This document shows positions 1 through 64,000 of a stretch of DNA of 64,000 bases, one piece after another (the stretch's first letter is position 1; every line of letters starts with the position of its first letter). The notes beneath the pieces are model-generated. The model searched no databases. It was not told where the DNA came from and saw only the letters and a list, made by a program, of their open reading frames with translations. This DNA comes from Candidatus Methanophagaceae archaeon (lineage in GTDB: Archaea > Halobacteriota > Syntropharchaeia > Alkanophagales > Methanospirareceae): positions 30,110 through 94,109 of the forward strand of contig PQXC01000005.1 in the NCBI GenBank assembly GCA_003194435.1, given 5' to 3'. Both the position numbers and the translations under genes were made by a program.

Positions 1-1437
1 AGAGAAGAGGGGGATTTCAGGCGCGATTTCTTGAAGAAGGTGGGCAGGCGGATATACAGGGATAAGATGATAGAGGATGACTGGTTGCGAGTGACGGCAT
101 TGGGGGGCTGTCGAGAAGTTGGGAGGAATGCATTCCTGCTTTCTACGCCGGAGACGAGGGTCTTAATTGACTGTGGAGTGAGTGTAGGCTCGGAAGGCAT
201 GCCCTACTTATATGTACCGGAGGTGTCCCCGATAAGCAATCTGGATGCTGTTGTGATAACACATGCGCATCTCGATCATTCGGGTCTTGTGCCACTCCTG
301 TTTCTATACGGTTATGATGGACCGATATACACAACACAGCCGACGAGGGACCTTATGGCTCTTCTTCTGCTTGATTATATAGAGGTCTCAGCGAGAGAGG
401 GTAAGAAGATACCATATAAATCGGCAATGATAAGAGATGCAATAAGACATACGATACCGCTGAAGTATGGTGAGGTGACAGATATCTCGCCCGATGTGAA
501 GTTGACTTTTTACAATGCAGGGCACATATTGGGTTCAGCAATCGCATATTTCCATCTGGGGAATGGTTCTGTATCGCATAACATTGCGTTCACAGGTGAT
601 ATAAAGTATGAACGTACCTTCCTATTTGACCCTGCATTCAATGCTTTTCCCAGGCTGGATACGCTGGTTATTGAATCCACGTATGGTGGTATGAATGATC
701 AACAGCCCTCAAGGCGAGAGGCAGAGAGGAACCTGAAGGACGAGATAGAACGAACGATAAAGCGGGGTGGGAAGGTAATAATACCGGCATTCGCGGTTGG
801 GCGTTCTCAGGAAGTGATGATTGCGCTTGAAGGTATGCAGCTGGATGTGCCGGTGTATTTAGATGGTATGATATGGGAGGCGACATCTGTACATACTGCA
901 TACCCGGAATATCTGAACAGGAGTTTGAAGAATTCTATATTCCAGGGTGAGAATCCTTTCCTATCAGATATCTTCGTGCAGGTGGATGATGCAGATAAGC
1001 GAAAGGAGGTAATAGAGGAGAAAGAGTCCTCAATTATACTCGCTACTTCAGGCATGCTCAATGGTGGACCGGTTCTGGAATACCTGAAGGGACTTGCAGC
1101 CGATGAGAAGAATACACTCATATTCGTTGGTTATCAGGCAGAGGGTACATTAGGGCGGAGGATACAGAAGGGCTGGAATGAGATACAGTTATCGGATGAT
1201 GGTAAGATAAGGAATATAAAGATAGGGATGGATATAAGGACAGTGGATGGCTTTTCAGGTCATTCAGATCGTAACCAGCTGATTGAATTCGTGAAGGGGA
1301 TTCGACCATTGCCTTCAAAGGTGGTATGCATGCATGGTGAGAATAGCAAATGCATAGCACTGGCAAGTGGGATACACAAGAAATTCAATATAGAGACGAC
1401 GGCGCCGATGAATCTGGAGACTCTGAGATTGGTATAA
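1..1437 (+). CDS. aCPSF1 (FttA)-type beta-CASP / metallo-beta-lactamase ribonuclease; 5' end lies outside the window
   Basis: ORF 31..1437, with the frame open back to nt 1 (REEGDFRRDFLKKVGRRIYRD...). Contains the HAHLDHSG MBL motif and a beta-CASP C-terminal half. The '...WLRVTALGGCREVGRN' junction is the linker that follows the KH domains in aCPSF1, so the KH part is upstream of the window. Confidence 0.8.
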   Translation, partial: REEGDFRRDFLKKVGRRIYRDKMIEDDWLRVTALGGCREVGRNAFLLSTPETRVLIDCGVSVGSEGMPYLYVPEVSPISNLDAVVITHAHLDHSGLVPLLFLYGYDGPIYTTQPTRDLMALLLLDYIEVSAREGKKIPYKSAMIRDAIRHTIPLKYGEVTDISPDVKLTFYNAGHILGSAIAYFHLGNGSVSHNIAFTGDIKYERTFLFDPAFNAFPRLDTLVIESTYGGMNDQQPSRREAERNLKDEIERTIKRGGKVIIPAFAVGRSQEVMIALEGMQLDVPVYLDGMIWEATSVHTAYPEYLNRSLKNSIFQGENPFLSDIFVQVDDADKRKEVIEEKESSIILATSGMLNGGPVLEYLKGLAADEKNTLIFVGYQAEGTLGRRIQKGWNEIQLSDDGKIRNIKIGMDIRTVDGFSGHSDRNQLIEFVKGIRPLPSKVVCMHGENSKCIALASGIHKKFNIETTAPMNLETLRLV

Positions 1438-1474
1438 GAAGCTTTAGAAAGAGGAATAAAAGATAAAGGTAAAG

Positions 1475-2311
1475 GTGAGAGAGAAGATGACAACGATAAG
1501 GGAGAGAATGGAGAGGATGAGTATAGGGAAGCGGATAAGGATGGAGAGGATAGTGGACCGGAATAGCGGTAGAAGTGTTATTGTGCCGATGGACCATGGT
1601 GTGACCTCAGGTCCGATATACGGCTTGACGGACATGAAACAGGCAGTGAATGCAATAGCAGAGGGTGGAGCGAATGCGGTTCTTCTCCATAAAGGTATTG
1701 TGATTGCGGGGCATCGGGGCTATGGTAAGGATATAGGGCTTGTGATTCACCTCTCAGCAAGTACCTCGCTGGGTCCAGACCCACTGGCGAAGGTCATGGT
1801 GGCGACGGTAGAAGAAGCGATCAGGCTGGGTGCTGATGCGGTATCAATGCATGTGAATGTGGGTGCGGATAGCGAGCCGGAGATGCTCGAGGAGCTCGGG
1901 GAGACGGCAATGATATGTGAGGAATGGAGCATGCCTCTCCTGGCGATGATGTATCCCAGGGGTAAGAAGGTGAAGAATGAGCATGACCCCGAGATGGTGA
2001 TGCATGTGGCACGTGTAGGTGCAGAGTTAGGTGCTGACATCATCAAGACGAACTATACCGGAGATCCCGATACATTCAAAGATGTGATACAGAGTTGCCC
2101 GGTGCCAGTGATTATAGCTGGCGGACCAAAGGCGAATACGGATGCAGAGGTACTGAAGATGGTGGAGGATGCGATTTCTGCGGGTGCCTCAGGGGTATCA
2201 ATAGGGAGGAATGTCTTTCAACACGAGAATCCAACGAAGATGACAATAGCAATAAGTAAGATAGTGCATGAGGGCATCACGGCTGCAGAGGCGATGGAGA
2301 TGTTGAAGTGA
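1475..2311 (+). CDS. aroA': 2-amino-3,7-dideoxy-D-threo-hept-6-ulosonate (ADH) synthase, class I aldolase DhnA/MJ0400 family
   Basis: 278 aa. Shows '[31 protein letters not shown]...[15 protein letters not shown]...[12 protein letters not shown]...KTNYTGD...IAGGPK' collinear with MJ0400-type ADH synthases. The exact start among several N-terminal Met codons is uncertain. Confidence 0.75.
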
Positions 2312-2340
2312 GATAATGATAATAACCCAATAGCCCTCAA

Positions 2341-3915
2341 ATGGATTCATACAATATTATACTTATATTTTATCTCTTCCTTATATACTGGTTTATTATA
2401 CTATTTCTCGATAAGCAGGGTTTACTGAAGCGCTACAATATCTCTTCATACGGTCCTATTCTACAGATAAGAGCGGTCAGAGGTGAGAGATTACTGGAGA
2501 GGCTGGGTACAGTAAGACGTTTCTGGAGAGCGTACGCCAATATCGGTACTGTTCTGATGATTATGGCGATGGCTTTTATGTTCTTTCTTGTGATTAATGG
2601 CGCATTTACAATATTTATGGTGAGACCGGAGCCAACAGAGTTGAATGAGCCAAGGAACTGGTTGCTTATCCCCGGCTTGAACACTTTTATACCTATGTGT
2701 GCATGGGTAGGCTTTGTAGTTGCGATGATAGTACATGAGTTATCGCATGGGATATTGAGCATTGTGGAGCGAATAAAAGTGAAATCAATGGGGCTTCTGC
2801 TTCTGTTAGTGCCGATAGGAGCATTTACAGAGCCGGATACTGACCAGCTCTTCGGTACGGCATCAGCACATGAGAGGACGCGTATCCTTTCCGCGGGTGT
2901 GATGGGCAATTTCGTCGTTGCTATCGCTGCATTTCTCATCTTCTTCGGTATTCTCTTCTCCGTTCAGCCTGTCAGTGAGAATGTGCTTTATGTTTATGAC
3001 GTAGCCAATGGTAGTCCAGCAGCAGAATATGGTATAGAGCCACATTCGTTCATCACGGCGATGGATGGAGAAGGGGGAGTGAGCGTAGAAGAGCTGAACA
3101 GCAGACTGGAGAAGGGTAAGACTGCTTATCTCACCATTCTGGATAGAAAGGGCAATAAGAAGGAGATAGCGGTAGAAGGTGAAGTGAATGAGGGCGTAAC
3201 AGTGGTGTTTGTGGAGAAAGGCAAGCCAGCAGCGAAAGCAGGTATCAAGGAGGGTATGACCATAATAAAGATGGATAACAGGAGTATAAGGAGTTATGAT
3301 GATTTCTTCTCTTTCATGAACGATACAGTGGTGGGCGAGGAGATAGAAGTGTGGACGAAGAGAGGAGAAGTATTTGAGATTAAGTTAGAGGAATCGCCAT
3401 ATTATGCGAACCGTGGTTATCTGGGCGTTGATGTTGCCAATTGTGCGCTGGGCATGAGAGTGTTGGAATTTCCAACGAGAACTTACCTGGAGTACCTCCG
3501 GGGCATACCTCGTATGCTCTTCAAATCGCCTGCCAGCTTGCTGTTATTGATGACTTTGCCTGTGCTACCACTCAGCATGGGAGGTTTCAGCACTTTTAAT
3601 CCATTGTTATCGCATTTATACACGCCTGTGGGGATGGCATCCGTTTTTGGTGCTGGTATCTTCTCAATTGCCGATGTGCTGTTCTGGATAGCATGGATAA
3701 ATTTCTATGTGGGCTTATTCAACTGTCTGCCAATGTACCCCTTGGATGGATATTATGTATTCAAGGAGGTATTGAATCCAATGCTGAGGATGGTGATAAA
3801 GGAAGAATCGAAGAAAGAACTGGTTTTAAAGACCATCGCTATCTTCACTGCTGTTATCATCTTTTTATCAATTGTATTCATGTTAGTTGCTCCTTTCGTT
3901 TTTGAGCTCCTCTAA
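2341..3915 (+). CDS. Site-2 protease family (M50) membrane metalloprotease with PDZ domains
   Basis: 524 aa and polytopic. Has an HELSHG (HExxH) motif in a TM helix, two PDZ-like stretches (GSPAAEYGI..., GKPAAKAGIKEGM...) and a C-terminal 'NCLPMYPLDG' motif. Confidence 0.8.
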   Translation: MDSYNIILIFYLFLIYWFIILFLDKQGLLKRYNISSYGPILQIRAVRGERLLERLGTVRRFWRAYANIGTVLMIMAMAFMFFLVINGAFTIFMVRPEPTELNEPRNWLLIPGLNTFIPMCAWVGFVVAMIVHELSHGILSIVERIKVKSMGLLLLLVPIGAFTEPDTDQLFGTASAHERTRILSAGVMGNFVVAIAAFLIFFGILFSVQPVSENVLYVYDVANGSPAAEYGIEPHSFITAMDGEGGVSVEELNSRLEKGKTAYLTILDRKGNKKEIAVEGEVNEGVTVVFVEKGKPAAKAGIKEGMTIIKMDNRSIRSYDDFFSFMNDTVVGEEIEVWTKRGEVFEIKLEESPYYANRGYLGVDVANCALGMRVLEFPTRTYLEYLRGIPRMLFKSPASLLLLMTLPVLPLSMGGFSTFNPLLSHLYTPVGMASVFGAGIFSIADVLFWIAWINFYVGLFNCLPMYPLDGYYVFKEVLNPMLRMVIKEESKKELVLKTIAIFTAVIIFLSIVFMLVAPFVFELL

Positions 3916-3967
3916 TGCCTTATCTTTATCTTTGTCTTTATCATTATCTTCCTTACGAGGCGGAGAG

Positions 3968-4432
3968 ATGGACGACAATTTTGATGCCTTGATTGCGGAT
4001 ATAGAGCGAAAGAAGTCGGAGGAAGAACGTAGGATATATAGTGAGAGGACACTAAAAGAGGCGTACAATCCACGAAACGTGGGTAAGCTGGCGGATCCGA
4101 GCGGTCGTGCTCGAATCACAGGTCCGTGTGGCGATACAATGCAGATAGATATAAGAGTGGAAGCGGGAAGGATCAGCGATTGTAAATTCATTACTGATGG
4201 CTGTGGCGCTTCAATCGCATGTGGGAGTGTGGTAACCGAGCTTGCGAAGGGTGAGCGTATAGAGAAGGCGTTAGAAGTAACAGAGAAGGATGTACTGAGG
4301 GTCTTGGGCGGGTTACCGGCGGAAAACGTCCATTGCGCTGCACTGGCGGTGAAGACATTAAGAGCAGCTATCGGTGATTATCAATGCAGGTCACGAAATC
4401 GCAGTGCTTCCGAACCGGAAATTAGCGCATAA
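3968..4432 (+). CDS. NifU/IscU-like Fe-S cluster scaffold domain protein
   Basis: Taken from the internal ATG at 3968 of ORF 3887..4432; the upstream part is low-complexity. Shows 'NPRNVGKLADPSGRARITGPCGDTMQIDIRV...FITDGCGASIACGS...VHCAALAVKTLRAAI', i.e. the three conserved Cys of IscU/NifU-N. Confidence 0.7.
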   Translation: MDDNFDALIADIERKKSEEERRIYSERTLKEAYNPRNVGKLADPSGRARITGPCGDTMQIDIRVEAGRISDCKFITDGCGASIACGSVVTELAKGERIEKALEVTEKDVLRVLGGLPAENVHCAALAVKTLRAAIGDYQCRSRNRSASEPEISA

Positions 4433-4947
4433 AAAGGTATGAAAAGAGCTAAAACAGTTCTTTCAGGACCGCCTTCAGAGCGGCTATAAGCCAGCGTTAG
4501 AGGTAGGAGATGCGGCAAAAGTTTCACGTTTTAATCGCATCCGAAAAGCAGCAGTGCTGAACTCTCTAATTCATCCAACTCCTCCTCCTCTTCTTCCTCT
4601 TTCTCCTTATATCTTTTATCTTTGTGCATTGCACCTCCTTTCTTCTCTGGCACCTCCCCTGGTCCTGGTAATTCCATATGAATTTCAAAATCTCTAACTC
4701 TCATAAATTTTTGCCTCAATACTAGGACACTACATAGTAACATCTAGTAACATCTTGAACCTCAAAACATTGTTGAAGAAGCAGCATTTATTGCTTTTAA
4801 AAGAAGAGAAACAGGTAACAAAAATAACAAAGAATGATATAATGAAAGCGGCTGATAAGGCACCAAATTCGGTTACACCTGAGGAGGTAGAGCAAATAGA
4901 GGAATGGGCAAAGGAACGGCGCATGAAAACATGAGTATAGGTTCCTA

Positions 4948-5202
4948 TTGACAAAGACAAGCGTAACAGGCGTAAGCAGATGCGGGTTCTATAAGCGGCT
5001 CGGGCAATCGAAGTCCGGACAGGTGAATGCTATACCAGACATGGACAAATGCAGCGGATGGAATCTGGATAGAAGCCTTAACACAGAACAGGCGTTAAAG
5101 GACGTATACAACAAAAAGAAGCTATATTCTGCCATAGGGTACCGCTCTCCCATGGGCTTCGAGAAGGAAAAGGAGAGGAAAGTTTTAAATACTGTTTCTT
5201 AA
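4948..5202 (+). pseudogene. C-terminal remnant of an rve/IS3-IS481-type integrase-core transposase
   Basis: The 84-aa ORF ends '...ALKDVYNKKKLYSAIGYRSPMGFEKE', the typical C-terminal 'YN..R.HSALGY.SP..FE' tail of DDE (rve) transposases. No catalytic core precedes it. Confidence 0.5.
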
Positions 5203-5286
5203 CTATATACTAACCAGGGTGCACTCCACAGATAAGGGGCGGGGAAGATGATTAAAATTAAAGATGGAGAAGTTCGACCAGAGGGA

Positions 5287-5367
5287 TGTATATGCGAACT
5301 TAACTTCGGATATAATGCTAAAACGGTGGTATATACGAACTCGAGTTCGGATATACCGAAGTTGTCC
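5287..5367 (+). repeat. Degenerate or short attC-like site (attC0): two tandem mini-hairpins ending in GTTGTCC
   Basis: The hairpins are TATATGCGAA/TTCGGATATA (about 5289-5314) and GGTATATACGAAC-tcga-GTTCGGATATACC (5328-5357), each with one mismatch. GTTGTCC follows at 5361-5367. The arm sequences are related to those of the full-length copies, but the central region is missing. Confidence 0.5.
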
Positions 5368-5410
5368 GAAATCAGCCGAAGTGCCTTAAATTTAAAGAGG
5401 TGATATAAGT

Positions 5411-6505
5411 ATGAAATTGAATGATGAGCAAATAAAATTGTTGCTTGATAAATTAGTAGCGTCAGAAGAAGCACAAGCATGGGTAAAGCAGAGGTGGGAA
5501 GACCACAAACGATGGAAAGAATGGATCGATCCTGACAAATTGGATACTCTTTCAGATGATGAGTTAAAAAGCAGATTTTTAGAATACTTTAACGAAGGCG
5601 CGGGAAGGCATCCATTTAATGCTGTTTATAGAGACAGAATAGTTAGAGACATCAAGAAATTTAGAGAAGTAATGAAGTTTTTGCTTGATGAATCCATACC
5701 AATAAAGAGAAGGTTAAATGAGATTCTAAACAGAGACGGAAGGTTTCATATTGAAGGAATTGGAAAAGGTCTTGCCACTTCAATTTTAATGGATTTAGAC
5801 CCACAAAAATATGCTACATGGAACAACAAAACAAATATGGGATTGGAAGCTTTGGGTTTAACCCCTCAATTTGTAAGGGGGGATGATTGGGGAACAAGAT
5901 ATGAAAAAGTTATGAAAATTATCAAACATATTAAGGATTTAAAGCCAGAATTTAGCTTCTTAGAGGTTGACCATTTTTTGCATATAGTTTCTGCAACAGA
6001 AGAAGGTAAAGAAGCTGTTAGGGCATTAATTGAGGGTAAAGAAATATCCTCTGAAGTTTCGGAGACAATGAGTCAAATATCAAAAGAAAAAGAGAGTATG
6101 GAATTCGTGATGGAGAAATATTTAGAGGAATTCATCGAGGAAAATTTTGACAAAATAGATTTCGGAGCAAAACTTGAGTTATATCAAGACGAAGAAAATA
6201 CTGGGAGACAATATCCTACTCCAGTTGGTAATATTGATTTACTAGCAATGGATAGAAACAAGAAAGAGTTTGTAGTCATAGAGTTAAAGAAAGGGAGGAG
6301 CAGTGATGTTGTAGTAGGACAGATTTTAAGATATATGGGATGGGTAAAGGAAAATTTAGCGGTTAATGATTACGACCAATATAATATAAGAGGAATTATC
6401 ATATCTAAAGAGAAAGATGATAGATTGGAATACGCTCTAAAAATGCTACAAAACGTAAATGTATTCTTATATTCGGTTTCCTTTGAGTTAAGGAGGGTGA
6501 TATAG
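5411..6505 (+). CDS. Cassette 1: HhH-like N-terminal domain fused to a NucS/DUF91-like PD-(D/E)XK nuclease domain
   Basis: 364 aa. The C-terminus 'GNIDLLAMDRNKKEFVVIELKKGRSSDVVVGQILRYMGW' is the D...E-x-K plus GQ.LRYMGW signature of NucS-type nuclease domains. The N-terminal half contains 'IEGIGKGLATSILMDLDPQKYATWN', a helix-hairpin-helix-like element. A GAGGTGAT RBS precedes the ATG. Confidence 0.65.
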   Translation: MKLNDEQIKLLLDKLVASEEAQAWVKQRWEDHKRWKEWIDPDKLDTLSDDELKSRFLEYFNEGAGRHPFNAVYRDRIVRDIKKFREVMKFLLDESIPIKRRLNEILNRDGRFHIEGIGKGLATSILMDLDPQKYATWNNKTNMGLEALGLTPQFVRGDDWGTRYEKVMKIIKHIKDLKPEFSFLEVDHFLHIVSATEEGKEAVRALIEGKEISSEVSETMSQISKEKESMEFVMEKYLEEFIEENFDKIDFGAKLELYQDEENTGRQYPTPVGNIDLLAMDRNKKEFVVIELKKGRSSDVVVGQILRYMGWVKENLAVNDYDQYNIRGIIISKEKDDRLEYALKMLQNVNVFLYSVSFELRRVI

Positions 6506-6552
6506 ATGGCACTTCGGCTGAATCTCCGCTTCGCTTCGGTGCTATCGCACTC

Positions 6553-6640
6553 GGACAACAGGCGGATATGTGGCTTCGCCTTCGGCTACGCCCAAATTTC
6601 GCCTTACGGCGAAACTTCACATATCCCCAGAACGTTGTGC
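6553..6640 (+). repeat. attC-like site 1
   Basis: R'' is GGACAAC (6553-6559). Arms are GGATATGTG (6564-6572) and CACATATCC (6618-6626). The inner hairpin is TTTCGCC-ttac-GGCGAAA (6597-6614). R' is GTTGTGC (6634-6640). Confidence 0.65.
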
Positions 6641-6666
6641 GAAATCAATAATAAGGAGGATAAGAA

Positions 6667-7381
6667 ATGAAGACTACTGAAAATAAAGAAAAGCCAATAA
6701 TTTTTGTATCACATATAGCAGAAGAAAAAGAAGTTGCTATTGCTTTTAAAGAACTCTTAGAGAATAGTTTTCTAGGAATGGTTGAAGTATTTGTTTCCTC
6801 GGATGAGAAAAGTATCGAAATGGGGCAGAAATGGTTAGAAAGAATAACTGAGGCATTAAAAGCTTGTGCTGTCAAAGTAATAATATGTAGCCCTAAATCC
6901 GTAAACAAGCCTTGGATAAAAGCTACCAATACCGCTAAATATGCTTCAAGCAGGAGTTGCTACAGAAGCATCAAGCCTTAAATTAATATTTTCTGTAATT
7001 GCAAAAGTTTTAGGAGCAAAAGAGCCGAAAGTAGACTTTTCAGAATTCATTAGCAAAATTAGAGAGTTTGAAAAGATTTATACTTACTGGGATGATATAA
7101 ACAGAGTTTTTGAAGAAATACATCGTATAAATCCACAGATAATAGAAGCCCTAAAATCTCGAAAGAATATTCAAATTCAACTTACAGAACCTCAAATAAA
7201 TATGTTTGAAAACATATTTCGACAACTAGAGGAGAAAAACATCTTAAGATTTAGGAGAATAGGTGGAGCTACTATAACACCAATAGGAATGTATATTAAT
7301 TGCGTGATAGAAATTCTACCAGATTTCAAAAAGGTGGTTTCCGATGGACATTTCATATTTTGCAGGGATTTTAAAGCATGA
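6667..7381 (+). pseudogene. Cassette 2: TIR-domain protein gene split into two overlapping frames (6667..6981 and 6941..7381)
   Basis: ORF1 reads 'KPIIFVSHIAEEKEVAIAFKELLE...VFVSSDEKSIEMGQKWLERITEALKACAVKVIICSPKSVNKPWI', a TIR fold up to the 'S.W' strand. It then runs into an out-of-frame tail. The +1 frame continues '(K)LPIPLNMLQAGVATEASSLKLIF...'. The segment that normally carries the catalytic Glu after 'PWI' appears to be missing. Confidence 0.55.
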
Positions 7382-7385
7382 CTTC

Positions 7386-7461
7386 GCACAATAAACGGGT
7401 ATACGGTTCGCTTCGCTCACCCAAACCCTTGCGGGCTTCGTATACCCGCAAACCGTTATAT
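7386..7461 (+). repeat. attC-like site 2
   Basis: It starts 5 nt after the stop of the TIR ORF. R'' is GCACAAT (7386-7392). Arms are GGGTATACG (7397-7405) and CGTATACCC (7439-7447). R' is GTTATAT (7455-7461). Confidence 0.65.
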
Positions 7462-7525
7462 GAAATGCGAGCGGAGGCAAAAATCTTTAGAAAAAGTAAA
7501 TCAAAAATAATAAAAGAGGAGAAAT

Positions 7526-8644
7526 ATGAGTAAATTTATGTTTAAGATTGGAGAGAAGATATTTCAAATAGAAGATCTTGGTGAGTCCGTGAACTCTCAG
7601 TTTTTGAGACTACATGAGAGCCATTTTTCTGGACGCGGTTTTGACCTCACTAAGTTTAGAAAAGAGGCATTAGATTTTTTCGATCATAGCGATGGCAATT
7701 ATCACGCTCACGATGAATTTTTTAATAATTTTACCATTATTTGGCGATCCTTTTTAAATCAAAGGCGTTTTAAAAACGCAGAGTATCTCTGGGACTTTGC
7801 TTTAAATATCGCCTATGATTGGGAAAACAAAAATCAAAACAAAAGAATCCATAAGGGAACTCCATACTATTTCTGGGGTGTGACTTGTATCTTGAATGGG
7901 GATTTGGAAAAAGGGTTTTTGCTAATGCACCAAGCATTGGAAGAGGACAAAAAGACTCATCAAACCAAAACTCCTAAAACTCCCGCATATTCTTTTGTTA
8001 CTCTGGATTATGAAAATCAGAACCAGTTCTTTAGACCAAAAGTGAGAGAAATTGCAAAATTCCTTGATGAAAATTATTTGAACAGTTACCGTTCTTCGAG
8101 GGGAGGGACATTAACTTTATCTGACTTTAAAACAAAATTCTTGGAAGAATCTGCTTTACAAGAAGTAGTTTTTTACTTTATTTTTGAATTATTCCGTCTT
8201 AAAAAGTTGCTTGAAGAGATAAATCAAAGATTAACACAGAATGTCTTCAGCTCTTTGCTACAAGCAAACACAATATTTACTCTTTGTCTCATCATAGATA
8301 ATGTTATTAAGCAAAAAAATCCCAATCAATGGAAATTTTCAGAACACCTGAAATTTTTATCTTCTAGATCCTCATTAAACCTTAATGATCAAAAGATTGG
8401 AGAATTAAATGGAGCATTCACAAACAATTTTTCCAATACGCTACAAAAATTATTAAGTTCACAATACCAATTTCAAGATGTAACTACACCGCAACCTATT
8501 GAGGAAGATTTAGCAATTACCTATGGTTTTAGAAATTTTGGAGCTCATAAAGTAGAAGATCAACCTGTTGTTTATCAAAACTTTGATGAAATATCGAGGA
8601 GGATTTTAAATGCTTTATTTTTCTCCGTCGAAAAATTGTACTAA
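7526..8644 (+). CDS. Cassette 3: all-alpha hypothetical protein with a C-terminal R-x4-H (HEPN-like) motif
   Basis: 372 aa, preceded by a GAGGAG RBS. No family is recognised by eye. 'AITYGFRNFGAHKVED' near the C-terminus matches the RNxxxH form of the HEPN RNase motif. Confidence 0.55.
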   Translation: MSKFMFKIGEKIFQIEDLGESVNSQFLRLHESHFSGRGFDLTKFRKEALDFFDHSDGNYHAHDEFFNNFTIIWRSFLNQRRFKNAEYLWDFALNIAYDWENKNQNKRIHKGTPYYFWGVTCILNGDLEKGFLLMHQALEEDKKTHQTKTPKTPAYSFVTLDYENQNQFFRPKVREIAKFLDENYLNSYRSSRGGTLTLSDFKTKFLEESALQEVVFYFIFELFRLKKLLEEINQRLTQNVFSSLLQANTIFTLCLIIDNVIKQKNPNQWKFSEHLKFLSSRSSLNLNDQKIGELNGAFTNNFSNTLQKLLSSQYQFQDVTTPQPIEEDLAITYGFRNFGAHKVEDQPVVYQNFDEISRRILNALFFSVEKLY

Positions 8645-9065
8645 GAATGTCTCCGCTCGCACTCTGCGGCTTCCTACGGAAGCCTTGCCTCGCCTTCTGC
8701 TCGGTCATATAACACGGGCTATACGGCTCACTCCGTTCGCCCAAATACCGCCAAAGGCGGAACTTCGTATAGCCCGAATACGTTATCGGAAATGGCGGGA
8801 AATAAATGGTTGAAATCCATGCAAAGATACAGCAAACTATATAAAGAATACCAGCATGGTCAAATTGATAAGGAATATAGCCCATAATTGCCATAACAAT
8901 TCCCACCGGGACACCTACCATAAAAACCCAGCCGAAACAGAAAACCATAAGTAATGCACCATAAATATGGTAGGCATAGCTTATTTTTAGCAGCTCTAAT
9001 GATCCAATACCGAAGATGATTAGGTCGCATATATACTCTTTTTTCATCATAATTTTCCCCAGCAT
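8529..9065 (-). CDS. Possible small membrane protein; 3' end doubtful
   Basis: The first ~90 codons are hydrophobic (GALLMVFCFGWVFMVGVPVGIVMAIMGY...). The ORF then reads through attC-like site 3 and into the antisense of the previous gene, so only the 5' part (about 8790-9065) is credible. Confidence 0.25.
   Translation of the reverse strand: MLGKIMMKKEYICDLIIFGIGSLELLKISYAYHIYGALLMVFCFGWVFMVGVPVGIVMAIMGYIPYQFDHAGILYIVCCIFAWISTIYFPPFPITYSGYTKFRLWRYLGERSEPYSPCYMTEQKARQGFRRKPQSASGDILSTIFRRRKIKHLKSSSIFHQSFDKQQVDLLLYELQNF
8707..8788 (+). repeat. attC-like site 3
   Basis: R'' is ATATAAC (8707-8713). Arms are GGGCTATACG (8716-8725) and CGTATAGCCC (8766-8775). The inner hairpin is CCGCC-aaa-GGCGG. 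R' is GTTATCG (8782-8788). Confidence 0.65.
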
Positions 9066-9301
9066 CTATCAATCAAATATCCAAGTCCAGCACCGAACAT
9101 GATACCAATAATTGGTGCTAACAAGAAGAATACAATATGACTATTCCAGATATCTGCGATAAAAAATGCAAGAGTGGTTGGCAAACCAAAAGTATATCTT
9201 ATCAGAGGATGATTAAGCCACACCCCACCCGAAAGGATTATTATACTTGTCAATCCCCAAATCCCGCCGATTATTGATCCAATTTTCCATTTTTTCATCA
9301 T
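9047..9301 (-). CDS. Small hydrophobic membrane protein (hypothetical)
   Basis: 84 aa with 2-3 predicted TM stretches (IGSIIGGIWGLTSIIILSGG..., LAFFIADIW..., FFLLAPIIGIMFGAGLGYL). It lies inside cassette 4, opposite in orientation to the other cassette ORFs. Confidence 0.4.
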   Translation of the reverse strand: MMKKWKIGSIIGGIWGLTSIIILSGGVWLNHPLIRYTFGLPTTLAFFIADIWNSHIVFFLLAPIIGIMFGAGLGYLIDRCWGKL

Positions 9302-9309
9302 AATTTATT

Positions 9310-10860
9310 ATACCTACTTTACTTTGGTATGAAAATACTTCGAACTTCCTTATCTATAAAACCTTTGAGACTACATATCCACACCCCTCCAGTTCTCTTA
9401 TCAACCTTAGTTCCCTATTTTTTGACTTCCTTCCATTAACAGCTTCAGCGCCTACATCCTGATAAAGCTCGCCTGTTTTTAATACACGATAGATCTCGAT
9501 CAATATCTGGTGTCCGACCGCGACCAAAGCTCGATTTTTACCACGCCTTCTGGCAATATTGTGGTACATAGCGCTTAAAGCAGTGCCTTTGGTTCTCGAT
9601 GCAGCCCACGCCGCCTCTGTCAAGGTGGCTTTGAGGTAATTATTTCCTCTTCTCGTTTTTCCGCTTTTTTTCTTTCCCGCGCTCTCATTATTGCCAGGAC
9701 ACATCGCAGCCCAGGAAGAGAGATGCGCCTCATCCGGAAACCTTGACATATCAACCCCGATCTCAGCGATAACTGAAGCTGCCGAGACTTCTTTGATGCC
9801 CGTAACAGATTGGATAGCCCTGAATTCCTTCTCGTACGGTCGCAGCTTTCGCTGAATCTCCTCATCAATCTCTCTTATCCGTTCAACAATGCAATCGATG
9901 TGGGCTAAATGCTGTTTTAGCAGAAATCGGTGGTGATCAGTTACATTCCCATTAAGGGCTTTCACTAATTGATTCACTTTCCTCTTGAGCTTCCCCTTCG
10001 CCATTTCTGCAATTTCATCCACGGAGAGCGTGTCTTTCTCCAGCAATGCACCGATCATATTCAGGGAGGAGACCCCGAAGACCTTTGACACAACAGACGA
10101 GATTTTGATATTTGCATCTTCCAGGACCTTTTGAACTCGATTTTTCTCTGCGGTCATCGCTTCAACAAGTTTTCTTCGCGTTCGGGTAAGATCGCGCAAC
10201 TCTCTGATTTCTCGAGGCGGAATAAAGCTCCCTGAAATCAATCCATTTCTGAACAAATGGGCAATCCACTGGCAGTCTTTGACGTCGGTCTTCCTTCCTG
10301 GGACGTTTTTGATGTGCTGTGCATTTGCAAGAACTACTTCAAAATCGTCCTCAAGTATATTGAAGATAGGTTTCCAGTATATGCCTGTGCTCTCCATTGC
10401 TACTGCGGTCACACCGTATTCCTTCAGCCATTCCTTCAACGTTCTGAGGTCGTCGGTCATCGTTGAAAACTTCCTGATCTCGAACTTCGGTGGCTTATCC
10501 AATGGTCCATGTGCAATACACGCCATCACCATCGACTTATGGACATCAAGTCCACAACAACTCTTCAATATGGGCTGCATGTTACACCTCCTCGAGACGA
10601 GCGAAGCAACATTAGAATAGGATAAGTTTGGTACTCGTGCCCCCAAAGGGGCAACATTCATGGGTTCTAAGAGTTGCCTGGGTCAGTTTCTTTTGCGGGG
10701 TTTCATTACAATGAACCACCAGAAAAAATCGACCAATATCGCTCGTCTCATGATAGTATATATAGGTGAAATTTAATTCTATTCATATTCACCCATTTTC
10801 ATGCTCATGGGTGTCCCCTTGGGTCATGGAGGTTTCTTTTTAATGAGATTTGGAAGCAAG
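9310..10860 (-). mobile_element. IS110-family insertion sequence (boundaries approximate)
   Basis: A single transposase gene with ~200-280 bp of non-coding leader, including the hairpin GCCCC-caaa-GGGGC at about 10638-10651. IS110 elements lack clear inverted repeats, so the ends cannot be fixed from one copy. Confidence 0.35.
9354..10580 (-). CDS. IS110-family (DEDD) transposase
   Basis: The start is taken at 'MQPILKSCCGLDVHKSMV...' (internal Met of ORF 9354..10661). Shows 'GLDVHK', 'AMESTGIYW', '...VTGIKEVSAASVIAEIGVDMSRFPDEAHLSSWAAMCPGNNESAGKKKSGKTRRGNNYLK', typical of IS110/IS1111 transposases. Confidence 0.85.
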   Translation of the reverse strand: MQPILKSCCGLDVHKSMVMACIAHGPLDKPPKFEIRKFSTMTDDLRTLKEWLKEYGVTAVAMESTGIYWKPIFNILEDDFEVVLANAQHIKNVPGRKTDVKDCQWIAHLFRNGLISGSFIPPREIRELRDLTRTRRKLVEAMTAEKNRVQKVLEDANIKISSVVSKVFGVSSLNMIGALLEKDTLSVDEIAEMAKGKLKRKVNQLVKALNGNVTDHHRFLLKQHLAHIDCIVERIREIDEEIQRKLRPYEKEFRAIQSVTGIKEVSAASVIAEIGVDMSRFPDEAHLSSWAAMCPGNNESAGKKKSGKTRRGNNYLKATLTEAAWAASRTKGTALSAMYHNIARRRGKNRALVAVGHQILIEIYRVLKTGELYQDVGAEAVNGRKSKNRELRLIRELEGCGYVVSKVL

Positions 10861-10871
10861 AGATATCAAAG

Positions 10872-11177
10872 ATGAAAGAAACGTTGATGATTGTTGATGG
10901 ACATGTTGGAAAAGTATTTTGTAGAACAGGCACGTTAGAAGAAGTTTTGTATGAGAAGAGAAGACCGTATATTATTCAGGCAAGTAAAATGAGACCATGG
11001 ATAGAAGAAATTGTTTCAAGATTTGAAAAAATCCCGTTTTATGTTGACAACGGAGCATTTTATCTTTTTGAAGATGGGCATTGTAGCGATTTAGAACCAA
11101 ATTGTAAAGATTGCCCCGTAAATAAACTCTGCAAGAAATATCTAAAATGGACTGCATATCAAATATGGGAGGAATAG
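10872..11177 (+). CDS. EndoIII/HhH-GPD-like C-terminal fragment with a [4Fe-4S] cluster loop
   Basis: 101 aa. 'VDGHVGKVFCRTG' resembles the post-HhH 'VDTHV.RV.NR.G' segment. 'CSDLEPNCKDCPVNKLC' is an exact C-x6-C-x2-C-x5-C FCL motif. The HhH-GPD N-terminal half is absent, and the IS110 lies immediately upstream. Confidence 0.5.
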   Translation: MKETLMIVDGHVGKVFCRTGTLEEVLYEKRRPYIIQASKMRPWIEEIVSRFEKIPFYVDNGAFYLFEDGHCSDLEPNCKDCPVNKLCKKYLKWTAYQIWEE

Positions 11178-11193
11178 AGATGTCCGCCACTTC

Positions 11194-11275
11194 CGATAAC
11201 AGCAGACATACGGCTACGCTTCGCTCCGCTAAAATTCGGCAAAGCCGAACTTCGTATGTCCGCAAAACGTTAGAC
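11194..11275 (+). repeat. attC-like site 4 (last in the array)
   Basis: R'' is CGATAAC (11194-11200). Arms are GACATACG (11205-11212) and CGTATGTC (11253-11260). The inner hairpin is TTCGGC-aaa-GCCGAA. R' is GTTAGAC (11269-11275). Confidence 0.65.
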
Positions 11276-11365
11276 AACATAGCCTTAGAAGGGGAATGAT
11301 ATTCCGCAGTACGACAAAAAAGAGGTAACGTACAGATGGAACTTAACTTCATTTCCACTTCATTT

Positions 11366-12898
11366 CTATTTCTCGCTTCGTGGTAATAGCCAGGCTCTGC
11401 GTAGCCAGTCTATATCCGGCTGATACAGGTCTCTTATGTCACTCAGACCCAGGCTGATCATGGCTAAACGTCCGATACCAAGTCCCCAGGCTAATACGGG
11501 ATATTTTACGCCTATTGGATGAGTGACCTCCTCTCTGAATATGCCAGCACCACCCAGCTCTATCCAGCCCCTCTCTGTGTATACTTCAACCTCCACTGAT
11601 GGTTCGGTATAGGGAAAATATCCGGGTCGGAATCGTATAGAAGGGAACCCCATCTTCCGATAGAATACTGCGAGACACCCGAGCAAATTGGCAAACGTCA
11701 CGTCGCGGTCCATGATAATACCTTCCAGCTGGTCGAATTCTGGTATGTGGGTCGGGTCAATGGTCTCGCGGCGATACACGCGCCCGATGCAAAAGACCTT
11801 AACAGGTGGCTCGGGATGTGAAGCCAGGTATTTCACAGTAACTGCGGTGGTATGAGTCCGTAGAAGCAGCTCCTCACCCTGCTCTCTCCTCCATTCACCA
11901 CCCCAACCCGATGAATTTAATGGTCCCCCGTGCTCATGCATCTCCTTTACACGTTTTATCAACTCCTCAGAAGCGTCTATAGGCCTCTTCAAGCCAAGAT
12001 AGAAAGTATCCTGCATCTCCCGTGCAGGATGGTCCTGCGGCACAAATAACGCATCGAAATTCCAGAACGCGCTCTGAACGTGTTCACCCTTTATCTCTAT
12101 GAACCCCATCTCGGTGAAGATTTTTCTCATGCGGTCCAGAATCCGCTGATAAGGGTGCAACTTAGCTGCGAATATCTCTCGCCCCGATATATCCACATCA
12201 TAACGTTTGAATTTGAACCTCCGCCCTTTCCATGTCCTTATAATCTCAGGTGTTAACTGTGCTATCTCCTCCTCAATAGATAACCCACGCTCAAGGAGCT
12301 CCATACCCGCATCTGTGATGCCTATTCTCCGTTCTACCCGGGTAGAACTCACCACCAGTCGCCGTGAAATCAACTGTGTTATGACCTCCTGTTTGGTCTC
12401 CGGCTTCAATTCCGACTGCCCTTCTGCCAGGGCGAGAGAACGCAGTATTTCCTCATCAGCGCCATAAGGGGGTTCAGCATTGACAGTGGGTATTACACGT
12501 CCATTATCAATATACGCCCAGTTCTTCCGCAGCAGCCAGTTTATTGCTATATTCACACGTTTACCGAGAGCATGTTTCAGGTATTCTACCGATGTTGCTC
12601 CCTCATGCTGTAATAATAAACGAAGTGCTTTACGTTCTGGTAGTGCATCCGCAGCATACTCCTCACCCTCTGGTGTCAAACGATAATAAATCCTTCGCTG
12701 CTCTTTAACCACACAAAGCCCTTTCTTTGCGAGTGTAAACGCTGCTTGCATAACTGCGTCTTCGTTTGTACCTGTGAGTTCAGCCAGTACCGCTGGGGCA
12801 TACTCATACTCACGCACACGCGCACCATCACCGCGCTGGCGCTGAAACGCGAGTAAAAGCCTCTTCTCCGCTGCTGTTAGCTCAGAATCTACCGCCAT
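11366..12898 (-). CDS. pheS: Phenylalanine--tRNA ligase alpha subunit (archaeal type)
   Basis: 510 aa with N-terminal winged-helix repeats and a class II core ('FWNFDALFVPQDHPAREMQDTFY', 'LRTHTT', 'GRVYRRE', 'GAGIFREEV'). Confidence 0.9.
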   Translation of the reverse strand: MAVDSELTAAEKRLLLAFQRQRGDGARVREYEYAPAVLAELTGTNEDAVMQAAFTLAKKGLCVVKEQRRIYYRLTPEGEEYAADALPERKALRLLLQHEGATSVEYLKHALGKRVNIAINWLLRKNWAYIDNGRVIPTVNAEPPYGADEEILRSLALAEGQSELKPETKQEVITQLISRRLVVSSTRVERRIGITDAGMELLERGLSIEEEIAQLTPEIIRTWKGRRFKFKRYDVDISGREIFAAKLHPYQRILDRMRKIFTEMGFIEIKGEHVQSAFWNFDALFVPQDHPAREMQDTFYLGLKRPIDASEELIKRVKEMHEHGGPLNSSGWGGEWRREQGEELLLRTHTTAVTVKYLASHPEPPVKVFCIGRVYRRETIDPTHIPEFDQLEGIIMDRDVTFANLLGCLAVFYRKMGFPSIRFRPGYFPYTEPSVEVEVYTERGWIELGGAGIFREEVTHPIGVKYPVLAWGLGIGRLAMISLGLSDIRDLYQPDIDWLRRAWLLPRSEK

Positions 12899-12952
12899 GT
12901 TGTATTGTTATGATTTAACAAAAATAAGAATTAGAAATAAAGATAAGCAGGA

Positions 12953-13576
12953 GTGATGAAGATAGGGGTAATAGCGATACAGGGGGATGTAGAGGAGCAT
13001 ATAAAGGCTTTGAAAGCGACTTTAGCAGAGAGGGGCGAGAACGAGAACGGAGAGGTGATAAGGATAAAGCATCGTGGTATCGTGAGCTCATGTGATGCGA
13101 TTGTCATACCAGGAGGCGAGAGTACAACGATCGGGCGGTTGATGGAGCGTGAGGGGATAACCGAAGAGCTAAGGGATGCGGCGGAAGAGGGTAAACCCTT
13201 GCTGGGCACCTGTGCAGGTATGATTTTATTAGCGAAGGAGGGGGATGAAGAGGTGAAAAAGACCGGTCAGCCGTTGCTGGGTTTAATGGATGTACGGGTA
13301 AAGAGGAACGCTTTTGGCAGACAGAGGGAATCATTTGAGGCGCCATTGAAGATGAGCATCTTTGATGAACCCTTTCCCGGTGTTTTCATCAGGGCGCCGT
13401 GTATAACACACGCAGCAGATACTGTGGATGTACTGGCAACGCTCGATGAAGATGATGATAAGATGAACAAGAGGATTGTAGCAGCGAGGCAGGGTAATAT
13501 AATGGCACTGGCATTTCATCCTGAACTTACCGGCGACAGGAGAATCCACCATTATTTCCTCGATACCTTCCTTTAG
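12953..13576 (+). CDS. pdxT: Pyridoxal 5'-phosphate synthase glutaminase subunit
   Basis: 207 aa. Shows 'KIGVIAIQGDVEEH', 'IPGGESTT', 'GTCAGMILLA' and 'AFHPELT', the PdxT triad context. Confidence 0.9.
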   Translation: MMKIGVIAIQGDVEEHIKALKATLAERGENENGEVIRIKHRGIVSSCDAIVIPGGESTTIGRLMEREGITEELRDAAEEGKPLLGTCAGMILLAKEGDEEVKKTGQPLLGLMDVRVKRNAFGRQRESFEAPLKMSIFDEPFPGVFIRAPCITHAADTVDVLATLDEDDDKMNKRIVAARQGNIMALAFHPELTGDRRIHHYFLDTFL

Positions 13577-13593
13577 ATTTTAGATTCACAAGA

Positions 13594-13640
13594 GCAAAAA
13601 GGCAAAAAGGTAAAAAGGCAAAAAGGCAAAAAGCAAAAGG
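13594..13640 (+). repeat. Tandem octamer A-tract repeat (GCAAAAAG)x5-6 directly upstream of aor
   Basis: The run gcaaaaag gcaaaaag gtaaaaag gcaaaaag gcaaaaag caaaagg leads into the GGTG RBS and start codon. Confidence 0.8.
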
Positions 13641-15385
13641 TGACTATGAAGGGGCTATGTGGCTGGAAAGGCAGGATACTTCAGATAGACCTGTCCACCA
13701 GGGGGATAAAGACATTTACGCCTGAATACCAACTGCTTAAGGAATTTCTTGGTGGTAGAGGGCTTGGTGCGAAGTTAGTGTACGATAATGGTCATATAGA
13801 AGATGCATTATCACCAGAGAATATACTTGTATTTGCAACGGGACCGCTAACCGGCACACGTGCACCATCTTCGGGCAGGCTATCCCTATCCACAAAATCT
13901 CCACTGACTGGTACGATACTCGATTGTAACTGCGGTGGCTTCCTGGGTGTAGAACTGAAGAAAGCGGGTTATGATGCGGTGATTATCCGTGGTAAATCGC
14001 CGGAGCCGGTTTTTATAGAGATAGAGAACGAGCGAGTGGAGCTGAAATCGGCATCCGGTATATGGGGCAAGAATACAAAAGAGACGACAAGGCTGCTGAA
14101 GAGCAGGGGCAGAGTTGCCTGTATAGGTAGAGCGGGAGAGAAGCAGGTTCTGCTCGCCGCTATCATCTCTGATGGTGTGCATGCATTTGGGCGTGGTGGC
14201 GCAGGTGCGGTAATGGGTTCAAAGAACCTCAAAGCGCTGGTGGTTAAGGGCTCGGGCGATGTGGATGTATGTGACCGTGCGGAGTTTGAGCGGCAGAGGC
14301 GAGCGATTAACCGGCTCCTGATTGCCACTCCCACGATAAGCAAAGGGCTTTCGGTCTTCGGTACACCGTTTCTGATGAAGATAACGAGCTGGATGAGAGC
14401 ACTGCCGGTGGCTAATTTTAGCAGGTCAGAGCCGGAGTTCAAGCTGGATACCCTCTTTGCAAGCGAGATTAACAGGCGATATAATCCAAGGAAGCGAGCG
14501 TGCTATTCCTGCTCAATAGCGTGTAAAAGGGAGGATGATAGAGGCAGGGAACTGCCCGAATACGAGACGATAGGCTTGATGAGCGCCAATATAGGCAATA
14601 GCAGCTATGAAGCAATAGTAGAGGCGAACATGCTCTGTAACGATTACGGCATTGATACAATCTCGGTAGCAGGTGTTCTGGGCTGTTACGGCGATATAAA
14701 GGGTAAAAGAATCAGCGATACCGAACTTCTGGACATGGTGCGTGCAATAGGGGAGTGCGAGGGTATAGGTGCGCAATTGGGGCAGGGAGTAAAGCGGTAT
14801 TCGAGCTCGGAGGGCTGTCCTGAGCGGGCAATGCATGTGAAAGGGCTTCAATTACCTGCATACGACCCACGTGTGGTGAAGGGTCTGGGTTTCAGCTATG
14901 CCACATCCAATCGCGGTGGTTGCCACACAAGAGCATATCTCGTAGCACCTGAGATACTGCGAAAGCCAAAGGCGATAGACCCTTACACGCTTGCTGGTAA
15001 AGCCGGGCACACAAAGATATTTCAGGACAGGTTCGCTGCGGTTGATTCCCTGATAGTGTGTAAATTCGCATTCTTTGGCGCTGGCGAGGAGGAGTATGCG
15101 AACATACTGAGCGCGGTTACGGGTGTGGAATATACATCAGAGGATTTGATGCGTGTGGGTGAGCGAATATGGAATATAGAACGACTGTACAACATAAGAG
15201 AGGGTTTTACGAGAGCTGATGACACGCTGCCTGCACGATTCTTTGATGAGGCGGTGAATGGGCATGTGATAGAACGTGAGGAGTTCCAGAATACGCTGGA
15301 TGAGTATTATCGTATGCGTGGCTGGGATGAGAATGGGGTGCCGACAAAGCGGGTACTGGAGAAGTTGAATCTGGGTTGGAATTAA
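13640..15385 (+). CDS. aor: Aldehyde:ferredoxin oxidoreductase family (tungstopterin) enzyme
   Basis: 581 aa. Shows 'GWKGRILQIDLSTRGIKTF...LGGRGLGAKLVYD', '...NRGGCHTRAYLVAPE' and an AOR N and C domain layout. The start may be the ATG at 13646. Confidence 0.85.
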   Translation: MTMKGLCGWKGRILQIDLSTRGIKTFTPEYQLLKEFLGGRGLGAKLVYDNGHIEDALSPENILVFATGPLTGTRAPSSGRLSLSTKSPLTGTILDCNCGGFLGVELKKAGYDAVIIRGKSPEPVFIEIENERVELKSASGIWGKNTKETTRLLKSRGRVACIGRAGEKQVLLAAIISDGVHAFGRGGAGAVMGSKNLKALVVKGSGDVDVCDRAEFERQRRAINRLLIATPTISKGLSVFGTPFLMKITSWMRALPVANFSRSEPEFKLDTLFASEINRRYNPRKRACYSCSIACKREDDRGRELPEYETIGLMSANIGNSSYEAIVEANMLCNDYGIDTISVAGVLGCYGDIKGKRISDTELLDMVRAIGECEGIGAQLGQGVKRYSSSEGCPERAMHVKGLQLPAYDPRVVKGLGFSYATSNRGGCHTRAYLVAPEILRKPKAIDPYTLAGKAGHTKIFQDRFAAVDSLIVCKFAFFGAGEEEYANILSAVTGVEYTSEDLMRVGERIWNIERLYNIREGFTRADDTLPARFFDEAVNGHVIEREEFQNTLDEYYRMRGWDENGVPTKRVLEKLNLGWN

Positions 15386-15431
15386 CAATGACACATGGTA
15401 TATATTTGAGGAGCGAGAATATAATCGTAGG

Positions 15432-15785
15432 ATGCTCTGGCGGGAGAAGGAGTTACTTGAACTGTTGAAAGGTGGGAAATTGAATACAAGTGAGGTGGTA
15501 AAGCGAGCGAATATGAGCAAAGCGACAGCATTGAAGTATCTTGAGGGTCTTAAAGGCAGGGGACTGATCACCTGTGAGAAGGTAGGACCCACAAAGCTAT
15601 GGTCTCTGGTAGGGGAAGAGGGCGATGCGAAATTCGAACATCAGGACAGGATTCTGGAGTATATACAGATAGATCGAGAGATATTCAGGTTATTGGACGA
15701 GTTTGAGAGTGTTACAGGGAAGAAATTGGAAGTCACGATAGATCAGAATGGAATACACCTGCAGACACGAGAGAAGAGATGTTGA
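15432..15785 (+). CDS. Winged-helix transcriptional regulator (hypothetical)
   Basis: 117 aa. 'NTSEVVKRANMSKATALKYLEGLKGRGLITCEKVGPTKLW' is an HTH/wHTH pattern. The gene overlaps trmI by 7 nt. Confidence 0.5.
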   Translation: MLWREKELLELLKGGKLNTSEVVKRANMSKATALKYLEGLKGRGLITCEKVGPTKLWSLVGEEGDAKFEHQDRILEYIQIDREIFRLLDEFESVTGKKLEVTIDQNGIHLQTREKRC

Positions 15786-16588
15786 ACCGGATAGTGGATG
15801 ATGAGCTTGTACATCTGTTAGATGCTAAAGGGAGGAGGCATCAGGTTTTACTGCAGCCAGGTTCTTATTTCTCATTCTCTCATGGTAGGGTTGCCCACGA
15901 TGATATAATAGGGTTGGAGGAAGGGGCTACAGTAAGCTCTTCGCTTGGTGAACGGCTTCTTGTGCTTCGACCTACCTTAGGTGAGTATATAGCAAAGATG
16001 AGGAAAGGTTCACAGGTATTATACGCGAAGGATATAGCGGCGATTTTAATTTTAGCCGATATCTTCCCGGGAGCGAGGGTGTTAGAGGCGGGAACAGGTT
16101 CAGGTGCACTCACAATAGCGCTACTGCGTGCAGTTTGTAGCAGTGGGGAGGTGATATCATATGAAAGAAGGAGCGAGTTTCAGGAGATTGCTGCACGTAA
16201 TATAGAAACTTTCTTTGGTAAGATGAGGAGTGCAGGTAGTTCAAGTTCGGGTAAGCTGATATTAAAGGCGGGCGATGTGTATGAGGGTATAGAGGAGCGC
16301 GAACTGGACAGAGTGATACTGGACCTTTCAGAACCATGGCGAGCCCTCCATTCGGTCGAGCAAGCGCTCAGACCAGGAGGAATCCTGCTATGTTACACTC
16401 CTACCGTGCTGCAGATATATAAACTTTCGAGACGGATGGAACTGAGATATGAGCAGAGTTTTCGTGTGATGGGTATATATGAAGTGGGGATAAGGGAATG
16501 GGAGATAAAGGGCAGGAGTATGCGACCCCAGCATAGGGGTATTGTACATACAGGTTTTATCTTCGTGGCGAGGCGATTATATCATTAA
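15779..16588 (+). CDS. trmI: tRNA (adenine-N1)-methyltransferase, TrmI/Gcd14 family
   Basis: 269 aa. Shows 'LYAKDIAAILILADIFPGARVLEAGTGSGALTIALLRAV' (SAM motif I) and 'DRVILDLSEPW'. Confidence 0.8.
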   Translation: MLNRIVDDELVHLLDAKGRRHQVLLQPGSYFSFSHGRVAHDDIIGLEEGATVSSSLGERLLVLRPTLGEYIAKMRKGSQVLYAKDIAAILILADIFPGARVLEAGTGSGALTIALLRAVCSSGEVISYERRSEFQEIAARNIETFFGKMRSAGSSSSGKLILKAGDVYEGIEERELDRVILDLSEPWRALHSVEQALRPGGILLCYTPTVLQIYKLSRRMELRYEQSFRVMGIYEVGIREWEIKGRSMRPQHRGIVHTGFIFVARRLYH

Positions 16589-16619
16589 GGTGTAGAAATA
16601 GAGGATGAAATGAGGAGAA

Positions 16620-17117
16620 ATGAAAGTGGTAGTGCTCGCAGATACACATGTTAATGATATAGGTATGCTGCCGGAGCGTTTAAGGAGCGAGTTGAAGAGT
16701 GCGGACTTGATTATTCATGCGGGTGATTATACAGGAGAGAGACTACTGGAGCAGTTAAGGGCAGCAGGCGATTTCAGGGGTGTGTATGGGAATATGGACC
16801 CGGGAGCGATAAAGAGGGAGCTGGGAGCTAAGGAGCTAATAGAGATTGAGGGCTTCAGGATAGGCGTAACGCATCCTCCGGAGGGTGGTAGTCCAGTGGG
16901 GTTGTTATCGCGAGTGAGCGCGAAATTTAAGGGTGAGGACCCGGAACCGGAAGTGATAATCTATGGGCATTCGCACCATCCAAAGAAAGAGAAGATAGGT
17001 AATGTTTTATATCTCAATCCAGGCAGTGCAACGGGCGCATTTCCGGCGCGATACAGTAGTTTTGGGATTTTGAGCATAGAAAAGGGCGTGATAAGAGCGG
17101 AGATAGTGAGGGTATAG
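16620..17117 (+). CDS. MJ0936/YfcE-family metallophosphoesterase
   Basis: 165 aa. Shows 'VVVLADTH', 'IHAGDY', 'GNMD', 'GHSHHP' and 'LNPGS'. Confidence 0.8.
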   Translation: MKVVVLADTHVNDIGMLPERLRSELKSADLIIHAGDYTGERLLEQLRAAGDFRGVYGNMDPGAIKRELGAKELIEIEGFRIGVTHPPEGGSPVGLLSRVSAKFKGEDPEPEVIIYGHSHHPKKEKIGNVLYLNPGSATGAFPARYSSFGILSIEKGVIRAEIVRV

Positions 17118-17178
17118 AATGGTTAATAGGGGAGTAAGAGTAAGTAACATTCCTTCTTTATATTTGTGGTCCATTCTT

Positions 17179-18120
17179 TTATCTCCCCATCTCAAGTTTG
17201 AACCACCTTATTGTCTCTTCTAAACCCCGTTCTAAACTGTATTCAGGCTTATAGCCCATGTCCGCTCTTGCTCGTGATATATCTGCAAGGGAGTGCCTCA
17301 CATCTCCCTTCCTCGGCTTATCAAAGACCGGTTCCACATCCCGGTCCCTGCCTGTTAATCTCGTTATGAGCGTAGCAAGTTCCTGTATGCTTATCCTTCT
17401 ACCCGAAGCGATATTATAAACGCCTGTTGCATCGCTCTTCATAGCAAGAATATTCGCATTCACTACATCCTTAACGAAAGTGAAGTCCCTGGTCTGTTGA
17501 CCATCGCCATAGATAATCGGGGGCTCTCCTTTCAGTATCCTGGACACAAACCTGGGAATGACCGCTGCATATTCCGAGTGAGGGTCCTGTCTGGGTCCAT
17601 AAACATTGAAATAACGCAGTGAAATGGTATTCAAGCCGTAGACATCATTAAAGACTTTACAGTAGTACTCACCCACAAGCTTCGTCACTGCATAGGGTGA
17701 TAGCGGGTTTGGTGTCATTCCTTCACGTTTCGGTAATTCAGGCGTATCTCCATAGACAGAGCTCGAAGAAGCATAAATCACCTTCTTCACGCCTGCATCC
17801 CTCGCCGCCATAAGTACATTCAATGTTCCCCTTATGTTCACCTCGTTTGTATGCGCAGGGTCTTCTATGCTTCGCTGGACACTCGGTAGCGCTGCTTGAT
17901 GGAATACGAAATCAGCATCAGCTAAAACCTCGTTCATTAGCTGTAAATCTGTTATACTGCCTTTGATGAACTCTATACCACTTGCAATTGGAATGTTCTC
18001 TACTCTACCTGTTGATAAATCGTCCACCACACAAACCTCGTTATTCGGTGCAAGTGCAAGCACCTCTGCCAGATTCGAGCCTATAAATCCCGCGCCTCCT
18101 GTTATGACTATTCTCATCAT
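17179..18120 (-). CDS. NAD-dependent sugar-nucleotide epimerase/dehydratase (SDR, UDP-sugar 4-epimerase-like)
   Basis: 313 aa. Shows 'ITGGAGFIGSNL', 'YASSSSVYG', 'SPYAVTKLVGE' (YxxxK) and 'RYFNVYGPRQ'. Confidence 0.8.
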   Translation of the reverse strand: MMRIVITGGAGFIGSNLAEVLALAPNNEVCVVDDLSTGRVENIPIASGIEFIKGSITDLQLMNEVLADADFVFHQAALPSVQRSIEDPAHTNEVNIRGTLNVLMAARDAGVKKVIYASSSSVYGDTPELPKREGMTPNPLSPYAVTKLVGEYYCKVFNDVYGLNTISLRYFNVYGPRQDPHSEYAAVIPRFVSRILKGEPPIIYGDGQQTRDFTFVKDVVNANILAMKSDATGVYNIASGRRISIQELATLITRLTGRDRDVEPVFDKPRKGDVRHSLADISRARADMGYKPEYSLERGLEETIRWFKLEMGR

Positions 18121-18169
18121 CCATCTGGATATGGATTATAGATATAAGATAATAAGATTTTATTCCCGT

Positions 18170-18715
18170 TCAGCCTCTTTTCCGCAGGCGAGGTACCAGA
18201 AAAGGTGTGCTTCGCTTGTACTCCAGGTATTTCGATCCGAATCGCATCTCTAACTCTCTTTCTTCGATGAGCTTGATATATGCCCCAAACAAAGCAGCAA
18301 AGAGTAACACTAACCCAACTGCGGAAAGTGATCCAATCCATATGCCGATGCCCAAATAGGCGAGAACGTTCCCTAAAGTCATTGGATTACGGCAATAAGC
18401 GTATGGTCCTTGCACAACCAGTTGCTGTGTTGCCATCAGTGGCGAGGGAGTTCCACAGCCCAGCGCAAACTGAACTTGAATGGACCACAGGGCAAAGAAC
18501 CAGCCCGGCACGATCAATAACAGGCTGAGGAGAGGATTCACCAGCCCGTGGACAAACCTTGGCAACTGCAACCATTGGTCGAGAAAGTGTGATATCATAG
18601 CGAGAAAGAACGGGATTACAATCACAAACAGTATGCTCTCAAAAATCAGCGCGATGATTCGCCGTTTGGCACTGTATTCACGTTCAGCCCATTTCTGGAA
18701 TCTTTTTAGTTCCAT
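18170..18715 (-). CDS. ICMT/PEMT-family membrane methyltransferase
   Basis: The start is taken at the internal Met 'MELKRF' (cat at 18713-18715), which avoids overlap with aglB. 'LVVQGPYAYCRNPMTLGNVLAYLG...ERELEMRFGSKYLEYKRSTP' is typical of isoprenylcysteine/phospholipid methyltransferases. Confidence 0.7.
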   Translation of the reverse strand: MELKRFQKWAEREYSAKRRIIALIFESILFVIVIPFFLAMISHFLDQWLQLPRFVHGLVNPLLSLLLIVPGWFFALWSIQVQFALGCGTPSPLMATQQLVVQGPYAYCRNPMTLGNVLAYLGIGIWIGSLSAVGLVLLFAALFGAYIKLIEERELEMRFGSKYLEYKRSTPFLVPRLRKRG

Positions 18716-18792
18716 TTTTACACCTTCATTACATCTTATATGGTAGGATAAAAGCAAATGCGAGGAGTGGGCGAAGAATATTATCGAGTAAT

Positions 18793-21513
18793 TCAAAAAT
18801 CAACCCTTACTGTCTTTCCTTGTATCACCTCTTCTTCCGTTATCTTCACTTCTTTCTCCATGTCCCACACTATCGTTTTGTTCTCTACATGCCCTGCTTT
18901 TATCTTATACGGGGTTGCAAAGACATCGAAATTCGTGCCTCCTTCTATCGTGCCTTCCGTTGAATATGGCACGATAAACTCATAGGAGCCATTACTCTTA
19001 TTTACTATTTTTCTTTGTGAGTATGTGAAGCCCCTGCCCCTGTTTGTAGTTACATCAGTCGTTATTGCAACTACCGATGCGTTATGCACTCTACCTTCTA
19101 TTCTCGCTCCTTTTACGTATTCAAAAACCTTTACCGAGCTCAGGGGAGAGATGAACGAAGGAGTCCACTGAATCCTATCCTTATCAATCTTAATTTTATG
19201 ATGAAGTTTCTGTACAGTATTATTTGCGCTCGTATAATTCGCTCTGCGGTAGTAATGCCACCCCTCTACCTTCTTCGTCACGGTATTCTGAACAACGTAT
19301 GGGATAATATAAGAAGAAGATTCGTATACCAATCTGTAATGATGTAACGGATCTGTGTGAAAAGGTGTAATTGGGATAGAAGACTGTACTTCGAGATCCT
19401 CTCCCTCTCGTTCCACTTCTCTCCCATCGAAGATGTGTAGTCTTGTCACCATCGTATTGAAGTAGTTCTCATCCGGAACAAAGCCGATCCCTGTATCTCT
19501 ATCTCCTTCACGATCAGATTTTGCCCACATGATTATACCCCTGTATTTGTTACCAGAGAAACCCATCGCATCAGCCATCATGTAGTCCGTTATCACGTAT
19601 CTAACATCAAGAGCATCGGCAACTTTATTCGCTTCTGATTCATTTATCGCAGCGAAGAAAGTACATGCACCCGGGCTATTGTCCTGATACGGTCCCCCAA
19701 TCCCCTGCTGGAAATTATTAGCGACAGGAATCCGGTGAGCGATGTAAGTGATCCAGTTACCGTAGTCCCACCAGTTCATTACAGAATAGGCAGATTCAGG
19801 GTAGTTATAAGTCGCATCTTCGGGCGGTGTTTCATACAGCGCATAATAATCAACGCCGGTATCAGGTGTATTCGCCCGCATCCAGGTTAGAGACTCATAC
19901 CAGTCTTGGTCAGGACCCTGATTATACTTTGCTGCCATTGTCAGAGAATTCATTAGCGGGAGAGCGAAGAAAGAGAAGAAGATAACGAAGTAAATTGCGA
20001 TGGCATCGGCACGTAAAAACCTGCTCATACTATTCGCTCTATTCGCTCGCTCTTTATTTGATTTCAACCGCTTCGTCGTCTTCTTGCTTCTGCTTCTGCT
20101 CCTTTTACCCTTTATCACATTCTCATGGTATCCACTTTCCTCCTGCTTGAGGACTGCAAATTCTATAAACCGATAAGAGAGGTATCCACAGAGGATGGCA
20201 ACATTGATTGCGTAATATGCAGCAAAGCGTTTCTGCCCGAAACATGCGAGAAGAATTGTAAGACTCCACACGATGAGAAGAATCTCTTCTGCTTTCCATT
20301 CCTTCGTGATATTATAACAGATGAGTGCTATAGCAGCGAAAGCGAAGAAGAAAGCAGTGGTGAACCAGGCAATGATCTCACTCCATTGCAGTGGTTGAAC
20401 CTCGCCTATGGTCAAAAAAGTTTTTGACGGTGCAAACACGTATAGTAGTGGCATGGTTAGCATAGAGTATAAAGATGGCTTAAAGACACGTAAAACAAGA
20501 AGGGATATAGTAATGATGGCTATAATTGCAACAGGAAATGCAGCAGGGTGTATTCTTTTTCTGTTCAATAAATGAGAGAACATACGTAAAACGAGAAGGA
20601 GAGAGATGCCGAGGATAAGGATTATGACATGGAATGGAGAAAGGAATCCATAAGAGAATACAGGTATGGCTATCATAGCTGCTGGAATGACAAATACTGG
20701 CATGCTGATGATGAAAAGGGGATCACTATCCTCTCCCCTGAGATGATTGATAATATACTGAATCAATATGTAGACAAGCAGAATAAGAACAAAGAGGGGA
20801 GCACCCATCCATGTGAGGAGATAGCATCCGAAACAAATACCAGCTAAAGAGGAATAAGTGAGTGGTGCTCGTAAAGAACCCCAGTTTCTGGTTAAAATCG
20901 AATGCACAGTTATTTCTTTTTGTTTTTGTACGCTCTTCCCATTCCAATTCCTTAGAGCGAGGATAAAGAGAAGCATGACAAGTGTGCTGAGAAGGGTCTC
21001 CATGGCATGGTGATCGGTATATCCTAAGAGAGAACGTGATAGGAACTGACCGGGGAGGATAGCGATTAAAGCAGCAGAAAGAAGTCCGGTACCACGGTTA
21101 TATATCTCCTTTCCGATGAGATACACAGGAAAGATAGTGAGAACACCCAGAATTGCAGGATACCACGCACCTATCACTTCTATTCCATGCTGACCCAGTG
21201 AGGAAAGAGGGGCTCCAAGCCCTATTAGCCATATGAGAGAAGCAAGCGAGAGGTCGAAGAGAGGAGTACCAAAAGGGTTGTATGCGCCATGTGGATAAGC
21301 AGTGAAAGGATCAAAGTAGATACGAAAAGGGAAGTGATGCAGTGTGTTTTCAACAAGCCGCATGTTATACCAGGGATCAGCACCATCAAATCTCACGAAC
21401 GAGCCAGTAAAAACGGTATTATATGGGATAACAACGCGGATATAGAGCGACAGGAAGAATAAGAAAGTCAATACAAAGCCACAGAGCATGGAGGTCTTTT
21501 CAATCCTTCTCAT
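18793..21513 (-). CDS. aglB: Archaeal oligosaccharyltransferase (STT3 family)
   Basis: 906 aa with a polytopic N-terminal half. Has a 'WWDYGNWI' (WWDYG) motif and a large C-terminal soluble domain. Confidence 0.85.
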   Translation of the reverse strand: MRRIEKTSMLCGFVLTFLFFLSLYIRVVIPYNTVFTGSFVRFDGADPWYNMRLVENTLHHFPFRIYFDPFTAYPHGAYNPFGTPLFDLSLASLIWLIGLGAPLSSLGQHGIEVIGAWYPAILGVLTIFPVYLIGKEIYNRGTGLLSAALIAILPGQFLSRSLLGYTDHHAMETLLSTLVMLLFILALRNWNGKSVQKQKEITVHSILTRNWGSLRAPLTYSSLAGICFGCYLLTWMGAPLFVLILLVYILIQYIINHLRGEDSDPLFIISMPVFVIPAAMIAIPVFSYGFLSPFHVIILILGISLLLVLRMFSHLLNRKRIHPAAFPVAIIAIITISLLVLRVFKPSLYSMLTMPLLYVFAPSKTFLTIGEVQPLQWSEIIAWFTTAFFFAFAAIALICYNITKEWKAEEILLIVWSLTILLACFGQKRFAAYYAINVAILCGYLSYRFIEFAVLKQEESGYHENVIKGKRSRSRSKKTTKRLKSNKERANRANSMSRFLRADAIAIYFVIFFSFFALPLMNSLTMAAKYNQGPDQDWYESLTWMRANTPDTGVDYYALYETPPEDATYNYPESAYSVMNWWDYGNWITYIAHRIPVANNFQQGIGGPYQDNSPGACTFFAAINESEANKVADALDVRYVITDYMMADAMGFSGNKYRGIIMWAKSDREGDRDTGIGFVPDENYFNTMVTRLHIFDGREVEREGEDLEVQSSIPITPFHTDPLHHYRLVYESSSYIIPYVVQNTVTKKVEGWHYYRRANYTSANNTVQKLHHKIKIDKDRIQWTPSFISPLSSVKVFEYVKGARIEGRVHNASVVAITTDVTTNRGRGFTYSQRKIVNKSNGSYEFIVPYSTEGTIEGGTNFDVFATPYKIKAGHVENKTIVWDMEKEVKITEEEVIQGKTVRVDF

Positions 21514-21596
21514 CCCTATCCACCATCTCTATTTACATTACACATCACATTCCGATCTATATAAAAGTTTTTGTATCCTCTCTCAATCTTAAAATA

Positions 21597-22727
21597 ATGC
21601 CAGAAGTATCGGTGGTAATCCCCTCGATGAATGAGGAAGCTACGATCGGGCGCTGTATTAATGATGTGAGGAGGGCACTTGCTCCAAAACAGATTGAATA
21701 TGAGATCATCATTGCAGATAACTCGACAGATAAAACGGCAGAGATAGCAAGATCCCTGGGGGCGATTGTTATAAAACCAGAGAAGATGGGATACGGCAAT
21801 GCATATCTTGCTGGACTTTCACGTGCCAGAGGCGATTTTATAGTTATCGCTGATTCGGATGGCACTTATGATCTATCGTTGATACCGCAATTTTTAGAGC
21901 CTTTAAAAGAAGGGGTAGCCGATTTCATCATAGGCAACCGATTTGGTGGCACTATATTGAAGGGAGCGATGCCGTGGCATCATCGCTATATTGGCAATCC
22001 GCTTTTAACAAAGATATTGAACTGGCTATTTAAGATCAGGGTATCAGATGCTCATTGTGGGATGCGCGCATTCACAAGAGAAGCATACGAGAAGATGAAT
22101 TTAAAGGCGGGCGGTATGGAATTTGCTTCCGAAATGATTATAGAAGCAGCGAGGAAGAATTTGAGGATAAAAGAAGTCCCGATAACATATTATCCGAGAA
22201 TTTTACCTTCTAAACTTCATTCATTCAGCGATGGCTGGCGGCATCTGAGGTTCATGATGCTTTATAAGCCCATTCCATTCCTTTTTGTCCCCGGGGTGGT
22301 AGTATTCCTGCTTGGTCTACTGTTAAGTCTGACAATCCTTCTGCGAGGAAATGCAGAGACGTCTCACATGCACTCCCTCATCTTTGGCAGCATACTTGTC
22401 ATCATCGGCTTTCAGACGTTGGCAACGGGGATATATATGAAGGCATATGCAGCGGTGCACGGGTTGTGCGAGAAAGAAGGTTTCATAAAAAAGTTGCTGG
22501 ACTACCACTCGCTGGAGAAGGAGCTTATTATCGGCGCTGCATTGTTGCTGATTGGGGTTGCCATAGGGTTGAAAGTGGTGCTTACGTGGATAAACATTGG
22601 ATTCGGTTCGCTATCAGAAGTAGAAAGCGCGGTTATAGCAATGGTGCTTGCGGCAACAGGCATACAGACGATATTCATGGCGATATTTTTAAGTGTGTTA
22701 TTGCTGGAGGAGGGGGGATGTCAGTGA
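21597..22727 (+). CDS. GT2 glycosyltransferase with C-terminal TM segments (dolichyl-phosphate hexosyltransferase-like)
   Basis: 376 aa. Shows 'VSVVIPSMNEEATI', 'ADNSTDKT' and 'ADSDGTYD', plus 4 C-terminal TM helices. Confidence 0.8.
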   Translation: MPEVSVVIPSMNEEATIGRCINDVRRALAPKQIEYEIIIADNSTDKTAEIARSLGAIVIKPEKMGYGNAYLAGLSRARGDFIVIADSDGTYDLSLIPQFLEPLKEGVADFIIGNRFGGTILKGAMPWHHRYIGNPLLTKILNWLFKIRVSDAHCGMRAFTREAYEKMNLKAGGMEFASEMIIEAARKNLRIKEVPITYYPRILPSKLHSFSDGWRHLRFMMLYKPIPFLFVPGVVVFLLGLLLSLTILLRGNAETSHMHSLIFGSILVIIGFQTLATGIYMKAYAAVHGLCEKEGFIKKLLDYHSLEKELIIGAALLLIGVAIGLKVVLTWINIGFGSLSEVESAVIAMVLAATGIQTIFMAIFLSVLLLEEGGCQ

Positions 22728-23272
22728 TGAAAATCGCATACGTTTACGACGCCGTCTATCCCTAGATAAAAGGCGGCGATGAGAAGCGAATCCATGAGAT
22801 TTCAAAAAGGTTAGTTGAATGTGGGCATGAAGTTCATTGGTTTGGAATAAAGTGGTGGGAGGGCGAAAGCACAATACAACAGAACGGCGTTTATCTGCAT
22901 GGCGTTTGCGAGCCAAAGGAACTGTATGTTGACAGGAGAAGGTCAATTCCTGAGGAAAAAGTAAGCAGCGAAGAGCTTGAGGAAATTATAGGTATAGCAA
23001 AGGAGATAGAAAGTATCGATAAATTAGTTTCAATCCTCATACCCACAAAGAACAACGGATATATACTTGAGAAAAGCCTTGCATCAATTCAGAATCAGGA
23101 CTATCCAAAGGACAGATACGAAGTAATCATCGTGGATGGTCATTCTACCGATGATACCGTAGAAATAGCAGAAAAATACGGATGCAAGGTTGTGTATAAA
23201 TGCGTTGGTGCGGTTTTATCTTTTGTTTGTTGTACAAGGTTTAACTGGAGAGGAGTATTATTTATTTTTTAG
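22727..23272 (+). pseudogene. Chimeric pseudogene: duplicated 5' end of the GT4 gene (with a premature TAG) fused to a GT2 N-terminal fragment
   Basis: 22727-22947 is ~90% identical to 24039-24259. Codon 13 is TAG where the intact copy has TGG (Trp). The same frame continues into '...VSILIPTKNNGYILEKSLASIQNQDYPKDRYEVIIVDGHSTDDTVEIAEKYGCKVVY', a GT2 N-terminus, and then ends. Confidence 0.7.
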
Positions 23273-23296
23273 TAAAAGTAGTTAAAAAGATAGGGG

Positions 23297-23566
23297 ATGA
23301 CGGAAATGGAAAAAATTTCAATAGATGTGCCGAAAGACCTCATACATATACTAAAGGTGAGAGAAAGGGAATTACCAAAGGTGTTGAGAGAAATAATAGC
23401 TGTTAATCTTTACAAAGAAGGTCTTATCTCGCTTGGAAAAGCATCAGAGATTGCAGGGGTTTCGAGATGGGAGATGTTTGATATACTGGCAGCAAAGAAA
23501 ATACCGTTGCAGTATTATCCTGAAGACCTTGAAGAAGACATTGAGACGCTGAAAAAGATGCTATGA
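23297..23566 (+). CDS. UPF0175-family antitoxin
   Basis: 89 aa. 'AVNLYKEGLISLGKASEIAGVSRWEMFDILAAKKIP' matches the UPF0175 pattern. The gene overlaps the downstream PIN-like gene by 4 nt. Confidence 0.7.
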   Translation: MTEMEKISIDVPKDLIHILKVRERELPKVLREIIAVNLYKEGLISLGKASEIAGVSRWEMFDILAAKKIPLQYYPEDLEEDIETLKKML

Positions 23567-24042
23567 TCGTTGTTTCCGATTCCGGCCCTTTGATAGCCTT
23601 GTCAAGATTGGGCATGCTGCCCATATTACAAGAGCTCTTTGGTGAAATAGTAATACCAGAAGAAGTAAGGAAGGAGGTTGTGGAGAAAGGTAAAGGAAAA
23701 CCTGGATCTGATATTATCGAAAAGGCGAAATGGGTTGAAGTTGAGGGAATCAAGGATTTAAGCGTGGATATTTTGTCAAAGGAGATTGAGAGAGGCGAGG
23801 CAGAAGCTATAGTCCTCGCAAAAAAGCTCAACGCGGATTTATTACTTCTTGATGAAAAGATACCGAGGGAGATAGCTAAATCGCTTGGATTGCAAGTTGC
23901 CGGAACAATTGCATTGATTTATGAGGCTTTAAAGCGAGGGGTTGCACAAGGTGACCTTGAAGAAATTGTCCTGGAGATGAAAAGAAGAGGAGTATGGATA
24001 AGCGAAGAAATCGTAAGAGAAGTAAAGAGGCTGAAAGAATGA
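23563..24042 (+). CDS. DUF3368-type PIN-like nuclease toxin
   Basis: 159 aa. Shows 'MIVVSDSGPLIALSRLGMLPILQELFGEIVIPEEV...GEAEAIVLAKKLNADLLLLDE'. Confidence 0.7.
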   Translation: MIVVSDSGPLIALSRLGMLPILQELFGEIVIPEEVRKEVVEKGKGKPGSDIIEKAKWVEVEGIKDLSVDILSKEIERGEAEAIVLAKKLNADLLLLDEKIPREIAKSLGLQVAGTIALIYEALKRGVAQGDLEEIVLEMKRRGVWISEEIVREVKRLKE

Positions 24043-25166
24043 AAATTGCATACGTTTACGACGCCGTCTATCCATGGATAAAAGGCGGTGGCGAGAAGCG
24101 AATCCATGAGATTTCAAAAAGGTTAGTTGAATGTGGGCACGAAGTTCATTGGTTTGGAATAAAGTGGTGGGAGGGCGAAAGCACAATACAACAGAACGGC
24201 GTTTATCTGCATGGCGTTTGCGAGCCGAGAGAATTGTACGTGGGCGGAAGAAGGTCAATAAAAGAATCATTATATTTTACAGGGAAGCTTCTTATTCCTC
24301 TAATAAGGGAAGATTTTGATGTCATAGATTGTCAGGCGTTTCCATATCTCCCATCTTTTTCTGCAAAGATTTGCTCTTCTTTGAAGCGAACTCCTCTGGT
24401 AATTACATGGCATGAAGTCTGGGATGATTACTGGTATGAGTATTTAGGTAAGAGAGGAATATGTGGGAAATGGGTTGAGAGAATGACCACTCATTTAACA
24501 GATGAAATGGTGGCGGTTTCGGAGAGAACGAAGAAGGATCTGGAAAGAGTTGGAGTGAGAAAAAGGATTAAAGTAATACCAAATGGTATAGATTTCAGGA
24601 GAATAGAGAGTATAGACGCGTCAGACGAAGAAATTGATGTTATATTTGCAGGGAGATTAATCAAGGATAAGAATGTGGACGTTTTGATTGGGGCGGTGGA
24701 ACAGGTGAAGGTACAAATTCCCGATGTCCGGTGCATGATTATTGGAGATGGACCAGAAAAAGGTAGATTAGAGAATTTGGCTAAGGATTTGGAATTAGAG
24801 GACAATATTAACTTTATGGGATTCCTGGAAGATTATACAGAAGTCATTTCGTATATGAAATCATCAAGGGTATTTGTTTTGCCTTCGACAAGAGAAGGTT
24901 TTGGTATTGTAGCGCTGGAAGCGAATGCGTGTGGGTTGCCTGTTATTACAGTGAGTCATAAGAGGAATGCAACATGTGACCTCATAACAAATGGTGTGAA
25001 TGGGTTTATATGTGAGCTAACAGTAGAGAGTATTGCAGAAAGGATATTTATGGGGCTGGCTGAAAAAGAGCGTATGGCACGAAGATGTATTGAAAACGCG
25101 AGCAGGTATGACTGGAACAAAATAGCAAATTTAACCGAAGCTACTTATGGTGAGATAATGAGATAA
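24039..25166 (+). CDS. GT4 glycosyltransferase
   Basis: The start is the ATG at 24039, which overlaps the PIN stop (ATGA). The C-terminal half has 'VFVLPSTREGFGIVALEANACGLPVI' (E-x7-E). Confidence 0.85.
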   Translation: MKIAYVYDAVYPWIKGGGEKRIHEISKRLVECGHEVHWFGIKWWEGESTIQQNGVYLHGVCEPRELYVGGRRSIKESLYFTGKLLIPLIREDFDVIDCQAFPYLPSFSAKICSSLKRTPLVITWHEVWDDYWYEYLGKRGICGKWVERMTTHLTDEMVAVSERTKKDLERVGVRKRIKVIPNGIDFRRIESIDASDEEIDVIFAGRLIKDKNVDVLIGAVEQVKVQIPDVRCMIIGDGPEKGRLENLAKDLELEDNINFMGFLEDYTEVISYMKSSRVFVLPSTREGFGIVALEANACGLPVITVSHKRNATCDLITNGVNGFICELTVESIAERIFMGLAEKERMARRCIENASRYDWNKIANLTEATYGEIMR

Positions 25167-25235
25167 TTACTGACTACTCTAACTCTAATAGTAAGAATAG
25201 TAAGGCAAGAATGAAAGAAGAGGTGTAGAAATGAA

Positions 25236-26300
25236 ATGAAGGGGTTAATACTATCTGGTGGTTATGGCACAAGACTACGCCCGATTACATACTCACAGCA
25301 AAAGCAGTTAATCCCTGTTGCAAACAAGCCGATACTATTTTATGCTATTGAAGACGTAATCGAAGCGGGTGTTAAGGAAATAGGAATCATTGTGGGACCA
25401 AACAAAGAACAGGTCATAGAAACTGTAAAATCAGAAAACTGGGATGTGGATGCAGGTGCAGAGATAGAATTTATTTATCAGGGCGAACCAAAGGGATTAG
25501 CACATACCATTCTTGTTGCGGAAGATTTTTTAGATGACGAATTTGTTATGTATTTGGGGGATAACATCTTGAGAGAGGGGATTGTAGAACACGCTAAGAA
25601 GTTTAAAGGGAACAATTATGATGCGAGTATAATGCTTACAGAGGTTGAGAATCCACAACAATTCGGAGTTGCAGATATTAACGAAGATGGTACAATAAAA
25701 AGACTCGTTGAGAAACCCAAAGTTCCACCAGGCAATCTCGCTCTGGTTGGTATTTACTTCTTCAAACCTGTTATACTGGAAGCCTGTAAGCATATAAAAC
25801 CCTCATGGCGAAATGAGCTTGAGATTACTGATGCAATTCAGTGGCTGATTGATAACGGATACGAGGTGGGCTGGACAAAGGTACAGGGTTGGTGGAAGGA
25901 TACAGGGAAACCCGAAGATATTCTGGAAGCTAACAGGTTGATTTTAGATGATATCAAAACGAAAAACGAAGGTACTGCGGAAAGCTCAAAAATAATAGGA
26001 AGAGCTATCATCGAGAAAGGGGTAGAGATAAAAAACAGCATTGTTAAAGGGCCATCCCTGATTGGATGTGATTGCATGATAAGAAATTCTTACATAGGAC
26101 CTTACACGAGTATTGGAAAGGAATGTATAATAGAAGATACAGAGATCGAGGATTCAATAGTGATGGAGAAATCGGAAATAATAGGAGGAGGGAGAATCAT
26201 TGAGAGTTTGATAGGGAAGGAAGTGAAGATAAAAAGGAAATCGGATTTGCCAAATGGCAGGAAACTAATTGTGGGTGACCACTCAGAGATAGTAGGATGA
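25236..26300 (+). CDS. rfbA: Glucose-1-phosphate thymidylyltransferase (long form with a left-handed beta-helix C-terminus)
   Basis: 354 aa. Shows 'KGLILSGGYGTRLRPITYSQQKQLIPVANKP' and 'GEPKGLAHT', with hexapeptide repeats at the C-terminus. Confidence 0.85.
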   Translation: MKGLILSGGYGTRLRPITYSQQKQLIPVANKPILFYAIEDVIEAGVKEIGIIVGPNKEQVIETVKSENWDVDAGAEIEFIYQGEPKGLAHTILVAEDFLDDEFVMYLGDNILREGIVEHAKKFKGNNYDASIMLTEVENPQQFGVADINEDGTIKRLVEKPKVPPGNLALVGIYFFKPVILEACKHIKPSWRNELEITDAIQWLIDNGYEVGWTKVQGWWKDTGKPEDILEANRLILDDIKTKNEGTAESSKIIGRAIIEKGVEIKNSIVKGPSLIGCDCMIRNSYIGPYTSIGKECIIEDTEIEDSIVMEKSEIIGGGRIIESLIGKEVKIKRKSDLPNGRKLIVGDHSEIVG

Positions 26301-27298
26301 GAAAAATGAAGATACTTGTAACTGGTGGATTGGGGTTCATAGGAAGCAATTTTGTAAGGCATATGGCAGATAAAGATAAAGCGGAAATGGAAATTATTGT
26401 AGTTGATGCGTTAAGATATGGCTCTAACGAGAACAATTTAAAAGATCTGGAATACGAATACAAATTTGTCAGGGGTAATATTTGCGATTATGAGCTAATG
26501 TGTGAGCTTGTTAAGAACGTTGATGCAATAGTGAACTTTGCCGCGGAGACGCATGTTGATAGAAGCATATCAAATCCTTATGCGTTTGTTGAGAGCAATG
26601 TAAAGGGCACCTGCACAGTACTTGAGGCGATACGGAGGGTTAATCAGGAGGCAAAACTTGTTCATGTAAGCACGGATGAGGTATACGGAGATATCGAGAA
26701 AGGTTCTTTCAAAGAGGATGATATGTTAAAGCCTTCTTCTCCGTATTCAGCAAGCAAAGCCTCTGCTGACTTGTTTGTTCTGGCTTATGTTAGAACTTAT
26801 GGACTGAATGCTGTGATTACGAGATGCACGAATAACTATGGTATGTATCAATTTCCGGAGAAGTTAATTCCAAAGACAATAATCAGGGCTAAGCAGGGCA
26901 TGAAGATACCGGTTTATGGGACAGGGAAGAACGTAAGGGACTGGATTTACGTTAAGGACCACTGTGAGGCGATAAATATTATTTTAGAGAAGGGAAATAG
27001 AGGAGAAATCTATAATATCTCAAGTGGTGATGAGAGAAGCAATCTGGAGGTTGTCACTGAAATCCTGGACTCATTAGGAAAAGAAGATTTAATAGAGTTT
27101 GTAGAAGACAGACCTGGGCATGACATCAGGTATAGCCTTGATTCTTCCAAAGTCAGGGAATTAGGTTGGAAGTGCAGGCACAAGTTTGAGGAAGGGTTAA
27201 AAGAGACAATCGAATGGTACTTGAAGAATGAGGAGTGGTGGAAGCCGTTGATTGATGAAAAGATTCTGCATCCAACACCCTGGAAATTGGAATGGTAA
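26297..27298 (+). CDS. rfbB: dTDP-glucose 4,6-dehydratase
   Basis: 333 aa. Shows 'ILVTGGLGFIGSNF', 'VSTDEVYG', 'SPYSASKASAD' and 'TRCTNNYG'. Confidence 0.9.
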   Translation: MRKMKILVTGGLGFIGSNFVRHMADKDKAEMEIIVVDALRYGSNENNLKDLEYEYKFVRGNICDYELMCELVKNVDAIVNFAAETHVDRSISNPYAFVESNVKGTCTVLEAIRRVNQEAKLVHVSTDEVYGDIEKGSFKEDDMLKPSSPYSASKASADLFVLAYVRTYGLNAVITRCTNNYGMYQFPEKLIPKTIIRAKQGMKIPVYGTGKNVRDWIYVKDHCEAINIILEKGNRGEIYNISSGDERSNLEVVTEILDSLGKEDLIEFVEDRPGHDIRYSLDSSKVRELGWKCRHKFEEGLKETIEWYLKNEEWWKPLIDEKILHPTPWKLEW

Positions 27299-27322
27299 AG
27301 AGCAAGGGGGGAAGGGAATAGT

Positions 27323-28210
27323 ATGAAAGTTTTCATTACCGGTGGAAGCGGTTTATTAGGGGGTAAGGTTGCGGAAATAGCAGAGGATAACCGGGGGTAT
27401 GAAGTTTATACAGGGTATTGTCATACCAAGCCAGAATTTGGAGAGCCTGTGAAGTTTGATTTGACCAGGAACAAGGACTTAGAGGTTATTTACAAGATAA
27501 AACCAGAAATTATAATCCATACTGCGGCACTAACGGATGTTGATGCTTGTGAAACAGATAAGAAGTTGGCTTATGAGATTAATGCAGAAGGTACAAGAAG
27601 AATAGCAGAATTTGCGAACGAATTTGGAGCTTTTTTAGTGTATGTGTCAACAGATTATGTATTTTCAGGAGATAAAGGGATGTATAGGGAAGAGGATGAG
27701 CCGAATCCAATAAATTTTTATGGACGTACAAAATTACTGGGTGAGAAATATTGCAATTGTATAGCATGTATAGCAAGACCCTGCGTTATCTACGGTGCGA
27801 GACCAGCAAGTGGGAAGGTGAATTTTGCATTGTGGCTTATAGATAAGCTCAGGCTCGGAGAAGAGGTGAAAATTGTTACAGACCAATTTATAACACCAAC
27901 TTTGAATACGAATTTAGCGAGGATGCTGTTAGAAGTGACAGAAAGAGAACTAAAAGGGATATTCCACTTAGCAGGAGCGACAAGAGTTTCGAGATATGAA
28001 TTTGCATTGCGAATTGCCAACAAATTTGGATTGGATAAAAATTTAATATTACCAGTGAGAATGAGGGAAATGAAATGGATTGCCTCTCGTCCTAAAGATT
28101 CATCTCTGGATACATCAAAAGCATCAAGATACTTAAAGGAAAAGCCTTACGATTTAGATAAGGCATTAGGGGTTTTAAAGGAGGAGATTGGAAAAAGCTC
28201 CAAAGGGTGA
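27323..28210 (+). CDS. rfbD: dTDP-4-dehydrorhamnose reductase
   Basis: 295 aa. Shows 'VFITGGSGLLG', 'HTAALTDVDACE', 'YVSTDYVF' and 'YGRTKLLGE'. Confidence 0.85.
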   Translation: MKVFITGGSGLLGGKVAEIAEDNRGYEVYTGYCHTKPEFGEPVKFDLTRNKDLEVIYKIKPEIIIHTAALTDVDACETDKKLAYEINAEGTRRIAEFANEFGAFLVYVSTDYVFSGDKGMYREEDEPNPINFYGRTKLLGEKYCNCIACIARPCVIYGARPASGKVNFALWLIDKLRLGEEVKIVTDQFITPTLNTNLARMLLEVTERELKGIFHLAGATRVSRYEFALRIANKFGLDKNLILPVRMREMKWIASRPKDSSLDTSKASRYLKEKPYDLDKALGVLKEEIGKSSKG

Positions 28211-28267
28211 CAGAAAAATACAAACACATTAAAAACACTTAAATATAATGAAGTAGTAAATTTATGA

Positions 28268-28498
28268 GTGGTGATAAAGATGGTTGAGATTTTGCTAAAA
28301 TTCCCGGAGGATCTCAGGTGGATATTGAAGAGCAAAGAGAGTGTAAAGTTTTTGGAGTCGGTATTAATTCAAAAGCTATGCGAGATAAAAATAGGTGATA
28401 TATTGGCAGAGAAGAGCGAGTTAAAAGAGGAGGATATCGATGTGTTGGATCATCTGATCAAGGAAGGGATATTTAAAAGAATAAAGGAAATAGAATGA
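28268..28498 (+). CDS. Putative antitoxin partner of the downstream PIN gene
   Basis: Small ORF (likely start at the ATG at 28280) that overlaps the PIN gene start by 4 nt. No family is recognised; the call rests on position and size. Confidence 0.4.
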   Translation: MVIKMVEILLKFPEDLRWILKSKESVKFLESVLIQKLCEIKIGDILAEKSELKEEDIDVLDHLIKEGIFKRIKEIE

Positions 28499-28908
28499 AA
28501 TTTGTCATAGATACAAATATTCTCTTTTCTGCAATGGTCAAGAAATCTATCACGAGAAAGATAATTCTTAGCGATGCTTTCGAGTTATATGTTCCCGAAT
28601 ATTTGTTTGAAGAAATAAATAAGCATAAGGAGTTGATTTTGAGAAAGGCAAAAATTAGCGACAGAGATTTTATCGCATTATTAACGTTGTTCCAAAAGCA
28701 TACGAAGATAGTCAAAAAAGAGTTTTATCAGGATAAAATTCCCGTAGCAGAAGAAGCAATGAAAGAAATAGACATAACAGATTCTCCCTTTTTGGCTACA
28801 GCCTTAGCATTGAATTGGCCAATATGGTCAAACGATGGACATTTTAAGCAGCAGAATTTGGTTAAAGTTTATACTACAAATGAAATATTGGAACTTTTAA
28901 GAAGATGA
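28495..28908 (+). CDS. PIN-domain toxin (VapC-like)
   Basis: 137 aa. Shows 'KFVIDTNILFSAM', '...PEYLFEEI', '...DITDSPFLATALALNWPIWSNDGHF' (acidic PIN residues). Confidence 0.75.
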   Translation: MKFVIDTNILFSAMVKKSITRKIILSDAFELYVPEYLFEEINKHKELILRKAKISDRDFIALLTLFQKHTKIVKKEFYQDKIPVAEEAMKEIDITDSPFLATALALNWPIWSNDGHFKQQNLVKVYTTNEILELLRR

Positions 28909-28923
28909 GAATGAGAAGATGGA

Positions 28924-29451
28924 ATGGAGTGCACCCAGAAAATGCTCAAAGGAATAGAAGTTAAACCTCTAAGGAGATTTGCAGACGAGCGAGGATTCTT
29001 TACGGAGATAATGAGGAGGGACTGGGGAGATTTATTTGAAGATGATGAAGAGGAGATTGTGCAAGCGAATTTTTCAATAAGTTATCCGGGGGTGGTGAGG
29101 GCATGGCATCGCCACCTGAGGGGTCAAGTAGATTGTTTTGTAGTTTTAAAAGGGGCGATGAAGATATGTGCATACGATGATGAGACTAAGGAACTGGATG
29201 AGATTGTTTCGACTGGTGAGAATCCACAAGTTGTAAGGATTCCTGGTCATTACTGGCATGGATTCAAGGTAGTTGGAGAAGAGCGAGCATATCTGGTTTA
29301 TTTTGTAAATCGACTGTACGATTACGAGAATCCCGATGAGGAGAGGAGACCATGGGATGATAAAACAATTGTGCCAAAGATAATAAATGGAAAAAAGGAT
29401 GATATAAGATGCAATAAGCCCTGGGACTGGTTCTATATACCGTATAAGTAG
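28924..29451 (+). CDS. rfbC: dTDP-4-dehydrorhamnose 3,5-epimerase
   Basis: 175 aa cupin. Shows 'FADERGFFTEIMR', 'QANFSISYPGVVRAWHRH' and 'IPGHYWHGF'. Confidence 0.85.
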   Translation: MECTQKMLKGIEVKPLRRFADERGFFTEIMRRDWGDLFEDDEEEIVQANFSISYPGVVRAWHRHLRGQVDCFVVLKGAMKICAYDDETKELDEIVSTGENPQVVRIPGHYWHGFKVVGEERAYLVYFVNRLYDYENPDEERRPWDDKTIVPKIINGKKDDIRCNKPWDWFYIPYK

Positions 29452-29503
29452 CACAGTAACAGTAGCCATAGTAAAATTGTGTGTGAGAGGGTAAACAAAT
29501 GGA

Positions 29504-30625
29504 ATGAGGATACTATATCTCACAAAGAAATATCCTGATGCATCAGGTGGTGATGCTGTTGTTGTAGCCAACTTAGAAGAAGAACTAACAAAGAAGGGGC
29601 ATGAAGTTCTTATTCTCACATCGAATTGTCCAGAAATTAAAGAAAAAGAAAAAGTATTCAAGTTTGGATTGAAAGATAAAGCAACCAATTTAGACAGAAT
29701 AACGATTCGCAGGGTTATATCTTTAATTATCCTGTTCTTTTGGGGATTGAAATACTTAAGGCGATTGAAGCCGGAGGTGATACATTCACATTCTGCGGAT
29801 TTGGGATTCTTTATTTCTTTATCCGCCAGACTATACCGCATTCCAGTTGTAAATACATGTCATGGAGTTTCCTTTATAGATAAACAACACAGTTTCATAA
29901 AGAGATTTGCAGAGATTTTTTTCCTGAAGCATGCAGGATTCAAGAAGATTATAGTGGTTGACAAGAACAATTTGAGAGATTTTGAGGAAGCAAAGATTAA
30001 GAATGGGGTATATATTCCAAATGGTGTGGACATAGGGAGATTGAGATTTGATAAAGAGAAATCGGAGCGGCAAAAAAATCAAGATTTTAGATTTTTATTT
30101 GTAGGTAGATTAGAGGAGCAAAAAGGCGTCAAGTATCTTATTCATGCAGCGAGGATTTTGATAGAGCAGACGAAATTTTTTCGGGTTCTATTAGTCGGCG
30201 ATGGTTCTCAACGAGAGATGCTGGAGAATTTAACAAAAGAATATAAGTTAGGGAGCTATGTGACATTTCTGGGGCGAGTAGAGGATGAGAAGTTGATAGA
30301 ATTATACTGCACAAGTGATGCATTTGTATTGCCTTCACTCTGGGAAGGCTTGCCATTGACCCTGTTAGAGGCTTGGGCAGCGAGACTCCCGGTGATTGTT
30401 ACAGATGTCGGTGGTATTTCAGGTATTTGTGTGGACGGTGTGAACGCGTTGATCGTGAGGCCTAAGGATCCAGAGAACATAGCAGAAGCTATGTTGAGAC
30501 TGGTCGAAGATGAAGAACTAAGGCGTAAATTAGGTAAAAATGGTGAGGAACTCGTGATGAGTAATTTTTCTCTGGACAAAGTGGTTATGAGCACGTTGGA
30601 CCTATATAAAGAGATAGTGGCTTAG
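29504..30625 (+). CDS. GT4 glycosyltransferase
   Basis: 373 aa. Shows 'FVLPSLWEGLPLTLLEAWAARLPVIVTDVGG'. Confidence 0.85.
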   Translation: MRILYLTKKYPDASGGDAVVVANLEEELTKKGHEVLILTSNCPEIKEKEKVFKFGLKDKATNLDRITIRRVISLIILFFWGLKYLRRLKPEVIHSHSADLGFFISLSARLYRIPVVNTCHGVSFIDKQHSFIKRFAEIFFLKHAGFKKIIVVDKNNLRDFEEAKIKNGVYIPNGVDIGRLRFDKEKSERQKNQDFRFLFVGRLEEQKGVKYLIHAARILIEQTKFFRVLLVGDGSQREMLENLTKEYKLGSYVTFLGRVEDEKLIELYCTSDAFVLPSLWEGLPLTLLEAWAARLPVIVTDVGGISGICVDGVNALIVRPKDPENIAEAMLRLVEDEELRRKLGKNGEELVMSNFSLDKVVMSTLDLYKEIVA

Positions 30626-30636
30626 TACTTCTACTT

Positions 30637-31587
30637 CTACCTGTACTTCCCGTACATTGTGAATTTTTTAAGCATTCTTTCTGGCAGATATTTAGAATGT
30701 AAACCAAGCCAAAACCCCGTAGCCTCGATGAAGTGTCTGATTATAGCTTTTGGTATCCATTTGATCATAGATGGGAGATTGTATCCTGTTTGTCTCATAA
30801 AACTCAAATCCAGCATGGTCACAGTCATTACAAAGAGGGGTATTAATGGCAAATATACGTTGTTATTATCCTTGAAGACCTGCTTATGCGCGGTGCCGGC
30901 ATCGAAATACCTCTTAAACAGTTGTTTTAAAGAATAGTTATGGGAATGATAAACCACCGATTCTGGTTCATATACAATCTTATATCCAGCTTCTAAGACT
31001 CTTTTCGACCAATCTTGATCTTCAGCCATTATCAGGTTTTCAGAAAAAGGGAACTTTTCCCACACATCCTTTCGTATGCAGGAACTGATATTGGAAAAGA
31101 ACACGATTTTTTTGTAATGCCTTTTATATTCCCCATAATCCGTTATTTCTTTTATTTCCCTCTCGGCACCCCATGCCTTTGCAATATATCTTGCTTCAAA
31201 AGGGTCGCAGTTAGATTTTGGGATGGTTCTACCGTAAACACCGGCAACCTTCTCATCTTCATCCGTTTCCATGTTTTTGAGAAGCGAATCCAGCCAATTC
31301 TCATTTGCAGGTATGGCATCCTGTGTAAGGTACACAAGATACCTGCCCTTTGCCAGACCTGCGCCAAGATTTCTTGTCTTCCCGTGCCCGAACTCCTCAG
31401 GCTCGATTTTTATCAGCCTCACAGGATATTTAGCAATAATTTTAAGTGTAGTGTCGGTAGAAGCGGAATCAATCACAATGACCTCATACCTGTACTTCGT
31501 TTTCTGCGTGAATATACGGGAGAGAGTTTTATCAAATTCATTGCCAGCGTTTTTTGTGGGGATAATAATAGAAACATCAATTTGCAT
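30637..31587 (-). CDS. GT2 glycosyltransferase (rhamnosyltransferase-like)
   Basis: The start is taken at the internal Met 'MQIDVSIIIPTKNAG' (cat at 31585-31587). Shows 'VIVIDSASTD' and 'LTQDAIP'. Confidence 0.8.
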   Translation of the reverse strand: MQIDVSIIIPTKNAGNEFDKTLSRIFTQKTKYRYEVIVIDSASTDTTLKIIAKYPVRLIKIEPEEFGHGKTRNLGAGLAKGRYLVYLTQDAIPANENWLDSLLKNMETDEDEKVAGVYGRTIPKSNCDPFEARYIAKAWGAEREIKEITDYGEYKRHYKKIVFFSNISSCIRKDVWEKFPFSENLIMAEDQDWSKRVLEAGYKIVYEPESVVYHSHNYSLKQLFKRYFDAGTAHKQVFKDNNNVYLPLIPLFVMTVTMLDLSFMRQTGYNLPSMIKWIPKAIIRHFIEATGFWLGLHSKYLPERMLKKFTMYGKYR

Positions 31588-31710
31588 TATGTTAAACTGT
31601 ATTTGTCTTTCAGATAATAAAATAATCAAAGATTTGTGGAACAGGAACGGAAACGGGAGCATAAACAAAAACCTTTAATCTTTATATTCATCTTTTCATA
31701 AGTAATTGAA

Positions 31711-32490
31711 ATGCGGGTATTGGCAATGTTCAGCTATCTAAAGCAAGTGGACCTCATAAGAACTCTTACAGCATCCGAGTTTAAGCTGAGATACAGAGGC
31801 TCTTTGTTAGGTGTGGGCTGGTCTTTAGTAAGTCCTTTTTTGCTTGCCATCGTTTTATATTTTGTATTCAGCAACGTATTTCGATTTGAGGTGGAGAACT
31901 TCGCTTTTTATTTGTTAATAGGCATTTTTGTATTCAGATTTCTATCAATAGGTACTTCAGTAGGCATGATGTCAATAATAAACAAAGCGCATGTAGTGAC
32001 AAAAACATCCATACCAAGAGAAATACCCACTATTACAACCACATTGTCTTATTTCTTCAGCTCGTTTATTGAGCTGCTCATTTTAATACCCATACTGGTT
32101 TTTTTTGGAGTGAAAATGGGCTTGCCGATATTATTGCTCCCGGTACTTCACATAGTATATTTTTTATTAGTTTATGGCTTGAACCTGTTTCTATCAGCTT
32201 TTACGGTTTATTACAGGGATTTAAACCAGATATGGGAAGTGGTAGTGAATATTTTATTCTTCGCGAGTCCACTCGTGTATCCAATAAGCATAATTCCTGC
32301 GGATATACTGCCGATTTACATGCTAAATCCGATTACGAGGTTGATAGAGATGTATAGAAGTGTAATGCTTTACAACACTTTTCCTGATGTGATTGACTTT
32401 GGCTATGTCTTTATCTTTTCATGTCTGGTTTTTATAGTGGGGCATTTGGTTTTCAGGCGATTGCAAAGGAGGTTTGCAGAAGTGATTTGA
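31711..32490 (+). CDS. ABC-2 type polysaccharide exporter permease (Wzm/TagG-like)
   Basis: 259 aa with 6 TM segments. Shows 'EFKLRYRGSLLGVGWSLVSP'. Confidence 0.8.
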   Translation: MRVLAMFSYLKQVDLIRTLTASEFKLRYRGSLLGVGWSLVSPFLLAIVLYFVFSNVFRFEVENFAFYLLIGIFVFRFLSIGTSVGMMSIINKAHVVTKTSIPREIPTITTTLSYFFSSFIELLILIPILVFFGVKMGLPILLLPVLHIVYFLLVYGLNLFLSAFTVYYRDLNQIWEVVVNILFFASPLVYPISIIPADILPIYMLNPITRLIEMYRSVMLYNTFPDVIDFGYVFIFSCLVFIVGHLVFRRLQRRFAEVI

Positions 32491-32491
32491 A

Positions 32492-33241
32492 ATGATAGTA
32501 GGGCGAAATATCTCAAAGAAATTCAGAATCCCGAGCGAAAGGAGGAACACGTTATTTGAGGAAGTAGTAGCATTTGTAAAGGGTAAAAGGAGGTACGAAG
32601 AATTCTGGGCGTTAAAGAACGTTTCTTTTGAGGTCGAAGCAGGCGAAATCTTTGGTATCACAGGTCCGAACGGCTCTGGAAAGACCACTTTGCTTGCAAT
32701 TATCGCTAATATAATCTATCCAGACGGAGGGGAGATAATAGTTAATGGCAGGATAACGCCAATTCTCGCGCTGGGTGTTGGATTCAATCCGGAATTAACG
32801 GCACGGGAGAATGTTTATCTGTATGGTGCACTGATGGGCATGAAAAGGAAAAAGATGAAAGAGAAATACGAAGAAGTATTTGAATTTGCAGAACTCAAAA
32901 GATTTGAGAATATGAAATTAAAGAACTTTTCATCCGGGATGTATGCACGATTGGCGTTTTCAACGGCGGTGGCGACGGAGCCGGACATTTTACTCGTGGA
33001 TGAGGTGATGGCAGTGGGGGATATGGAATTTCAGCGTAAGTGCATAGACGAGCTAAATAAGCTCAATGATAACGGAACAACGATAGTTTTTGTGTCACAT
33101 GATGTAGAAACGGTGAGGAGTTTGTGCGGAAGGGCGATGTTCCTGAATAAGGGGGAAGTGATAGCGATAGGGGATGCGGAGGAAGTTGTGGATGCATATC
33201 TGGATTTTGTAGGGGATTTATATAAACACGAGGTGAAATAA
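32492..33241 (+). CDS. ABC polysaccharide exporter ATP-binding protein (Wzt/TagH-like, short form)
   Basis: 249 aa. Walker A is 'GPNGSGKTT', the signature is 'FSSGMYARLAF' and Walker B is 'ILLVDE'. Confidence 0.85.
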   Translation: MIVGRNISKKFRIPSERRNTLFEEVVAFVKGKRRYEEFWALKNVSFEVEAGEIFGITGPNGSGKTTLLAIIANIIYPDGGEIIVNGRITPILALGVGFNPELTARENVYLYGALMGMKRKKMKEKYEEVFEFAELKRFENMKLKNFSSGMYARLAFSTAVATEPDILLVDEVMAVGDMEFQRKCIDELNKLNDNGTTIVFVSHDVETVRSLCGRAMFLNKGEVIAIGDAEEVVDAYLDFVGDLYKHEVK

Positions 33242-33355
33242 TATATATAAAATTGTGTAAAAACAAAAAACAAAAAACAAAATAGAAATGTGCGCACGAG
33301 GTGGAGCGAAATAGGAAGCGTGTAAAAGGAGAAGATAAAGGATAAATGTTAGAAA

Positions 33356-33595
33356 ATGGAGAGCAGGGGCAAAATGCTTGAGCTTGAGTGGACAGGTGAA
33401 AGGTATCTACCTTTTGCGGACCTGAAGATAAGCGGGGCGGAGATACATTATGAGCATCTGCATAGGTATTACTTTGCATTGCATTTTGTAAAGGATAAAA
33501 AAGTCCTTGATCTAGCTTGTGGGGAAGGTTACGGAAGCAAGCTATATCTTATCAAATATCTTTTCAGAAAGCTTCGAAAGAACAGTAGTAAGTGA
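33356..33595 (+). pseudogene. N-terminal fragment of a class I SAM methyltransferase
   Basis: 'ERYLP...EHLHRYYFALHFVKDKKVLDLACGEGYGSKL' reaches SAM motif I. It then diverges into a short unrelated tail and a stop. Confidence 0.5.
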
Positions 33596-33622
33596 AAAAT
33601 TATCTAGGAGGATGAGGAAAAT

Positions 33623-34495
33623 ATGACTAACTTTTCTATTAATGAATATAAATCCATGTTCATGGAACCTCTAAGAATAGTTGAGCCAATATCCTGGATT
33701 AAGCACATTCCGTTTGCGTTTTTTATAATTGAACTTCTTAAGCCTAAAATAGTTGTGGAACTTGGCGTGCATACGGGTAATTCTTTTTCGGCATTCTGCC
33801 AAGCGGTAAAAAATCTCAACATAAAAGCATCCTGCTATGGTGTTGATACGTTCAAGGGCGACCCTCACGCAGGAGTTTATGATGAATCTGTGTACATTGA
33901 TATAAATAATTACATTACAGAGAATTATGGAGACTTTGCACAGCTTATGAGAATGACTTTTGATGAAGCTTTAGAGTACTTTAGTGACGGAAGCATTGAT
34001 TTGCTACATATTGATGGTTACCACACTTACGAAGCAGTAAAACACGACTTTGAAAGTTGGTTACCCAAAATGAGCGATAGAGGCGTTATTCTATTACACG
34101 ATACACAAGTAAGGAGAGATGAGTTTGGAGCTTGGAAACTGTGGGAGGAGATATCCCGGTTATATCCTTCTTATGAATTTAAATTTGGATATGGTCTTGG
34201 TGTTTTAGCTGTGGGTAAAAATGTTCCCGATGAAATAATAAAATTTATTGACGAAGCAAGAGAAATAATCTTTATTGAGCGCCTGTTTTTCACATTTGGA
34301 TCAAATATAGAATTTAGGACTCATATCCAGAGGCTTGAAGGAGAAGTAGCAGAAGTAAGGAAAACCGTCACGCAAAAAGACGAAAGGGTAAAGGATTTAG
34401 AAGGTGAAATAAATAAGATATTGCAGCTCAAATCAGTTAGACTGCATAGAAAGATAGAAGATATAAAAAAGAAGCTACGGATCAGACAAAAATGA
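33623..34495 (+). CDS. Class I SAM-dependent methyltransferase (Methyltransf_24-like) with a C-terminal coiled coil
   Basis: 290 aa. Shows 'VELGVHTGNSFSAFCQAV' and 'IDLLHIDGYHTYEAVKHDFESWLPKMSDRGVILLHD'. Confidence 0.65.
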   Translation: MTNFSINEYKSMFMEPLRIVEPISWIKHIPFAFFIIELLKPKIVVELGVHTGNSFSAFCQAVKNLNIKASCYGVDTFKGDPHAGVYDESVYIDINNYITENYGDFAQLMRMTFDEALEYFSDGSIDLLHIDGYHTYEAVKHDFESWLPKMSDRGVILLHDTQVRRDEFGAWKLWEEISRLYPSYEFKFGYGLGVLAVGKNVPDEIIKFIDEAREIIFIERLFFTFGSNIEFRTHIQRLEGEVAEVRKTVTQKDERVKDLEGEINKILQLKSVRLHRKIEDIKKKLRIRQK

Positions 34496-36303
34496 ATAAC
34501 GAGACGGAGATTAAAATCGATGTAATAATCGTAACGTATAATTCAAGAAAATGGATTTCTAACTGTTTAGAATCTATCTCTAAATCAAACTATCCGAAGG
34601 AAAGAATTTCTGTTGTAATAGTTGACAATTCTTCTTCAGATGGGACTTGTGAGATGCTCGATAATTATAATAGTCCTTTTGGCTCATTCAAGCTTATAAG
34701 AAACGAAAAAAATTTGGGTTTTGGAAAGGCAAATAATATAGGAGCCAAACATGCAATTTCTGAGTGTTTATTCTTCTTAAACCCCGATACCGAGATTCAT
34801 GAAGATGCAATAAGGGAACTAATGTTTTGTTTTGAAAATGATGGAGAAGATATTGCTTTATGGGAATTGCGCCAATTTCCTTATGAACATCCGAAATATT
34901 ACAATCCTGTCACTTTAGAGACTTCATGGTCAAGCGCGGCTGCATGCATGGTTAGAAAGTCAGCCTTTACTGAAATTGGAGGATTTGATGAAAATATTTT
35001 TATGTATTGTGAAGATGTAGATCTTAGCTGGAGATTGAGATTAAATGGCTATAAATTAAAATATGTTCCTAAAGCTATCGTTTATCATTACTGCTATGAA
35101 GGTGCTGATGTAACAAGACCCACCCGATTTTATAACAGCATCAAATACAACATTCTCCTTAGATACAAATTTGGTAATTTAAAAGATGTTTTGAGAGGGT
35201 ACCTACAATTAATTAAGCTTATTTCAGGGCATGAACAATTTCCTGGCTCACGTAAAGGACTTTTAAAAATATTTTTAGTGCATTTCTGTGAGGTTACACC
35301 CTTTTTATTCTGGAAAGTCAATAATAAGAAAAAGTTAAAGAGTTTAAATAGAAAATTTCTGGAGTGGGATTATGAAATAAGAAGGGACAGGGCTTTCTAC
35401 TTTAATAAATTGCCGAATTCTAAACCACTGGTGTCGGTTGTGATAAGAACCATAGGCAGACCCACTATTTTAAAAGAGGCGTTAATTAGTATACGAAATC
35501 AAACTTATCAAAATATAGAAGTAATAATTGTTGAAGACGGATCTGAAATTTCTAAATCCCTGATTTTTAAAGAATTCCAAGATTTGAATATTAAATATTT
35601 CAGTACTAAAGAAAGAATTGGTAGATGCAAGGCAGGAAATCTGGGATTAGAGAAAACTAACGGAAAATATATTGTTTTCTTAGATGACGATGATGTATTT
35701 TTCCCTGAGCATATCGAAGTGTTGGTAAGTAACCTTGAAAATAATGAAGACTTTTTAGCAGCTTACTCCGTCTCTTTTGAGACTCCTATCGAAGTTGAAA
35801 GTATAAATCCTTACATTTCTTATAAGAAGTTATTTCATAATGTGATTTATCGACAGCCATTCAATAGGCTGTTGTTGTTTCACCACAATTATATTCCAAT
35901 TCAAACCATGATGTTTAATAGAAGACTTTATGAAGAATTGGGTGGTTTTGATGAGAACTTAGATTTACTGGAGGATTGGGATCTCTGGGTAAGATATTCG
36001 CTTAAGACCGATTTTCTATTTGTGCCCAAGTTGACCTCGATATATAGAGTTCCCGCGGATAGCGAAGAAAGAAGAAAGAGGTATTTAAGATTAAATGACG
36101 CTTTACAATCTGTTAGAGAGAAACATAAAAAATTAATTTTTAGCTCAGAAGTAGGTAAAATAGTATCCGAACTTGAAATGATAATGAATAGCTACCCCAT
36201 ACGCATTTCGGAAGAGACGATTCAAAAGATCCCTTTTTCATCATTTTTTGTTAAAATTCTAAGATATTTTAAGACTAAAGTTTCAAAGAGATTTGAGGTG
36301 TAG
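34492..36303 (+). CDS. Two-domain GT2 glycosyltransferase
   Basis: 603 aa with two GT-A modules ('IDVIIVTYNS...VDNSSSDGT...NPDTEI' and 'VSVVIRTIGRP...VEDGSE...LDDDD'). Confidence 0.8.
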   Translation: MNNETEIKIDVIIVTYNSRKWISNCLESISKSNYPKERISVVIVDNSSSDGTCEMLDNYNSPFGSFKLIRNEKNLGFGKANNIGAKHAISECLFFLNPDTEIHEDAIRELMFCFENDGEDIALWELRQFPYEHPKYYNPVTLETSWSSAAACMVRKSAFTEIGGFDENIFMYCEDVDLSWRLRLNGYKLKYVPKAIVYHYCYEGADVTRPTRFYNSIKYNILLRYKFGNLKDVLRGYLQLIKLISGHEQFPGSRKGLLKIFLVHFCEVTPFLFWKVNNKKKLKSLNRKFLEWDYEIRRDRAFYFNKLPNSKPLVSVVIRTIGRPTILKEALISIRNQTYQNIEVIIVEDGSEISKSLIFKEFQDLNIKYFSTKERIGRCKAGNLGLEKTNGKYIVFLDDDDVFFPEHIEVLVSNLENNEDFLAAYSVSFETPIEVESINPYISYKKLFHNVIYRQPFNRLLLFHHNYIPIQTMMFNRRLYEELGGFDENLDLLEDWDLWVRYSLKTDFLFVPKLTSIYRVPADSEERRKRYLRLNDALQSVREKHKKLIFSSEVGKIVSELEMIMNSYPIRISEETIQKIPFSSFFVKILRYFKTKVSKRFEV

Positions 36304-36307
36304 GTTT

Positions 36308-37282
36308 ATGCATGGAAAGGATATAAAAACAAAAATTTTAGAGAGCATCGTGAAGCACGTGCATTTTGACGAAGAGGAAATTGCTTCTTGGATAGCTAAA
36401 TTAATCCATAAATACAAATTTCATGAGGCTAATTATATCAAATATTTCACTTTTTGGGAGAAAAAAGGATTTCATATAACACCAAATCATTTTTACCAGC
36501 CGATCCCAGACACAAGAACTCTTAAAAACGATTTGTGGGAGAAAGAATCAGAACTCGTCGGTGTAGATATGAATACAGATTTGCAATTAGACCTTCTTCG
36601 AAATGTATTTCCAAGATATAGTGAAGAATACAACAACTTTCCACAAGAGAGGACCGATGTACCTTATGAATTCCACTTCAATAATGGTATGTTTGATGGA
36701 GTGGATGCGCTTGTATTGTATTGCATGGTACGTCACTTTAGACCAAAAATGATAATTGAGGTTGGTTCCGGCTACTCAACGTTTGTATCTGCCAAAGCCA
36801 GCTTACGAAATAGAAATACAAAACTCATGTGTATTGAACCGTATCCGAATGAGACTTTGAAACAAGGTTTTCCTGGCTTAACAGAGCTCATCACTAAAAA
36901 AGTTGAAGATATTAATTTGGATTTCTTCTCAAGGTTAGAAAGTGGTGATATTTTATTTATTGATACTTCCCATGTTATCAAGATAGGAGGAGATGTTAAT
37001 TTCCTTTATCTCGAAGTGATACCAAGATTGAAAAAAGGGGTTATTGTACATATCCACGATATTTTTTTTCCAAAGGAGTATCCAAAATCTTGGGTTTTAG
37101 ATGAATATCGCTTTTGGACTGAGCAATATCTTTTACAAGCCTTTTTAGCATTTAACACAGCCTTTGAAATTCTTTTTTGTAATAGCTACATGGGGTTAAA
37201 ATACCCTTCTGAAATGAAATCAACCTTTCCACATTCACCATGGTTGTATGGCGGTAGTATTTGGATTCGAAAAAATATGTAG
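36308..37282 (+). CDS. Class I SAM-dependent methyltransferase (Methyltransf_24-like)
   Basis: Taken from the ATG at 36308 of ORF 36293..37282. Shows 'IIEVGSGYSTFVSAKA' and 'DILFIDTSHVIKIGGDVNFLYLEVIPRLKKGVIVHIHDIF'. Confidence 0.6.
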   Translation: MHGKDIKTKILESIVKHVHFDEEEIASWIAKLIHKYKFHEANYIKYFTFWEKKGFHITPNHFYQPIPDTRTLKNDLWEKESELVGVDMNTDLQLDLLRNVFPRYSEEYNNFPQERTDVPYEFHFNNGMFDGVDALVLYCMVRHFRPKMIIEVGSGYSTFVSAKASLRNRNTKLMCIEPYPNETLKQGFPGLTELITKKVEDINLDFFSRLESGDILFIDTSHVIKIGGDVNFLYLEVIPRLKKGVIVHIHDIFFPKEYPKSWVLDEYRFWTEQYLLQAFLAFNTAFEILFCNSYMGLKYPSEMKSTFPHSPWLYGGSIWIRKNM

Positions 37283-37308
37283 AAATCGCAATTTTGTAAA
37301 GTTTTCAA

Positions 37309-39465
37309 TTATGTATTACCTTCGACCAATAAAATTTGTTGGAAATGAATTGACAGGCATCTGGTATCTATACTGTTTATAACATCACAAGGTCTCTGGC
37401 ATCCATCTGGTGTGTAGAATCTTATTACATTTTCGCCTTTCTTCAGTTCAATCGGTATTCTAATTTCCATAGGGCTTCTTGTGACTATCTGCCTGTGGAT
37501 TAACCCTTTGTTTAAGTAAACCTGTAAAGTTCTTGACTTATAGAAGCTTGTAGCCTTAAAGGATAGAATTGACGAGTTTTCTTGTGGTGTGTAAATAAAT
37601 AAGGTCGCATTATTTGACATCCAAGTATTATATATCTCACCATTTTTGTACTCAAAACGATAAAATCCTGTATGAGGTAATACTTGAATATTAGTTGCAA
37701 CATTGGATCTATACAATTTCATTCCATCTGATGAAACTGCCACAATTTCATAAGTAAGCGGTTTGTTGCTGACGATATACTTGATATCTGCACTAAAATT
37801 TGTGCTGAGAGAACCATAGATAAAATTCATTGGCATTCCCCAAAACTTGATGAGGCAATGATCTCCGGTGTACGGGTTAATAAAACACTCTTTGTCCATA
37901 AATATCAATTCTCCCTCTGCGGCATTATTTATTAACCATTTTCCGATTTCGTTTACATTTTCTCTGTCATTGCTAACCATTTGCAACCAATTATACGAAG
38001 GAATGCTAATTATTATAGAAAAAACAATTAGAATTATAATTAAAAATACGATTAAAAAACTTGTTTTCTTAGAAATATTTAAAAATAGTAATAGGATTGT
38101 AGCAATGATAGCAATTAAAACGGGTAGGAAAACAGCGATATCTTGAAAAACAGCCTTACCTGGGTCAATGAGATAATGTGATTGCATAACGATGGCTCTC
38201 ATATAATAAATGGACATAATATTAGGTACTTTATATTCAGCATAATAAGGATAGGTAGTAACAAAAAATAGGAATACAAAAGCACTTATAACTAACAACT
38301 TTTTAAAAAGTTTTTTGCGTTCATAGTTTAAGTCAATAATATTATTGCATAAACGTTTATCTAATGCAATCAACCCAATTATAAATATGGTGGGTAAAAC
38401 AGGATCAATATATCTCCCCCAAATAAAGTAATACATATGCTGTGGATGGGAAGGATTTCCAGCAAAAGGCAACATATGTGAAACAGTTATAAGTATGGAT
38501 AGAAGTCCATAAATGGAACTGTATAGCATGTACATTTTTATGGACGATTTTAATTTTCTCCAGTGTAATATTGCAAATACAAAAAATATAAAAAATATAA
38601 AATATGAAGCAAGTATCAAATAATCTATTTCATGAGCTATTAATTTTAAAAATAGAATAAAATTTTTGATATTATCAAAGGAAGATAACAAATTCTGAAG
38701 ATAGAAGTTGGTATTGTATTTATACATGCTCGAATTATATACATTTTTTGAGCCTAACCATAAGCCCAATAATATCGCAGGTGTAATTATCAAAAAAGCT
38801 TTCTGTCTTAGAAAGCCAATTCTGTCGCCGTTTCTCTCAGTTAAAATTTTGTAAAGTGCTACTCCAAAAAATGACAAAAAAGCAGCAATTCCGAAAGCTC
38901 TAATTAGAATTAAGTAGAACAATACGAAACCCGTAAGAATGTGCAGGAACTTATTGTCTTTCTCAAATGATTTTAAAATTAAAAAGCCTGAAAGTAAATA
39001 AAGAGGTATATATGTATTTTCACTCAGTATCATAAAACTATACAACGTATTTGCTGGTAGTAGTGCTATAAGGACAGCCCCTAAAATTGCTAAATCTCGC
39101 TTGATGTAGTCTTTTAGGATAAAATACGCTATAAAAAGAACTGAAGTAGAGAGCAAAGCGTTAATTAGCAATATACTCCTATACACTAATTCCATGTTAG
39201 GATAGAAAATGAAGGCAGGGGTGAGTATTAGTGGATATCCAGGTGGATATACTTGGTACTTGTCCGGCACTAATAAACACAGAGGATTTGACAAAATATC
39301 TTTTGCATAAGAGGCATATAACCATTCATCTCCAAAAACAAAAGGTGTGGGAAACCGCAAAGATAAAAATATTTTAATTAAAACAATTATTAGAAAGGCT
39401 GATAGCAAGAATAGATTATTCTTCTCGGTTATATAATTCCTAAATCTGAACAACGTAGACCACAT
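37309..39465 (-). CDS. GT-C fold membrane glycosyltransferase (ArnT/PMT-like) with a C-terminal extracytoplasmic domain
   Basis: 718 aa with more than 10 TM helices. An acidic 'FGDEWLY' motif sits in the first loop. The ~200-aa soluble C-terminus looks beta-rich. The sequence looks extremely AT-rich. Confidence 0.6.
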   Translation of the reverse strand: MWSTLFRFRNYITEKNNLFLLSAFLIIVLIKIFLSLRFPTPFVFGDEWLYASYAKDILSNPLCLLVPDKYQVYPPGYPLILTPAFIFYPNMELVYRSILLINALLSTSVLFIAYFILKDYIKRDLAILGAVLIALLPANTLYSFMILSENTYIPLYLLSGFLILKSFEKDNKFLHILTGFVLFYLILIRAFGIAAFLSFFGVALYKILTERNGDRIGFLRQKAFLIITPAILLGLWLGSKNVYNSSMYKYNTNFYLQNLLSSFDNIKNFILFLKLIAHEIDYLILASYFIFFIFFVFAILHWRKLKSSIKMYMLYSSIYGLLSILITVSHMLPFAGNPSHPQHMYYFIWGRYIDPVLPTIFIIGLIALDKRLCNNIIDLNYERKKLFKKLLVISAFVFLFFVTTYPYYAEYKVPNIMSIYYMRAIVMQSHYLIDPGKAVFQDIAVFLPVLIAIIATILLLFLNISKKTSFLIVFLIIILIVFSIIISIPSYNWLQMVSNDRENVNEIGKWLINNAAEGELIFMDKECFINPYTGDHCLIKFWGMPMNFIYGSLSTNFSADIKYIVSNKPLTYEIVAVSSDGMKLYRSNVATNIQVLPHTGFYRFEYKNGEIYNTWMSNNATLFIYTPQENSSILSFKATSFYKSRTLQVYLNKGLIHRQIVTRSPMEIRIPIELKKGENVIRFYTPDGCQRPCDVINSIDTRCLSIHFQQILLVEGNT

Positions 39466-39552
39466 GTCTTTTTTTATTAATCGAATGCTGGTTTGAATAA
39501 CGCTGCTAGTTCAGGGATTGAGTTCATGTTTATCATCAATGTTTAAACACCC

Positions 39553-40176
39553 TTATATAACTTTCGCATCATTTTGAATTTCGCACAATGCCACTAACCA
39601 TAGCGCTGATGCTTTTAATTTGATTTTACAAAGATTTTGTCTCTCTAAAAACGCTCTAAAACTGTTTTTTGTCCAATGATTTAAATGACCGGGAGTGTTA
39701 CCAATATCTTTCAAATATTTTAATCTCAGAATATTGACAAATCTAAAAAAAGGTTCATTTGGAACGCTGAAAAACAGGTATTTGTTTGAGACTTTCTTCA
39801 TCTCCTCTATTGCTTTTTCTGGGTTATGTAAGTGCTCTAAAATCTCGATAGCAAAAACAAGATCATAAAATTTATTATAGCAACTTAATTTGTATATTGA
39901 TTTCACGGAGAATTTTATAGAGGGATGTAAAACTCGTGCAATCTCAATAATTTTCTCACTGACATCAGCCCCTTCAACATTAATTCCGAGGTCGTTTATA
40001 TGCTGTGTAACGTATCCTTCTCCACAGCCGATTTCTAAAGCGCTATTAATTTCATCTTTAATTGGATTTATATCAAAGCATCAAAATCTTTAAAGTATAA
40101 TTTCATTAGAGCCTTTACAAACGGATTTTTATTTTCATACTTATTGTAAATGTTGCCCCTTCATAATTTGCCTTCA
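39553..40176 (-). pseudogene. Class I SAM methyltransferase disrupted by at least two frameshifts
   Basis: Three minus-strand frames join to one methyltransferase: 'MKANYEGATFT' / 'NKYENKNPFVKALMKLYFKDFDALI*' / 'DINPIKDEINSALEIGCGEGYVTQHINDLGINVEGADVSEKIIEIAR...FAIEILEHLHNPEKAIEEM...'. Only the last part (39553..39906) appears as an ORF in the track. Confidence 0.6.
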
Positions 40177-40234
40177 TTTCTATACACCACCAGTTGGTTC
40201 AGTCCGAACTCAAATGTTTCATAATGTTCCAATT

Positions 40235-40714
40235 TTAAACCAATTTTTTTGAGATACGAAGAAAATCCGATTTATTTAATAAGTCCTGATGCTCTTCCAA
40301 TGCCTCTCTGCTAAATAATTTGAATTTTGATCCTATCGTAAGAATTTTATTTGCTTTAGGTGTTGGCGTTGTAATTATCATCAATCCACCATCTTGTAAA
40401 TATTTTTGGAGTTTTATTAATGTTTGAACTGGATTCTCCAGATGCTCAATCACTGCTGCCAATACAACAGTATCAAACTTACAATTTTTGTTCTCAAATT
40501 CGTCTAAAGAATAAAATTTTGCATTTTTACGCTCCGCATTAACTTCTTTAGCAGACTCTATTACTTTTTTATCGATGTCTATGCCAACATATTCCTTCTC
40601 TGGAAGCATTGTTGCTAATTTTCCATATCCACAACCAAAATCTAAAATTTTGTCGCCTGTAGCATATTTTCTGATTTTGCTCATCCTCCATTTTTCAAGT
40701 AAAGGTGATAACAA
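40235..40714 (-). CDS. Class I SAM-dependent methyltransferase
   Basis: 159 aa. Shows 'KILDFGCGYGKLA', 'GIDID' and 'AAVIEHLENP'. Confidence 0.75.
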   Translation of the reverse strand: MLSPLLEKWRMSKIRKYATGDKILDFGCGYGKLATMLPEKEYVGIDIDKKVIESAKEVNAERKNAKFYSLDEFENKNCKFDTVVLAAVIEHLENPVQTLIKLQKYLQDGGLMIITTPTPKANKILTIGSKFKLFSREALEEHQDLLNKSDFLRISKKLV

Positions 40715-40719
40715 GCCTG

Positions 40720-41631
40720 TTATCTGGCTCGGGTATGTTCATTACTTCCCGTGGTGATTCCCAGAAAGTAGCCAAAAATTCCTGGTAATAATGTAATTGA
40801 AAGGAATAAAAGTATTGAAAATGAGAAACCGTACGCTCCATTCTCTCCCAGTAATATAAAACAAATCGTAGCGACAGATTCCCTTAAACCCAAGCCGGAT
40901 ATGGTGATAGGAACATTTCCCAAAAGAATGATAAGCGGGAGTGTAATAACTGCCAATGTGTTGACATCTAAGGAGAGTAACAAGAAGGTTGCTAAAATAT
41001 AGACGATTAAATAGTAGCAGATTGTTAAAATAGTCACTTTGAACATAACTCCTTTATCTTTAACTAATTTCATGAATTTATCAACATATATATCCACATT
41101 TTCATCTTTGATTTTGAACGGTTTAGTGATGAGATAAATAAATCGTTTTTTAGTTAGTAACCATGTGCCTAAAAGAACAACAAATGCACAGATTAGAATT
41201 ATGTATTTAAATGCAGAATAATCATTAAAAAAAAAGATGACCGTTAAAAGGCTCAATAAAACTAATATAACAATATCTATGATTTTCTCAATTAAAATCG
41301 TTGGAATTGTCACAGATTTTTTCTCGTCTAAATGAAAGGCTCTCCCTATCTCACCCACCTTTCCGGGTGTAACTAACCCATAAAAAACACCAATTATCAG
41401 TATCTTGAATAAATTAACAAATGGCTTTTTTATTTTTATCGAATCGAGTAAAATGCTCCATTTGTAAGTTCTAATTATGTAGAGTATAGGAACAAAAAAT
41501 ATAGCTATTACAAGGTATGATAGGTGCAGAGAAGATAAAATATCCATTACCTCAAAAAGATTTATTTTTTTAAATAATACGATAGACAGAAGTATGGTTA
41601 GCCCAATTTTTAGAAGAGGTTCTTTTCTCAT
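40720..41631 (-). CDS. Flippase-like (UPF0104/LPG-synthase TM region) membrane protein
   Basis: 303 aa with ~8 TM segments and 'TPGKVGEIGRAFHL'. It is translationally coupled to the upstream GT2 gene (4-nt overlap). Confidence 0.5.
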   Translation of the reverse strand: MRKEPLLKIGLTILLSIVLFKKINLFEVMDILSSLHLSYLVIAIFFVPILYIIRTYKWSILLDSIKIKKPFVNLFKILIIGVFYGLVTPGKVGEIGRAFHLDEKKSVTIPTILIEKIIDIVILVLLSLLTVIFFFNDYSAFKYIILICAFVVLLGTWLLTKKRFIYLITKPFKIKDENVDIYVDKFMKLVKDKGVMFKVTILTICYYLIVYILATFLLLSLDVNTLAVITLPLIILLGNVPITISGLGLRESVATICFILLGENGAYGFSFSILLFLSITLLPGIFGYFLGITTGSNEHTRAR

Positions 41632-42557
41632 TTTTTCAGCCTGTACAAAATCTCTTCTTCCAGCATCCTCTGGGTTTTTAGCGTGTCCGCAAGCAATCCA
41701 AGTACAATCACCTGTAGGCCAACAACAATTAATACAGTAGCGAGGACAGCCGAAGGCAGGTAAGGTGTAACCATGCCGGTAGCAAAATAATGTATCAATA
41801 CTCTGAATCCAAATATCAATCCAATTAATATTATTGCACCACCTATCGCTGTAAAAACTCTAAAAGGATGATAATCTCTATAACTTCTAATAATTGTGTT
41901 ACCAGCAGATTTCGCATAGCCCAATAAACTAGAGATTAATCTGGATTCGCCCTCTCTCCTTCTAAATTCTATAGGTATCTGCTCCACTGTTAGGTTCTTA
42001 TTAGCAGCCTGTATCAGTGTCTCTTGTACATAGGTATAATTACCGGTTAAATTCATTCGTAAGGCAGCTTCTCTTGAAAACGCTCTGAACCCAGTTTGCG
42101 CATCTCTAATTGGTAAGCCAGTTACCTGCCTCGTCACCCATGTAGCGAGTTTATTTCCTAATTTTTTCCCAATAGGCATGTGGTCTAAGGTATTTATTTG
42201 CCGGTCTCCCAACACCATATCTGCCTTTCCATTGATGATTGGCTCTATTAATTCCGGTATCTCCTTTGCATTATATTGGAAATCTGCATCTATGTTTACT
42301 ATGATGTCTGCTCCCATTTTCAGTGCTTCTTCCAATCCATCTCTGAAACTTATTCCTAAACCAAGATTTTTCTTATGAGAAATTATTTTATCCGCACCAG
42401 CCTTTCTTGCCACTTCCACCGTGTTGTCTATTGAGCCATCATTGATGACTAAAACCTCTATTCGATCAATTCCATCTATTCTACGAGGTATTTCGTTTAT
42501 AACTTTGCCGATTGTTTCTTCTTCGTTATAGGCTGGGATTGTAATTATTATTTTCAT
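41628..42557 (-). CDS. GT2 glycosyltransferase (dolichyl/polyprenyl-phosphate glycosyltransferase-like) with 2 C-terminal TM helices
   Basis: 309 aa. Shows 'IIITIPAYNEEETI', 'INDGSIDNT' and 'IDADFQY'. Confidence 0.85.
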   Translation of the reverse strand: MKIIITIPAYNEEETIGKVINEIPRRIDGIDRIEVLVINDGSIDNTVEVARKAGADKIISHKKNLGLGISFRDGLEEALKMGADIIVNIDADFQYNAKEIPELIEPIINGKADMVLGDRQINTLDHMPIGKKLGNKLATWVTRQVTGLPIRDAQTGFRAFSREAALRMNLTGNYTYVQETLIQAANKNLTVEQIPIEFRRREGESRLISSLLGYAKSAGNTIIRSYRDYHPFRVFTAIGGAIILIGLIFGFRVLIHYFATGMVTPYLPSAVLATVLIVVGLQVIVLGLLADTLKTQRMLEEEILYRLKK

Positions 42558-42733
42558 CTCTGAAAAAACACCCCACCTTATATCTTACTTTCCTCCTTCA
42601 TTTATATTTAACCTTGCTCTGGAGATACACTTGAACACATGCTCAAAAAAGGCGGATTGAAGATGAACGTCGAGAATGCGCTGAAACTGCTGGGTAAGGT
42701 GAAGTATGTTGTAGTCAGAAAATCACCTTCAAA

Positions 42734-43516
42734 TCATCTCCGCCACCGCAATCGCAATCGCCACCGCGATGCAAATGAGACAAATACAACAGCAATAGCC
42801 ACAGCTACCAAGCTCATAGTGAACCCGCCTGCTGCTGGCTTCGGTGAAGGCGTCTCATACAGTCTTCTTATGTTACTACTTCTGTTCATCATCACATCCG
42901 CCACCGCAATAGCGAACTCGGTAGCATATTCCGGTCCCTTTGCTGTTACTATATTACCTGAGACCACCACACCTTTATCCTGATACTTCCCACCATTCTT
43001 TATCAGTTCCTCTTTCGCTGTTATGAACGCCGTACACTCTTTATCACGCAGAATACCCGCTCGTGCCAGCACCACTGGCGAGAGACAAATTGCAGCCACC
43101 GTCATATGGCTATCATAAGCCGCTCTAACCATGTCCCTCAGGTCGCTGTCATCCCATAGATATCGCATCGAGCCGACACCACCCACAATCACAATCGCAT
43201 CATACTCTGAGAGGTTCACATCACTAATCGAAAGATTTACAGCCACTTCACCGCCAGACATACCACGCGCTATGCCTGTTGTACATGTACGTGTACTCGC
43301 TACCACCACCTCCGCACCTAACTCCTTAAATATGCCCGAAGACACCGATAGCTCATCCTCTTTGTACCCCTCCGGAGCTACCACCATCAAGACACGCTTA
43401 CCCTCAAGCTCCTTGCCCATTACAGGGGCAGGGCTCAGGCTCAGTGACATGAGTAGAGCAACCAGAACTAAAACAAAAGCCAACACTGGCACTGCCCCTG
43501 CCACTAATCCTCTCAT
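42734..43516 (-). CDS. Secreted or anchored DJ-1/PfpI-family protein
   Basis: 260 aa. It has an N-terminal signal-like segment, and the DJ-1 core includes the nucleophile-elbow Cys ('VAAICLSPVVLARAG'). The C-terminal tail 'PSPKPAAGGFTMSLVAVAIAVVFVSFASRWRLRLRWRR' resembles a PGF-CTERM sorting signal. Confidence 0.7.
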   Translation of the reverse strand: MRGLVAGAVPVLAFVLVLVALLMSLSLSPAPVMGKELEGKRVLMVVAPEGYKEDELSVSSGIFKELGAEVVVASTRTCTTGIARGMSGGEVAVNLSISDVNLSEYDAIVIVGGVGSMRYLWDDSDLRDMVRAAYDSHMTVAAICLSPVVLARAGILRDKECTAFITAKEELIKNGGKYQDKGVVVSGNIVTAKGPEYATEFAIAVADVMMNRSSNIRRLYETPSPKPAAGGFTMSLVAVAIAVVFVSFASRWRLRLRWRR

Positions 43517-43607
43517 CCTCTATCTATCCTCTACCTCCCTTTTGGTTCTTTTTCTACTCGTATTTTGTATTTTATTTCATAGCTCTTCAATATCCTCAAT
43601 ATATCTC

Positions 43608-43841
43608 TTATCTCTCAACTTTTTCAATATTCTCTTCTAAAAGGTCTGGTTCACTGTATCCTTCATAAAAGCACTGTTCTTGTAGATGATGGTCCCTTGC
43701 CGAGAACCTATCTACCAATCCCTTCTCTCTTATGAGTTCATCCTGTTTCTCCAGTTCTCTTAACCTCACGTTTCTTTTGGCAAACAGTTCATTTGTGCCT
43801 AATACAACAGAAATCCATGCATTCTCGCTCGCATCGCGCAT
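43608..43841 (-). CDS. PaREP1/HEPN-like small protein (copy A)
   Basis: 77 aa. Shows 'DASENAWISVVLGTNELFAKR...RFSARDHHLQEQCFYEGY'. The assignment is tentative and rests on the 'ASEK.W.A' and 'LH..FYE' pattern. Confidence 0.45.
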   Translation of the reverse strand: MRDASENAWISVVLGTNELFAKRNVRLRELEKQDELIREKGLVDRFSARDHHLQEQCFYEGYSEPDLLEENIEKVER

Positions 43842-44120
43842 TTTTATGTGGTTATTCTCTTTACAACCCTCTTCAAACTCTTTTTTTCGCCTCCTCCTAC
43901 ATCTCTTTCGCCTCTTCTATGTATTTGCTCATTTCAAGCGCTTACCCTCAAGCTCCTTGCCCATTACAGGGGCAGGGCTCAGGCTCAGTGACATGAGTAG
44001 AGCAACCAGAACTAAAACAAAAGCCAATATTGGCACTGCCCCTGCCACTAATCCTCTCATCCTCTATCTATCCTCTACCTCCCTTTTGGTTCTTTTTCTA
44101 CTCGTATTTTGTATTTTATT

Positions 44121-44378
44121 TCATAGCTCTTCAATATCCTCAATATATCTCTTAACTTTTTCAATATTCTCTTCTAAAAGGTCTGGTTCACAGTATCCTT
44201 CATAAAAGCACTGTTCATGTAGATGATGGTCCCTTGCCGAGAACCTATCTACCAATCCCTTCTCTCTTATGAGTTCATCCTGTTTCTCCAGTTCTCTTAA
44301 CCTCACGTTTCTTTTGGCAAACAGTTCATTTGTGGCTAATACAACAGAAATCCATGCCTTCTCACTCGCATCGCGCAT
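44121..44378 (-). CDS. PaREP1/HEPN-like small protein (copy B)
   Basis: 85 aa paralogue of copy A, with a different C-terminus caused by the 7-bp indel. 'RDHHLH' fits R-x4-H. Confidence 0.45.
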   Translation of the reverse strand: MRDASEKAWISVVLATNELFAKRNVRLRELEKQDELIREKGLVDRFSARDHHLHEQCFYEGYCEPDLLEENIEKVKRYIEDIEEL

Positions 44379-44470
44379 TTTTATGCGATTATTCTCTTTA
44401 CAACCCTCTTCAAACTCTTTTTTTCGCCTCCTCCTACATCTCTTTCGCCTCTTCTATGTATTTGCTCATT

Positions 44471-45871
44471 TCAAGCCCTTTTCCTATACTTTGGATGATA
44501 CTTCTTTATTATGTGCTCATCAATACGCTTGAGCTCCCCTTCCGGCAGTGTTGCAAGTAAATCCCAGCCAATGTCCAGTGTCTCTTCTATACTCCGCTCC
44601 TCGTTCTTACCCTGCGTGACAAACCTCTTCTCAAAGACATCAGCGAACTCCAGGTATTTTTTGTCACGGCTTGTTAGTGCCTCCTCGCCAACCACCGCCA
44701 CCAGGTCACGCATATCTCGTCCTTCCGCATAGCCCGCATATAGCTGATTCGATACGCCCGCATGGTCCTCTCTCGTCCTTCCTGGTCCTATACCCTCATC
44801 CATCAACCTGGATAGCGACGGTAATACATCCACCGGTGGGTATATACCACGCCTGTGCAGGTCTCGCGATAGAACAAACTGACCCTCGGTTATATAGCCC
44901 GTCAGATCTGGTATGGGATGCGTTATGTCGTCATCTGGCATACTCAGTATTGGTATCTGCGTAATTGACCCTTTACGTCCCCTTATTCGACCTGCTCGTT
45001 CGTAAATCGTTGATAGATCGGTGTACATGTAGCCTGGATAGCCACGCCTGCCCGGTACCTCCTCGCGTGCCGCAGAAATCTCTCGCAATGCCTCACAGTA
45101 GTTCGTCATGTCTGTAAGAATCACCAGTATGTGCATATCATACTCATATGCAAGGAACTCGGCAGTTGTCAACGCCATTCGTGGCGTTATCACGCGTTCA
45201 ATTGCGGGGTCGTCCGCGAGATTGATGAATGCAACTATACGTTCGATTGCACCTGTGCGTTCGAAATCGCGAATAAAGAAAGAAGCCTCCTCATGTGTAA
45301 TCCCCATTGCAGCAAATACGACCGAAAACGGCTCCCCAGTCGTCAATACCTTCGCCTGCCTCGCTATCTGGGCAGCAAGGGCGTTATGCGGCATACCCGC
45401 ACCTGAGAATATCGGTAACTTCTGACCCCGCACAAGTGTGTTCATGCCATCAATGGTGGATATCCCGGTCTGTATGAATTCACGTGGATAATCACGTGCA
45501 GTGGGATTTATCGCAGCACCAATGATCGGCAGGCGCTCCTCCGCTATCACCTCCGGTCCTCCATCACGCGGATTGCCCAGACCATCGAAGAACCGTCCAA
45601 CCATATCCTGCGCAACACTTATTCGCATAATATCGCCGGTGAATCTCACCCGAGTCCTTGATGTGTCTATGCCGGAAGTACCCTCGAAGACCTGTACCAC
45701 AGCAAGTCCCCTGCTCGCTTCCAGCACCTGCCCCGTCTTCTCTTCACCCTCCGGCGTTACTACTTTCACCACCTCTCCGTATGACACGCCCTCTACTCCT
45801 TCCACCACAATTAAAGGACCCGCTGCCTCTTTTATCGTGGTGTATTCCCTTGCCGATATATCTACCGCCAT
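44471..45871 (-). CDS. atpB: A1Ao (V-type) ATP synthase subunit B
   Basis: 466 aa. Shows '[18 protein letters not shown]', '[15 protein letters not shown]' and '[14 protein letters not shown]'. Confidence 0.95.
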
Positions 45872-45895
45872 TTATTTTATTCACCTCTTCTCACT

Positions 45896-47665
45896 TTACG
45901 AACCTGAACCTTGCTTCATCAAAGCCTCAAATTCTTCTTTCATATCTCGCATTATATCCTCATATTTAGCTCTGAACTCCTCGTTCTTTATATACTTCAT
46001 CCTCGCTATTGCATCCTTTATTCGCATCAATTCCACTTTCTCCATGGCTATACCACGCTCTATCGCTTCCTTCGCATTGTCATACCACTGCAGAATCACC
46101 TTCGCCATCAAATACTGCTTCTCCAATGTGCAGTAAGAATCAACTTCATGATATGCGTTCTGTTGCAGGAAATCTTCCCTTATCATTCGTGCCACTTCCA
46201 GGGTACACCTCTCGCGTGGCGGTAGCGCATCGGCACCGACAAGCTGCACTATCTCCTGTAATTCCGCCTCCTTCTGCAATAGACTCATCATCTCCTCACG
46301 CTGCTCCATGAAGTCAGGAGCTCCGAATTTCGTGAACCAATCGCGGAGATACCCGATATAAAGTGAATAGCTGCGTAACCAGCTTATAGCGGGGAAATGC
46401 CGCCTATCTGCTAAGGAGGAGTCAAGTGCCCAGAAATCTCCCACCACACGCAGTGTATTCTGTGTTACAGGCTCTGAGAAATCGCCTCCAGGCGGTGATA
46501 CTGCTCCGACCACCGTAACAGACCCTATTCGGTCTTCCTGTGGTGAGCACAAAGTTCTTACGCGTCCCGCTCTTTCATAGAAATCCGACAGTCGCGCCGC
46601 CAGATACGCAGGATAGCCCTCTTCGCCCGGCATCTCCTCCAATCTGCCCGAGATCTCTCGCAACGCTTCCGCCCATCTCGATGTGGAATCCGCCTGTATC
46701 GCCACATCATAGCCCATATCACGATAATACTCCGCGATAGTGATTCCTGTATAAATAGACGCCTCCCTGGCTGCTACTGGCATATTTGAGGTGTTCGCAA
46801 TGAGTGTGGACCGCTCCATCAGTGTTTCACCTGTATGCGGATCAATGAGTTTAGGGAAATCTTCCAGCACTTCTGTCATCTCATTACCGCGTTCACCACA
46901 TCCGATATAAACAATAACCTGAGAATCAGCCCAGCGTGCTAATTGATGCTGCATGACCGTCTTTCCGGTACCAAAACCGCCCGGGATAGCGCCCGTGCCA
47001 CCTTTCGCTATCGGGAAGAAGGTATCATTGATACGCTGCCCTGTGAGTAATGGTACATCAGGGTCCAGTTTCTCCTTATACGGACGCCCCTTTCTCACAG
47101 GCCAGCTCTGCATCATCTTCAATTCCACCTCGCCTGTATCCGTCTCCACACGCCCTATACATTCGGCGACCGTGAATTCGCCCTCTTTAAGCTCTATAAG
47201 CTTACCCTTCACACCTGGTGGTACCATAATCCTGTGCTCTATCACCTTCGTCTCCTGAACAGTACCAAGAATATCACCACCTTCTATCTCGCGTCCTTCC
47301 TCCGCTTTTGCTGTGAATTTCCATCTCTTAGCACGGTCAAGTGCCTCTACATACACTCCCCTCTTTATATAATCACCCACCTTCGCCTTTATGGCTTCCA
47401 GAGGTCTCTGCACACCGTCATAAAAGTTCTTTAAAAGCCCGGGTCCGAGCTCGACAGATAGAGGCGAACCTGTTTTTATCACCGGTTCCCCGGGCTTCAA
47501 GCCCGCTGTATCCTCATACACCTGAATATACGCAAGGTCTCCATCCAGCCTTATCGTCTCGCCCAGCAAACCCTCTTCTCCTACCTTTATCACTTCGTAC
47601 ATCTCACAGCCACGCATATCATCGGCAACAACCAGAGGACCCGCAATCTTCATTATCTCTCCCAT
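45896..47665 (-). CDS. atpA: A1Ao (V-type) ATP synthase catalytic subunit A
   Basis: 589 aa. The P-loop is 'GGFGTGKTV'. Also shows '[13 protein letters not shown]' and '[17 protein letters not shown]'. No intein is present. Confidence 0.95.
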
Positions 47666-47707
47666 CTCTTCTCCACTCCTTCTTCTCCTATTCCTATAAT
47701 ATCCTAT

Positions 47708-48502
47708 CTATAATACAATTGAAGAACTGAGTGATTTAATAATCCTATCTTTTATTTCTTTTATTTGCTCTATTGCCGCTCCACCTTTATCTACCGGCGC
47801 CTCACCTTCCATGTCCGCCTCTATCAATGCCCTATCATAGGGTATCACCCCCAGCAGAGGTATGCCCAGTTCCTTCAATCGCTCTTTTATCTCCGCCACC
47901 ATCCCTGAATCCGTAGCTTTGTTAATCACACCCGCAAACCGGTTTATACCGATGTCCTCGCCAAGTTTCTTTATTCGCCCCACTGTCTCCACCGACCTCA
48001 TCCCTGGCTCCACAACCGTCAGCATCAGGTCTACCCCGCTTGCTGTTCCACGCCCTAAATGCTCTATTCCTGCCTCCATATCCATTATAACCATGTTCTC
48101 CCTGAATATCACATGACGCAGCAAAGCGCGAAGAAATGCACTCTCAGGACATATACACCCGCTACCACCTCGTTCCACCGTACCCATCACCACCAGAACG
48201 ACACCATCAGGTCCAATAGCTCCATATCTATCTATTATGTCATCCACCTTTGGATTCAGCTTGTAGACACCATAGCCCGAATATGCATCTGTTCGTTCAT
48301 AGATCAGGTCTTTGAGGTCAGATACAGGGGCAGGATTCGTCTTTATGCCCAATGCGAATCTTAAATTCATAGCGGGGTCTGCATCAACCGCAATAACTCT
48401 ACGCCCTTCCTTCGCTATGAGCCGGGCGAGAGTACCCGCAACTGTTGTCTTTCCCACACCGCCCTTACCGCCAACCGCTATCTTCAGCTTCTGTTCATGC
48501 AT
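47708..48502 (-). CDS. CooC-type Ni-insertion / MinD-ParA family P-loop ATPase
   Basis: The start is taken at 'MHEQKLKIAVGGKGGVGKTT' (deviant Walker A). 'GSGCICPES' is a CxC motif as in CooC. Confidence 0.7.
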   Translation of the reverse strand: MHEQKLKIAVGGKGGVGKTTVAGTLARLIAKEGRRVIAVDADPAMNLRFALGIKTNPAPVSDLKDLIYERTDAYSGYGVYKLNPKVDDIIDRYGAIGPDGVVLVVMGTVERGGSGCICPESAFLRALLRHVIFRENMVIMDMEAGIEHLGRGTASGVDLMLTVVEPGMRSVETVGRIKKLGEDIGINRFAGVINKATDSGMVAEIKERLKELGIPLLGVIPYDRALIEADMEGEAPVDKGGAAIEQIKEIKDRIIKSLSSSIVL

Positions 48503-48556
48503 GTTCGCTTTCCTTACGTTATCAATTATCATATATAATGGAATAATGGAGAAATA

Positions 48557-49393
48557 ATGGTAATAGAGAAACTTGAAGTGTTGCGTGAGCGAATATCAGA
48601 GCGAGGTAATTTAATTGTTGCTTTCTCTGGCGGTGTAGACAGTGGTCTGCTGCTCGCAGTCGCCCATGAAGTGCTGGCTGATAACGTTCTCGCTGTGACA
48701 ATAGCCACAGAACTCGTCCCTGATAGGGATTTGAAGTCAATAAAAAAAATACTCGCTTACTTTAACATACGACATAAGATTGTGCATCTCTCGCTACTTA
48801 GCGATGAAGAATTCGTAGCGAATACTCGTGACAGGTGTTACTACTGTAAGAGACGTTTTAGTCAGTTATTAAAGCAGATAGCAGCCGATGAGGGAATAGC
48901 AACAGTTGCAGAAGGTGTTACTGCCTCTGATTACTACGAATACAGATACAGGCACAGACCAGGCATAGCAGCATCCCGGGAATCCGGGCTATGGCATCCC
49001 CTCGCGGAAGTAGGCATAACAAAGTCCGAAGTGAGAGCAATAGCGAAGGAGATAGGGCTTCCGTTCTGGAATAAACCCTCAAATGCGTGCTTAGCGACAA
49101 GGATAGCTTATGGCGAGAGGATAACGAGTGATAAACTGGAGATGATAGAGAATGCGGAGAATATCCTCTTAGATGCTGGCTTCTCTCAGCTCAGGGTTCG
49201 GCTGCACTGCGATGGGATAGCAAGGATAGAGCTGGCGAGGGATGAACTTACGCGCTTCTTCAATTTAAAACGGCTTAATCAGCTTGAACATCTCAGCACG
49301 GAACTGAAGAAGCTCGGATTCCGCTACATCACCATAGACCTTGAGGGATACCGAAGTGGAAGTATGGATGATACTGATACTGATACAGGATGA
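48557..49393 (+). CDS. LarE-like PP-loop ATP pyrophosphatase (TIGR00268 family)
   Basis: 278 aa. The PP-loop is 'VAFSGGVDSGLL'. Also shows 'CYYCKR', '...ACLATRIAYGERIT' and 'RVRLHCDGIARIEL'. Confidence 0.7.
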   Translation: MVIEKLEVLRERISERGNLIVAFSGGVDSGLLLAVAHEVLADNVLAVTIATELVPDRDLKSIKKILAYFNIRHKIVHLSLLSDEEFVANTRDRCYYCKRRFSQLLKQIAADEGIATVAEGVTASDYYEYRYRHRPGIAASRESGLWHPLAEVGITKSEVRAIAKEIGLPFWNKPSNACLATRIAYGERITSDKLEMIENAENILLDAGFSQLRVRLHCDGIARIELARDELTRFFNLKRLNQLEHLSTELKKLGFRYITIDLEGYRSGSMDDTDTDTG

Positions 49394-49429
49394 TTATTAT
49401 ATTAGAAAACCAATCATGAAGATGAAGAT

Positions 49430-50035
49430 ATGGAGATTATGAGAGAGATGGGAGAAGAATACACGTTACGTGAATATATTTATTCGCTCAGGTTCTATAT
49501 CTTATTCATCGTCGTCTTTTTCATCTCTTCCGCTATCATTGGATATCTCGGCTTCCTCAATGAGTTATTTAGTGCGGCTCTCCAATATATACAGCAACTG
49601 AGTGAGAACGTGAAGGGCTTCTCAGATTCATATCCCCTATGGGTATCATTCCTCCTGTTCTTCTTCGTTATATTCCTGAATAACGCCTTTACATGCTTCA
49701 TTGATATCCTCTCTGGACCTTTAGCAGGTATAGTCCCGCTATTCTCCGCGTTCGTCAACGGTGGGATTGTTGGCTGGTTTGTACAGCAGGAAGGGGGAAT
49801 TGTTCTCATTGCGATCATACCGCATGGGGTATTTGAGATACCAGCTTTCTTGATTTCTGCTGCTATTGGCTTGAGACTGGGCAGGGAGGTCTTCCGAAGT
49901 AGAGATGAGCGGGATTTGGGAGGCGAGCTGAAAAGAGGCTTGTGGGTATTTCTCACACTTGTATTACCGCTTCTTGTCATTGCCGCTATTATTGAATCAG
50001 CACTGATCACATTGCTACCACTGGTTGTTAAATGA
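49430..50035 (+). CDS. SpoIIM-like (DUF95) membrane protein
   Basis: 201 aa with 5-6 TM segments. Shows 'IIPHGVFEIPAFLISAAIGLRLG'. Confidence 0.55.
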   Translation: MEIMREMGEEYTLREYIYSLRFYILFIVVFFISSAIIGYLGFLNELFSAALQYIQQLSENVKGFSDSYPLWVSFLLFFFVIFLNNAFTCFIDILSGPLAGIVPLFSAFVNGGIVGWFVQQEGGIVLIAIIPHGVFEIPAFLISAAIGLRLGREVFRSRDERDLGGELKRGLWVFLTLVLPLLVIAAIIESALITLLPLVVK

Positions 50036-50056
50036 AGGCTGAGCGGGGCATGATTC

Positions 50057-50704
50057 ATGAGAGTTCAGGATGGTGTGTACTGGTACAGGGAGAAAGGACC
50101 GTTCGACGCGAACACATACGTGATAAAGGATGAACTCACACTCCTGATAGACCCCGGGCTGAAGGATTATCTCAAACTGCGAATCGAAGAGATGGCTAAC
50201 GACGGAGTGACCAAAGTTGACATCATAACGGTAACGCATCTCCATCCGGACCATTACGATGCAATAGAGGCATTGAAAGAAGCTTATAACGCCAGGGTGG
50301 CATTGCATTCCTCGCAATTAGAATATCTCGGTGTCATGATAGAAGAGGTATCGCGATTATTCTCTATGCCACACAGGCTTGATTTCAAGGTTGATATGGA
50401 GATAAAGGATGTGTTGAGATTAGGGAAGCGGGAATTGAAGATAATACATACTCCCGGGCATTCACCGGAGAGTATATGCTTTTACTCGCCCACTGATATG
50501 TTCCTGATATCGGGTGACCTGGTGTTTGAGCATAGTGTGGGGAGGACAGACCTGCCTTTTGGTAATAACCAAGCGCTGAGAGAATCCATTCATCAGATAG
50601 CTCTATTGGAGACTGAGCTCCTGCTACCTGGTCATGGTCGCATAATAAAAGGGCGAGCTAATATAAAGCGTAACTATGAGTTCATAAAGGAGTTCTATCT
50701 GTAA
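50057..50704 (+). CDS. MBL-fold metallo-hydrolase
   Basis: 215 aa. Shows 'VTHLHPDHYDA', 'HTPGHSPES' and 'GDLVF...GRTD'. Confidence 0.8.
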   Translation: MRVQDGVYWYREKGPFDANTYVIKDELTLLIDPGLKDYLKLRIEEMANDGVTKVDIITVTHLHPDHYDAIEALKEAYNARVALHSSQLEYLGVMIEEVSRLFSMPHRLDFKVDMEIKDVLRLGKRELKIIHTPGHSPESICFYSPTDMFLISGDLVFEHSVGRTDLPFGNNQALRESIHQIALLETELLLPGHGRIIKGRANIKRNYEFIKEFYL

Positions 50705-50716
50705 TTTTTTAATTTT

Positions 50717-51976
50717 TTAGTTCAGGTCCCCAGGGTCTGTTATTCGCCCGGTGATAGCAGAAGCGGCTACTACTGCGGGATTCGCAAGATATACCTCAGA
50801 ATCCTTATGCCCCATCCGCCCTATGAAGTTTCGGTTCGTTGTGCTTATGCAGCGCTCGCCCTTTGCGAGTACACCCAGATAGCCACCCAGGCATGCACCG
50901 CAGGTAGCGCTACAGACAAATGCACCAGCATCCACGAATATACTTATTAAACCCTCTTCAAGCGCCTGCTTCAGCACCTTCTCACTCGCGGGCACCACAA
51001 TCATCCGCACATCGGGACTCACCTTCTTGCCCTTCAATATCGCAGCAGCAGCTCTTAAATCCTCTATCCTGCCGTTTGTACAAGAACCTAAGTACGCCTG
51101 GTCAATAGGAACGTCCAGTTCGCTCGCAGGTACAGTATTAGCAGGTGAGAATGGCTTTGCAACTGTAGGGGGTATCTCCGATGCATCATACTCAAATATA
51201 GCTTCATATTCGCTATCGCTGTCGCTACCCTCGTCCGCATACACAGGTCTATAATCACCTCTCACTCGGTTACGCAGGAATCTGAATACCTTCTCATCGG
51301 GTGGTATGATTCCCGCTTTGGCACCCGCTTCTACTGCCATATTCGCAATTGTTATCCTGTCAGACAGGCTTAAATGAGTTATTGTAGAGCCATAGAACTC
51401 CATTGACCTGTATAGTGACCCTGAAACGCCTATATCGCCTATGATATGCAGGATTATATCCTTGCCCATTACGTATTCCCTGAGATTGCCATCAATAACA
51501 AACTTCTGTGTTGCCGGCACTTTGAACCATAATCTGCCGGTAGCCATTGCCGCACCCGCCTCCGTTGAGCCCACACCAGTAGAGAAAGCGCCGAGGGCGC
51601 CATAAGAGCATGTATGGGAATCCGCACCTATTATCAACCTGCCGGGAGCCACAAAACCCTCCTCTATCATTACCTGATGGCATATCCCCCCTTTACCTAT
51701 CTCGTAATAGTTCGTAATATTGTATCTACGGGCATAATTCCGCAACGCCTTCGCCTGCTCCGCTGAGGCTATATCCTTGTTTGGCACATAATGGTCCTGT
51801 ACAATAACCACTTTATCCCTCTTCGGCTCTCCCGCATTCTCGTTCACACTCTCAAGTTCTTCAAGGACCTCAAATGCGGGCACACCTGTTATATCATTAA
51901 CCATTATGTAATCAACCTCGCGTTCCACTATCTCGCCCGCTTCACCACCAAGTATCTTCTCCGCTATCGTAGCCAT
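50717..51976 (-). CDS. 3-isopropylmalate / homoaconitate dehydratase large subunit
   Basis: 419 aa aconitase-family protein. Shows 'DHYVPN', 'GADSHTCSYGALGAF' and 'GSCTNGRIEDL', with cluster Cys residues. No small subunit is adjacent. Confidence 0.85.
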   Translation of the reverse strand: MATIAEKILGGEAGEIVEREVDYIMVNDITGVPAFEVLEELESVNENAGEPKRDKVVIVQDHYVPNKDIASAEQAKALRNYARRYNITNYYEIGKGGICHQVMIEEGFVAPGRLIIGADSHTCSYGALGAFSTGVGSTEAGAAMATGRLWFKVPATQKFVIDGNLREYVMGKDIILHIIGDIGVSGSLYRSMEFYGSTITHLSLSDRITIANMAVEAGAKAGIIPPDEKVFRFLRNRVRGDYRPVYADEGSDSDSEYEAIFEYDASEIPPTVAKPFSPANTVPASELDVPIDQAYLGSCTNGRIEDLRAAAAILKGKKVSPDVRMIVVPASEKVLKQALEEGLISIFVDAGAFVCSATCGACLGGYLGVLAKGERCISTTNRNFIGRMGHKDSEVYLANPAVVAASAITGRITDPGDLN

Positions 51977-51995
51977 TTATATCCCCCTATAACTT

Positions 51996-52256
51996 CTATC
52001 CTTCTATCCTTCTCACAAACTCCTCCACAACCTCCAGTGGTAATTCAACCTCGCTATATGGTGCGCTGTTTAGCGCGACCCATGAGTTCAAAGCAGTGCA
52101 TATCGCCAATATCCTGTCAGCATCGAGTGTCTCGCCAATTATAAACTCGATTACAGACTCCATATTCGATATCCTGATCTCATACATAGCTTCTATCACA
52201 CTTAAAAGCTCTTTTATATGCATACGCGCCTTCGATTCCTCTTCTTCCATTGCCAT
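51996..52256 (-). CDS. Hypothetical small acidic protein upstream of the dehydratase gene
   Basis: 86-aa ORF, 19 nt upstream of and co-oriented with 50717..51976. No motif is recognised. Confidence 0.35.
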   Translation of the reverse strand: MAMEEEESKARMHIKELLSVIEAMYEIRISNMESVIEFIIGETLDADRILAICTALNSWVALNSAPYSEVELPLEVVEEFVRRIEG

Positions 52257-52364
52257 CTATATAAGACAGGAAAAAATAAATAATCCCATAGTATAAAAAG
52301 AATGTATCTTCATGGAGTGATGGAAAATTTTATCATCACTGACCGATTATAATTAAGATGTGCT

Positions 52365-53051
52365 ATGAATGAACGGATATATATACTATATCACGGATCG
52401 TTTGGTGAGTTGGTAACCGAGCACCTGGCTACAAGCGAATTCGCAGACCGGATTGTCGGGTTCTATGACCTCAAAGTCGCATCTGTATCACTTGACGAGC
52501 CAGAGCGAGATATGCCCGATGATATACCACTGCCAGAATGTGACCTGCTACTTGTGCTTGGGATACTGCCCAAAGCCGGTGACCTCGTGCCTATTATTGC
52601 AGCTAAGACGTGTGCGAAGGCGGTTCTGTGGCCCATTGAGGACCCGAACCTGATACCCGAGGGTAGATATTCAATAGAGGAGGAACTGAAGAATATGGGT
52701 GTACATGTGGAATTTCCGGAACCGTTCTGCGCACTGGAGCGAAGCGATGATGGGCTGGTGAATTCTTTCGCCTCCGCATTTGGTAAACCCAGGTTTGAAT
52801 TGAAAGTTAACGAGAAGAAGAAGATAATCGAGGTGGCAAAAGTCATCAGGGACACACCTTGTGGCTCAGCATCAAAAATCGCTCCGAGACTCGCTGGACT
52901 CGCATACAACGATTTGAAGTCATTTGAGGAGCAAGTCGGGCAGATGCATGATAACGAGTGCGTGGCGTATATGGGTCCTGACCGACCGATAATGCAGCAG
53001 GCGGGTGAATTACTGATCAAAGCACTGAAAGATGCATTGCCCGAATCCTGA
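52365..53051 (+). CDS. DUF166-family protein (archaeal; function unknown)
   Basis: 228 aa. The pattern 'RIYILYHGSFGELV', 'VEFPEPFCALE' and 'RDTPCGSASK' resembles DUF166 members. This rests on recall only. Confidence 0.5.
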   Translation: MNERIYILYHGSFGELVTEHLATSEFADRIVGFYDLKVASVSLDEPERDMPDDIPLPECDLLLVLGILPKAGDLVPIIAAKTCAKAVLWPIEDPNLIPEGRYSIEEELKNMGVHVEFPEPFCALERSDDGLVNSFASAFGKPRFELKVNEKKKIIEVAKVIRDTPCGSASKIAPRLAGLAYNDLKSFEEQVGQMHDNECVAYMGPDRPIMQQAGELLIKALKDALPES

Positions 53052-53085
53052 ATAATGTCGTCAGGAAAAGAAAAATGAAAATAAA

Positions 53086-53109
53086 AAGGGGTTATAAAAA
53101 ATCCCCCTT
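53086..53109. terminator. Hairpin between convergent genes (possible bidirectional terminator)
   Basis: AAGGGG-ttataaaaaat-CCCCCTT, flanked by A/T runs on both sides. Confidence 0.4.
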
Positions 53110-53161
53110 CTAAATCTCTTAACTTTTGTTTTGTTCTTGTTTTTGCTCTTGCTCTTCTTCC

Positions 53162-56100
53162 CTACTTCTTCCTCCTCTGCACTACATACACGACTGCAAT
53201 CGCAATCAAGCTCGCAATTGTGAATATCGCTTCGTAACCCGGTATGGGCTTCGGTGTTGGTGTGGGTGTAGCCGGTGCAGGTGTCGGTACAGGTGTAGGT
53301 TTAAGTGTGGGTTTCGGTGTTGGTGATATAACCGGCGCTGTTGTGGGTGCTGGTGCTGCTGGCATTAACGCTTTACATGCGGCGCATTCCGGGTTGGGAT
53401 CGCACGGGTCCTTAGGATCGGTACCCTGAAGCATCTCCTCTATGTCGGTGATGCCATCTCCATCAGTGTCACGTGGTCCTCCGCCGCCACCGCCACCAGC
53501 AACTCTTGGTCGGGGTGTTGGTGTGGGATTCCCAAATGGAGCAATCTGACTGAAACTCGTTACGTTCGCATAGACATAATTCTCCTCCGTGTTGACATTG
53601 CTTCCCTGAATCACTTCCCACTCTGTTTCAGTCCGGTTCCAGTGGTATAATCTCAAGCTATTCTCTACAACGTTGGCAACATCAGCATCCTCGTAGCTCA
53701 CGTTCAAGAATATCCAAGAATTTTCGCTCACATCATATACATCCACGTATTTACCGATGTTCCTCTTCCCGACAGGATCTGAATATGGATCTGTTACAGA
53801 CGCTATTCTGATTCCATTATCGTAAGTGAACGAAATCGTAGTTGGATAGCTGCTTATCGTGAGATATTCGACAATGTTGTTGTGTGAATCTTCGTCTGAT
53901 TCGACAATGTTGCTATGTTTGTATAAATCGTCTGAGTAGAATATCATTCCAGGTAGACCATCCCATCGAGTGAGTCCACTTGATGCCGTGATGTTTGTCA
54001 GCATGTTGTTACTCGAGTTCTCCAGGTAAATGCCAGACCCGATGTTCGATGCGGTGATATTCATGAGTGTGTTATTGTTAGATTCTACCATGTAGATACC
54101 GACTAAGTTGTTCGATGAATTGATGTTCTTTATCGTACTGTTGTCGGTTCCATAGAGTTTTACGCCAACATCTGAATTCGATAAGTTGAGATTCTTCGCT
54201 GTGATATTATCGCAGTTCACGAGTATAACCTGTCCAGCATTTGTAATTGTCTGATCTGCTGCATCTTCGAGATAAGCAAGAGGCTTGCCGTTTACTGTAT
54301 TACCCTGCACGGTGTTTTCATAGGACTCATAAACAATAAGTCCATCGTTTACAAAAGTGTTGTTTGCAAGCTTAATGTGGCTCGAATCTGCAAAGATGAC
54401 GCCGACTTCATTGTCCGAGACTTCATTGTCTGTGAGCGTGTTGTTGCTCGATTCTCCTAACTGGATACCGTCCCGGTTGTTCGATACGTCGTTGTTTGTA
54501 AGTGAGTTGTTGCTCGAATCATGCAAGCCGATACCGAGTTCATTGTTCGATGCGCTGTTGTTCATGAGCGTATTATTGTTCGATTCGGCTAAGTAGATGC
54601 CACCCCAGTTATTCGATACGATGTTGTTCATGAGCGCGTTATTGCTTGAATTCATCAAGTAGATACCGAGTTCATTGTTCGATGCGCTGTTGTTCATGAG
54701 TGTATTATTGCTCGAATCCTGCAAGTCGATACCGATCTCGTTATTCGACATAGTGATGTTCATGAGTGTATTATTGTTCGATTCTTCTAAGTAGATGCCA
54801 CCCTGGTTATTCGATACGATGTTGTTCATGAGCGTGTTATTGCTCGAATCCTTCAAGACGATACCGAGTCCATTGTTCGATGCGTTGTTGTTAGAGATAT
54901 TACAAAACTCCACATCATCAAGCCATATTCCGGCATGCTCTGTTGCACCTGTAATCATGAACCCGCTTATGTTTACGTAGTCAACGGTCACATTGAATAC
55001 ATGCTCGCTTGCGTTTGCTGCCTGAACGATCGTATCCGAAGGATTCCCAGAAGTAGACCTGATTGTCAGTTGTTTGTAGACATACACATTCTCGGTGTAT
55101 ATGCCTGCGTCCATCGTAATTGTATGTCCATCTATTGTATTAACGGCATCTATTGCCGCCTGAATCGTTGAGAAGTCCTCGCCAGTATCTATATTGTGGA
55201 CTGGTGGTGTTGGCATCGTTGCGGTTAGCGTTGTCGTACCATCCGCGTATCCGGTCCTGTTTGCCGTAACGTTTAGCGTGCCCTCCATCGTCGCATTGAC
55301 CCACAGAGTTACCTGTCCTGTCGCATTCGTCAGTCCGCTCTCGTTTACTCCACAGCCGCTCACATTGACCGTTGCATTATCAACCGCTGCTCCTGCTGAT
55401 GTGACATTGAACACTACACTCGTGTTCTCGCCCACGTAAACGACCGCTGGGGTCGCTGTCACCGTCAATGCTGCTCTCTCAAGCGTAATATTGAAATTAT
55501 ACAGCCCGCCGTTATCAATCTCTTCTTGAGTTATCACATGTTCAATGTTTTTCGTTTGGTTCCCTGAAGGGCTCTTCGCATCGAACCGCAACGTATCTCC
55601 TGCCATCACATCAACAGTGCTGCTAAGCACGAGCTGATAGTAGTTAGTGCTTGCATTTCTCTCCGCAGACCAATTCTCGCCTGTGTTCACGTTCGTTATG
55701 TTCACAATCGGATAGTTGCACGCGGTGTTATTCTCGTAAAATACGTATCCGTAAACCATGAACGATGTTGGTGGCAGTACGCTATTCGGCTGACACGGTG
55801 TTCCACCGACTCTCTTGCTCTCTTCCCAGCCACCGGACGCATTCAACTCGAGTGTTTTGTTATTCGTCTTTGCCATACCTTGTAATGCATACTGTGTATA
55901 GTTTACGGTATCACTTACATTTCCTTGACTATCGTTCAGAAATATCGTCTCGCCATCGTTAAGAAGCGAAATCGCAACTTTTACCACCGGGCAAACAACT
56001 CTTGGATAGATTTTCTTGAACTTGGTATCGTTTCTTGCAATAATTAAGTAATCACCGGGTTGTATTTCTGCTTTGGGTATCGTTTTGTTATCTATTGTCC

Positions 56101-56329
56101 AACCTGTAATGTTCACAGATTGCGACCCATTATTGTATAGCTCAATCCATTCATTGTATTGCCCTCCCCACGTGCTACTCGGTGCATACATTATCTCAGT
56201 GATGATTACACTATCGCCTGCTCCTGTTGAACTCGTAGCTACTCCTGCTGACATAACTCCCGATATCACACTCGTCAAAATCGCAAGCATAACCAGGCAA
56301 CTCGACACTTTCTTTATCATTTTAGTCAT
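53162..56329 (-). CDS. Large cell-surface protein: signal peptide, lamin-tail domain, Ig-like domains, parallel beta-helix (PbH1/NosD-like) repeats, Ca-binding/Cys module, Pro/Thr linker and a PGF-CTERM-like anchor
   Basis: 1055 aa. The lamin-tail domain reads 'VIITEIMYAPS...NEWIELYNNG...ITGWTI'. There are ~10 near-identical 22-23-aa repeats '(S)SNNTLMNN.(A/V)SNN..GI.L'. The C-terminus reads '...DTDGDGITDIEE...PGYEAIFTIASLIAIAVVYVVQRRKK'. The protein carries very many N-x-S/T sequons. Confidence 0.85.
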   Translation of the reverse strand: MTKMIKKVSSCLVMLAILTSVISGVMSAGVATSSTGAGDSVIITEIMYAPSSTWGGQYNEWIELYNNGSQSVNITGWTIDNKTIPKAEIQPGDYLIIARNDTKFKKIYPRVVCPVVKVAISLLNDGETIFLNDSQGNVSDTVNYTQYALQGMAKTNNKTLELNASGGWEESKRVGGTPCQPNSVLPPTSFMVYGYVFYENNTACNYPIVNITNVNTGENWSAERNASTNYYQLVLSSTVDVMAGDTLRFDAKSPSGNQTKNIEHVITQEEIDNGGLYNFNITLERAALTVTATPAVVYVGENTSVVFNVTSAGAAVDNATVNVSGCGVNESGLTNATGQVTLWVNATMEGTLNVTANRTGYADGTTTLTATMPTPPVHNIDTGEDFSTIQAAIDAVNTIDGHTITMDAGIYTENVYVYKQLTIRSTSGNPSDTIVQAANASEHVFNVTVDYVNISGFMITGATEHAGIWLDDVEFCNISNNNASNNGLGIVLKDSSNNTLMNNIVSNNQGGIYLEESNNNTLMNITMSNNEIGIDLQDSSNNTLMNNSASNNELGIYLMNSSNNALMNNIVSNNWGGIYLAESNNNTLMNNSASNNELGIGLHDSSNNSLTNNDVSNNRDGIQLGESSNNTLTDNEVSDNEVGVIFADSSHIKLANNTFVNDGLIVYESYENTVQGNTVNGKPLAYLEDAADQTITNAGQVILVNCDNITAKNLNLSNSDVGVKLYGTDNSTIKNINSSNNLVGIYMVESNNNTLMNITASNIGSGIYLENSSNNMLTNITASSGLTRWDGLPGMIFYSDDLYKHSNIVESDEDSHNNIVEYLTISSYPTTISFTYDNGIRIASVTDPYSDPVGKRNIGKYVDVYDVSENSWIFLNVSYEDADVANVVENSLRLYHWNRTETEWEVIQGSNVNTEENYVYANVTSFSQIAPFGNPTPTPRPRVAGGGGGGGPRDTDGDGITDIEEMLQGTDPKDPCDPNPECAACKALMPAAPAPTTAPVISPTPKPTLKPTPVPTPAPATPTPTPKPIPGYEAIFTIASLIAIAVVYVVQRRKK
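53228..53525. repeat. Dispersed ~300-bp near-identical repeat (copy 1), encoding the shared C-terminal module
   Basis: It aligns base for base with 56755-57056, apart from scattered substitutions and a 3-nt indel. Confidence 0.85.
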
Positions 56330-56380
56330 TTTTATCCCTCTAAGATTTCCTGTTAGCCGAATTTTAGGTTAAATCTACGA

Positions 56381-56390
56381 TATATTTAAA
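56381..56390 (-). promoter_or_regulatory. Candidate TATA box (TTTAAATATA on the minus strand) for the 53162..56329 gene
   Basis: It is the only strong TATA-like element in the 360-bp intergenic region and lies 52-61 nt upstream of the ATG. Confidence 0.3.
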
Positions 56391-56597
56391 ACTTCCGATT
56401 GCTTGATTGTTTAATATAAACTTTTGGGTGGCTTTGATTCCCGTGCATGATTTTCATCCCCCGCACTCTTATACCCCACCCTATACCAGTGTAACAAACA
56501 GTTACAGTTAGCTGTGATTTGTTCAAACTTTTACTTTACTTCGCTTTTAGCAAAGAGAAACTACCTGTAATCGTGCCTGATCTTGCCTTGTGGTTAA

Positions 56598-56647
56598 TAA
56601 AAAAGAAAAAAATAAAAAAGAAAATAAAAATCTCCTGAACGGTTCAG
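56598..56647 (-). terminator. Hairpin plus oligo-T terminator after the cohesin-protein gene
   Basis: On the minus strand, CTGAAC-cg-TTCAG (56635-56647) is followed by long T runs (TTTTTATTTTCTTTTTTATTTTTTTCTTTTTT). Confidence 0.5.
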
Positions 56648-56691
56648 TTTCGATTTTTTTCTTTGGTTTGTTTACTGTTACCGTTTAACGT

Positions 56692-59600
56692 TTACTTCCG
56701 CCTTTTCCTCTGCACTAAGTACGCCACTGCTAACAAGCCCGCAATCATGAATACCGCTTCGTAACCAGGTGTGGGCTTCGGTGTTGGTGTGGGTGTAGCT
56801 GGTGCAGGTGTCGGTACAGGTGTAGGTTTAACAGTGGGTTTCGGTGTTGGTGATACGACCGGCGCTGTTGTGGGTGCTGGTGTTGTTGGCATTAACGCTT
56901 TACATGCGGCGCATTCCGGATTCGGGTCGCACGGGTCATTAGGATCGGTACCCTGAAGCATCTCCTCTATATCCGTGATGCCATCTCCATCACTGTCACG
57001 TGGTGCTCCTCCGCCGCCACCACCGCCAGCGACTCTTGGTCGGGGTGTTGGTGTTGGTGGTATTTTCACTTTGGTTATTGTCGAAACCGTATCTGTAACA
57101 TTTTTATCTGCCTCTGAGGTAGCGGTAACATTCACAATGTACGTTCCTGCTGCTTCATCTCTCACAGTAAGCAATACAACTCGTTTGGCTCCTGCAGAAA
57201 GATTTTGTATTGTAGATGTGTTCAGTATTGCTATGTCCGCATTGCTTACGTTATCAACCGTTAGTGTATAGTTATCGGTATTGGTCCCCAGATTCTTCAC
57301 GGTGAGTGTGTAAGTTGCATCCTCGTTCGGCTTGACCGTTTTTTCTGCTGGCTCAGCAGTCATGTAAACATAATATGGTGTGGTCAATGTCTTTGCAGTG
57401 TCATTCACCCATGTCTGGTTTATATTTCCATGTGTATCCACGGTGCGAGTGGAAATCGTATATGATGTGTTTGGTAAAAGCTCGGTAGCGTTGTAATACG
57501 GCACAGACGTGTTCGTCTTCCATGTACCGTTCAGATATACCATTACATAACCGAAATCAGAATCCAGTGGGTTCGTCCAGGTCCAGTTAATCCATGTAAC
57601 ACCTGAGGTCTTATTTAAGTTACTAACGCTGGCGGGCGGTGTTGTATCTTCTACAACAGCACTTTTCAGCACCAGTTCTTCTCTAAGAACACCATTAATA
57701 TAACTCTGATACTTAGGAATCTTCGCTATTCCATGGTCGCTTATCCAGTACTTCGCTGTAATGGTCAAATTCGAACCCGATACCGAAATGCTGGCATTGT
57801 TCTCCACCACCAAGCAACGAAGTTCACCGTAAGGCGTTGTCAGATTCTCTTCGCCCGTTACTTTCCCTTCTATCTCCGCAGTTATATCATCAACTTGAGT
57901 CGTTGCACCTGCAACTGTAACTGTACCACTAACATTTATAGTTGATGCCCATGTTTTCCCTACCCATAAGGGGTAGTTAAGCATCGTGTACTCTGGATTG
58001 AATGTCAGATTCGTTATTCCTGTTTCGTCCTTCATTACCAGACGTTTCATTGTAAAGTTCTTCGCTGTCTCGTTTATGCCTACATACATCTCCGTGCCAC
58101 CCACTAACTTGCTTATATTCAGCACATAGTAGAGTTTGGAATCAATCGTAGCAGTTTCAGCGAAGAATACTATCGTCGCGTTTTTACCCACATTGGTTGA
58201 CATCGAGTCGTTAGTAACGTTAGCTATGTATGTGGTCCCATAAGGTATCACCGAGAATGGAATCTCAAATCTAACTATAGGCTTGAAGTTCGCCGTGATG
58301 GTATAGTTGTCATTCATCGTTATGCTTGTCTCTGAAGCATTCACATCCTCTATCGTATCTACATCGCCTGTCCAGTTAACGAAGACATAGCCTGTATCTG
58401 CTACTGCTTTCAGTGCAACTACCGTATCGGCATCGTAGGTATGTGTCCCCTCGCTTGGCTCTGTTACGTTACCACCAGCAGTACTTGTAATTGTCAGTGT
58501 GTATGTTACAGGTGTTTTTATCCTAACCGTCAGGCTCTTCGTTGACTCTACATTTGCCGTCTCGTTCTTGTCCACCGAATAGTAGTATATCGTGGTGCTA
58601 CCTTCATCTGATACTGTCACGTTAAACGAATCCCCGAACGTATCATTCTTGTAAATCGTGAGATTACCGGTACCTATCTCTGGTATGGTCACCTCTGTAC
58701 CATTCAAATTAACGGTTACCTGCGCAGACGCCGATAGATTAGTATAATTAACGCCAGAACCGTGAAGCATACCACCGCCAGTATCAGTACGAAGAAATTT
58801 TAGCGTTACTGGCGCACTTGACCAGTTCAGTATGTGCGATGACGGTATCGGGCTCGGCTCACCGGTAAGTTCCGGTGCTGTTACGCTGGTTGTCGGCGGT
58901 GTACTATCCACACCCACCACTTGCGGCTCTTCTAATACCACATCTCTTGTCCTCTCGTTGTTTCCTGTGTTGTTATCTACTGGGATTGTTGCTTTCACTT
59001 TTATCGTGTATGTGCCCGATACAAGACCCGATGTGTTCCATGGATCACTGTAAGTATTAGATTCGCCCATATTTACCGCATACGTATGTGTTGCAATAGT
59101 TTCATTCCAGCCCGTAGCGTTTGCAACACTCACCGTAACATTAACCGATTCGTTGAAGCTGCCCGCGTTCGTAAGTTTATATCTGATTTTGTAAGTTTCG
59201 CCAATCGTTAAGTTCTCATCAGCTCCCACTACATCTGTCCCATCACGTGTTACCTTTATCCCGTTTACTGCACCTGAGTAATCGATTGAGACGTTTATGT
59301 CATGGATTTGTACTACTTCACCTATCTTAAACGTGCCGTTTACCGGTGTTGCAGCTATTTCTCCATTACTGGAACTGACTAACTTACCGATCTCTACATT
59401 AAGAGGACTCATGTCACCATTGTTCCCAACTGCTTTTAATGTGAGCGTTGCCAGTACAACTGTACCATTTAGAGATGGTTTCTGGAAGATGTTAACGGTA
59501 TAGAAGCGCACTTTATTGGGTGCGGTGCGTTCCCAAAAAAACGTCCCAACTCCAGGCCCTGCACTTATGTTTGTAACATTCACTACATCAGGATTGAACG

Positions 59601-59823
59601 TTACGCTTATCCCAAAGTTAGCGAGATCTTCGATATCATAAGCTGTAACTGACGTATTGGTCGTATCTCCTGTATTCTGTACAGTGACATTCGCAATTTT
59701 TATTGTTGGTTGACTTGCTAGGTTAGAAGTAAGTGCCATAGATAGAGAGGTAACCACTGCTATCGCTATAATCGCCGTTGCTAACACTGGTAACCCAGTT
59801 TTTGCTTTTTTATCTTTTTTCAT
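56692..59823 (-). CDS. Large cell-surface protein with an N-terminal cohesin domain, CARDB/Ig-like/FN3-like domains and the same C-terminal anchor module as 53162..56329
   Basis: 1043 aa. The cohesin-like segment reads 'IKIANVTV...DLANFGISVTFNPDVVNVTNISAGPG...LNGTVVLATLTLKAVGNNGDMSPLNVE...ATPVNGTFKIG'. A CARDB-like segment ('YKLTNAGSFNESVNVTV') and an InlB-B-repeat-like segment ('YTLTITSTAGGNVTEP...GYVFVNWTGD') follow. An FN3-like domain comes next, then '...DSDGDGITDIEE...PGYEAVFMIAGLLAVAYLVQRKRRK'. Confidence 0.8.
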   Translation of the reverse strand: MKKDKKAKTGLPVLATAIIAIAVVTSLSMALTSNLASQPTIKIANVTVQNTGDTTNTSVTAYDIEDLANFGISVTFNPDVVNVTNISAGPGVGTFFWERTAPNKVRFYTVNIFQKPSLNGTVVLATLTLKAVGNNGDMSPLNVEIGKLVSSSNGEIAATPVNGTFKIGEVVQIHDINVSIDYSGAVNGIKVTRDGTDVVGADENLTIGETYKIRYKLTNAGSFNESVNVTVSVANATGWNETIATHTYAVNMGESNTYSDPWNTSGLVSGTYTIKVKATIPVDNNTGNNERTRDVVLEEPQVVGVDSTPPTTSVTAPELTGEPSPIPSSHILNWSSAPVTLKFLRTDTGGGMLHGSGVNYTNLSASAQVTVNLNGTEVTIPEIGTGNLTIYKNDTFGDSFNVTVSDEGSTTIYYYSVDKNETANVESTKSLTVRIKTPVTYTLTITSTAGGNVTEPSEGTHTYDADTVVALKAVADTGYVFVNWTGDVDTIEDVNASETSITMNDNYTITANFKPIVRFEIPFSVIPYGTTYIANVTNDSMSTNVGKNATIVFFAETATIDSKLYYVLNISKLVGGTEMYVGINETAKNFTMKRLVMKDETGITNLTFNPEYTMLNYPLWVGKTWASTINVSGTVTVAGATTQVDDITAEIEGKVTGEENLTTPYGELRCLVVENNASISVSGSNLTITAKYWISDHGIAKIPKYQSYINGVLREELVLKSAVVEDTTPPASVSNLNKTSGVTWINWTWTNPLDSDFGYVMVYLNGTWKTNTSVPYYNATELLPNTSYTISTRTVDTHGNINQTWVNDTAKTLTTPYYVYMTAEPAEKTVKPNEDATYTLTVKNLGTNTDNYTLTVDNVSNADIAILNTSTIQNLSAGAKRVVLLTVRDEAAGTYIVNVTATSEADKNVTDTVSTITKVKIPPTPTPRPRVAGGGGGGGAPRDSDGDGITDIEEMLQGTDPNDPCDPNPECAACKALMPTTPAPTTAPVVSPTPKPTVKPTPVPTPAPATPTPTPKPTPGYEAVFMIAGLLAVAYLVQRKRRK
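56755..57056. repeat. Dispersed ~300-bp near-identical repeat (copy 2)
   Basis: See 53228-53525. Confidence 0.85.
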
Positions 59824-59850
59824 TTTTTCCCTTTCACCTCCTAATCGTTA

Positions 59851-60519
59851 TTATGGGTATATCGGATCCCCAAAGTAAATATGTTTTGCCAACGCAACAA
59901 CATCGCTGAAAGCGACTTCTCCATCTCCGTTCACATCAGGTTCGTCACTCACGGGATCCCCAAAGTAAATATGTTTTGCCAACGCAACAACATCGCTGAA
60001 AGCGACTTCTCCATCTCCATTCATGTCTCCCCTTGCGATCTTTACTTTTACCACGTTTGCATCACTCGCGGCTTTATTACCTCTTATATCATTTGCGTAA
60101 ACTACGTAGCTGTAATTGCCGTTTGGTAAAGGAACGTACTGGAATAAAGAGTGATTAAAGGCAGAAACTCTATAAGAAAATTTATTGTCACCGATCATGT
60201 ACATTGTTCTGTTGTTCAGCTTTTCCAAGCGTTGAAATGCCTCATTCCAGACGTCCAAGAAGTATCCTGTTGCATCCCATACCGAAGTATTGACCATGTC
60301 TACAAAACCACTTCTATCATCGGAGGAATCTATGGGATCTACAACTTCTGCTGTGATGTTTATGTAACCCGTGGTGTTTACCGATAATGGCGCTGGCTCT
60401 ATAATCTGAATTGTTGGTGGCGTGGTATCTTCTGCTTGAACTGAGGCTATCACTCCTACGGCGCAACAAAATATAACCCACCCTACTACTGCTATACTCC
60501 CCAGTCCTTTATCAGTCAT
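59851..60519 (-). CDS. Secreted Ig-like domain protein with a C-terminal dockerin
   Basis: The start is taken at the ATG at 60519 ('MTDKGLGS...'), preceded by GGAGGTG. Two identical dockerin segments read 'D(M/V)NGDGEVAFSDVVALAKHIYFGDP'. Confidence 0.8.
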   Translation of the reverse strand: MTDKGLGSIAVVGWVIFCCAVGVIASVQAEDTTPPTIQIIEPAPLSVNTTGYINITAEVVDPIDSSDDRSGFVDMVNTSVWDATGYFLDVWNEAFQRLEKLNNRTMYMIGDNKFSYRVSAFNHSLFQYVPLPNGNYSYVVYANDIRGNKAASDANVVKVKIARGDMNGDGEVAFSDVVALAKHIYFGDPVSDEPDVNGDGEVAFSDVVALAKHIYFGDPIYP

Positions 60520-60537
60520 TTTTTCTATTCTCACCTC

Positions 60538-62403
60538 CTACGGGTATATTGGCTCATTGAAATATATATGCTTTGCTAATAATATTACATCATCAAAAGT
60601 AACTTTGCCATCGCTATTTACATCAGGATCATCGCTTACATGTTCATTGAAATATATATGTTTTGCTAATGATATTACATCATCAAAAGTAACTTCACCG
60701 TTACCATCCATGTCGCCTGTTCTCTGCTTGCTACCCTCCACCACCAGTATCGCATTACTCGCCTCCATGTAATCGCAACTGCTCTGGAACGCAGCCACAT
60801 TCGTCGTATTTAGATACGGTGTGACATCACACTCATTAATGCCTATCTGTGAGTCGCCTGCAAACTTCCACACATCACTCCACTTATGCCCGTTGAATAT
60901 CAACTCGCCCTCATCCGAAGCGCCCGGCGCCACTGTTATCAACCGTGCACTCCTGTTACCCGCATCTTCAATCGCCCCCGTGAACGGCGCATAAGCAGTC
61001 GCTTCTTCGGGCGTTGTGCACTTATCAGAGCCACCGTAGAGCAAATCAAACCCTTCATTCACAAATATCTTGCACCACTCTGGACCTTCCCCACTCTCGC
61101 TCTCGTATATCACCGCGAGCAACATACCCCGTATGGATGGATTACCAGCAACCGGATTCAGATTCTCAAGAACTGCGGTGTTACCGCTATTATTGAATTC
61201 GCCGGTTACATTGTATGCAAGCATTCCATACGGATAGTCGGAGCCGTCGTACCCCTTGCGATCTGTATAAAACGCATCCCGCTCCACCGTGATATTGTTA
61301 AATCTCAGACTGACATTGTCAGGCATCCCCTGCACCTTATCCCATGTGTAATACACATACAGTCTCGCTTCTTTTACTATCGCATCTTTACCATCAGGAA
61401 TGGATAAATCCGCTGTGCTCCAGTTGACTGTATACTTGTACCATGGTTGTGTGGAACCACTCAAATAACGGCTATCTCCTGTTGAATATAGAAAACCGCC
61501 CCTAACTTTATATTCCCGCGCGGTGGTTATATTAATATCACCATTCCCGGTCTCAGCGCCACCGCCGGTATATCGCTTACCTTTATACCCGTTATTTACC
61601 ACCTGCATGGTTACTTCCTTTTCATTATTATCGTTATCTATCTCTGCAACTTCATCTCTACAATCCGCCTTCACTCTTATTGTAACATTGACCCCCGCTA
61701 CTCTTGACGTAAGGTCTAAAACTGCTACCTGAGTACTGCTGTTAGCAGCCAGCCCCGGAACCCGGATTTCCTCTGTTTTATCTCCCACCTGAAAACTGAC
61801 ATTGAATGCACCTGCATCCTCTGTACCGATATTCTTTACTGTTGCATTTATGTGGTTGCTCTCATTCGCAAATAAGAACCCGCAATTAGGATTTGGCTCT
61901 ATATCTGCAACTACCAGCTCCCGTCCTTTACAATGGTCCGCTATGACCACTTGCGTCTCGCCCCTTACCGCACCATAATAAACACGAATTACCGCAGTGC
62001 CCTTTTCCGTTCCCGCTTTCAGCGTTGCATGTGCATAGCCATCTTTGTCTGTTTTATCCCACACAGCAGTCCTGGTATACCGCCCTCCTGTAGGTGCATC
62101 AATCAGCTCAGCATCGAATGGACCCTCCATCACAAATGTAAGAGGGAAGCCCTCACTGGGCACGCCACTATCATTCACTGCGCGCGCTGTTATTAGCGCC
62201 TCCGCTTCACCATTGGCGAGAATGCAGGTTCGATTCGCGGTGACCATGATCATAGTAGGCTTCGGTGGTTGAGGTGTACCAGGGTCGCCAGCACTAATTA
62301 CCACCCCAAACATCACCGATACAAGAACAATAACTGCCGTTATAGCTACAAATATTCCCTTCCCCCTCTTATGCTCATGCACTACCCCTATCTTCATCTT
62401 CAT
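60538..62403 (-). CDS. Secreted Big-like + CARDB + DUF3344-like protein with a C-terminal dockerin
   Basis: 621 aa. The CARDB segment reads 'VADIEPNP...ATVKNIGTEDAGAFNVSF'. A DUF3344-like core reads 'NNGYKGKRYTGG...ARLYVYYTWDK'. The dockerin reads 'GDMDGNGEVTFDDVISLAKHIYFNE...DVNSDGKVTFDDVILLAKHIYFNEP'. Confidence 0.8.
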   Translation of the reverse strand: MKMKIGVVHEHKRGKGIFVAITAVIVLVSVMFGVVISAGDPGTPQPPKPTMIMVTANRTCILANGEAEALITARAVNDSGVPSEGFPLTFVMEGPFDAELIDAPTGGRYTRTAVWDKTDKDGYAHATLKAGTEKGTAVIRVYYGAVRGETQVVIADHCKGRELVVADIEPNPNCGFLFANESNHINATVKNIGTEDAGAFNVSFQVGDKTEEIRVPGLAANSSTQVAVLDLTSRVAGVNVTIRVKADCRDEVAEIDNDNNEKEVTMQVVNNGYKGKRYTGGGAETGNGDINITTAREYKVRGGFLYSTGDSRYLSGSTQPWYKYTVNWSTADLSIPDGKDAIVKEARLYVYYTWDKVQGMPDNVSLRFNNITVERDAFYTDRKGYDGSDYPYGMLAYNVTGEFNNSGNTAVLENLNPVAGNPSIRGMLLAVIYESESGEGPEWCKIFVNEGFDLLYGGSDKCTTPEEATAYAPFTGAIEDAGNRSARLITVAPGASDEGELIFNGHKWSDVWKFAGDSQIGINECDVTPYLNTTNVAAFQSSCDYMEASNAILVVEGSKQRTGDMDGNGEVTFDDVISLAKHIYFNEHVSDDPDVNSDGKVTFDDVILLAKHIYFNEPIYP

Positions 62404-62677
62404 CTCTCACCTTTACCCTGCTTCTTCTCTATGTCCCTCTATATATAAAAGCATATGCTTTTTACATGTGCCTTATATCTGCATATCACTACTGCTTATA
62501 AACGTAAGCAGTTTCTCAATATTTAAGCTTTTCTATTATGTTATGTTCTTATTGTATCATCACAGGCTAAAATACAGATACGGGAAAAGAGTATAATCCA
62601 AACCTGTTAAGGGAAAAGAATAAAAGAAAAAAGAAGAATAAAGGAGTTTTTATCGCTTAATTTTTTGTTTCGTTCGT

Positions 62678-64000
62678 TCACTCTGCACTCTGCTCCCCAC
62701 CGTCTGTCTCAGCCTCCGCTTCCACTGCCGCTCCTTCCCCCTGTGTCATAATGGGCATCGGCATCGCCGTCTCTGTCAATGCCTCTATCTGCGCATATAC
62801 CTGCTTGTCACGGTAATGCTTCATTGTAGCGGCACCTGAGGGGCATATTGCATTGCACGCGCCACAGCCCTTGCAGATTGCTTCGTTCACCGTCATTACG
62901 TGCCTCACTTCATCGAATACGAGTGCACCAAACGGGCATGTCTGCTCACAGCACCGACATCCTATGCAAATCTCCTCGTTTATCTCCGATATCGCCGGCT
63001 CTATCTTCGCCTTACCCTCTATCAAATATACGAGCGAGCCAGAAGCTGCCGCCTTACCCTGCGCTATACTGTCTGTTATATCTTTTGGACTCACACAGCA
63101 ACCCGCAATGAATACTCCATCTACTGCCGTATCCACGGGTCTGAGCTTCGGATGCGCTTCCAGCAAGAACCTGTCCGCAGACTCCGAGAGCTTGAGCATA
63201 TCCACTACACTCTCCACTCCCTTATTCGGTACTAAGCCCACACCGAGCACCACGAGGTCCGCTTCCTTTTCGTATGGCTCTCCTATCATGGTGTTCTCGC
63301 CTCTCACCACTACTCTGTCACTGCCCGGTTTCCTGTATATCTCTGCCGGCAGTCCCCTCAGATAGAATACCCCTTCCTCCTTCACCTGGTCGTAAAACTC
63401 CTCAAAGCCCTTGCCAAACGCTCTCACATCCTGATAACATACGGTCACGTTCGCATCGGGTATTTGTTCCTTCACCAAATGCGCCTGCTTCGCTAAATAC
63501 ATACAGCATATTCGCGAACAGTACTCATTCCCAACCTGCTTATTGCGCGAGCCCACGCAGCTTATGAATACAACATCCTTCGGCTTCTTGCCGTTCAGCT
63601 CTATCTTACCGCCCGTCGGTCCGCTCGGAGATGACAACCGCTCAAACTCCAGGCTCGTTATCACATTTGGATACACGCCATACTTGTATTCCGGCGCTAC
63701 TTGCGGGTCCACTATGTCATAGCCCGTTGCCACTATTATCGTACCCACAGTATATTCCTCTACTCTCTCCTCTTCACTGAAATCTATTGCACCCGGCGAG
63801 CATACACTCATACACGGTGGCACTTCCTTGCCCTCTTTTATCGTCTCGAGTGTGGCATTACCGCATTTCCCTTCCTTCAACAATGCACAGTGCTCAGCAT
63901 CCACGATATACGCAGGTGGCACCGCGAAGGGGAACGGCATATAAATGGCACTTCTAACACCCAGCCCCTCATCATATTCGTTCGGTATATCCTTGACCGG
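62678..64000 (-). CDS. hdrA: Heterodisulfide reductase subunit A (HdrA)-like flavoprotein; N-terminus outside the window
   Basis: The frame stays open upstream of the Met at 63940 ('...VKDIPNEYDEGLGVRSAIYMPFPFAVP'). Shows 'CVGSRN...YCSRICCMY', 'FIAGCC' and two C-terminal 4Cys ferredoxin motifs ('CIGCRCCEQTCP', 'CKGCGACNAICP'). Confidence 0.85.
   Translation of the reverse strand, partial: PVKDIPNEYDEGLGVRSAIYMPFPFAVPPAYIVDAEHCALLKEGKCGNATLETIKEGKEVPPCMSVCSPGAIDFSEEERVEEYTVGTIIVATGYDIVDPQVAPEYKYGVYPNVITSLEFERLSSPSGPTGGKIELNGKKPKDVVFISCVGSRNKQVGNEYCSRICCMYLAKQAHLVKEQIPDANVTVCYQDVRAFGKGFEEFYDQVKEEGVFYLRGLPAEIYRKPGSDRVVVRGENTMIGEPYEKEADLVVLGVGLVPNKGVESVVDMLKLSESADRFLLEAHPKLRPVDTAVDGVFIAGCCVSPKDITDSIAQGKAAASGSLVYLIEGKAKIEPAISEINEEICIGCRCCEQTCPFGALVFDEVRHVMTVNEAICKGCGACNAICPSGAATMKHYRDKQVYAQIEALTETAMPMPIMTQGEGAAVEAEAETDGGEQSAE

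Follow-up and report, generated by a model that had tools for sequence, protein, structure and literature searches.

An integron-like cassette array between nifU and pheS

The 64,000-nucleotide stretch of DNA analyzed here (hereafter, the window), from a methane-oxidising ANME-1 archaeon, carries at positions 5264-11275, flanked by two housekeeping genes, what is very probably (roughly 80%) an archaeal integron-type cassette array whose recombinase gene has been lost. The array comprises an entry site followed by four cassettes, each closed by an attC-like hairpin site of 81-93 nt. That it is real and was built by recombination follows from a chained complementarity between successive sites, from differing and reordered cassettes in related genomes, and from the adjacency of nifU and pheS in relatives. 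Integrons in ANME-1 metagenome-assembled genomes (MAGs) are already known from the survey of Ghaly et al. 2022 (Sci Adv 8:eabq6376; PMC9668308), and the enzyme gene found beside such arrays in related genomes does not encode the defining domain of integron integrases. The integron-like array had been proposed from the letters of the window alone, and our results support that proposal. The accompanying remark that archaeal integrons are rare needs qualifying in view of the ANME-1 MAGs with attC sites in Data S1/S3 of Ghaly et al.

Full copies of the repeat were found at 6553-6645, 7386-7466, 8707-8793 and 11194-11280, and a short relative at 5318-5372, overlapping the entry site, is a weak match (17.9 bits) to covariance model R1. 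Neither a pattern search nor R1 recovered copies beyond these five in the 64 kb. The attC-like sites, all on the plus strand, occupy 6553-6640 (R1, 84.5 bits), 7386-7461 (66.4 bits), 8707-8788 (80.6 bits) and 11194-11275 (80.1 bits), and close plus-strand cassettes 1 to 4 at 5362-6634, 6635-7455, 7456-8782 and 8783-11269, respectively. The block had been described as AT-rich, and its GC content is indeed 0.355 (5362-9300), with 0.466 and 0.473 on either side. The repeats themselves are structured, lie between genes and have a higher GC content than the cassettes around them. ATG codons follow the left ends of cassettes 1, 2 and 3 after 49, 32 and 70 nt, preceded by GAGGTG, AGGAGG or GAGGAG, which agrees with the 32-70 nt and ribosome-binding sites noted before. 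No tRNA genes or Rfam families were found in the window.

Two plus-strand gene fragments precede the entry site. The first is a Vps4_C-type AAA-ATPase C-terminus (4755-4934; Pfam Vps4_C, E=2.6e-5). The second (4948-5202) resembles an IS3/rve-type transposase C-terminus by its motif ...YSAIGYRSPMGFE and had no Pfam match; transposase and other gene fragments had been suggested on this side. At the opposite end, the sequence from the last crossover to the pheS stop (11270-11365, beginning TTAGACAAC...) is common to the compared loci L176, L127, L119 and L159, with homology restarting at 11247 in L176 and at 11301 in L127 and L119.

Chained complementarity of successive sites

Within each of the four sites the arms are perfectly complementary (9/9, 9/9, 10/10 and 8/8 positions), as the sequence-only reading had stated. 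Its central observation, that the GTTnnnn ending one site pairs with the nnnnAAC starting the next, was also reproduced at all four junctions (7/7, 6/7, 7/7 and 7/7), each at the coordinates it had given, and the pairing runs on to 13-25 nt. Predicted duplexes between the 5' flank of a site and the 3' tail of the preceding one reach -15.0, -13.4, -16.2 and -19.1 kcal/mol, versus -9.2, -9.0, -8.2 and -6.5 kcal/mol with the site's own 3' tail. In the duplex-energy matrix the chained values are minimal in their own row and column, and the chained arrangement is therefore the best of 120 possible assignments. One junction appears as a 17-nt inverted repeat (I25; 8782-8798 with 11184-11200, 94% complementary). 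Sites rebuilt as they would stand in circular cassettes fold 8-16 kcal/mol better than the sites in the array.

Metagenome contigs recovered by a 19-mer of the entry site (L067-L163) served as an independent test set. The 105 R1 matches in them all have the same orientation as the entry site. Full agreement (4/4 variable positions) was seen at 60 of 89 non-redundant junctions and 3/4 agreement at another 15, compared with only 3 cases in which the two boxes of one site match each other at 4/4. Overall, 310/356 variable positions match, versus 181.8±8.5 after shuffling, and 0/10,000 shuffles reached the observed value; a permutation test had been proposed for the chain. The rule is broken at some junctions, e.g., from site a to site b of L189 and in L086. 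The chain complementarity of the window is far above chance.

Entry site and cassette turnover

The sequence-only reading took 5287-5367 as simply another copy of the repeat. Instead, this region belongs to a conserved attI-like entry site (5264-5363, plus strand; direct repeat D10) containing a pair of 27-nt direct repeats (5288-5314 and 5329-5355), both of which form imperfect hairpins. It ends in ...GGATATACCGAAG|TT, and conservation stops at the GTT (5361-5363). At least 120 metagenome contigs share its 19-mer, GTTCGGATATACCGAAGTT; among the matches listed, about 116 carry the element, with varying sequence directly past the GTT. The segment 5009-5363 accompanies the entry site in other chromosomal contexts (L086, L092 and L143).

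Cassettes are gained, lost and reordered at the strain level. L176 matches the window in both flanks (93-96% identity over 1-5363, 95% over 11247-12176), with a different array of 4.75 kb between them. The last cassette is the only one that L159 and L087 have in common with the window, the TIR cassette occupies another array position in L130, cassette 3 has the same start in L137 and lies behind other cassettes, and L063 has the same pheS end with other cassettes beside it. Six loci (L058, L040, L038, L015, L028 and L008) have nifU directly beside pheS, which is the ancestral state. Arrays occur in only L020 and L063 of the 63 pheS-anchored loci of relatives, which are part of the 980 kb searched and include these two loci whose sites went into building R1; four further loci gave single matches. 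The repeat is thus not of a genome-wide type: in the window, R1 matches lie inside the block only.

Structure of the sites

The outermost part of each attC-like site is an R stem of 13-25 bp pairing nnnnAAC with GTTnnnnGAAAT, followed inward by an asymmetric unpaired spacer and an L stem of 9-12 bp. The centre is conserved and consists of two small hairpins with CCAAAT between them. Of the two features anticipated for folding, the asymmetric spacer was present, and no extrahelical bases appeared in the L stems. A comparison of 15 sites representing three archaeal orders showed compensatory changes at 13/17 predicted pairs, and the site structure is under selection. In 73/81 distinct sites the bottom strand folds more stably than the top strand (Wilcoxon p=7e-14). 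This inequality suggests the folded bottom strand as substrate, like in bacterial integrons.

Recombinase and alternative readings

No tyrosine recombinase gene was found in the window, as noted before. Seven homologues were inspected for linkage (L089 and L187-L192), and in 7/7 of these intact platforms the tyrosine recombinase gene is directly followed by entry site and cassettes. It shares the cassettes' strand and stops 10-70 nt short of the entry site, and the entry site and the attC-like site nearest to it are connected by the chain rule. Among the seven are contigs from ANME-1, Methanotrichaceae and Thermoplasmatota, and two others. About 25 further contigs have truncated remnants of the gene, with the 3' part kept, ahead of the entry site, and the earlier suggestion of a CALIN-type array, or of an integrase elsewhere or lost, was right; in the window, the fragments at 4755-5202 fill the slot of the recombinase gene. 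In L155, L098 and L111, a small serine recombinase gene lies upstream of the entry site instead. Conserved gene order points to the platform recombinase as the candidate catalyst.

The platform recombinase (about 350 aa) is IntI/XerA-like and has an additional domain (about 65 aa) at its N-terminus. The IntI-type recombinase expected by the sequence-only reading was not what we found at this position: the match to NCBIfam NF040815 is a single stretch, that to the integron-integrase model TIGR02249 is split in two, and the IntI-specific insertion is absent. Identity to IntI1 is 34%, with gaps mostly over IntI1 residues ~180-250.

An alternative is that the block is a canonical integron of the CALIN type, with ordinary attC sites, a true IntI elsewhere, and the Xer-like gene a bystander or dimer-resolution enzyme. 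The AAC/GTT-type boxes, the G|TT-compatible boundary, the R and L boxes with asymmetric spacer, and the C-terminal RSPLD tail common to the recombinase family and IntI1 would all fit. Ghaly et al. also reported IntegronFinder attC sites in ANME-1 MAGs (PMC9668308), including GCA_013374555.1 and GCA_017883965.1, and a canonical IntI on contig QENK01000356.1 of one ANME-1 MAG, which could be the true catalyst. Like the array described here, their archaeal integrons mostly have no integrase gene nearby, place attI immediately downstream of intI, and carry TIR, restriction-modification and toxin-antitoxin cargo (PMC9668308). In contrast, Ghaly et al. describe their IntIs as having the IntI-specific domain, which is absent just upstream of the entry site in 7/7 platforms; the L boxes of their attC examples (Data S9) differ, and 0/4 window sites were recovered by a covariance model trained on six of these published sites (filters off, E<=10). 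The L stems without extrahelical bases, a conserved two-hairpin junction in place of a variable loop, and truncated remnants not expected of a housekeeping Xer further argue against this alternative, which we consider unlikely.

A second alternative, a Xer/dif-derived system (IMEX- or Acinetobacter pdif-like) in which the cell's XerA acts on double-stranded dif-like half-sites, appears very unlikely. An archaeal XerA model is the best match to the recombinase, which scores equally, at about 153 bits, against XerA structures 4a8e and 5hxy and VchIntI4 2a3v. However, the sites are hairpins of 81-108 nt with compensatory changes and not 28-bp 11-6-11 sites. Whereas pdif sites alternate in orientation, all sites here share one, and their two strands are unequally stable. 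The N-terminal domain lies outside the region covered by the aligned XerA structures, and the gene is often degraded. The arms TTCGGATATAA and TTCGTATA do look like the dif arm of P. abyssi, TTGGATATAA, with a similar half-site motif (GGATATAA), but in archaeal chromosome-dimer resolution dif is a single site, not beside xerA in Thermococcales (Cortez et al. 2010, PMC2958812), unlike the many long hairpin sites in arrays and the gene beside the entry site.

Finally, a REP/MITE-like intergenic repeat, with strain differences produced by homologous recombination and deletions, would fit the intergenic hairpins and broken junctions and is already contradicted by the confinement of the sites to one block of the window and to one strand, by their near-absence from the 63 pheS-anchored loci, by one cassette at differing array positions, and by a number of chain matches beyond what homologous exchange creates.

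In the integron-type reading with a lost recombinase, each cassette would once have been a DNA circle bearing one long imperfect hairpin site. A tyrosine recombinase would cut the circle inside or beside the GTT conserved in the R stem, possibly using the folded bottom strand, and fuse it with the entry site at the corresponding point. Such a cut would leave the linear cassette with the R stem's 3' half as its first 6-25 bases; the cassette start would consequently pair with the 5' half at its own far end, giving the chained complementarity. New cassettes would enter at the entry site, and excision and re-entry would reshuffle them. With the recombinase gene gone from this lineage, further turnover would need a copy acting in trans.

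The closest known counterparts are sedentary chromosomal integrons such as the Vibrio cholerae superintegron (IntIA, VCR-type attC). Shared features include mostly promoterless same-strand cassettes ending in imperfect hairpins with AAC...GTT boxes, a G|TT boundary with cassette starts that pair with their own ends, an entry site at one array end, similar sites within a lineage, a favoured bottom strand, and cargo of defence and toxin type. Unlike in sedentary integrons, the recombinase has the N-terminal domain and no IntI-specific insertion, its gene and the cassettes point the same way, with the entry site at the gene's 3' end, R stems reach 13-25 bp, the L stem is free of extrahelical bases around a conserved CCAAAT centre, and the entry site is a pair of hairpins. 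Spirochaetota reverse-orientation integrons, whose integrases are IntI proteins with an additional domain, likewise have the integrase gene oriented as the cassettes.

Cassette contents and decay

Pfam and PADLOC assignments indicate defence-like cargo. Cassette 1 encodes a 364-aa protein (5411-6505) with a C-terminal PDDEXK nuclease domain (Pfam YhcG_C and NucS_C; PADLOC PDC-S02, E=3e-46), which by resemblance is a phage-defence candidate; an identical protein is encoded on three Guaymas-type metagenome contigs (L064-L066). Folding predicted an extra distal stem in this cassette (6509-6522 with 5374-5387) and another in cassette 3 (8650-8661 with 7467-7478), whose 372-aa ORF (7526-8644) matched no family by Pfam or PADLOC. 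Cassette 2 holds a broken TIR-domain gene (PADLOC TIR-TM, E=6e-12), split by a 74-nt deletion at 6919/6920 into ORFs 6667-6981 and 6941-7381; the intact TIR_2 protein (262 aa) is encoded on L064-L066 and L130.

Comparison with L159 showed that cassette 4 is rearranged. Its methyltransferase and upstream part have been lost, a segment (8810-10832) carrying an IS110-family element and, on the minus strand, two small membrane ORFs stands in their place, and a Cys-rich ORF of 101 aa (10872-11177) remains. The membrane ORFs and the IS110 had been recognized before, and Pfam confirmed the minus-strand IS110-family (DEDD) transposase gene at 9354-10661 (DEDD_Tnp_IS110, E=9.6e-28; Transposase_20, E=3.4e-21). 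With the TIR-gene deletion and this replacement, the array is partly decayed, and it may be frozen. No second copy of the IS110 element was found in the window or the compared loci. The IS1111-attC group of IS110-family elements inserts into attC sites of bacterial integrons; the element described here also lies inside an array but, unlike that group, in a cassette body beside the replaced segment rather than in a recombination site, and it does not explain the cassettes.

A block of chained sites inserted beside pheS

The convergent nifU-like gene (ending at 4432) is separated from pheS (11366-12898, minus strand) by a block of 6.9 kb. The DNA belongs to an ANME-1 (Methanophagales) relative: its pheS shares 88% identity with the copy in MAG AUK002, and the remaining good matches came from Methanophagales and related MAGs. 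The two genes are directly adjacent in several relatives (L058, L040, L038, L015, L028, and L008), and the block is therefore an insertion. Its GC content is 0.355-0.38 versus 0.47 in the flanks, which bears out the AT-richness remarked on in the sequence-only reading. Searches of the whole window gave no match to Rfam at gathering thresholds and no tRNA genes, and exact-protein look-ups of pheS and of the cassette-3 protein returned no record. Three contigs with an ANME-1-type pheS (L063, L037, and L021) are filed in MAGs titled Thermotogaceae, Desulfobacteria, and Bathyarchaeia, placements that are likely binning errors.

The proposal that the block is an integron-like cassette array rested on attC-like sites at 6553-6640, 7386-7461, 8707-8788, and 11194-11275. 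In these, the arms were said to be complementary and the GTTnnnn closing one site to pair with the nnnnAAC opening the following one (the chain rule). Both observations were reproduced, with all stated coordinates correct: the arms are complementary at 9/9, 9/9, 10/10, and 8/8 positions, and the chained 7-mers at 7/7, 6/7, 7/7, and 7/7. Pairing runs well beyond the 7-mers, and one junction spans 17 nt with 94% complementarity. For each of the four sites, the best partner of the 5' flank is the 3' tail of the site before it (-15.0, -13.4, -16.2, and -19.1 kcal/mol, versus -9.2, -9.0, -8.2, and -6.5 kcal/mol with their own tails). Among 89 non-redundant junctions from independent metagenome contigs, all four variable bases matched in 60 and three of four in 15, while the two boxes of one and the same site matched at all four in 3 cases only. 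In a permutation test, 310 of 356 positions matched, a total that none of 10,000 shuffles attained (181.8±8.5). Read from these junctions, each cassette start pairs with R'' of its own attC-like site, and the crossover would be of the G|TT type in R', with a putative cut within ...CGTT. A minority of junctions depart from the chain rule (e.g., GTTAAGT followed by GCCTAAC; L189 at 12459 versus 13436, and others in L086, L117, and L133), which would be consistent with overlooked sites, with deletions, or with two attC-like sites having recombined.

One alternative was a REP/MITE-like repeat, a type dispersed in many copies over the intergenic regions of a genome, and the distribution of the sites speaks against it. 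Pattern search and the covariance model matched nothing in the 64 kb outside the block. Among 63 pheS-anchored loci of relatives (part of 980 kb searched), arrays were present in L020 and L063 only, with single matches in four others. Our covariance model R1 was based on an alignment of 15 sites from the window and five loci (L020, L063, L187, L189, and L190); run on the first 100 additional loci (L064-L163), it recognized 112 sites. Most contigs with arrays are short (1-5 kb), which suggests that the arrays break assemblies.

Site architecture and folding

At all four window sites, inverse core boxes (R'' ending in AAC and R' of the form GTTnnnn) flank an imperfect palindrome. The L stem measures 9-12 bp and shows compensatory changes in 8 of 10 core pairs; when the second inner hairpin is included, such changes affect 13 of 17 predicted consensus pairs. 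DNA folding, suggested earlier as a check for an asymmetric spacer and extrahelical bases, confirmed only the former: the unpaired spacer holds 0-3 nt on the R'' side versus 4-7 nt on the R' side, and the L stem is continuous, with no extrahelical L-box bases in the folds of any of the four sites. Read from the sequence, the L stem of the first and last sites is mismatched at a single position, at its outer end. The centre consists of hairpin 1, CCAAAT, hairpin 2 (which covaries), and ACTTC, in that order. This same centre is retained in sites of ANME-1, Methanotrichaceae, and Thermoplasmatota, in place of the variable terminal structure of integron sites, whose centre is free in length and sequence. 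The bottom strand was the more stable in 73 of 81 distinct sites (p=7e-14) and in every window site, and sites rebuilt as in a circular cassette folded 8-16 kcal/mol better than their in-array versions. Folding also revealed that cassettes 1 and 3 form a second, distal stem.

In most sites across orders, GTTnnnn is followed by a conserved GAAAT, located in the window at 5368-5372, 6641-6645, 7462-7466, and 8789-8793. It is missing after the last window site, where chromosomal or ancestral entry-site sequence starts (11276-11280, ACAAC...).

The entry site

The array begins with an element of two hairpin repeats (5264-5363) that ends in CCGAAG|TT. In an ANME-1 MAG contig (L020), an array of the same kind opens with a sequence almost identical to 5287-5363 of the window, and the 19-mer GTTCGGATATACCGAAGTT from this element occurs in at least 120 metagenome contigs. 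About 116 of the 120 matches listed carry the entry element; the others match by chance (L096, L110, L162, and probably L073). Conservation of the element extends to GTT, and the sequence immediately beyond differs among contigs. The stretch 5264-5363 is the attI-like entry site heading the array, in the place that attI occupies next to an integrase gene, with the gene itself missing from the window. Its position is filled by gene fragments, whose presence on the left side was noted earlier: a Vps4_C-type piece and another identified, by reading only, as an IS3/rve C-terminal piece. The module of fragment and entry site is repeated in other chromosomal contexts. Neither of two entry-site patterns matched viral contigs, so these gave no sign of a viral carrier. 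As a simple tag, the 19-mer retrieves hypervariable gene pools of ANME-1 from metagenomes.

Upstream of the entry-site core, eight attC-like matches were recorded on its strand (L152, L136, L122, L078, L142, L138, L068, and L091), so the entry element may in some cases be placed within or after another array. One such match in L152 and one in L136 come before a GrpE-like gene whose end coincides with the entry site.

Cassette turnover among strains

If strains carried the block as one invariant unit, the cassette reading would be in difficulty, and they do not. In L176, the left flank of the window continues to base 5363 (93-96% identity) and the right flank resumes at 11247 (95%), and a different array of 4.75 kb lies between them. 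Only the last cassette is common to the window and L159 or L087. The TIR cassette lies about 6 kb from the entry site in L130 versus 1.3 kb in the window, cassette 3 is placed after other cassettes in L137, and L063 has the same pheS end with two other cassettes, which also obey the chain rule. Cassettes 1 and 2 were recovered on three short metagenome contigs at 99.9% identity. Chained ends cannot result from homologous exchange, but they can from site-specific insertion in which circles enter at a single point. The circular form of cassette 1 (5362-6634) would carry the predicted junction ...CCCCAGAACG joined to TTGTCCGAAATCAGCC. Since strains with the same integrase-less platform carry differing cassettes, we infer that window-type platforms receive their recombinase in trans. 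The array of the window may be inactive at present, given the absence of an integrase gene nearby and the extent of decay.

A tyrosine recombinase linked to the entry site

The window itself proved free of tyrosine recombinases, as first reported: phmmer with IntI1 and a second tyrosine-recombinase seed found none among ORFs of at least 60 aa, and tblastn with the family member P0004 returned only the entry-site DNA itself. No conserved gene upstream of the entry site emerged from ORF clustering over 120 contigs, because most of their left flanks are short or differ. The link to a recombinase emerged only with phmmer seeded with IntI1; this query, which we take to be the IntI1 sequence, scores 799.5 bits against NF011946. 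In other contigs, a gene for a tyrosine recombinase lies on the cassette strand with its end just before the entry element; it has full or nearly full length in L089 and L187-L192 and persists as truncated remnants in about 25 more. The entry site and first attC-like site obey the chain rule in both L189 (a Methanotrichaceae MAG) and L190 (a Thermoplasmatota MAG), and the system thus spans archaeal orders.

The recombinase contains the Pfam domains Phage_int_SAM_4 and Phage_integrase. Its best NCBIfam model, NF040815 ([quoted passage not shown]), matches in one stretch, and the integron-integrase model TIGR02249 in two stretches only. Identity to IntI1 is 34%, and most of the 45 gap positions fall over IntI1 residues ~180-250; this region is the IntI-specific insertion, and the archaeal enzyme thus does not have the additional domain near patch III. 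XerA structures (4a8e and 5hxy) and VchIntI4 (2a3v) score equally, and a C-terminal RSPLD tail is common to the recombinase and IntI1. An extra N-terminal domain of about 65 residues is confidently modelled as β-β-α-β-β-α within an AlphaFold model of moderate quality (mean pLDDT 64.8, poor in the catalytic domain). A fold search with this model retrieved XerA, IntI, and other tyrosine recombinases only, with nothing for the N-terminal domain, whose similarity to HARP lies below the Pfam cut-off and serves as a lead only. The recombinase family is large, with 7,093 proteins scoring E ≤ 1e-30, the best 120 of which are 66-99% identical to the query fragment.

In L155, L098, and L111, a divergent gene for a small serine recombinase (221 aa) lies about 190 nt upstream of the entry site, and L155 (2756-3418, 3527-4687) has a second, 387-aa tyrosine recombinase beside it. 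This arrangement may represent a neighbouring mobile element. The serine recombinase was set aside as the catalyst, being present in three contigs and one context only.

Relation to known integrons

Integrons are the best-understood bacterial device for collecting and reshuffling genes, and their integrase is defined by an extra domain held necessary for handling folded attC sites. The evidence supports an integron-like reading in mechanism. On the one hand, the boxes, boundary, asymmetric spacer, and entry site agree with integron identity. On the other hand, formal membership as defined by IntI fails on the missing integrase domain, the absence of extrahelical bases, and a centre that is conserved instead of variable. 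If the sites are attC, the array would be of the CALIN type (at least two attC less than 4 kb apart and no integrase nearby), as was suggested at the outset, since the four sites lie 821-2487 nt apart and the 64 kb hold no recombinase. Xer/dif and pdif modules are a poorer match: they use a 28-bp site (11-bp arms and a 6-bp spacer) in alternating orientation, whereas here the sites measure 81-108 nt with structured centres, and all 105 R1 matches in contigs recovered with the 19-mer lie on the strand of the entry element.

Integrons have been reported from 75 archaeal MAGs (Ghaly et al. 2022, PMC9668308), including two of ANME-1, one with seven attC sites and one IntI and the other with two attC sites, so integron-type arrays in ANME-1 are not new. 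According to that study, archaeal IntIs possess the IntI-specific domain, and attI directly follows intI. The arrays described here share this gene order but have a different enzyme, one with no IntI-specific insertion. A surrogate covariance model (R2) of six published archaeal attC sites, run with filters off and E up to 10, did not match the window sites, a weak negative. In a literature search of incomplete coverage, which does not prove absence, no description of Xer-like integrases with archaeal cassette arrays was found.

We give slightly better than even odds (about 0.55) to the proposal that these arrays represent an integron lineage widespread in archaea and equipped with machinery of its own. 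The integrase would be an IntI/Xer-like tyrosine recombinase that dispenses with the "indispensable" additional domain of IntI, and its small N-terminal domain, which may be HARP-like, may bind branched DNA. The attC centre would form a conserved three-way junction, and a hairpin-type attI would lie at the 3' end of the integrase's own gene. Such a lineage, if true, would explain why nearly all archaeal "integrons" have so far been scored as integrase-less, and might be a sister form or precursor of bacterial integrons. ANME-1, a key uncultured methane-oxidising archaeon, displays the same cassette logic, with putative circular cassettes, one entry site, and a boundary of the G|TT type. Its cassettes turn over between strains and carry defence-type cargo, the linked recombinase does not have the extra domain, and extrahelical bases are missing from the sites. 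Should the linkage prove functional, integron-finding software would by its definition overlook a large archaeal family (more than 7,000 homologues at E ≤ 1e-30), many "integrase-less" archaeal arrays would gain a candidate enzyme, and a natural intermediate would allow tests of how integron integrases arose from Xer-like recombinases.

Cassette contents

The product of cassette 1 is a PDDEXK-nuclease protein with a match to PDC-S02, a defence candidate. The TIR gene of cassette 2 (6635-7455) is broken by a 74-nt deletion at 6919-6920, flanked by 2-nt microhomology, relative to the intact 262-aa versions in L064-L066 and L130; in the window, either the gene has become a pseudogene or the assembly is in error. 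Cassette 3 (7456-8782) encodes a 372-aa protein with no family match. In cassette 4 (8783-11269), compared with L159, the first 2 kb are replaced by two small membrane ORFs on the minus strand and an IS110 element. The replacing stretch, 8810-10832, stands where the otherwise identical L159 cassette has a methyltransferase gene and the beginning of a 213-aa ORF, with the left junction after ...GAAATAAATGG and the right junction before TTTCTTTTTAATGAG. By this comparison, cassette 4 seems to be what is left of a cassette that contained a methyltransferase. The IS110 element was ruled out as the cassette mover: it is a single copy inside a cassette body and leaves the chained ends unexplained. 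A 178-aa ORF (8529-9065, minus strand) starts in cassette 4, crosses the attC-like site, and ends in cassette 3; its long frame is probably fortuitous, since only the first ~94 codons lie within cassette 4.

Large or multi-gene cassettes occur in L188 (10935-18811), L192 (1500-5790), and L189 (9160-16046). One multi-gene cassette of 7.8 kb carries SUKH/SMI1 and DEAD-helicase genes, and another of 4.2 kb LysM and nSTAND NTPase genes. L189 also holds two restriction-modification systems, of the AlwI and Bpu10I types, as cassettes.

Follow-up and report, generated by a model that had tools for sequence, protein, structure and literature searches.

Three neighbouring cassettes of an integron-type array in a methane-oxidising archaeon carry candidate single-gene defence proteins

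Archaeal integron arrays and CALINs were described by Ghaly et al. (2022, Sci Adv, PMC9668308), who reported that TA and R-M functions are prevalent among archaeal integron cassettes. Their Data S1 includes the ANME-1/Methanophagales MAGs GCA_013374555.1 (7 attC, 1 IntI) and GCA_017883965.1, and TIR-like and HEPN cassettes are among the entries of their Data S6. The 13 bacteriophage-resistance cassettes of bacterial mobile integrons, termed BRiCs, have been tested experimentally (Kieffer et al., preprint, bioRxiv 10.1101/2024.07.02.601719), and chromosomal integrons appear as defence "biobanks" in work cited in PMC12614218. ANME-1 integrons and defence-type cassettes are both already published, and the arrangement is known from bacterial and archaeal integrons. 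The locus described here shares with the archaeal arrays its tandem single-gene cassettes, attC hairpins with AAC and GTT cores, and lack of an adjacent IntI. The accessible text of PMC9668308 does not describe this array, its attC subtype, or its three cargo families; gain and loss of a cassette at one chromosomal site is directly visible here at the population level. The likeness to BRiCs and biobanks is one of concept, namely, compact single-gene defence candidates in promoter-poor, shufflable cassettes that form a low-cost defence island; BRiCs, however, are bacterial and experimentally tested, whereas the present host is an archaeon and its candidates are known from sequence.

The window, the whole 64-kb stretch of DNA that was analysed, contains at 5314-11279 an integron-type array of four cassettes and five attC sites. 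Core archaeal genes border it in the chromosome, that of a member of the Methanophagales (ANME-1), and a NifU-like gene lies upstream. The GC content is 0.35 to 0.38 in the array and 0.44 to 0.48 in its flanks. No integrase was found in the 64-kb window, so the array is a CALIN; the bacterial frame in which a sequence-only reading had placed it does not apply, since the host is an archaeon. The interval 5411-8644 covers the first three of the four cassettes. Features are given below; bit scores are those of covariance model R1, which was trained on the same five sites, so that scores within the window are circular.

5314-5371, plus strand: attC-like site E0, short (58 nt), R' core GTTGTCC at 5361-5367; marks the array start
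5362-6634, plus strand: cassette 1, 1273 bp, from the G/TT crossover of E0 to that of E1
5411-6505, plus strand: protein 1, 364 aa; N-terminal domain of ~200 aa with a GIGKG motif, C-terminal PD-(D/E)XK nuclease
6549-6644, plus strand: attC site E1; R'' GGACAAC at 6553-6559, R' GTTGTGC at 6634-6640
6635-7455, plus strand: cassette 2, 821 bp here and 895 bp in the intact allele; 821-nt spacing in repeat family D1
6667-6981, plus strand: N-terminal fragment of the TIR gene, 104 aa, frame lost after residue 84; TIR_2, E = 2.6e-10
6918-6921, plus strand: junction of a 74-nt deletion, with AAA microhomology (blastn, contigs L001 to L003 against the window)
6941-7381, plus strand: C-terminal fragment of the TIR gene, 146 aa, residues 117-262 of the intact protein
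7382-7465, plus strand: attC site E2; R' GTTATAT at 7455-7461; 79.3 bits, E = 6e-18
7456-8782, plus strand: cassette 3, 1327 bp; 1327-nt spacing in repeat family D1
7526-8644, plus strand: protein 3, 372 aa; N-terminal beta-hairpin, TPR-like helical half, C-terminal helical domain
8703-8792, plus strand: attC site E3; R' GTTATCG at 8782-8788; 94 bits, E = 9e-22
8783-11269, plus strand: cassette 4, 2487 bp; same array, outside 5411-8644
11190-11279, plus strand: attC site E4; R' GTTAGAC at 11269-11275; 88.3 bits, E = 3e-20

The scores of the five attC-like sites, circular as they are, range from 37.6 to 94 bits (E = 5e-7 to 9e-22). Independent support for attC comes from two results: R1 found no match in the window beyond the sites at 5314-11279, and it detected sites in other contigs. 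The sites share conserved AAC and GTT cores and fold into hairpins. The bottom strand of E1 (86.7 bits, E = 7e-20) folds at -22.8 kcal/mol (z = -4.3), and E0, which scored lowest (37.6 bits, E = 5e-7), gave a hairpin z of -3.2; related contigs L067 and L069 have it conserved ahead of the TIR cassette. A cassette begins with bases that can pair with the R'' side of its own attC: bases 5372-5385 and 6508-6521 of cassette 1 are 100% complementary (pair I18), and bases 8782-8798 and 11184-11200 of cassette 4 are 94% complementary (pair I9). The cassette structure at 5314-11279 is real, and each of cassettes 1 to 3 is a single gene with its own attC. A strong ribosome-binding site is kept immediately upstream of each of these genes; no obvious common promoter was present.

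We put at roughly 60% the probability that independently mobile integron-type cassettes carry here three unrelated proteins, each encoded by a single gene and of the effector type seen in antiviral or abortive-infection immunity. The three neighbouring cassettes look like separately exchangeable candidate antiviral genes in a methane-oxidising archaeon (ANME-1); their defence role is one that we infer. As the sequence-only reading had proposed, a PADLOC search matched them to no named multi-gene defence system. Its description of the cassettes as a defence-gene reservoir stands as regards the domain classes (nuclease, TIR, and R-N-x3-H); defence function is putative, and the one defence-database match reported for protein 1, PDC-S02, is an unvalidated candidate.

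Cassette 2 carries a disrupted TIR gene, as had been noted from the letters alone. Relative to metagenome contigs that are otherwise ~99.9% identical and encode an intact 262-aa protein, the 74-nt frameshifting deletion removes codons 85-109 and with them the block that is invariant in the family, including Glu87; the remaining C-terminal fragment includes the helical C-terminal domain (translation against L001). In 36 TIR relatives W83-W92 and C102-G105 are invariant, and the intact allele has a Glu of catalytic type in a W-x3-E context. The copy in this genome is an inactive pseudogene. PADLOC gave weaker matches to the TIR-TM (the best, E = 6e-12), PDC-S66, SpbK, and ThsB TIR models, and the phage-borne family phrog_29177 matches the protein at E = 3e-34. 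With SpbK and Thoeris ThsB it shares a TIR_2-type domain with the W-x3-E Glu, and it has one extra non-TIR domain, which could be a sensor. The spbK model, however, has the reverse domain order (TIR is N-terminal here), the TIR-TM architecture differs, and the window copy, unlike SpbK or ThsB, is a pseudogene. Thoeris is excluded, since no ThsA-like partner was found in the array. The intact protein may be a single-protein enzyme that works in the manner of SpbK-like TIR proteins, its C-terminal helical domain sensing infection and turning on NAD+ cleavage via Glu87.

The disrupted TIR gene bears on the strongest competing explanation, that the cassettes are decaying, at present useless cargo in an integrase-less array, unexpressed and unselected in this host and drifting to pseudogenes whatever their function elsewhere. 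Besides the deletion in the TIR gene here, an IS-like insertion truncates protein 3 in L067 and a frameshift disrupts it in L069, a pattern that fits relaxed selection; an IS110 element and a glycosylase remnant lie in cassette 4, and the array has neither an integrase nor an obvious common promoter. Against decay, neither protein 1 nor protein 3 is shortened here and both retain every invariant residue, three independent metagenome contigs carry a 100% identical protein 1, and the ribosome-binding sites have been kept. Immune effectors are costly, and loss is typical of defence genes, so that a defence origin is compatible with decay. We regard decay as the sole explanation as unlikely, at about one chance in five.

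Protein 3 is predicted to be almost wholly alpha-helical (AlphaFold2, pLDDT 94.8). Its R336-N337-x3-H341, a motif of the Rx4-6H class, lies ~30 residues before the C-terminal end and shows essentially no variation among 308 relatives, even at 18% identity. The earlier description of an all-alpha protein with RNxxxH was correct. The word "orphan" was not: the family, with 321 matches in the first search, has at least 1,084 representative clusters at E<=1e-3 across Archaea and Bacteria and is simply unannotated, as no Pfam, PADLOC, NCBIfam, or PHROG match to protein 3 was found. Of the proposed HEPN-like class, the motif stands, and no sequence profile supports the assignment. The invariant R-N-x3-H in an all-helical domain is shared with HEPN RNase toxins (MNT-HEPN 7ae2/7ae6/7ae8; Abi-type), and MNT-HEPN toxins were the best PDB matches by TM-score to the C-terminal model, although these Foldseek matches were nonsignificant (TM ~0.5; target-normalised TM 0.44 to 0.54; E>1). 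Protein 3 differs from these toxins in having no profile-level similarity to them, no MNT partner, a much larger size, and a TPR-like half with its own invariant cluster, H109-K110-G111, H135, and E140-D141, which could point to a different chemistry. The HEPN assignment is accordingly one at the level of a motif, with weak fold support from the predicted model. If it holds, R-N-x3-H would form an RNase site, probably on dimerisation, which would stay inactive until the repeat domain binds a trigger.

Across ~50 of 56 genome loci protein 3 has no conserved neighbour. Genes within two positions of its relatives include BREX, pAgo, GmrSD/SspE-like, type IV REase, MazF, integrase, and transposase genes, and in L006 a relative lies in an operon right after a type II REase and MTase. 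The association of relatives with defence genes is modest: by a crude count, PADLOC family matches were about twice as frequent within two positions as among genes at least six genes away. These surroundings are relevant to a second, still less probable alternative, with about half the weight that we give to decay: that the nuclease, NADase, and RNase are selfish toxin or addiction cassettes that stabilise the array or themselves and are not antiviral. TA modules outnumber every other annotated class among the cassettes of archaea and bacteria (PMC9668308), genes for MazF, HicA, and MNT/HEPN-HepT occur in related arrays, and all three domains are potentially toxic. Cassettes 1 to 3, however, contain no antitoxin-sized partner ORF, the relatives of protein 3 lack a conserved neighbour, and the proteins are large (262 to 372 aa) and carry additional sensor-like domains, which sets them apart from classic type II toxins.

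The nuclease domain of protein 1 is, by its conserved residues, intact and of the NucS_C/YhcG_C class. Pfam assigns residues 265-354 to YhcG_C (E = 9.1e-9; 35.8 bits, cut-off 32.5) and NucS_C (E = 7.4e-8; 32.9 bits, cut-off 24), and D276, E291, K293, Q304, and Y308, invariant in 50 relatives, are all present. The PD-(D/E)XK nuclease proposed for cassette 1 is thereby borne out; the HhH-like N-terminus rests only on the G-I-G-K-G motif, as no HhH family was detected by Pfam, NCBIfam, or PDB profile searches. The PADLOC model of the single-gene candidate PDC-S02, PDLC04824, matches residues 197-361 (E = 3e-46), but only over profile positions 148 to 306 of 308, that is, the nuclease half; its first 147 positions are unmatched, so the N-terminal half of protein 1 differs. 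PDC-S02 is a "guilt-by-embedding" candidate in PADLOC, and one representative left E. coli B unprotected from T4, T5, and T7. Protein 1 would act as a stand-alone DNA endonuclease, its N-terminal DNA-binding or sensor domain directing a nuclease site formed by D276, E291, and K293 to foreign DNA, much as a methylase-less, type IV-style restriction enzyme might.

There are at least 1,909 relatives of protein 1, patchily spread across both domains. In several contigs they adjoin R-M, TA, and Nmad3 genes, and some are stably sited among metabolic and housekeeping genes. A reading of protein 1 as a housekeeping repair nuclease (NucS/EndoMS), in a cluster of ordinary chromosomal genes, is very improbable. 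In its favour are the NucS_C match, the label "endonuclease NucS" given to relatives in several databases, and a weak profile match to P. abyssi NucS (2vld; E = 9e-4); the two proteins share a C-terminal RecB-like PD-(D/E)XK core with D...ExK and QxxxY. The nuclease core alone aligns, however, and the N-terminal domain is unrelated; protein 1 reaches 38.8 and 22.6 bits with the NCBIfam equivalog models of NucS, whose cut-offs are 216 and 252, and the gene is not a core gene but a mobile, patchy, low-GC, attC-bounded cassette missing from the closest relative's genome. We rejected the identification as NucS.

The three candidate effectors belong to cassettes that differ among close relatives. 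Cassette 1 is precisely missing from L067 and L069, where window position 5374 joins directly to 6634 via the shared core, at the exact attC crossover; in Methanophagales GCA_026134005.1, with a flank 92.5% identical, the same site holds an array without cassette 1. The identical TIR cassette was found in four neighbour contexts, cassette 2 with flanking attC sites also occurring in L067, L068, L069, and L070, and the TIR gene has different neighbours in L068 and L065. A protein 3 relative, 78% identical, is the only gene of its cassette in an array unrelated to this one; L009 has a homologous cassette 3 (85% identical) with attC matches on both sides, accompanied by MazF and an unrelated gene. 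In other contigs, the same attC class flanks relatives of proteins 1 and 3. From the absence of cassette 1 at an attC crossover, and the different neighbours of the TIR and third genes, we conclude that the three are independent modules, as first supposed. Cassettes move singly by attC recombination at the G/TT crossover, and the array acts as a variable store, its content varying among close relatives and different cassettes being inactivated in different genomes; with no integrase in the window, present-day mobility in this genome is read from population polymorphism only. A single cooperating operon of nuclease, TIR, and HEPN-like genes, suggested by their shared orientation, short intergenic gaps, and contiguity in the window and L001, is contradicted by the separate attC of each gene and by these presence/absence data, and we give it almost no weight.

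On its minus strand, cassette 4 has two small membrane ORFs and an IS110-family transposase (9354-10661; Pfam DEDD_Tnp_IS110 and Transposase_20). It also holds a 101-aa glycosylase-like remnant (10872-11177; TIGR01084 mutY, E = 6e-4). The array ends at E4 and is followed by pheS on the minus strand.

The three genes at 5411–8644 share one strand, and each occupies its own cassette in an array of four, bounded by five attC-like sites.

5411–6505 (+), gene for protein 1, 364 aa
6667–6981 plus 6941–7381 (+), gene 2 (TIR), split into two ORFs
7526–8644 (+), gene for protein 3, 372 aa
5362–6634, cassette 1
6635–7455, cassette 2
7456–8782, cassette 3
8783–11269, cassette 4, with an IS110-family transposase, two small membrane ORFs, and a glycosylase remnant

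A repeat family, D1, recurs behind each gene at spacings of 821, 1,327, and 2,487 nt. Alignment of the five attC copies gave an invariant AAC core on the left (R'') and an invariant GTT core on the right (R'), enclosing an inner inverted repeat, which is conserved, and a center that varies. All five sites fold as imperfect hairpins (z from −1.7 to −4.3), and the bottom strand folds better in three of the four long ones. A covariance model matched these five sites, and nothing else, in the 64-kb window, with scores of 79 to 94 bits for the four long sites and 37.6 bits for the short first site; since the same five sites served to train the model, these scores are circular. Independent support comes from the absence of further matches in the window and from matches of the model to related attC sites in other arrays and contigs. 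The strongest cassette signature is that the start of a cassette pairs with the R'' end of the attC belonging to that same cassette: the start of cassette 1 (5372–5385) is 100% complementary to 6508–6521, that of cassette 4 (8782–8798) is 94% complementary to 11184–11200, and GTTGTCC at 5361 pairs with GGACAAC at 6553. Only units that were formerly circles closed at G/TT would be expected to show such pairing.

Related arrays show that the cassettes move one at a time. Window positions 1–4465 are 92.5% identical to a contig of the "Methanophagales archaeon" MAG GCA_026134005.1, which identifies the host, indirectly, as an ANME-1 archaeon rather than a bacterium. This related genome (L067) has an array at the corresponding chromosomal position. 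Cassette 1 (5362–6634) is absent there, the sequence jumping from window position 5374 to 6634 through the shared core, and the same precise absence at the crossover is found in a second related array (L069). Three metagenome contigs, one of them recovered from sediment of the Guaymas Basin, encode an identical protein 1 and have gene 2 intact. The identical 262-aa TIR protein has differing neighbors in the window, L067, L069, and a further contig (L068), and is always flanked by attC matches; within a further Halobacteriota array, MNT/HEPN, HicA, and ThsB_TIR genes surround a 79%-identical copy. A relative of protein 3 with 78% identity forms a single-gene cassette between attC matches, adjoining a MazF cassette, on contig L009. 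Copies of protein 1 with 90 to 93% identity likewise have same-class attC sites next to them, in one contig (L079) on either side and in three others (L080 to L082) upstream only. The first of these was binned to a Spirochaetes MAG, hence a bacterial one, and the protein of the other three is also recorded in a MAG of another archaeal phylum, Aenigmatarchaeota; either cassettes have been exchanged across domains or these short contigs were mis-binned. The presence/absence data rule out one operon, in keeping with the sequence-only reading, which had taken the genes for probably independent modules. AAC/GTT attC hairpins, pairing of starts with R'', and exact gain or loss at the crossover are the hallmarks of integron gene cassettes; the cassette structure proposed around 5411–8644 is borne out, and both the anatomy of the cassettes and their independence are firmly supported.

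Inspection of every window ORF from about 190 aa upward revealed no integrase-like ORF, so the array is a CALIN, a cluster of attC sites without an integrase. Within the 64-kb window, part of a 123-kb contig, it does not qualify as a complete integron, which has an adjacent intI tyrosine recombinase with attI and Pc; in L067, no Phage_integrase match was present within ±10 kb of the corresponding site. Scans for bacterial promoters and terminators, which are ill-suited to archaea, gave results at chance level across the array; window scans for tRNA genes and Rfam families found none. The interval 5411–8644 lies in a patch with a GC content of 0.35 to 0.38, against 0.44 to 0.48 on both sides, and is set among archaeal core genes: an aCPSF-type β-CASP nuclease, a class I aldolase, a site-2 protease, and a NifU-like protein upstream, and PheRS α, PdxT, aldehyde:ferredoxin oxidoreductase, AglB, V-type ATPase A and B, and others downstream.

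ANME-1 archaea drive anaerobic methane oxidation and cannot be grown in pure culture. They are reported to have few recognizable defense systems (cold-seep study). A polymorphic array at a fixed chromosomal site shows that they use the same shuffle-and-store mechanism as bacteria. Archaeal integrons are mostly CALINs in which toxin-antitoxin (TA) and restriction-modification (R-M) cassettes are prevalent (Ghaly et al. 2022, PMC9668308); two ANME-1 MAGs, one with IntI, are already in the data tables of that study, as are cassettes whose products have TIR-like or HEPN domains. Bacterial mobile integrons have been shown to carry phage-defense cassettes (10.1101/2024.07.02.601719). With archaeal integrons (ANME-1 included), defense-type cassettes, and integron-borne phage defense all published, the conceptual advance here is small; the yield is three compact candidate genes, one of which stands for a large family without database annotation. 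It is reasonable to infer that the three cassettes may be a defense reservoir, as had been suggested. The domain calls behind that suggestion were mostly right, the nuclease, the TIR domain, and the R-N-x3-H motif having stood.

Residues 265–354 of protein 1 score 35.8 bits against YhcG_C (Pfam cut-off, 32.5) and 32.9 bits against NucS_C (cut-off, 24), and D276, E291, K293, Q304, and Y308 (D...ExK, QxxxY) are invariant in 50 relatives; the predicted nuclease site is therefore intact, and Pfam score and residues together place the domain among PD-(D/E)XK nucleases of the NucS_C/YhcG_C class. The HhH-like domain read in front of it is a candidate at the level of a motif. This motif, IEGIGKGLATSILMDLD (G-I-G-K-G), lies in the N-terminal ~200 residues, has invariant G116, G118, S124, L126, and D128, and would fit an HhH; residues 1–200 gave no Pfam, NCBIfam, or PDB profile match. 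Protein 1 is not NucS itself, the housekeeping repair protein whose recognition here would have spoken against a defense role: it scores 38.8 bits against NF003270 (cut-off, 216) and 22.6 bits against NF002876 (cut-off, 252), far below these equivalog cut-offs, and its alignment with P. abyssi NucS is confined to the nuclease core. The PADLOC candidate phage-defense model PDC-S02 matches protein 1 (E = 3e-46) over profile positions 148 to 306 of 308 only, in the C-terminal half. PDC-S02 is an unvalidated defense candidate by association, and a representative gave E. coli B no protection against T4, T5, or T7 (cold-seep study). The family, with at least 1,909 matches, is patchy across both domains. 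Its members are found as one of a pair with Nmad3 in the vicinity of PIN, Ku, and LigD genes, in arrays with MNT/HepT and a methyltransferase, and, in Terriglobia, at a stable position among metabolic genes.

The intact allele of gene 2 encodes a 262-aa product with a TIR_2 domain and a helical domain some 135 aa long. Two blocks, W83–W92 (including E87) and C102–G105, are invariant in 36 relatives. The window copy has suffered a 74-nt deletion (junction at 6918–6921, AAA microhomology), which removes residues 85 to 109 and shifts the frame; here it is a pseudogene, which agrees with the description of a TIR-domain protein, now disrupted. The combination of TIR domain and catalytic Glu that would make a TIR NADase is present in the intact allele but not in the window copy. 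At least 793 matches belong to the family, among them isolates of Leptospira, Clostridium, and Sulfurimonas, and the phage-borne family phrog_29177 matches it at E = 3e-34. PADLOC returned partial TIR-domain matches only (TIR-TM, PDC-S66, spbK, and ThsB). Thoeris, already doubted in the sequence-only reading for want of a ThsA partner, was rejected: the ThsB models match at an E of about 1e-3 only, no ThsA-type Pfam domain (SIR2 or Macro/SLOG) adjoins the TIR gene in L065 to L070, and the neighbors in the window are the nuclease and protein 3. By analogy, the intact product would best be compared with a one-protein TIR sensor-effector.

The most original element is the large unannotated family of protein 3. 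This protein had been called an orphan, which it is not: a first search gave 321 matches, and at E ≤ 1e-3 there are at least 1,084 representative clusters (50% identity) across Archaea and Bacteria, with 56 genome loci in many phyla of both. No model in Pfam, PADLOC, NCBIfam, or PHROG matches it. The AlphaFold2 model (pLDDT 94.8) is confident and consists of a β-hairpin followed by helices only, in line with "all-alpha" apart from the hairpin. Among 308 relatives, R336 is conserved in 305 of 305 ungapped sequences, N337 in 302 of 305, and H341 in 302 of 303; the three are essentially invariant down to 18% identity, and the R336-N337-x3-H341 motif has the HEPN pattern, Rx4-6H with a polar residue after R. 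A second invariant cluster, spread over residues 109–141, lies in the TPR-like half (H109-K110-G111, H135, and E140-D141, with D141 in 308 of 308), and no reading offered here accounts for it.

Structural comparison leaves the assignment to HEPN plausible, at close to even odds. The full-length model gave weak TPR matches only against the PDB (E ≥ 0.03, TM about 0.2 to 0.27) and no match among viral structures, and the family profile had no match at E ≤ 10 among PDB sequences. When residues 165–372 were modeled separately, Foldseek found no PDB match at E < 1, and hhalign gave no signal against a single HEPN protein from L065. The plausibility stems from the best-TM matches to the 165–372 model, which are an MNT-HEPN toxin (9 of the 25 listed chains, TM 0.44 to 0.54), though none is significant. 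In the N-terminal half, the weak Foldseek matches, together with sub-threshold single TPR repeats that were all Pfam gave for ten very divergent members, hint at a TPR-like fold. Ten members with extensions carried no fused domain.

All-against-all BLAST of 299 neighbors revealed no conserved partner gene of protein 3. In one lineage the gene shares an operon with, and follows, those for a methylase and a type II restriction enzyme, and within two genes on either side at about 50 loci were found BREX, pAgo, GmrSD/SspE-like proteins, type IV REase, MazF, integrase, and transposase. PADLOC families number 231 at ±2 genes and 132 at six or more genes away, an approximately twofold difference, this control being crude in that it uses family counts only, with no per-locus statistics. 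The boldest reading is a tentative one, to which we give a probability of roughly 0.3: protein 3 may represent a widespread, unrecognized family of single-gene immune effectors, in which a TPR-like sensor would control a HEPN-type RNase site (R-N-x3-H), carried on integron cassettes between two domains of life.

A rival reading is that the cassette cargo is currently idle, and its main argument is that gene 2 is broken in the window and protein 3 in both L067 and L069. In L067 (10935–11663), protein 3 is cut after residue 240 by an IS3-like sequence, an inverted copy (L067 11645–11808), with 75.6% identity, of window 5096–5228, which overlaps the 84-aa ORF at 4948–5202; in L069 (1693–2807) there is a 1-nt frameshift. 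The inactivation is reciprocal: the TIR gene is intact in both of these arrays, and protein 3 is intact in the window. That the broken cassettes differ between genomes is what one would expect of a store whose genes are costly or unselected.

Several further features of the window were recorded. The IS110-family transposase within cassette 4 (9354–10661, −; DEDD_Tnp_IS110, E = 1e-27; Transposase_20, E = 3e-21) marks the insertion of an IS element into the array. Two small ORFs for membrane proteins, arranged in tandem at 9047–9301 (−) and about 8800–9065 (−), begin with an identical 17-nt sequence (repeat D16), 251 nt apart, and the second frame extends through an attC site (E3) into the end of protein 3. 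Before the last attC, a 101-aa ORF (10872–11177, +) has a C-x7-C-x2-C-x5-C motif and weakly matches MutY/EndoIII glycosylases in their iron-sulfur cluster loop (TIGR01084, E = 6e-4); a glycosylase cassette probably left this remnant. An 84-aa ORF (4948–5202, +) with no match in Pfam directly precedes the array, and its C-terminal end resembles that of IS3-family (rve) transposases by eye only. Between the NifU-like gene and the array, a 59-aa ORF (4755–4934, +) with a match to the Vps4 C-terminal oligomerization domain (E = 2.6e-5) appears to be a leftover piece of an AAA ATPase gene.

Farther downstream, a long low-GC stretch (about 23000–42600; 0.28 to 0.42) adjoins an oligosaccharyltransferase-like ORF (18793–21513). 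Its ORFs resemble, by eye, glycosyltransferase, sugar-nucleotide, and ABC-transporter genes, and it is probably a variable surface-glycan island. Two surface proteins of ~1,050 aa each (53162–56329, −, and 56692–59823, −) have in common a C-terminal module of almost the same sequence, PRPRVAGGGGGGG...DGDGITDIEEMLQGTDP...CDPNPECAACKALMP, with a Pro/Thr-rich linker and a membrane anchor; repeated dockerin-like "GDMNGDGEV.F.DV" motifs end two proteins neighboring this pair, in a region that includes 59851–62403 (−).

Follow-up and report, generated by a model that had tools for sequence, protein, structure and literature searches.

We found that three genes of an ANME-1 archaeon, here P1, P2 and P3 (62403-56692, minus strand; Table 1), form one operon, and that tag and receptor modules are swapped at the same site within it, with the flanks kept, between closely related, co-occurring populations. 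All positions refer to the window, by which we mean the whole 64,000-nucleotide stretch of DNA that was analysed. Our reading, which we hold to be probable, is that this ANME-1 operon specifies a minimal surface-display set whose tag-receptor segment is replaceable between populations. All three proteins would be secreted; P3 would be fixed in the membrane by its PGF-CTERM-like tail (with archaeosortase-type processing, judging from its family), would probably be heavily N-glycosylated, and would hold its N-terminal cohesin away from the cell on a long Ig-like stalk. P1 (an adhesin-like Big/CARDB/DUF3344 protein) and P2 (a small beta-rich protein) carry calcium-binding dockerins, each with an internal duplication, which would bind the P3 cohesin; P1 and P2 would compete for, or alternate on, the single cohesin site, and the near-identical halves of their dockerins would permit a dual binding mode.

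Table 1. Features of the locus and its neighbour, in window positions.
Feature	Position	Strand	Content or basis
Replaceable cassette	58921..60737	-	P1 dockerin, whole P2, P3 signal peptide + cohesin + CARDB-like domain
P1, cargo 1	60538..62403	-	621 aa; ORF list, Pfam
P1 domains	Big_1-like 61972-62244; CARDB 61615-61875; DUF3344 60736-61575	-	Pfam
P1 type-A dockerin, aa 564-621	60541..60714	-	segments DMDGNGEVTFDDVISLAKHIYF + DVNSDGKVTFDDVILLAKHIYF
P2, cargo 2	59851..60519	-	222 aa from ATG 60519; 227 aa if start at 60534
P2 dockerin	59854-60027	-	Pfam Dockerin_1
P3, anchored receptor protein	56692..59823	-	1043 aa; ORF list, Pfam, NCBIfam
P3 cohesin module X, aa 36-171	59311..59718	-	family profile, AF2/Foldseek, local cohesin HMM E=1.6e-52
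P3 Flg_new_2	58276-58503	-	Pfam
P3 C-terminal anchoring unit	56704..56997	-	TSP3_bac, Cys-containing motif, Pro/Thr linker, anchor
P3 TSP3_bac calcium-binding repeat	56932-56997	-	Pfam PF18884
P3 PGY + transmembrane helix + RKRRK tail	56704-56772	-	motif PGYEAVFMIAGLLAVAYLVQRKRRK
P4, neighbouring separately transcribed surface protein	53162..56329	-	1055 aa; LTD, NosD-type beta-helix
Predicted AT-rich TATA-like elements	62518-62530 + 62441-62450 (entry 62441..62530)	-	upstream of P1; by eye
P1 Shine-Dalgarno-like AGGTGAG	62406-62412	-	read from sequence
P3 Shine-Dalgarno AGGAGGTGA	59835-59843	-	read from sequence
Predicted terminator	56599..56647	-	short hairpin 56635-56647, then oligo-T runs 56599-56630; read from sequence

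The operon and its modules

The ORF list of the window contains P1, P2 and P3, all on the minus strand, as described in an earlier note on this DNA, whose coordinates and small intergenic gaps we reproduced (18 nt between P1 and P2, or 3 nt with a GTG start of P2; 27 nt between P2 and P3). ATG 60519 is the better start of P2 because a Shine-Dalgarno sequence (GGAGGTGA) lies 11 nt upstream of it, the alternative GTG falls inside GGAGGTGA, and this ATG is the gene-caller start on five independent contigs; the exact P2 protein is found on five metagenome contigs. The interval 61027-58746 is spanned by five independent contigs at 98.7-99.9% identity, which rules out misassembly as the source of the arrangement. 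The TATA-like elements of P1 follow the T-rich end of an upstream HdrA-like gene, and the operon likely ends at the hairpin and T runs downstream of P3, which are present as the note had proposed, though a bacterial-type terminator scan did not flag them.

P1 begins with a hydrophobic signal or anchor segment, and its body matches DUF3344 (1.8e-63) and CARDB (3.8e-17) in Pfam and Big_1 below the cut-off; its closest named homologue (P0163, 84% identical) is labelled 'Methanophagales archaeon', which assigns the organism to Methanophagales (ANME-1); other matches are ANME-1 or Methanophagaceae. In P2, a signal peptide and a small beta-rich body precede the dockerin. We took as a type I dockerin a C-terminal module of a secreted protein made up of two ~22-residue segments, each with an EF-hand-like calcium loop (Asp/Asn at positions 1, 3, 5 and 12) and a helix after it; P1 and P2, both predicted to be secreted, end in such a module, at the protein's final residue. 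The calcium loops have the form D-x-[DN]-x-[DN]-G-x-V-x-F-x-D (DMNGDGEVAFSD + DVNGDGEVAFSD in P2; DMDGNGEVTFDD + DVNSDGKVTFDD in P1), each followed by V[IV]xLAKHIYF. The P2 dockerin passes the gathering score of Pfam Dockerin_1 (PF00404; 29.3 bits, cut-off 22.9) and matches solved dockerins (2y3n_B at 4.7e-6, 2mte, 1daq), and its halves have 71/75 nt in common; the P1 dockerin lies just under the same cut-off (20.6 bits), is 69% identical to that of P2, also matches 2y3n_B, and has 60/75 nt in common between halves. The two-segment dockerins and the Big/CARDB/DUF3344-like body of P1 proposed in the note thus stand, while the 'Ig-like' label it gave the P2 body corresponds to sub-threshold matches only.

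P3 had been described as opening, after its signal peptide, with a cohesin-like domain. Taken alone, this domain finds no Pfam match even at E<=10 and no PDB match by single-sequence search; a family profile built from it and 39 homologues, by contrast, matches 28 PDB sequences, all of them cohesins (3l8q at 8.9e-12, archaeal 2xdh at 8.1e-10, 1g1k at 1.3e-8). Pfam Cohesin (PF00963) matches 32/40 aligned family members (best 6.8e-14), among them a 58% identical homologue, P0001 (28.4 bits vs. 24.1). The AF2 model is all-beta (pLDDT 93.8, pTM 0.87) and has the ~140-residue cohesin beta-sandwich fold; only cohesins stand among its top 50 Foldseek matches (best E 7.9e-11), headed by type I cohesins (TM 0.77-0.85, rmsd 2-3 A), at an identity to solved cohesins of only 13-19%. 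By profile and predicted structure, then, domain X is a cohesin, assigned to PF00963 by transitive homology, and the earlier call is confirmed where single-sequence Pfam misses it.

The remainder of P3 comprises a CARDB-like domain, a domain from aa 302, Flg_new_2, DUF3108-like, fn3-like and a second CARDB-like domain, TSP3, a Pro/Thr linker and the PGF-CTERM-like anchor. PGF-CTERM proteins, reportedly archaeosortase A substrates such as the Haloferax volcanii S-layer glycoprotein, resemble P3 in their Thr/Pro-rich linker, PG[FY], hydrophobic helix and basic tail; P3 also has a very high density of N-x-S/T sequons (49 per 1000 aa, the figure for 38 other ORFs of the window being 4), and AglB is encoded in the same window. 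Unlike them, P3 has PGY rather than PGF and scores only at threshold (PF18204, 18.8 at a cut-off of 18.8), the homologous anchors of relatives reading PGFE; the putative anchor proposed in the note stays below the cut-off of TIGR04126 (15.0 vs. 24.5). No archaeosortase was found among the ORFs scanned in the window. The TSP3_bac repeat (PF18884) exceeds its cut-off of 25 in both P3 (29.8 bits) and the neighbouring P4 (30.9 bits), which has the same TSP3/linker/anchor tail; the P3 anchoring unit is 89% identical in nucleotides to the 3' end of P4, whose tail passes Loki-CTERM NF033507 (21.5 vs. 19.9). P4 comes with a separate TATA-like region and Shine-Dalgarno sequence and is kept downstream of the locus in contigs L074 and L077; a module scan of it gave neither cohesin or dockerin nor Z or W (see below).

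Replacement of the tag-receptor cassette

In variant contigs B, C and D (L074/L075, L077, L078, L081-L083), which come from related populations, the flanks are 92-97% identical to the window in nucleotides, and there is no DNA similarity to it between the breakpoints. The identity runs to 60737/60738 (60732 in L083) and resumes at 58924 in variants C and D (58929 in L083) and at 58274 in variant B; L077, L078 and L081-L082 share the breakpoints 60737 and 58924, with L083 within 5 nt. On either side, cargo body and stalk keep 92-98% identity. The P1 body is conserved in cargo 1 of the variants (98% identical in L077, 95% in L078, 89% in L074), and homology ends at aa 556. The replacing segments hold either a different dockerin/cohesin pair (dockerin B with cohesin Y), which is predicted to be orthogonal to the window's pair, or Z tags at the C-terminus and a W receptor at the N-terminus, Z and W being non-homologous to dockerin and cohesin; the cohesin HMM finds a match in the anchor proteins of variants A and B (1e-34 to 1e-52) and in no anchor protein of C or D. 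Variants A and B share two samples (L069 with L075, L070 with L074). The logic put forward in the earlier note, an anchored cohesin with dockerin cargo encoded next to it, is strengthened by this joint replacement of tags and cohesin in related strains. The variation may serve to give each strain its own surface identity, to avoid cross-talk, or to recognise viruses or partners.

Co-variation of tags and receptors, and competing readings

Across all non-duplicate loci, a dockerin gene precedes a cohesin gene five times and a Z gene precedes a W gene 20 times, with no mixed pair; the W loci were collected using W alone as query, and 20/22 W genes having upstream sequence follow a Z gene. Among the dockerin loci, those of the window, L001 and L101 combine type A with cohesin clade X, and those of L074 and L002 combine type B with clade Y. 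L002 has two such loci: an HdrA gene (81% aa identity) stands there ahead of two consecutive pairs of a dockerin gene and an anchored-cohesin gene. Cohesins X and Y are only 33% identical, against 95% for their genomic flanks, and within one locus the two cargo tags never differ in type. Of the available evidence, this co-variation speaks most strongly for a cognate partnership of the neighbouring dockerins and cohesin. Tag, P2 and receptor are contiguous, however, so that one recombination event swaps all three, interacting or not.

It is conceivable that the genes adjoin only because they are co-regulated, with the dockerins of P1 and P2 binding other cohesins and the P3 cohesin taking other dockerin proteins. 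With ~80 cohesins and >100 dockerins per ANME-1 genome in the counts given by PMC5244752, and large repertoires also described in the module sections of PMC9012536, true partners could lie elsewhere; some DUF3344-dockerin genes (L098, L100) have no cohesin gene directly downstream, the cohesin genes lying upstream in the cluster. Moreover, X-type cohesins and type-A dockerins occur in one protein in relatives (P0001, P0005, P0007, P0011). The cohesin and dockerin of a cellulosome adaptor usually do not bind each other, and such fusions speak either for chains or against a pairing of X with A. We nevertheless regard co-regulation alone as unlikely, as the classes of tag and receptor switch jointly in every case at the locus, both cargos of a locus carry one tag type, and Z and W occur in no mixed pair. 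Chain formation would make the P3 cohesin the base of a multi-tier assembly in which P0001-like adaptors encoded elsewhere stack on P3 and on one another and P1 and P2 cap, giving an extended surface matrix rather than 1:1 display. Relatives L001 and L101 encode X-cohesin/type-A-dockerin adaptors as well as a protein that joins several cohesins to a type-A dockerin, the cohesin family includes proteins with 2-14 cohesin copies, and scaffoldin-like ANME proteins are reported in the relevant part of PMC9012536; a module scan of the window, though, found three modules only and no cohesin-dockerin adaptor, and we think such a chain improbable.

Docking of the dockerin proteins, or of the cohesin, onto modules of another organism, for example the sulfate-reducing partner bacterium, would turn the cassette into a partner-recognition device, a role that its strain-level diversity would suit; the syntrophic SRB of ANME encode and express cohesin/dockerin proteins, for which a partnership-sensing role is proposed in the passages of PMC10553843 on these modules. 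Tag and receptor are, however, co-encoded and co-varying in one genome, as self-assembly predicts and as inter-cell recognition does not need, and we give this reading only a very slim chance. To the view that the cohesin-like domain is a mere stalk beta-sandwich and the dockerins calcium-binding stabilisers, with no specific docking, we give practically no credence: the failure of the P3 cohesin in Pfam by itself would agree with it, but the full-length type I cohesin fold, the canonical two-segment dockerins at the extreme C-termini and the strict tag/receptor co-variation all oppose it.

Relation to known systems

A cellulosome was ruled out, as there is one cohesin and, among the Pfam/NCBIfam matches of P1-P4, no GH, CE, PL or CBM; the earlier note had likewise recognised no carbohydrate-active enzyme domain by eye, and its 'minimal cellulosome-type scaffold' holds in that the locus would work like an anchoring cohesin-dockerin pair, and fails as a description of a cellulosome. 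In Clostridium thermocellum, CipA takes enzyme dockerins and OlpA/OlpC are anchoring scaffoldins. P3 resembles the latter as a predicted cell-anchored protein with a single cohesin, and its fold is close to clostridial type I cohesins (TM 0.8 to 6kge, 4fl4, 3ul4 and 1aoh); the two-segment EF-hand-like dockerins at the C-termini of the putatively secreted P1 and P2 match those of CelS and Cel48, and their internal symmetry is that of dual-binding-mode dockerins. Unlike clostridial cellulosomes, the locus lacks glycoside hydrolases, carbohydrate-binding modules and a multi-cohesin scaffoldin, it has a CARDB/DUF3344 protein and a small beta-rich one as cargo, its host is a methane-oxidising archaeon, and P3 has an archaeal PGF-CTERM-like tail in place of an SLH or sortase anchor. 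The Archaeoglobus fulgidus cohesin 2xdh is likewise archaeal and non-cellulolytic, and it ranks with the best matches by profile (8e-10) and by fold (TM 0.80). The cohesin of P3 differs in being carried on a putatively anchored stalk of 1043 aa, in having two dockerin cargo genes immediately upstream, and in belonging to a pair that varies from strain to strain. In genetic architecture only, the cassette recalls CdiA-CT/CdiI, which are polymorphic C-terminal module/partner cassettes: similarity breaks off sharply at the edge of a domain, and past that point a C-terminal module is swapped between close relatives together with the matching partner of the adjacent gene. Unlike in CdiA-CT/CdiI, nothing points to toxins or immunity: the modules are putative surface-assembly tags and receptors.

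The closest comparison is the ANME repertoire itself, which is of the same lineage and module families and is treated as domain censuses in the corresponding sections of PMC5244752 and PMC9012536. The counts there per ANME-1 genome are about 80 domain matches for cohesin and 110-150 for dockerin (Timmers et al. 2017, PMC5244752); the modules, which the note calls known in a few archaea, are thus no rarity in this lineage, and its suggestion of further cohesins elsewhere is almost certainly right. Scaffoldin-like proteins are described in ANME by Chadwick et al. 2022 (PMC9012536), whose text also refers to experimental demonstrations of archaeal cohesin-dockerin binding (its refs 167, 168); in their passages on the subject both papers report many cohesin/dockerin proteins and CARDB adhesion domains and call the cognate pairs unknown. 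The passages on cohesin and dockerin in PMC9012536, PMC5244752 and PMC10553843 contain no such operon layout, single-cohesin PGF-type anchoring, strain cassette replacement or Z/W modules. The module types had already been published for ANME-1, and the population genetics of the cassette appears to be the new part. A CARDB-DUF3344 body of the P1 type also occurs with a dockerin, with Z, or with a direct PGF-CTERM tail, which fits a reading of the tags as surface-attachment devices.

The operon and its modules

The three minus-strand ORFs that the earlier note placed at this locus were present as described and encode two cargo proteins (P1 and P2) and a putative anchored cohesin receptor (P3). 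The most likely P2 start is the ATG at 60519, which lies 11 nt downstream of a Shine-Dalgarno sequence (GGAGGTGA, with the alternative GTG inside it) and was picked by gene callers on five independent metagenome contigs encoding identical P2; P3 is preceded by the same signal (AGGAGGTGA). Direct reading of the 274-nt spacer 5' of P1 showed the T-rich end of an HdrA-like gene and AT-rich TATA-like elements, and the same reading recovered the hairpin and oligo-T terminator already noted 3' of P3, which went unflagged in a bacterial-type terminator scan; archaeal transcription usually ends at oligo-T. Since five contigs (98.7-99.9% identical) span the P1-P3 junctions, the arrangement is no assembly artefact. 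The P2 dockerin and the P3 cohesin share a reading frame, with two stop codons between them. We found no tRNA genes or Rfam RNAs in the window.

Positions of the locus and of neighbouring features in the window
Feature	Position	Strand	Description
P1	60538-62403	minus	621-aa ORF, cargo 1
P2	59851-60534 (GTG start) or from ATG 60519	minus	ORF, 222 aa from the ATG, cargo 2
P3	56692-59823	minus	1043-aa ORF, putative receptor
P4	53162-56329	minus	1055-aa surface protein: lamin-tail domain, NosD-type parallel beta-helix (TIGR03804, 7 repeats), P3-like TSP3/linker/PGY anchor
Five-contig span	61027-58746		
Cassette	58921-60737		P1 dockerin, all of P2, P3 signal peptide, cohesin and CARDB-like domain
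P3 Flg_new_2 domain	58274-58520		
Second variable segment of P3	57027-57660		fn3-like and CARDB-like domains
3' end shared with P4	57057-56706		in P3
3' end shared with P3	53527-53173		in P4
Hairpin	56635-56647		3' of P3
T runs	56599-56630		after the hairpin
HdrA-like gene	62678-63940		flavoprotein with 4Fe-4S domains, upstream of the operon, cut by window end
718-aa ORF	37309-39465	minus	lowest-GC part (~30%), no Pfam match at 1e-5
Glycan-synthesis island	17179-42557		
AglB	18793-21513		oligosaccharyltransferase
IS110-family transposase	9354-10661	minus	DEDD_Tnp_IS110 and Transposase_20, lower-GC stretch
ORF without assignment	7526-8644		
Nuclease ORF	5411-6505		NucS/YhcG-like

Pfam matched Flg_new_2, TSP3_bac and PGF-CTERM in P3 (the last exactly at cut-off), with DUF3108-like and CARDB-like domains sub-threshold; Pfam Cohesin had no match in P3, nor with residues 38-172 alone at E<=10, and a PDB sequence search with the single cohesin domain returned no match. 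Because Pfam and PDB were silent on the single sequence, identifying the domain required a profile and a structure model. Homologue searches with this domain returned 1 protein when word-indexed, 11 when repeated with a profile and 364 representatives (E<=1e-3) when exhaustive, many of them holding 2-14 domain copies. P0001, the nearest homologue in the index at 58% identity, clears the Pfam Cohesin cut-off (28.4 bits vs 24.1); 32 of 40 aligned family domains match Pfam Cohesin and nothing else; and the profile of this 40-domain alignment matches 28 distinct PDB sequences, all cohesins (Archaeoglobus fulgidus 2xdh at 8e-10). The AlphaFold2 model of residues 35-175 is all-beta (pLDDT 93.8, pTM 0.87), and Foldseek gave only cohesins among its 50 best PDB matches, with type I first (TM ~0.8, rmsd 2-3 A). 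Homologue, family, PDB profile and structure model thus settle, as far as sequence and modelling reach, that the N-terminal domain of P3 is a cohesin, and the profile searches on which the earlier note had staked its cohesin fold support it.

Both cargo proteins end in the two-segment dockerins reported for them, each segment comprising a calcium loop (D-x-[DN]-x-[DN]-G-x-V-x-F-x-D) and a helix (V[IV]xLAKHIYF). The P2 dockerin exceeds the Dockerin_1 cut-off (29.3 bits vs 22.9) and matches solved PDB dockerins (2y3n_B at 4.7e-6, CelS 2mte/1daq and 2vn5_B), and that of P1 falls slightly below (20.6 bits) but is 69% identical to that of P2; the paired segments share 71/75 nt in P2 and 60/75 in P1. 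P1 further contains DUF3344 (1.8e-63), CARDB (3.8e-17) and a sub-threshold Big_1/Invasin_D3 domain. Its best named homologue (P0163, 84% identical over 98% of length) comes from a Methanophagales MAG, and further matches are labelled ANME-1, Methanophagaceae or Methanospirareceae; these named homologues are the basis of the lineage assignment. P2 proteins of identical sequence are found in JGI metagenomes, one of which bears the label GBSed.

We found no enzyme domain in the P1 or P2 cargo, and for DUF3344 the literature offers only a P_proprotein-like structural resemblance and the label 'likely cell surface' (PMC9210967, PMC9674854); our working guess is therefore a role in adhesion or recognition. 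Of the earlier comparison with a minimal cellulosome-type scaffold, the layout of an anchored cohesin with adjacent dockerin cargo is supported, but with cargo that lacks an enzyme domain this is no cellulosome.

Replacement of the cassette among relatives

In the contigs that we fetched, the order HdrA, cargo 1, cargo 2, anchored protein, P4-like gene recurs with the locus in four forms. Variant A (the window, L069-L073 and L076) has type-A dockerins as both cargo tags and an X-clade cohesin as anchor receptor, the assignment of L076 resting on its cargo 1 tag as that contig ends within cargo 2; variant B (L074, L075) combines two type-B dockerins (Pfam 24.0 bits vs 22.9) with a Y-clade cohesin 33% identical to X. 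The cohesin HMM matches the A and B anchors (1e-34 to 1e-52) and has no match in the anchors of variants C and D, which carry a different C-terminal tag (Z) and N-terminal receptor (W).

The exchange is sharply bounded. Close P1 homologues retain a Big/CARDB/DUF3344 body 83-98% identical and are wholly different beyond residue 556. Five contigs (L077, L078, L081, L082 and L083) are 92-97% identical to the window in nucleotides up to 60737 (60732 in L083), have nothing alignable thereafter, and regain identity at 58924 (58929 in L083); in L074/L075 the break falls at 60738 and identity is back at 58274. The left breakpoint lies 8 residues ahead of the P1 dockerin, and the right one at about P3 residue 301, directly past the cohesin and CARDB-like domain. 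Variants A and B were found together in the same two samples. Because L076, a more distant genome with flanks 90% identical, yet carries cassette A, recombination must have brought the replacements into the closer B, C and D genomes.

The surrounding genes form a stable landmark for this variable locus: relatives (L002, L074, L076, L078) have two tandem HdrA-like paralogues upstream, preceded by aspartyl-tRNA synthetase. In L002, a related MAG with 81% identical HdrA, two successive pairs of a dockerin gene and an anchored-cohesin gene lie downstream of HdrA, with dockerins (DAMYLYKWKA type) and cohesins unlike those of the window.

ANME-1 archaea, still uncultured, use up a large share of the methane ascending from marine sediments and are closely associated with viruses and partner bacteria. 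A strain-level swap confined to the outermost tip of a surface protein hints at selection on surface identity in methane-oxidising consortia. We see even odds that a strain-variable 'lock-and-key' cassette exists here, with four or more mutually orthogonal tag/receptor pairs of which this locus represents one allele, and that turnover of the cassette among co-occurring ANME-1 reflects diversifying selection on surface identity, whether by viruses, partner bacteria or kin recognition.

Proposed pairing of tags and receptors

We scored the tag of the gene immediately upstream of each gene starting with a receptor module. A dockerin gene preceded a cohesin receptor in five cases and a W receptor in none, and a Z-tagged gene preceded 20 of the 22 W genes having usable upstream sequence (W identities down to 39%), counts that give no clean probability as the loci are partly related; six further receptor genes had no tagged gene upstream, and four were at a contig edge. 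Type-A dockerins occur alongside X-clade cohesins at three loci (window, L001, L101), and type-B dockerins alongside Y-clade cohesins at three (L074 and two in L002). The two tags of a locus are always of one type (identity 99% in L074, 83% in L002 and 69% in the window). Extending the rule to all DUF3344-dockerin genes failed: two of three further loci (L098, L100) lacked a cohesin gene directly downstream, having cohesin genes upstream in the same cluster, and the third was L101.

From the sequences we consider it probable that P3 forms a glycosylated stalk anchored in the membrane, and that the cohesin at its distal end binds the P1 and P2 dockerins in their calcium-loaded state. The stalk would present the putative receptor at its far end, opposite the membrane anchor, and one site facing two ligands would imply competitive or alternating occupancy, barring further X-type cohesins elsewhere. 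One main caveat is that adjacency could be uninformative, tag and receptor travelling together in one recombination event through contiguity alone; against this stands the repeated independent concordance, seen three times each for A/X and B/Y and, for Z/W, across diverse genomes. The dozens of other cohesins in ANME-1 would favour cognate partners encoded elsewhere for the P1/P2 dockerins and the P3 cohesin, which we think unlikely. Multi-tier chains, compatible with capture by P3, appear somewhat less likely still; relatives have single proteins uniting an X-type cohesin with a type-A dockerin, which would mean that these proteins form chains or else that X and A do not partner. Partner bacteria likewise carry cohesin/dockerin modules, according to the passages on them (PMC10553843), and docking between species seems very improbable to us; that there is no specific docking at all we find scarcely credible. 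In L101 (2234-3214), the cargo-2 gene encodes a nested-domain adaptor, an X-type cohesin split by an inserted Ig-like domain with a type-A dockerin at its end.

The locus is no first archaeal example of these modules, whose types are already known in the ANME-1 lineage, and their presumed rarity does not hold for this lineage: the relevant passages of published work list ~80 cohesin and 110-150 dockerin InterPro hits per ANME-1 genome (PMC5244752), describe scaffoldin-like ANME proteins with up to five cohesins and name cognate pairs as the missing step, still to be determined (PMC9012536). The locus is a small natural experiment in which one cargo body and one stalk come with four tag/receptor sets; these predict a diagonal 4x4 binding matrix and make ANME cohesin-dockerin specificity directly testable.

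Z is always C-terminal, reaching the final residue of its carrier in one or two copies, and its carriers include many DUF3344 proteins and proteins starting with a cohesin. W is a beta-rich module directly after the signal peptide, in proteins (the smallest ~265 aa, L084 and L086) that end in a TSP3 repeat, Pro/Thr linker and PGF-CTERM. Double-W 'scaffoldins' (L091, L092), W...Z-Z adaptors (L089-L091) and cohesin...Z hybrids (L091, L095) follow the architecture grammar of cohesin-dockerin systems. We rejected W as a divergent cohesin (hhalign probability 0.4%, no PDB sequence match, no Pfam or NCBIfam family) and Z as a dockerin-like fold (confident AF2 model, pLDDT 94.2; best Foldseek PDB match E=0.035, TM<0.25). 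Z/W is a candidate second docking system, which the cohesin/dockerin passages covered by our limited search of the ANME literature do not mention; if the pair binds, it would be a second, unrelated docking system in archaeal surface biology and would supply synthetic assemblies with new orthogonal protein connectors that probably tolerate heat. The CARDB-DUF3344 body elsewhere bears a direct PGF-CTERM tail in place of the dockerin, which fits the tags being attachment devices.

Anchor, stalk and genomic surroundings

The tail of P3 runs from a TSP3 calcium-binding repeat through a Cys-containing motif and a Pro/Thr linker to PGYEAVFMIAGLLAVAYLVQRKRRK; homologous anchors in relatives have PGFE. 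The PGF-CTERM-like anchor proposed for P3 scores exactly at threshold with PF18204 and below threshold with TIGR04126. Over 358 nt, the 3' ends of P3 and the neighbouring P4 share 89% identity, and the two genes might recombine there. N-x-S/T sequons number 49 per 1000 residues in P3 and 48 in P4 vs 4 in 38 other window ORFs, a 12-fold excess with which the window's AglB and large sugar-nucleotide/glycosyltransferase cluster agree, and we infer that P3 is secreted, processed by an archaeosortase and glycosylated.

The P3 stalk is shuffled one domain at a time. Its second variable segment has as counterparts Big_2 repeats and Flg_new_2 (L077), a large insertion (L074) or a P4-type domain (the homologue P0003), and the Flg_new_2 domain is missing from L081-L083. 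The 'YGYVFY...' module of P4 was rejected as a W receptor, the W HMM having no match anywhere in the window.

The gene content of the window is archaeal (AglB, A-type ATPase, AFOR, HdrA). AglB is followed by the long glycan-synthesis island, comprising dTDP-rhamnose genes (RmlA/B/D/C-like), GT2 and GT4 glycosyltransferases, an ABC-2 exporter pair and methyltransferases; GC is 30-39% between ~28 and 42 kb vs 43-50% elsewhere in the window. The IS110 transposase adjoins the nuclease ORF and the ORF without assignment.
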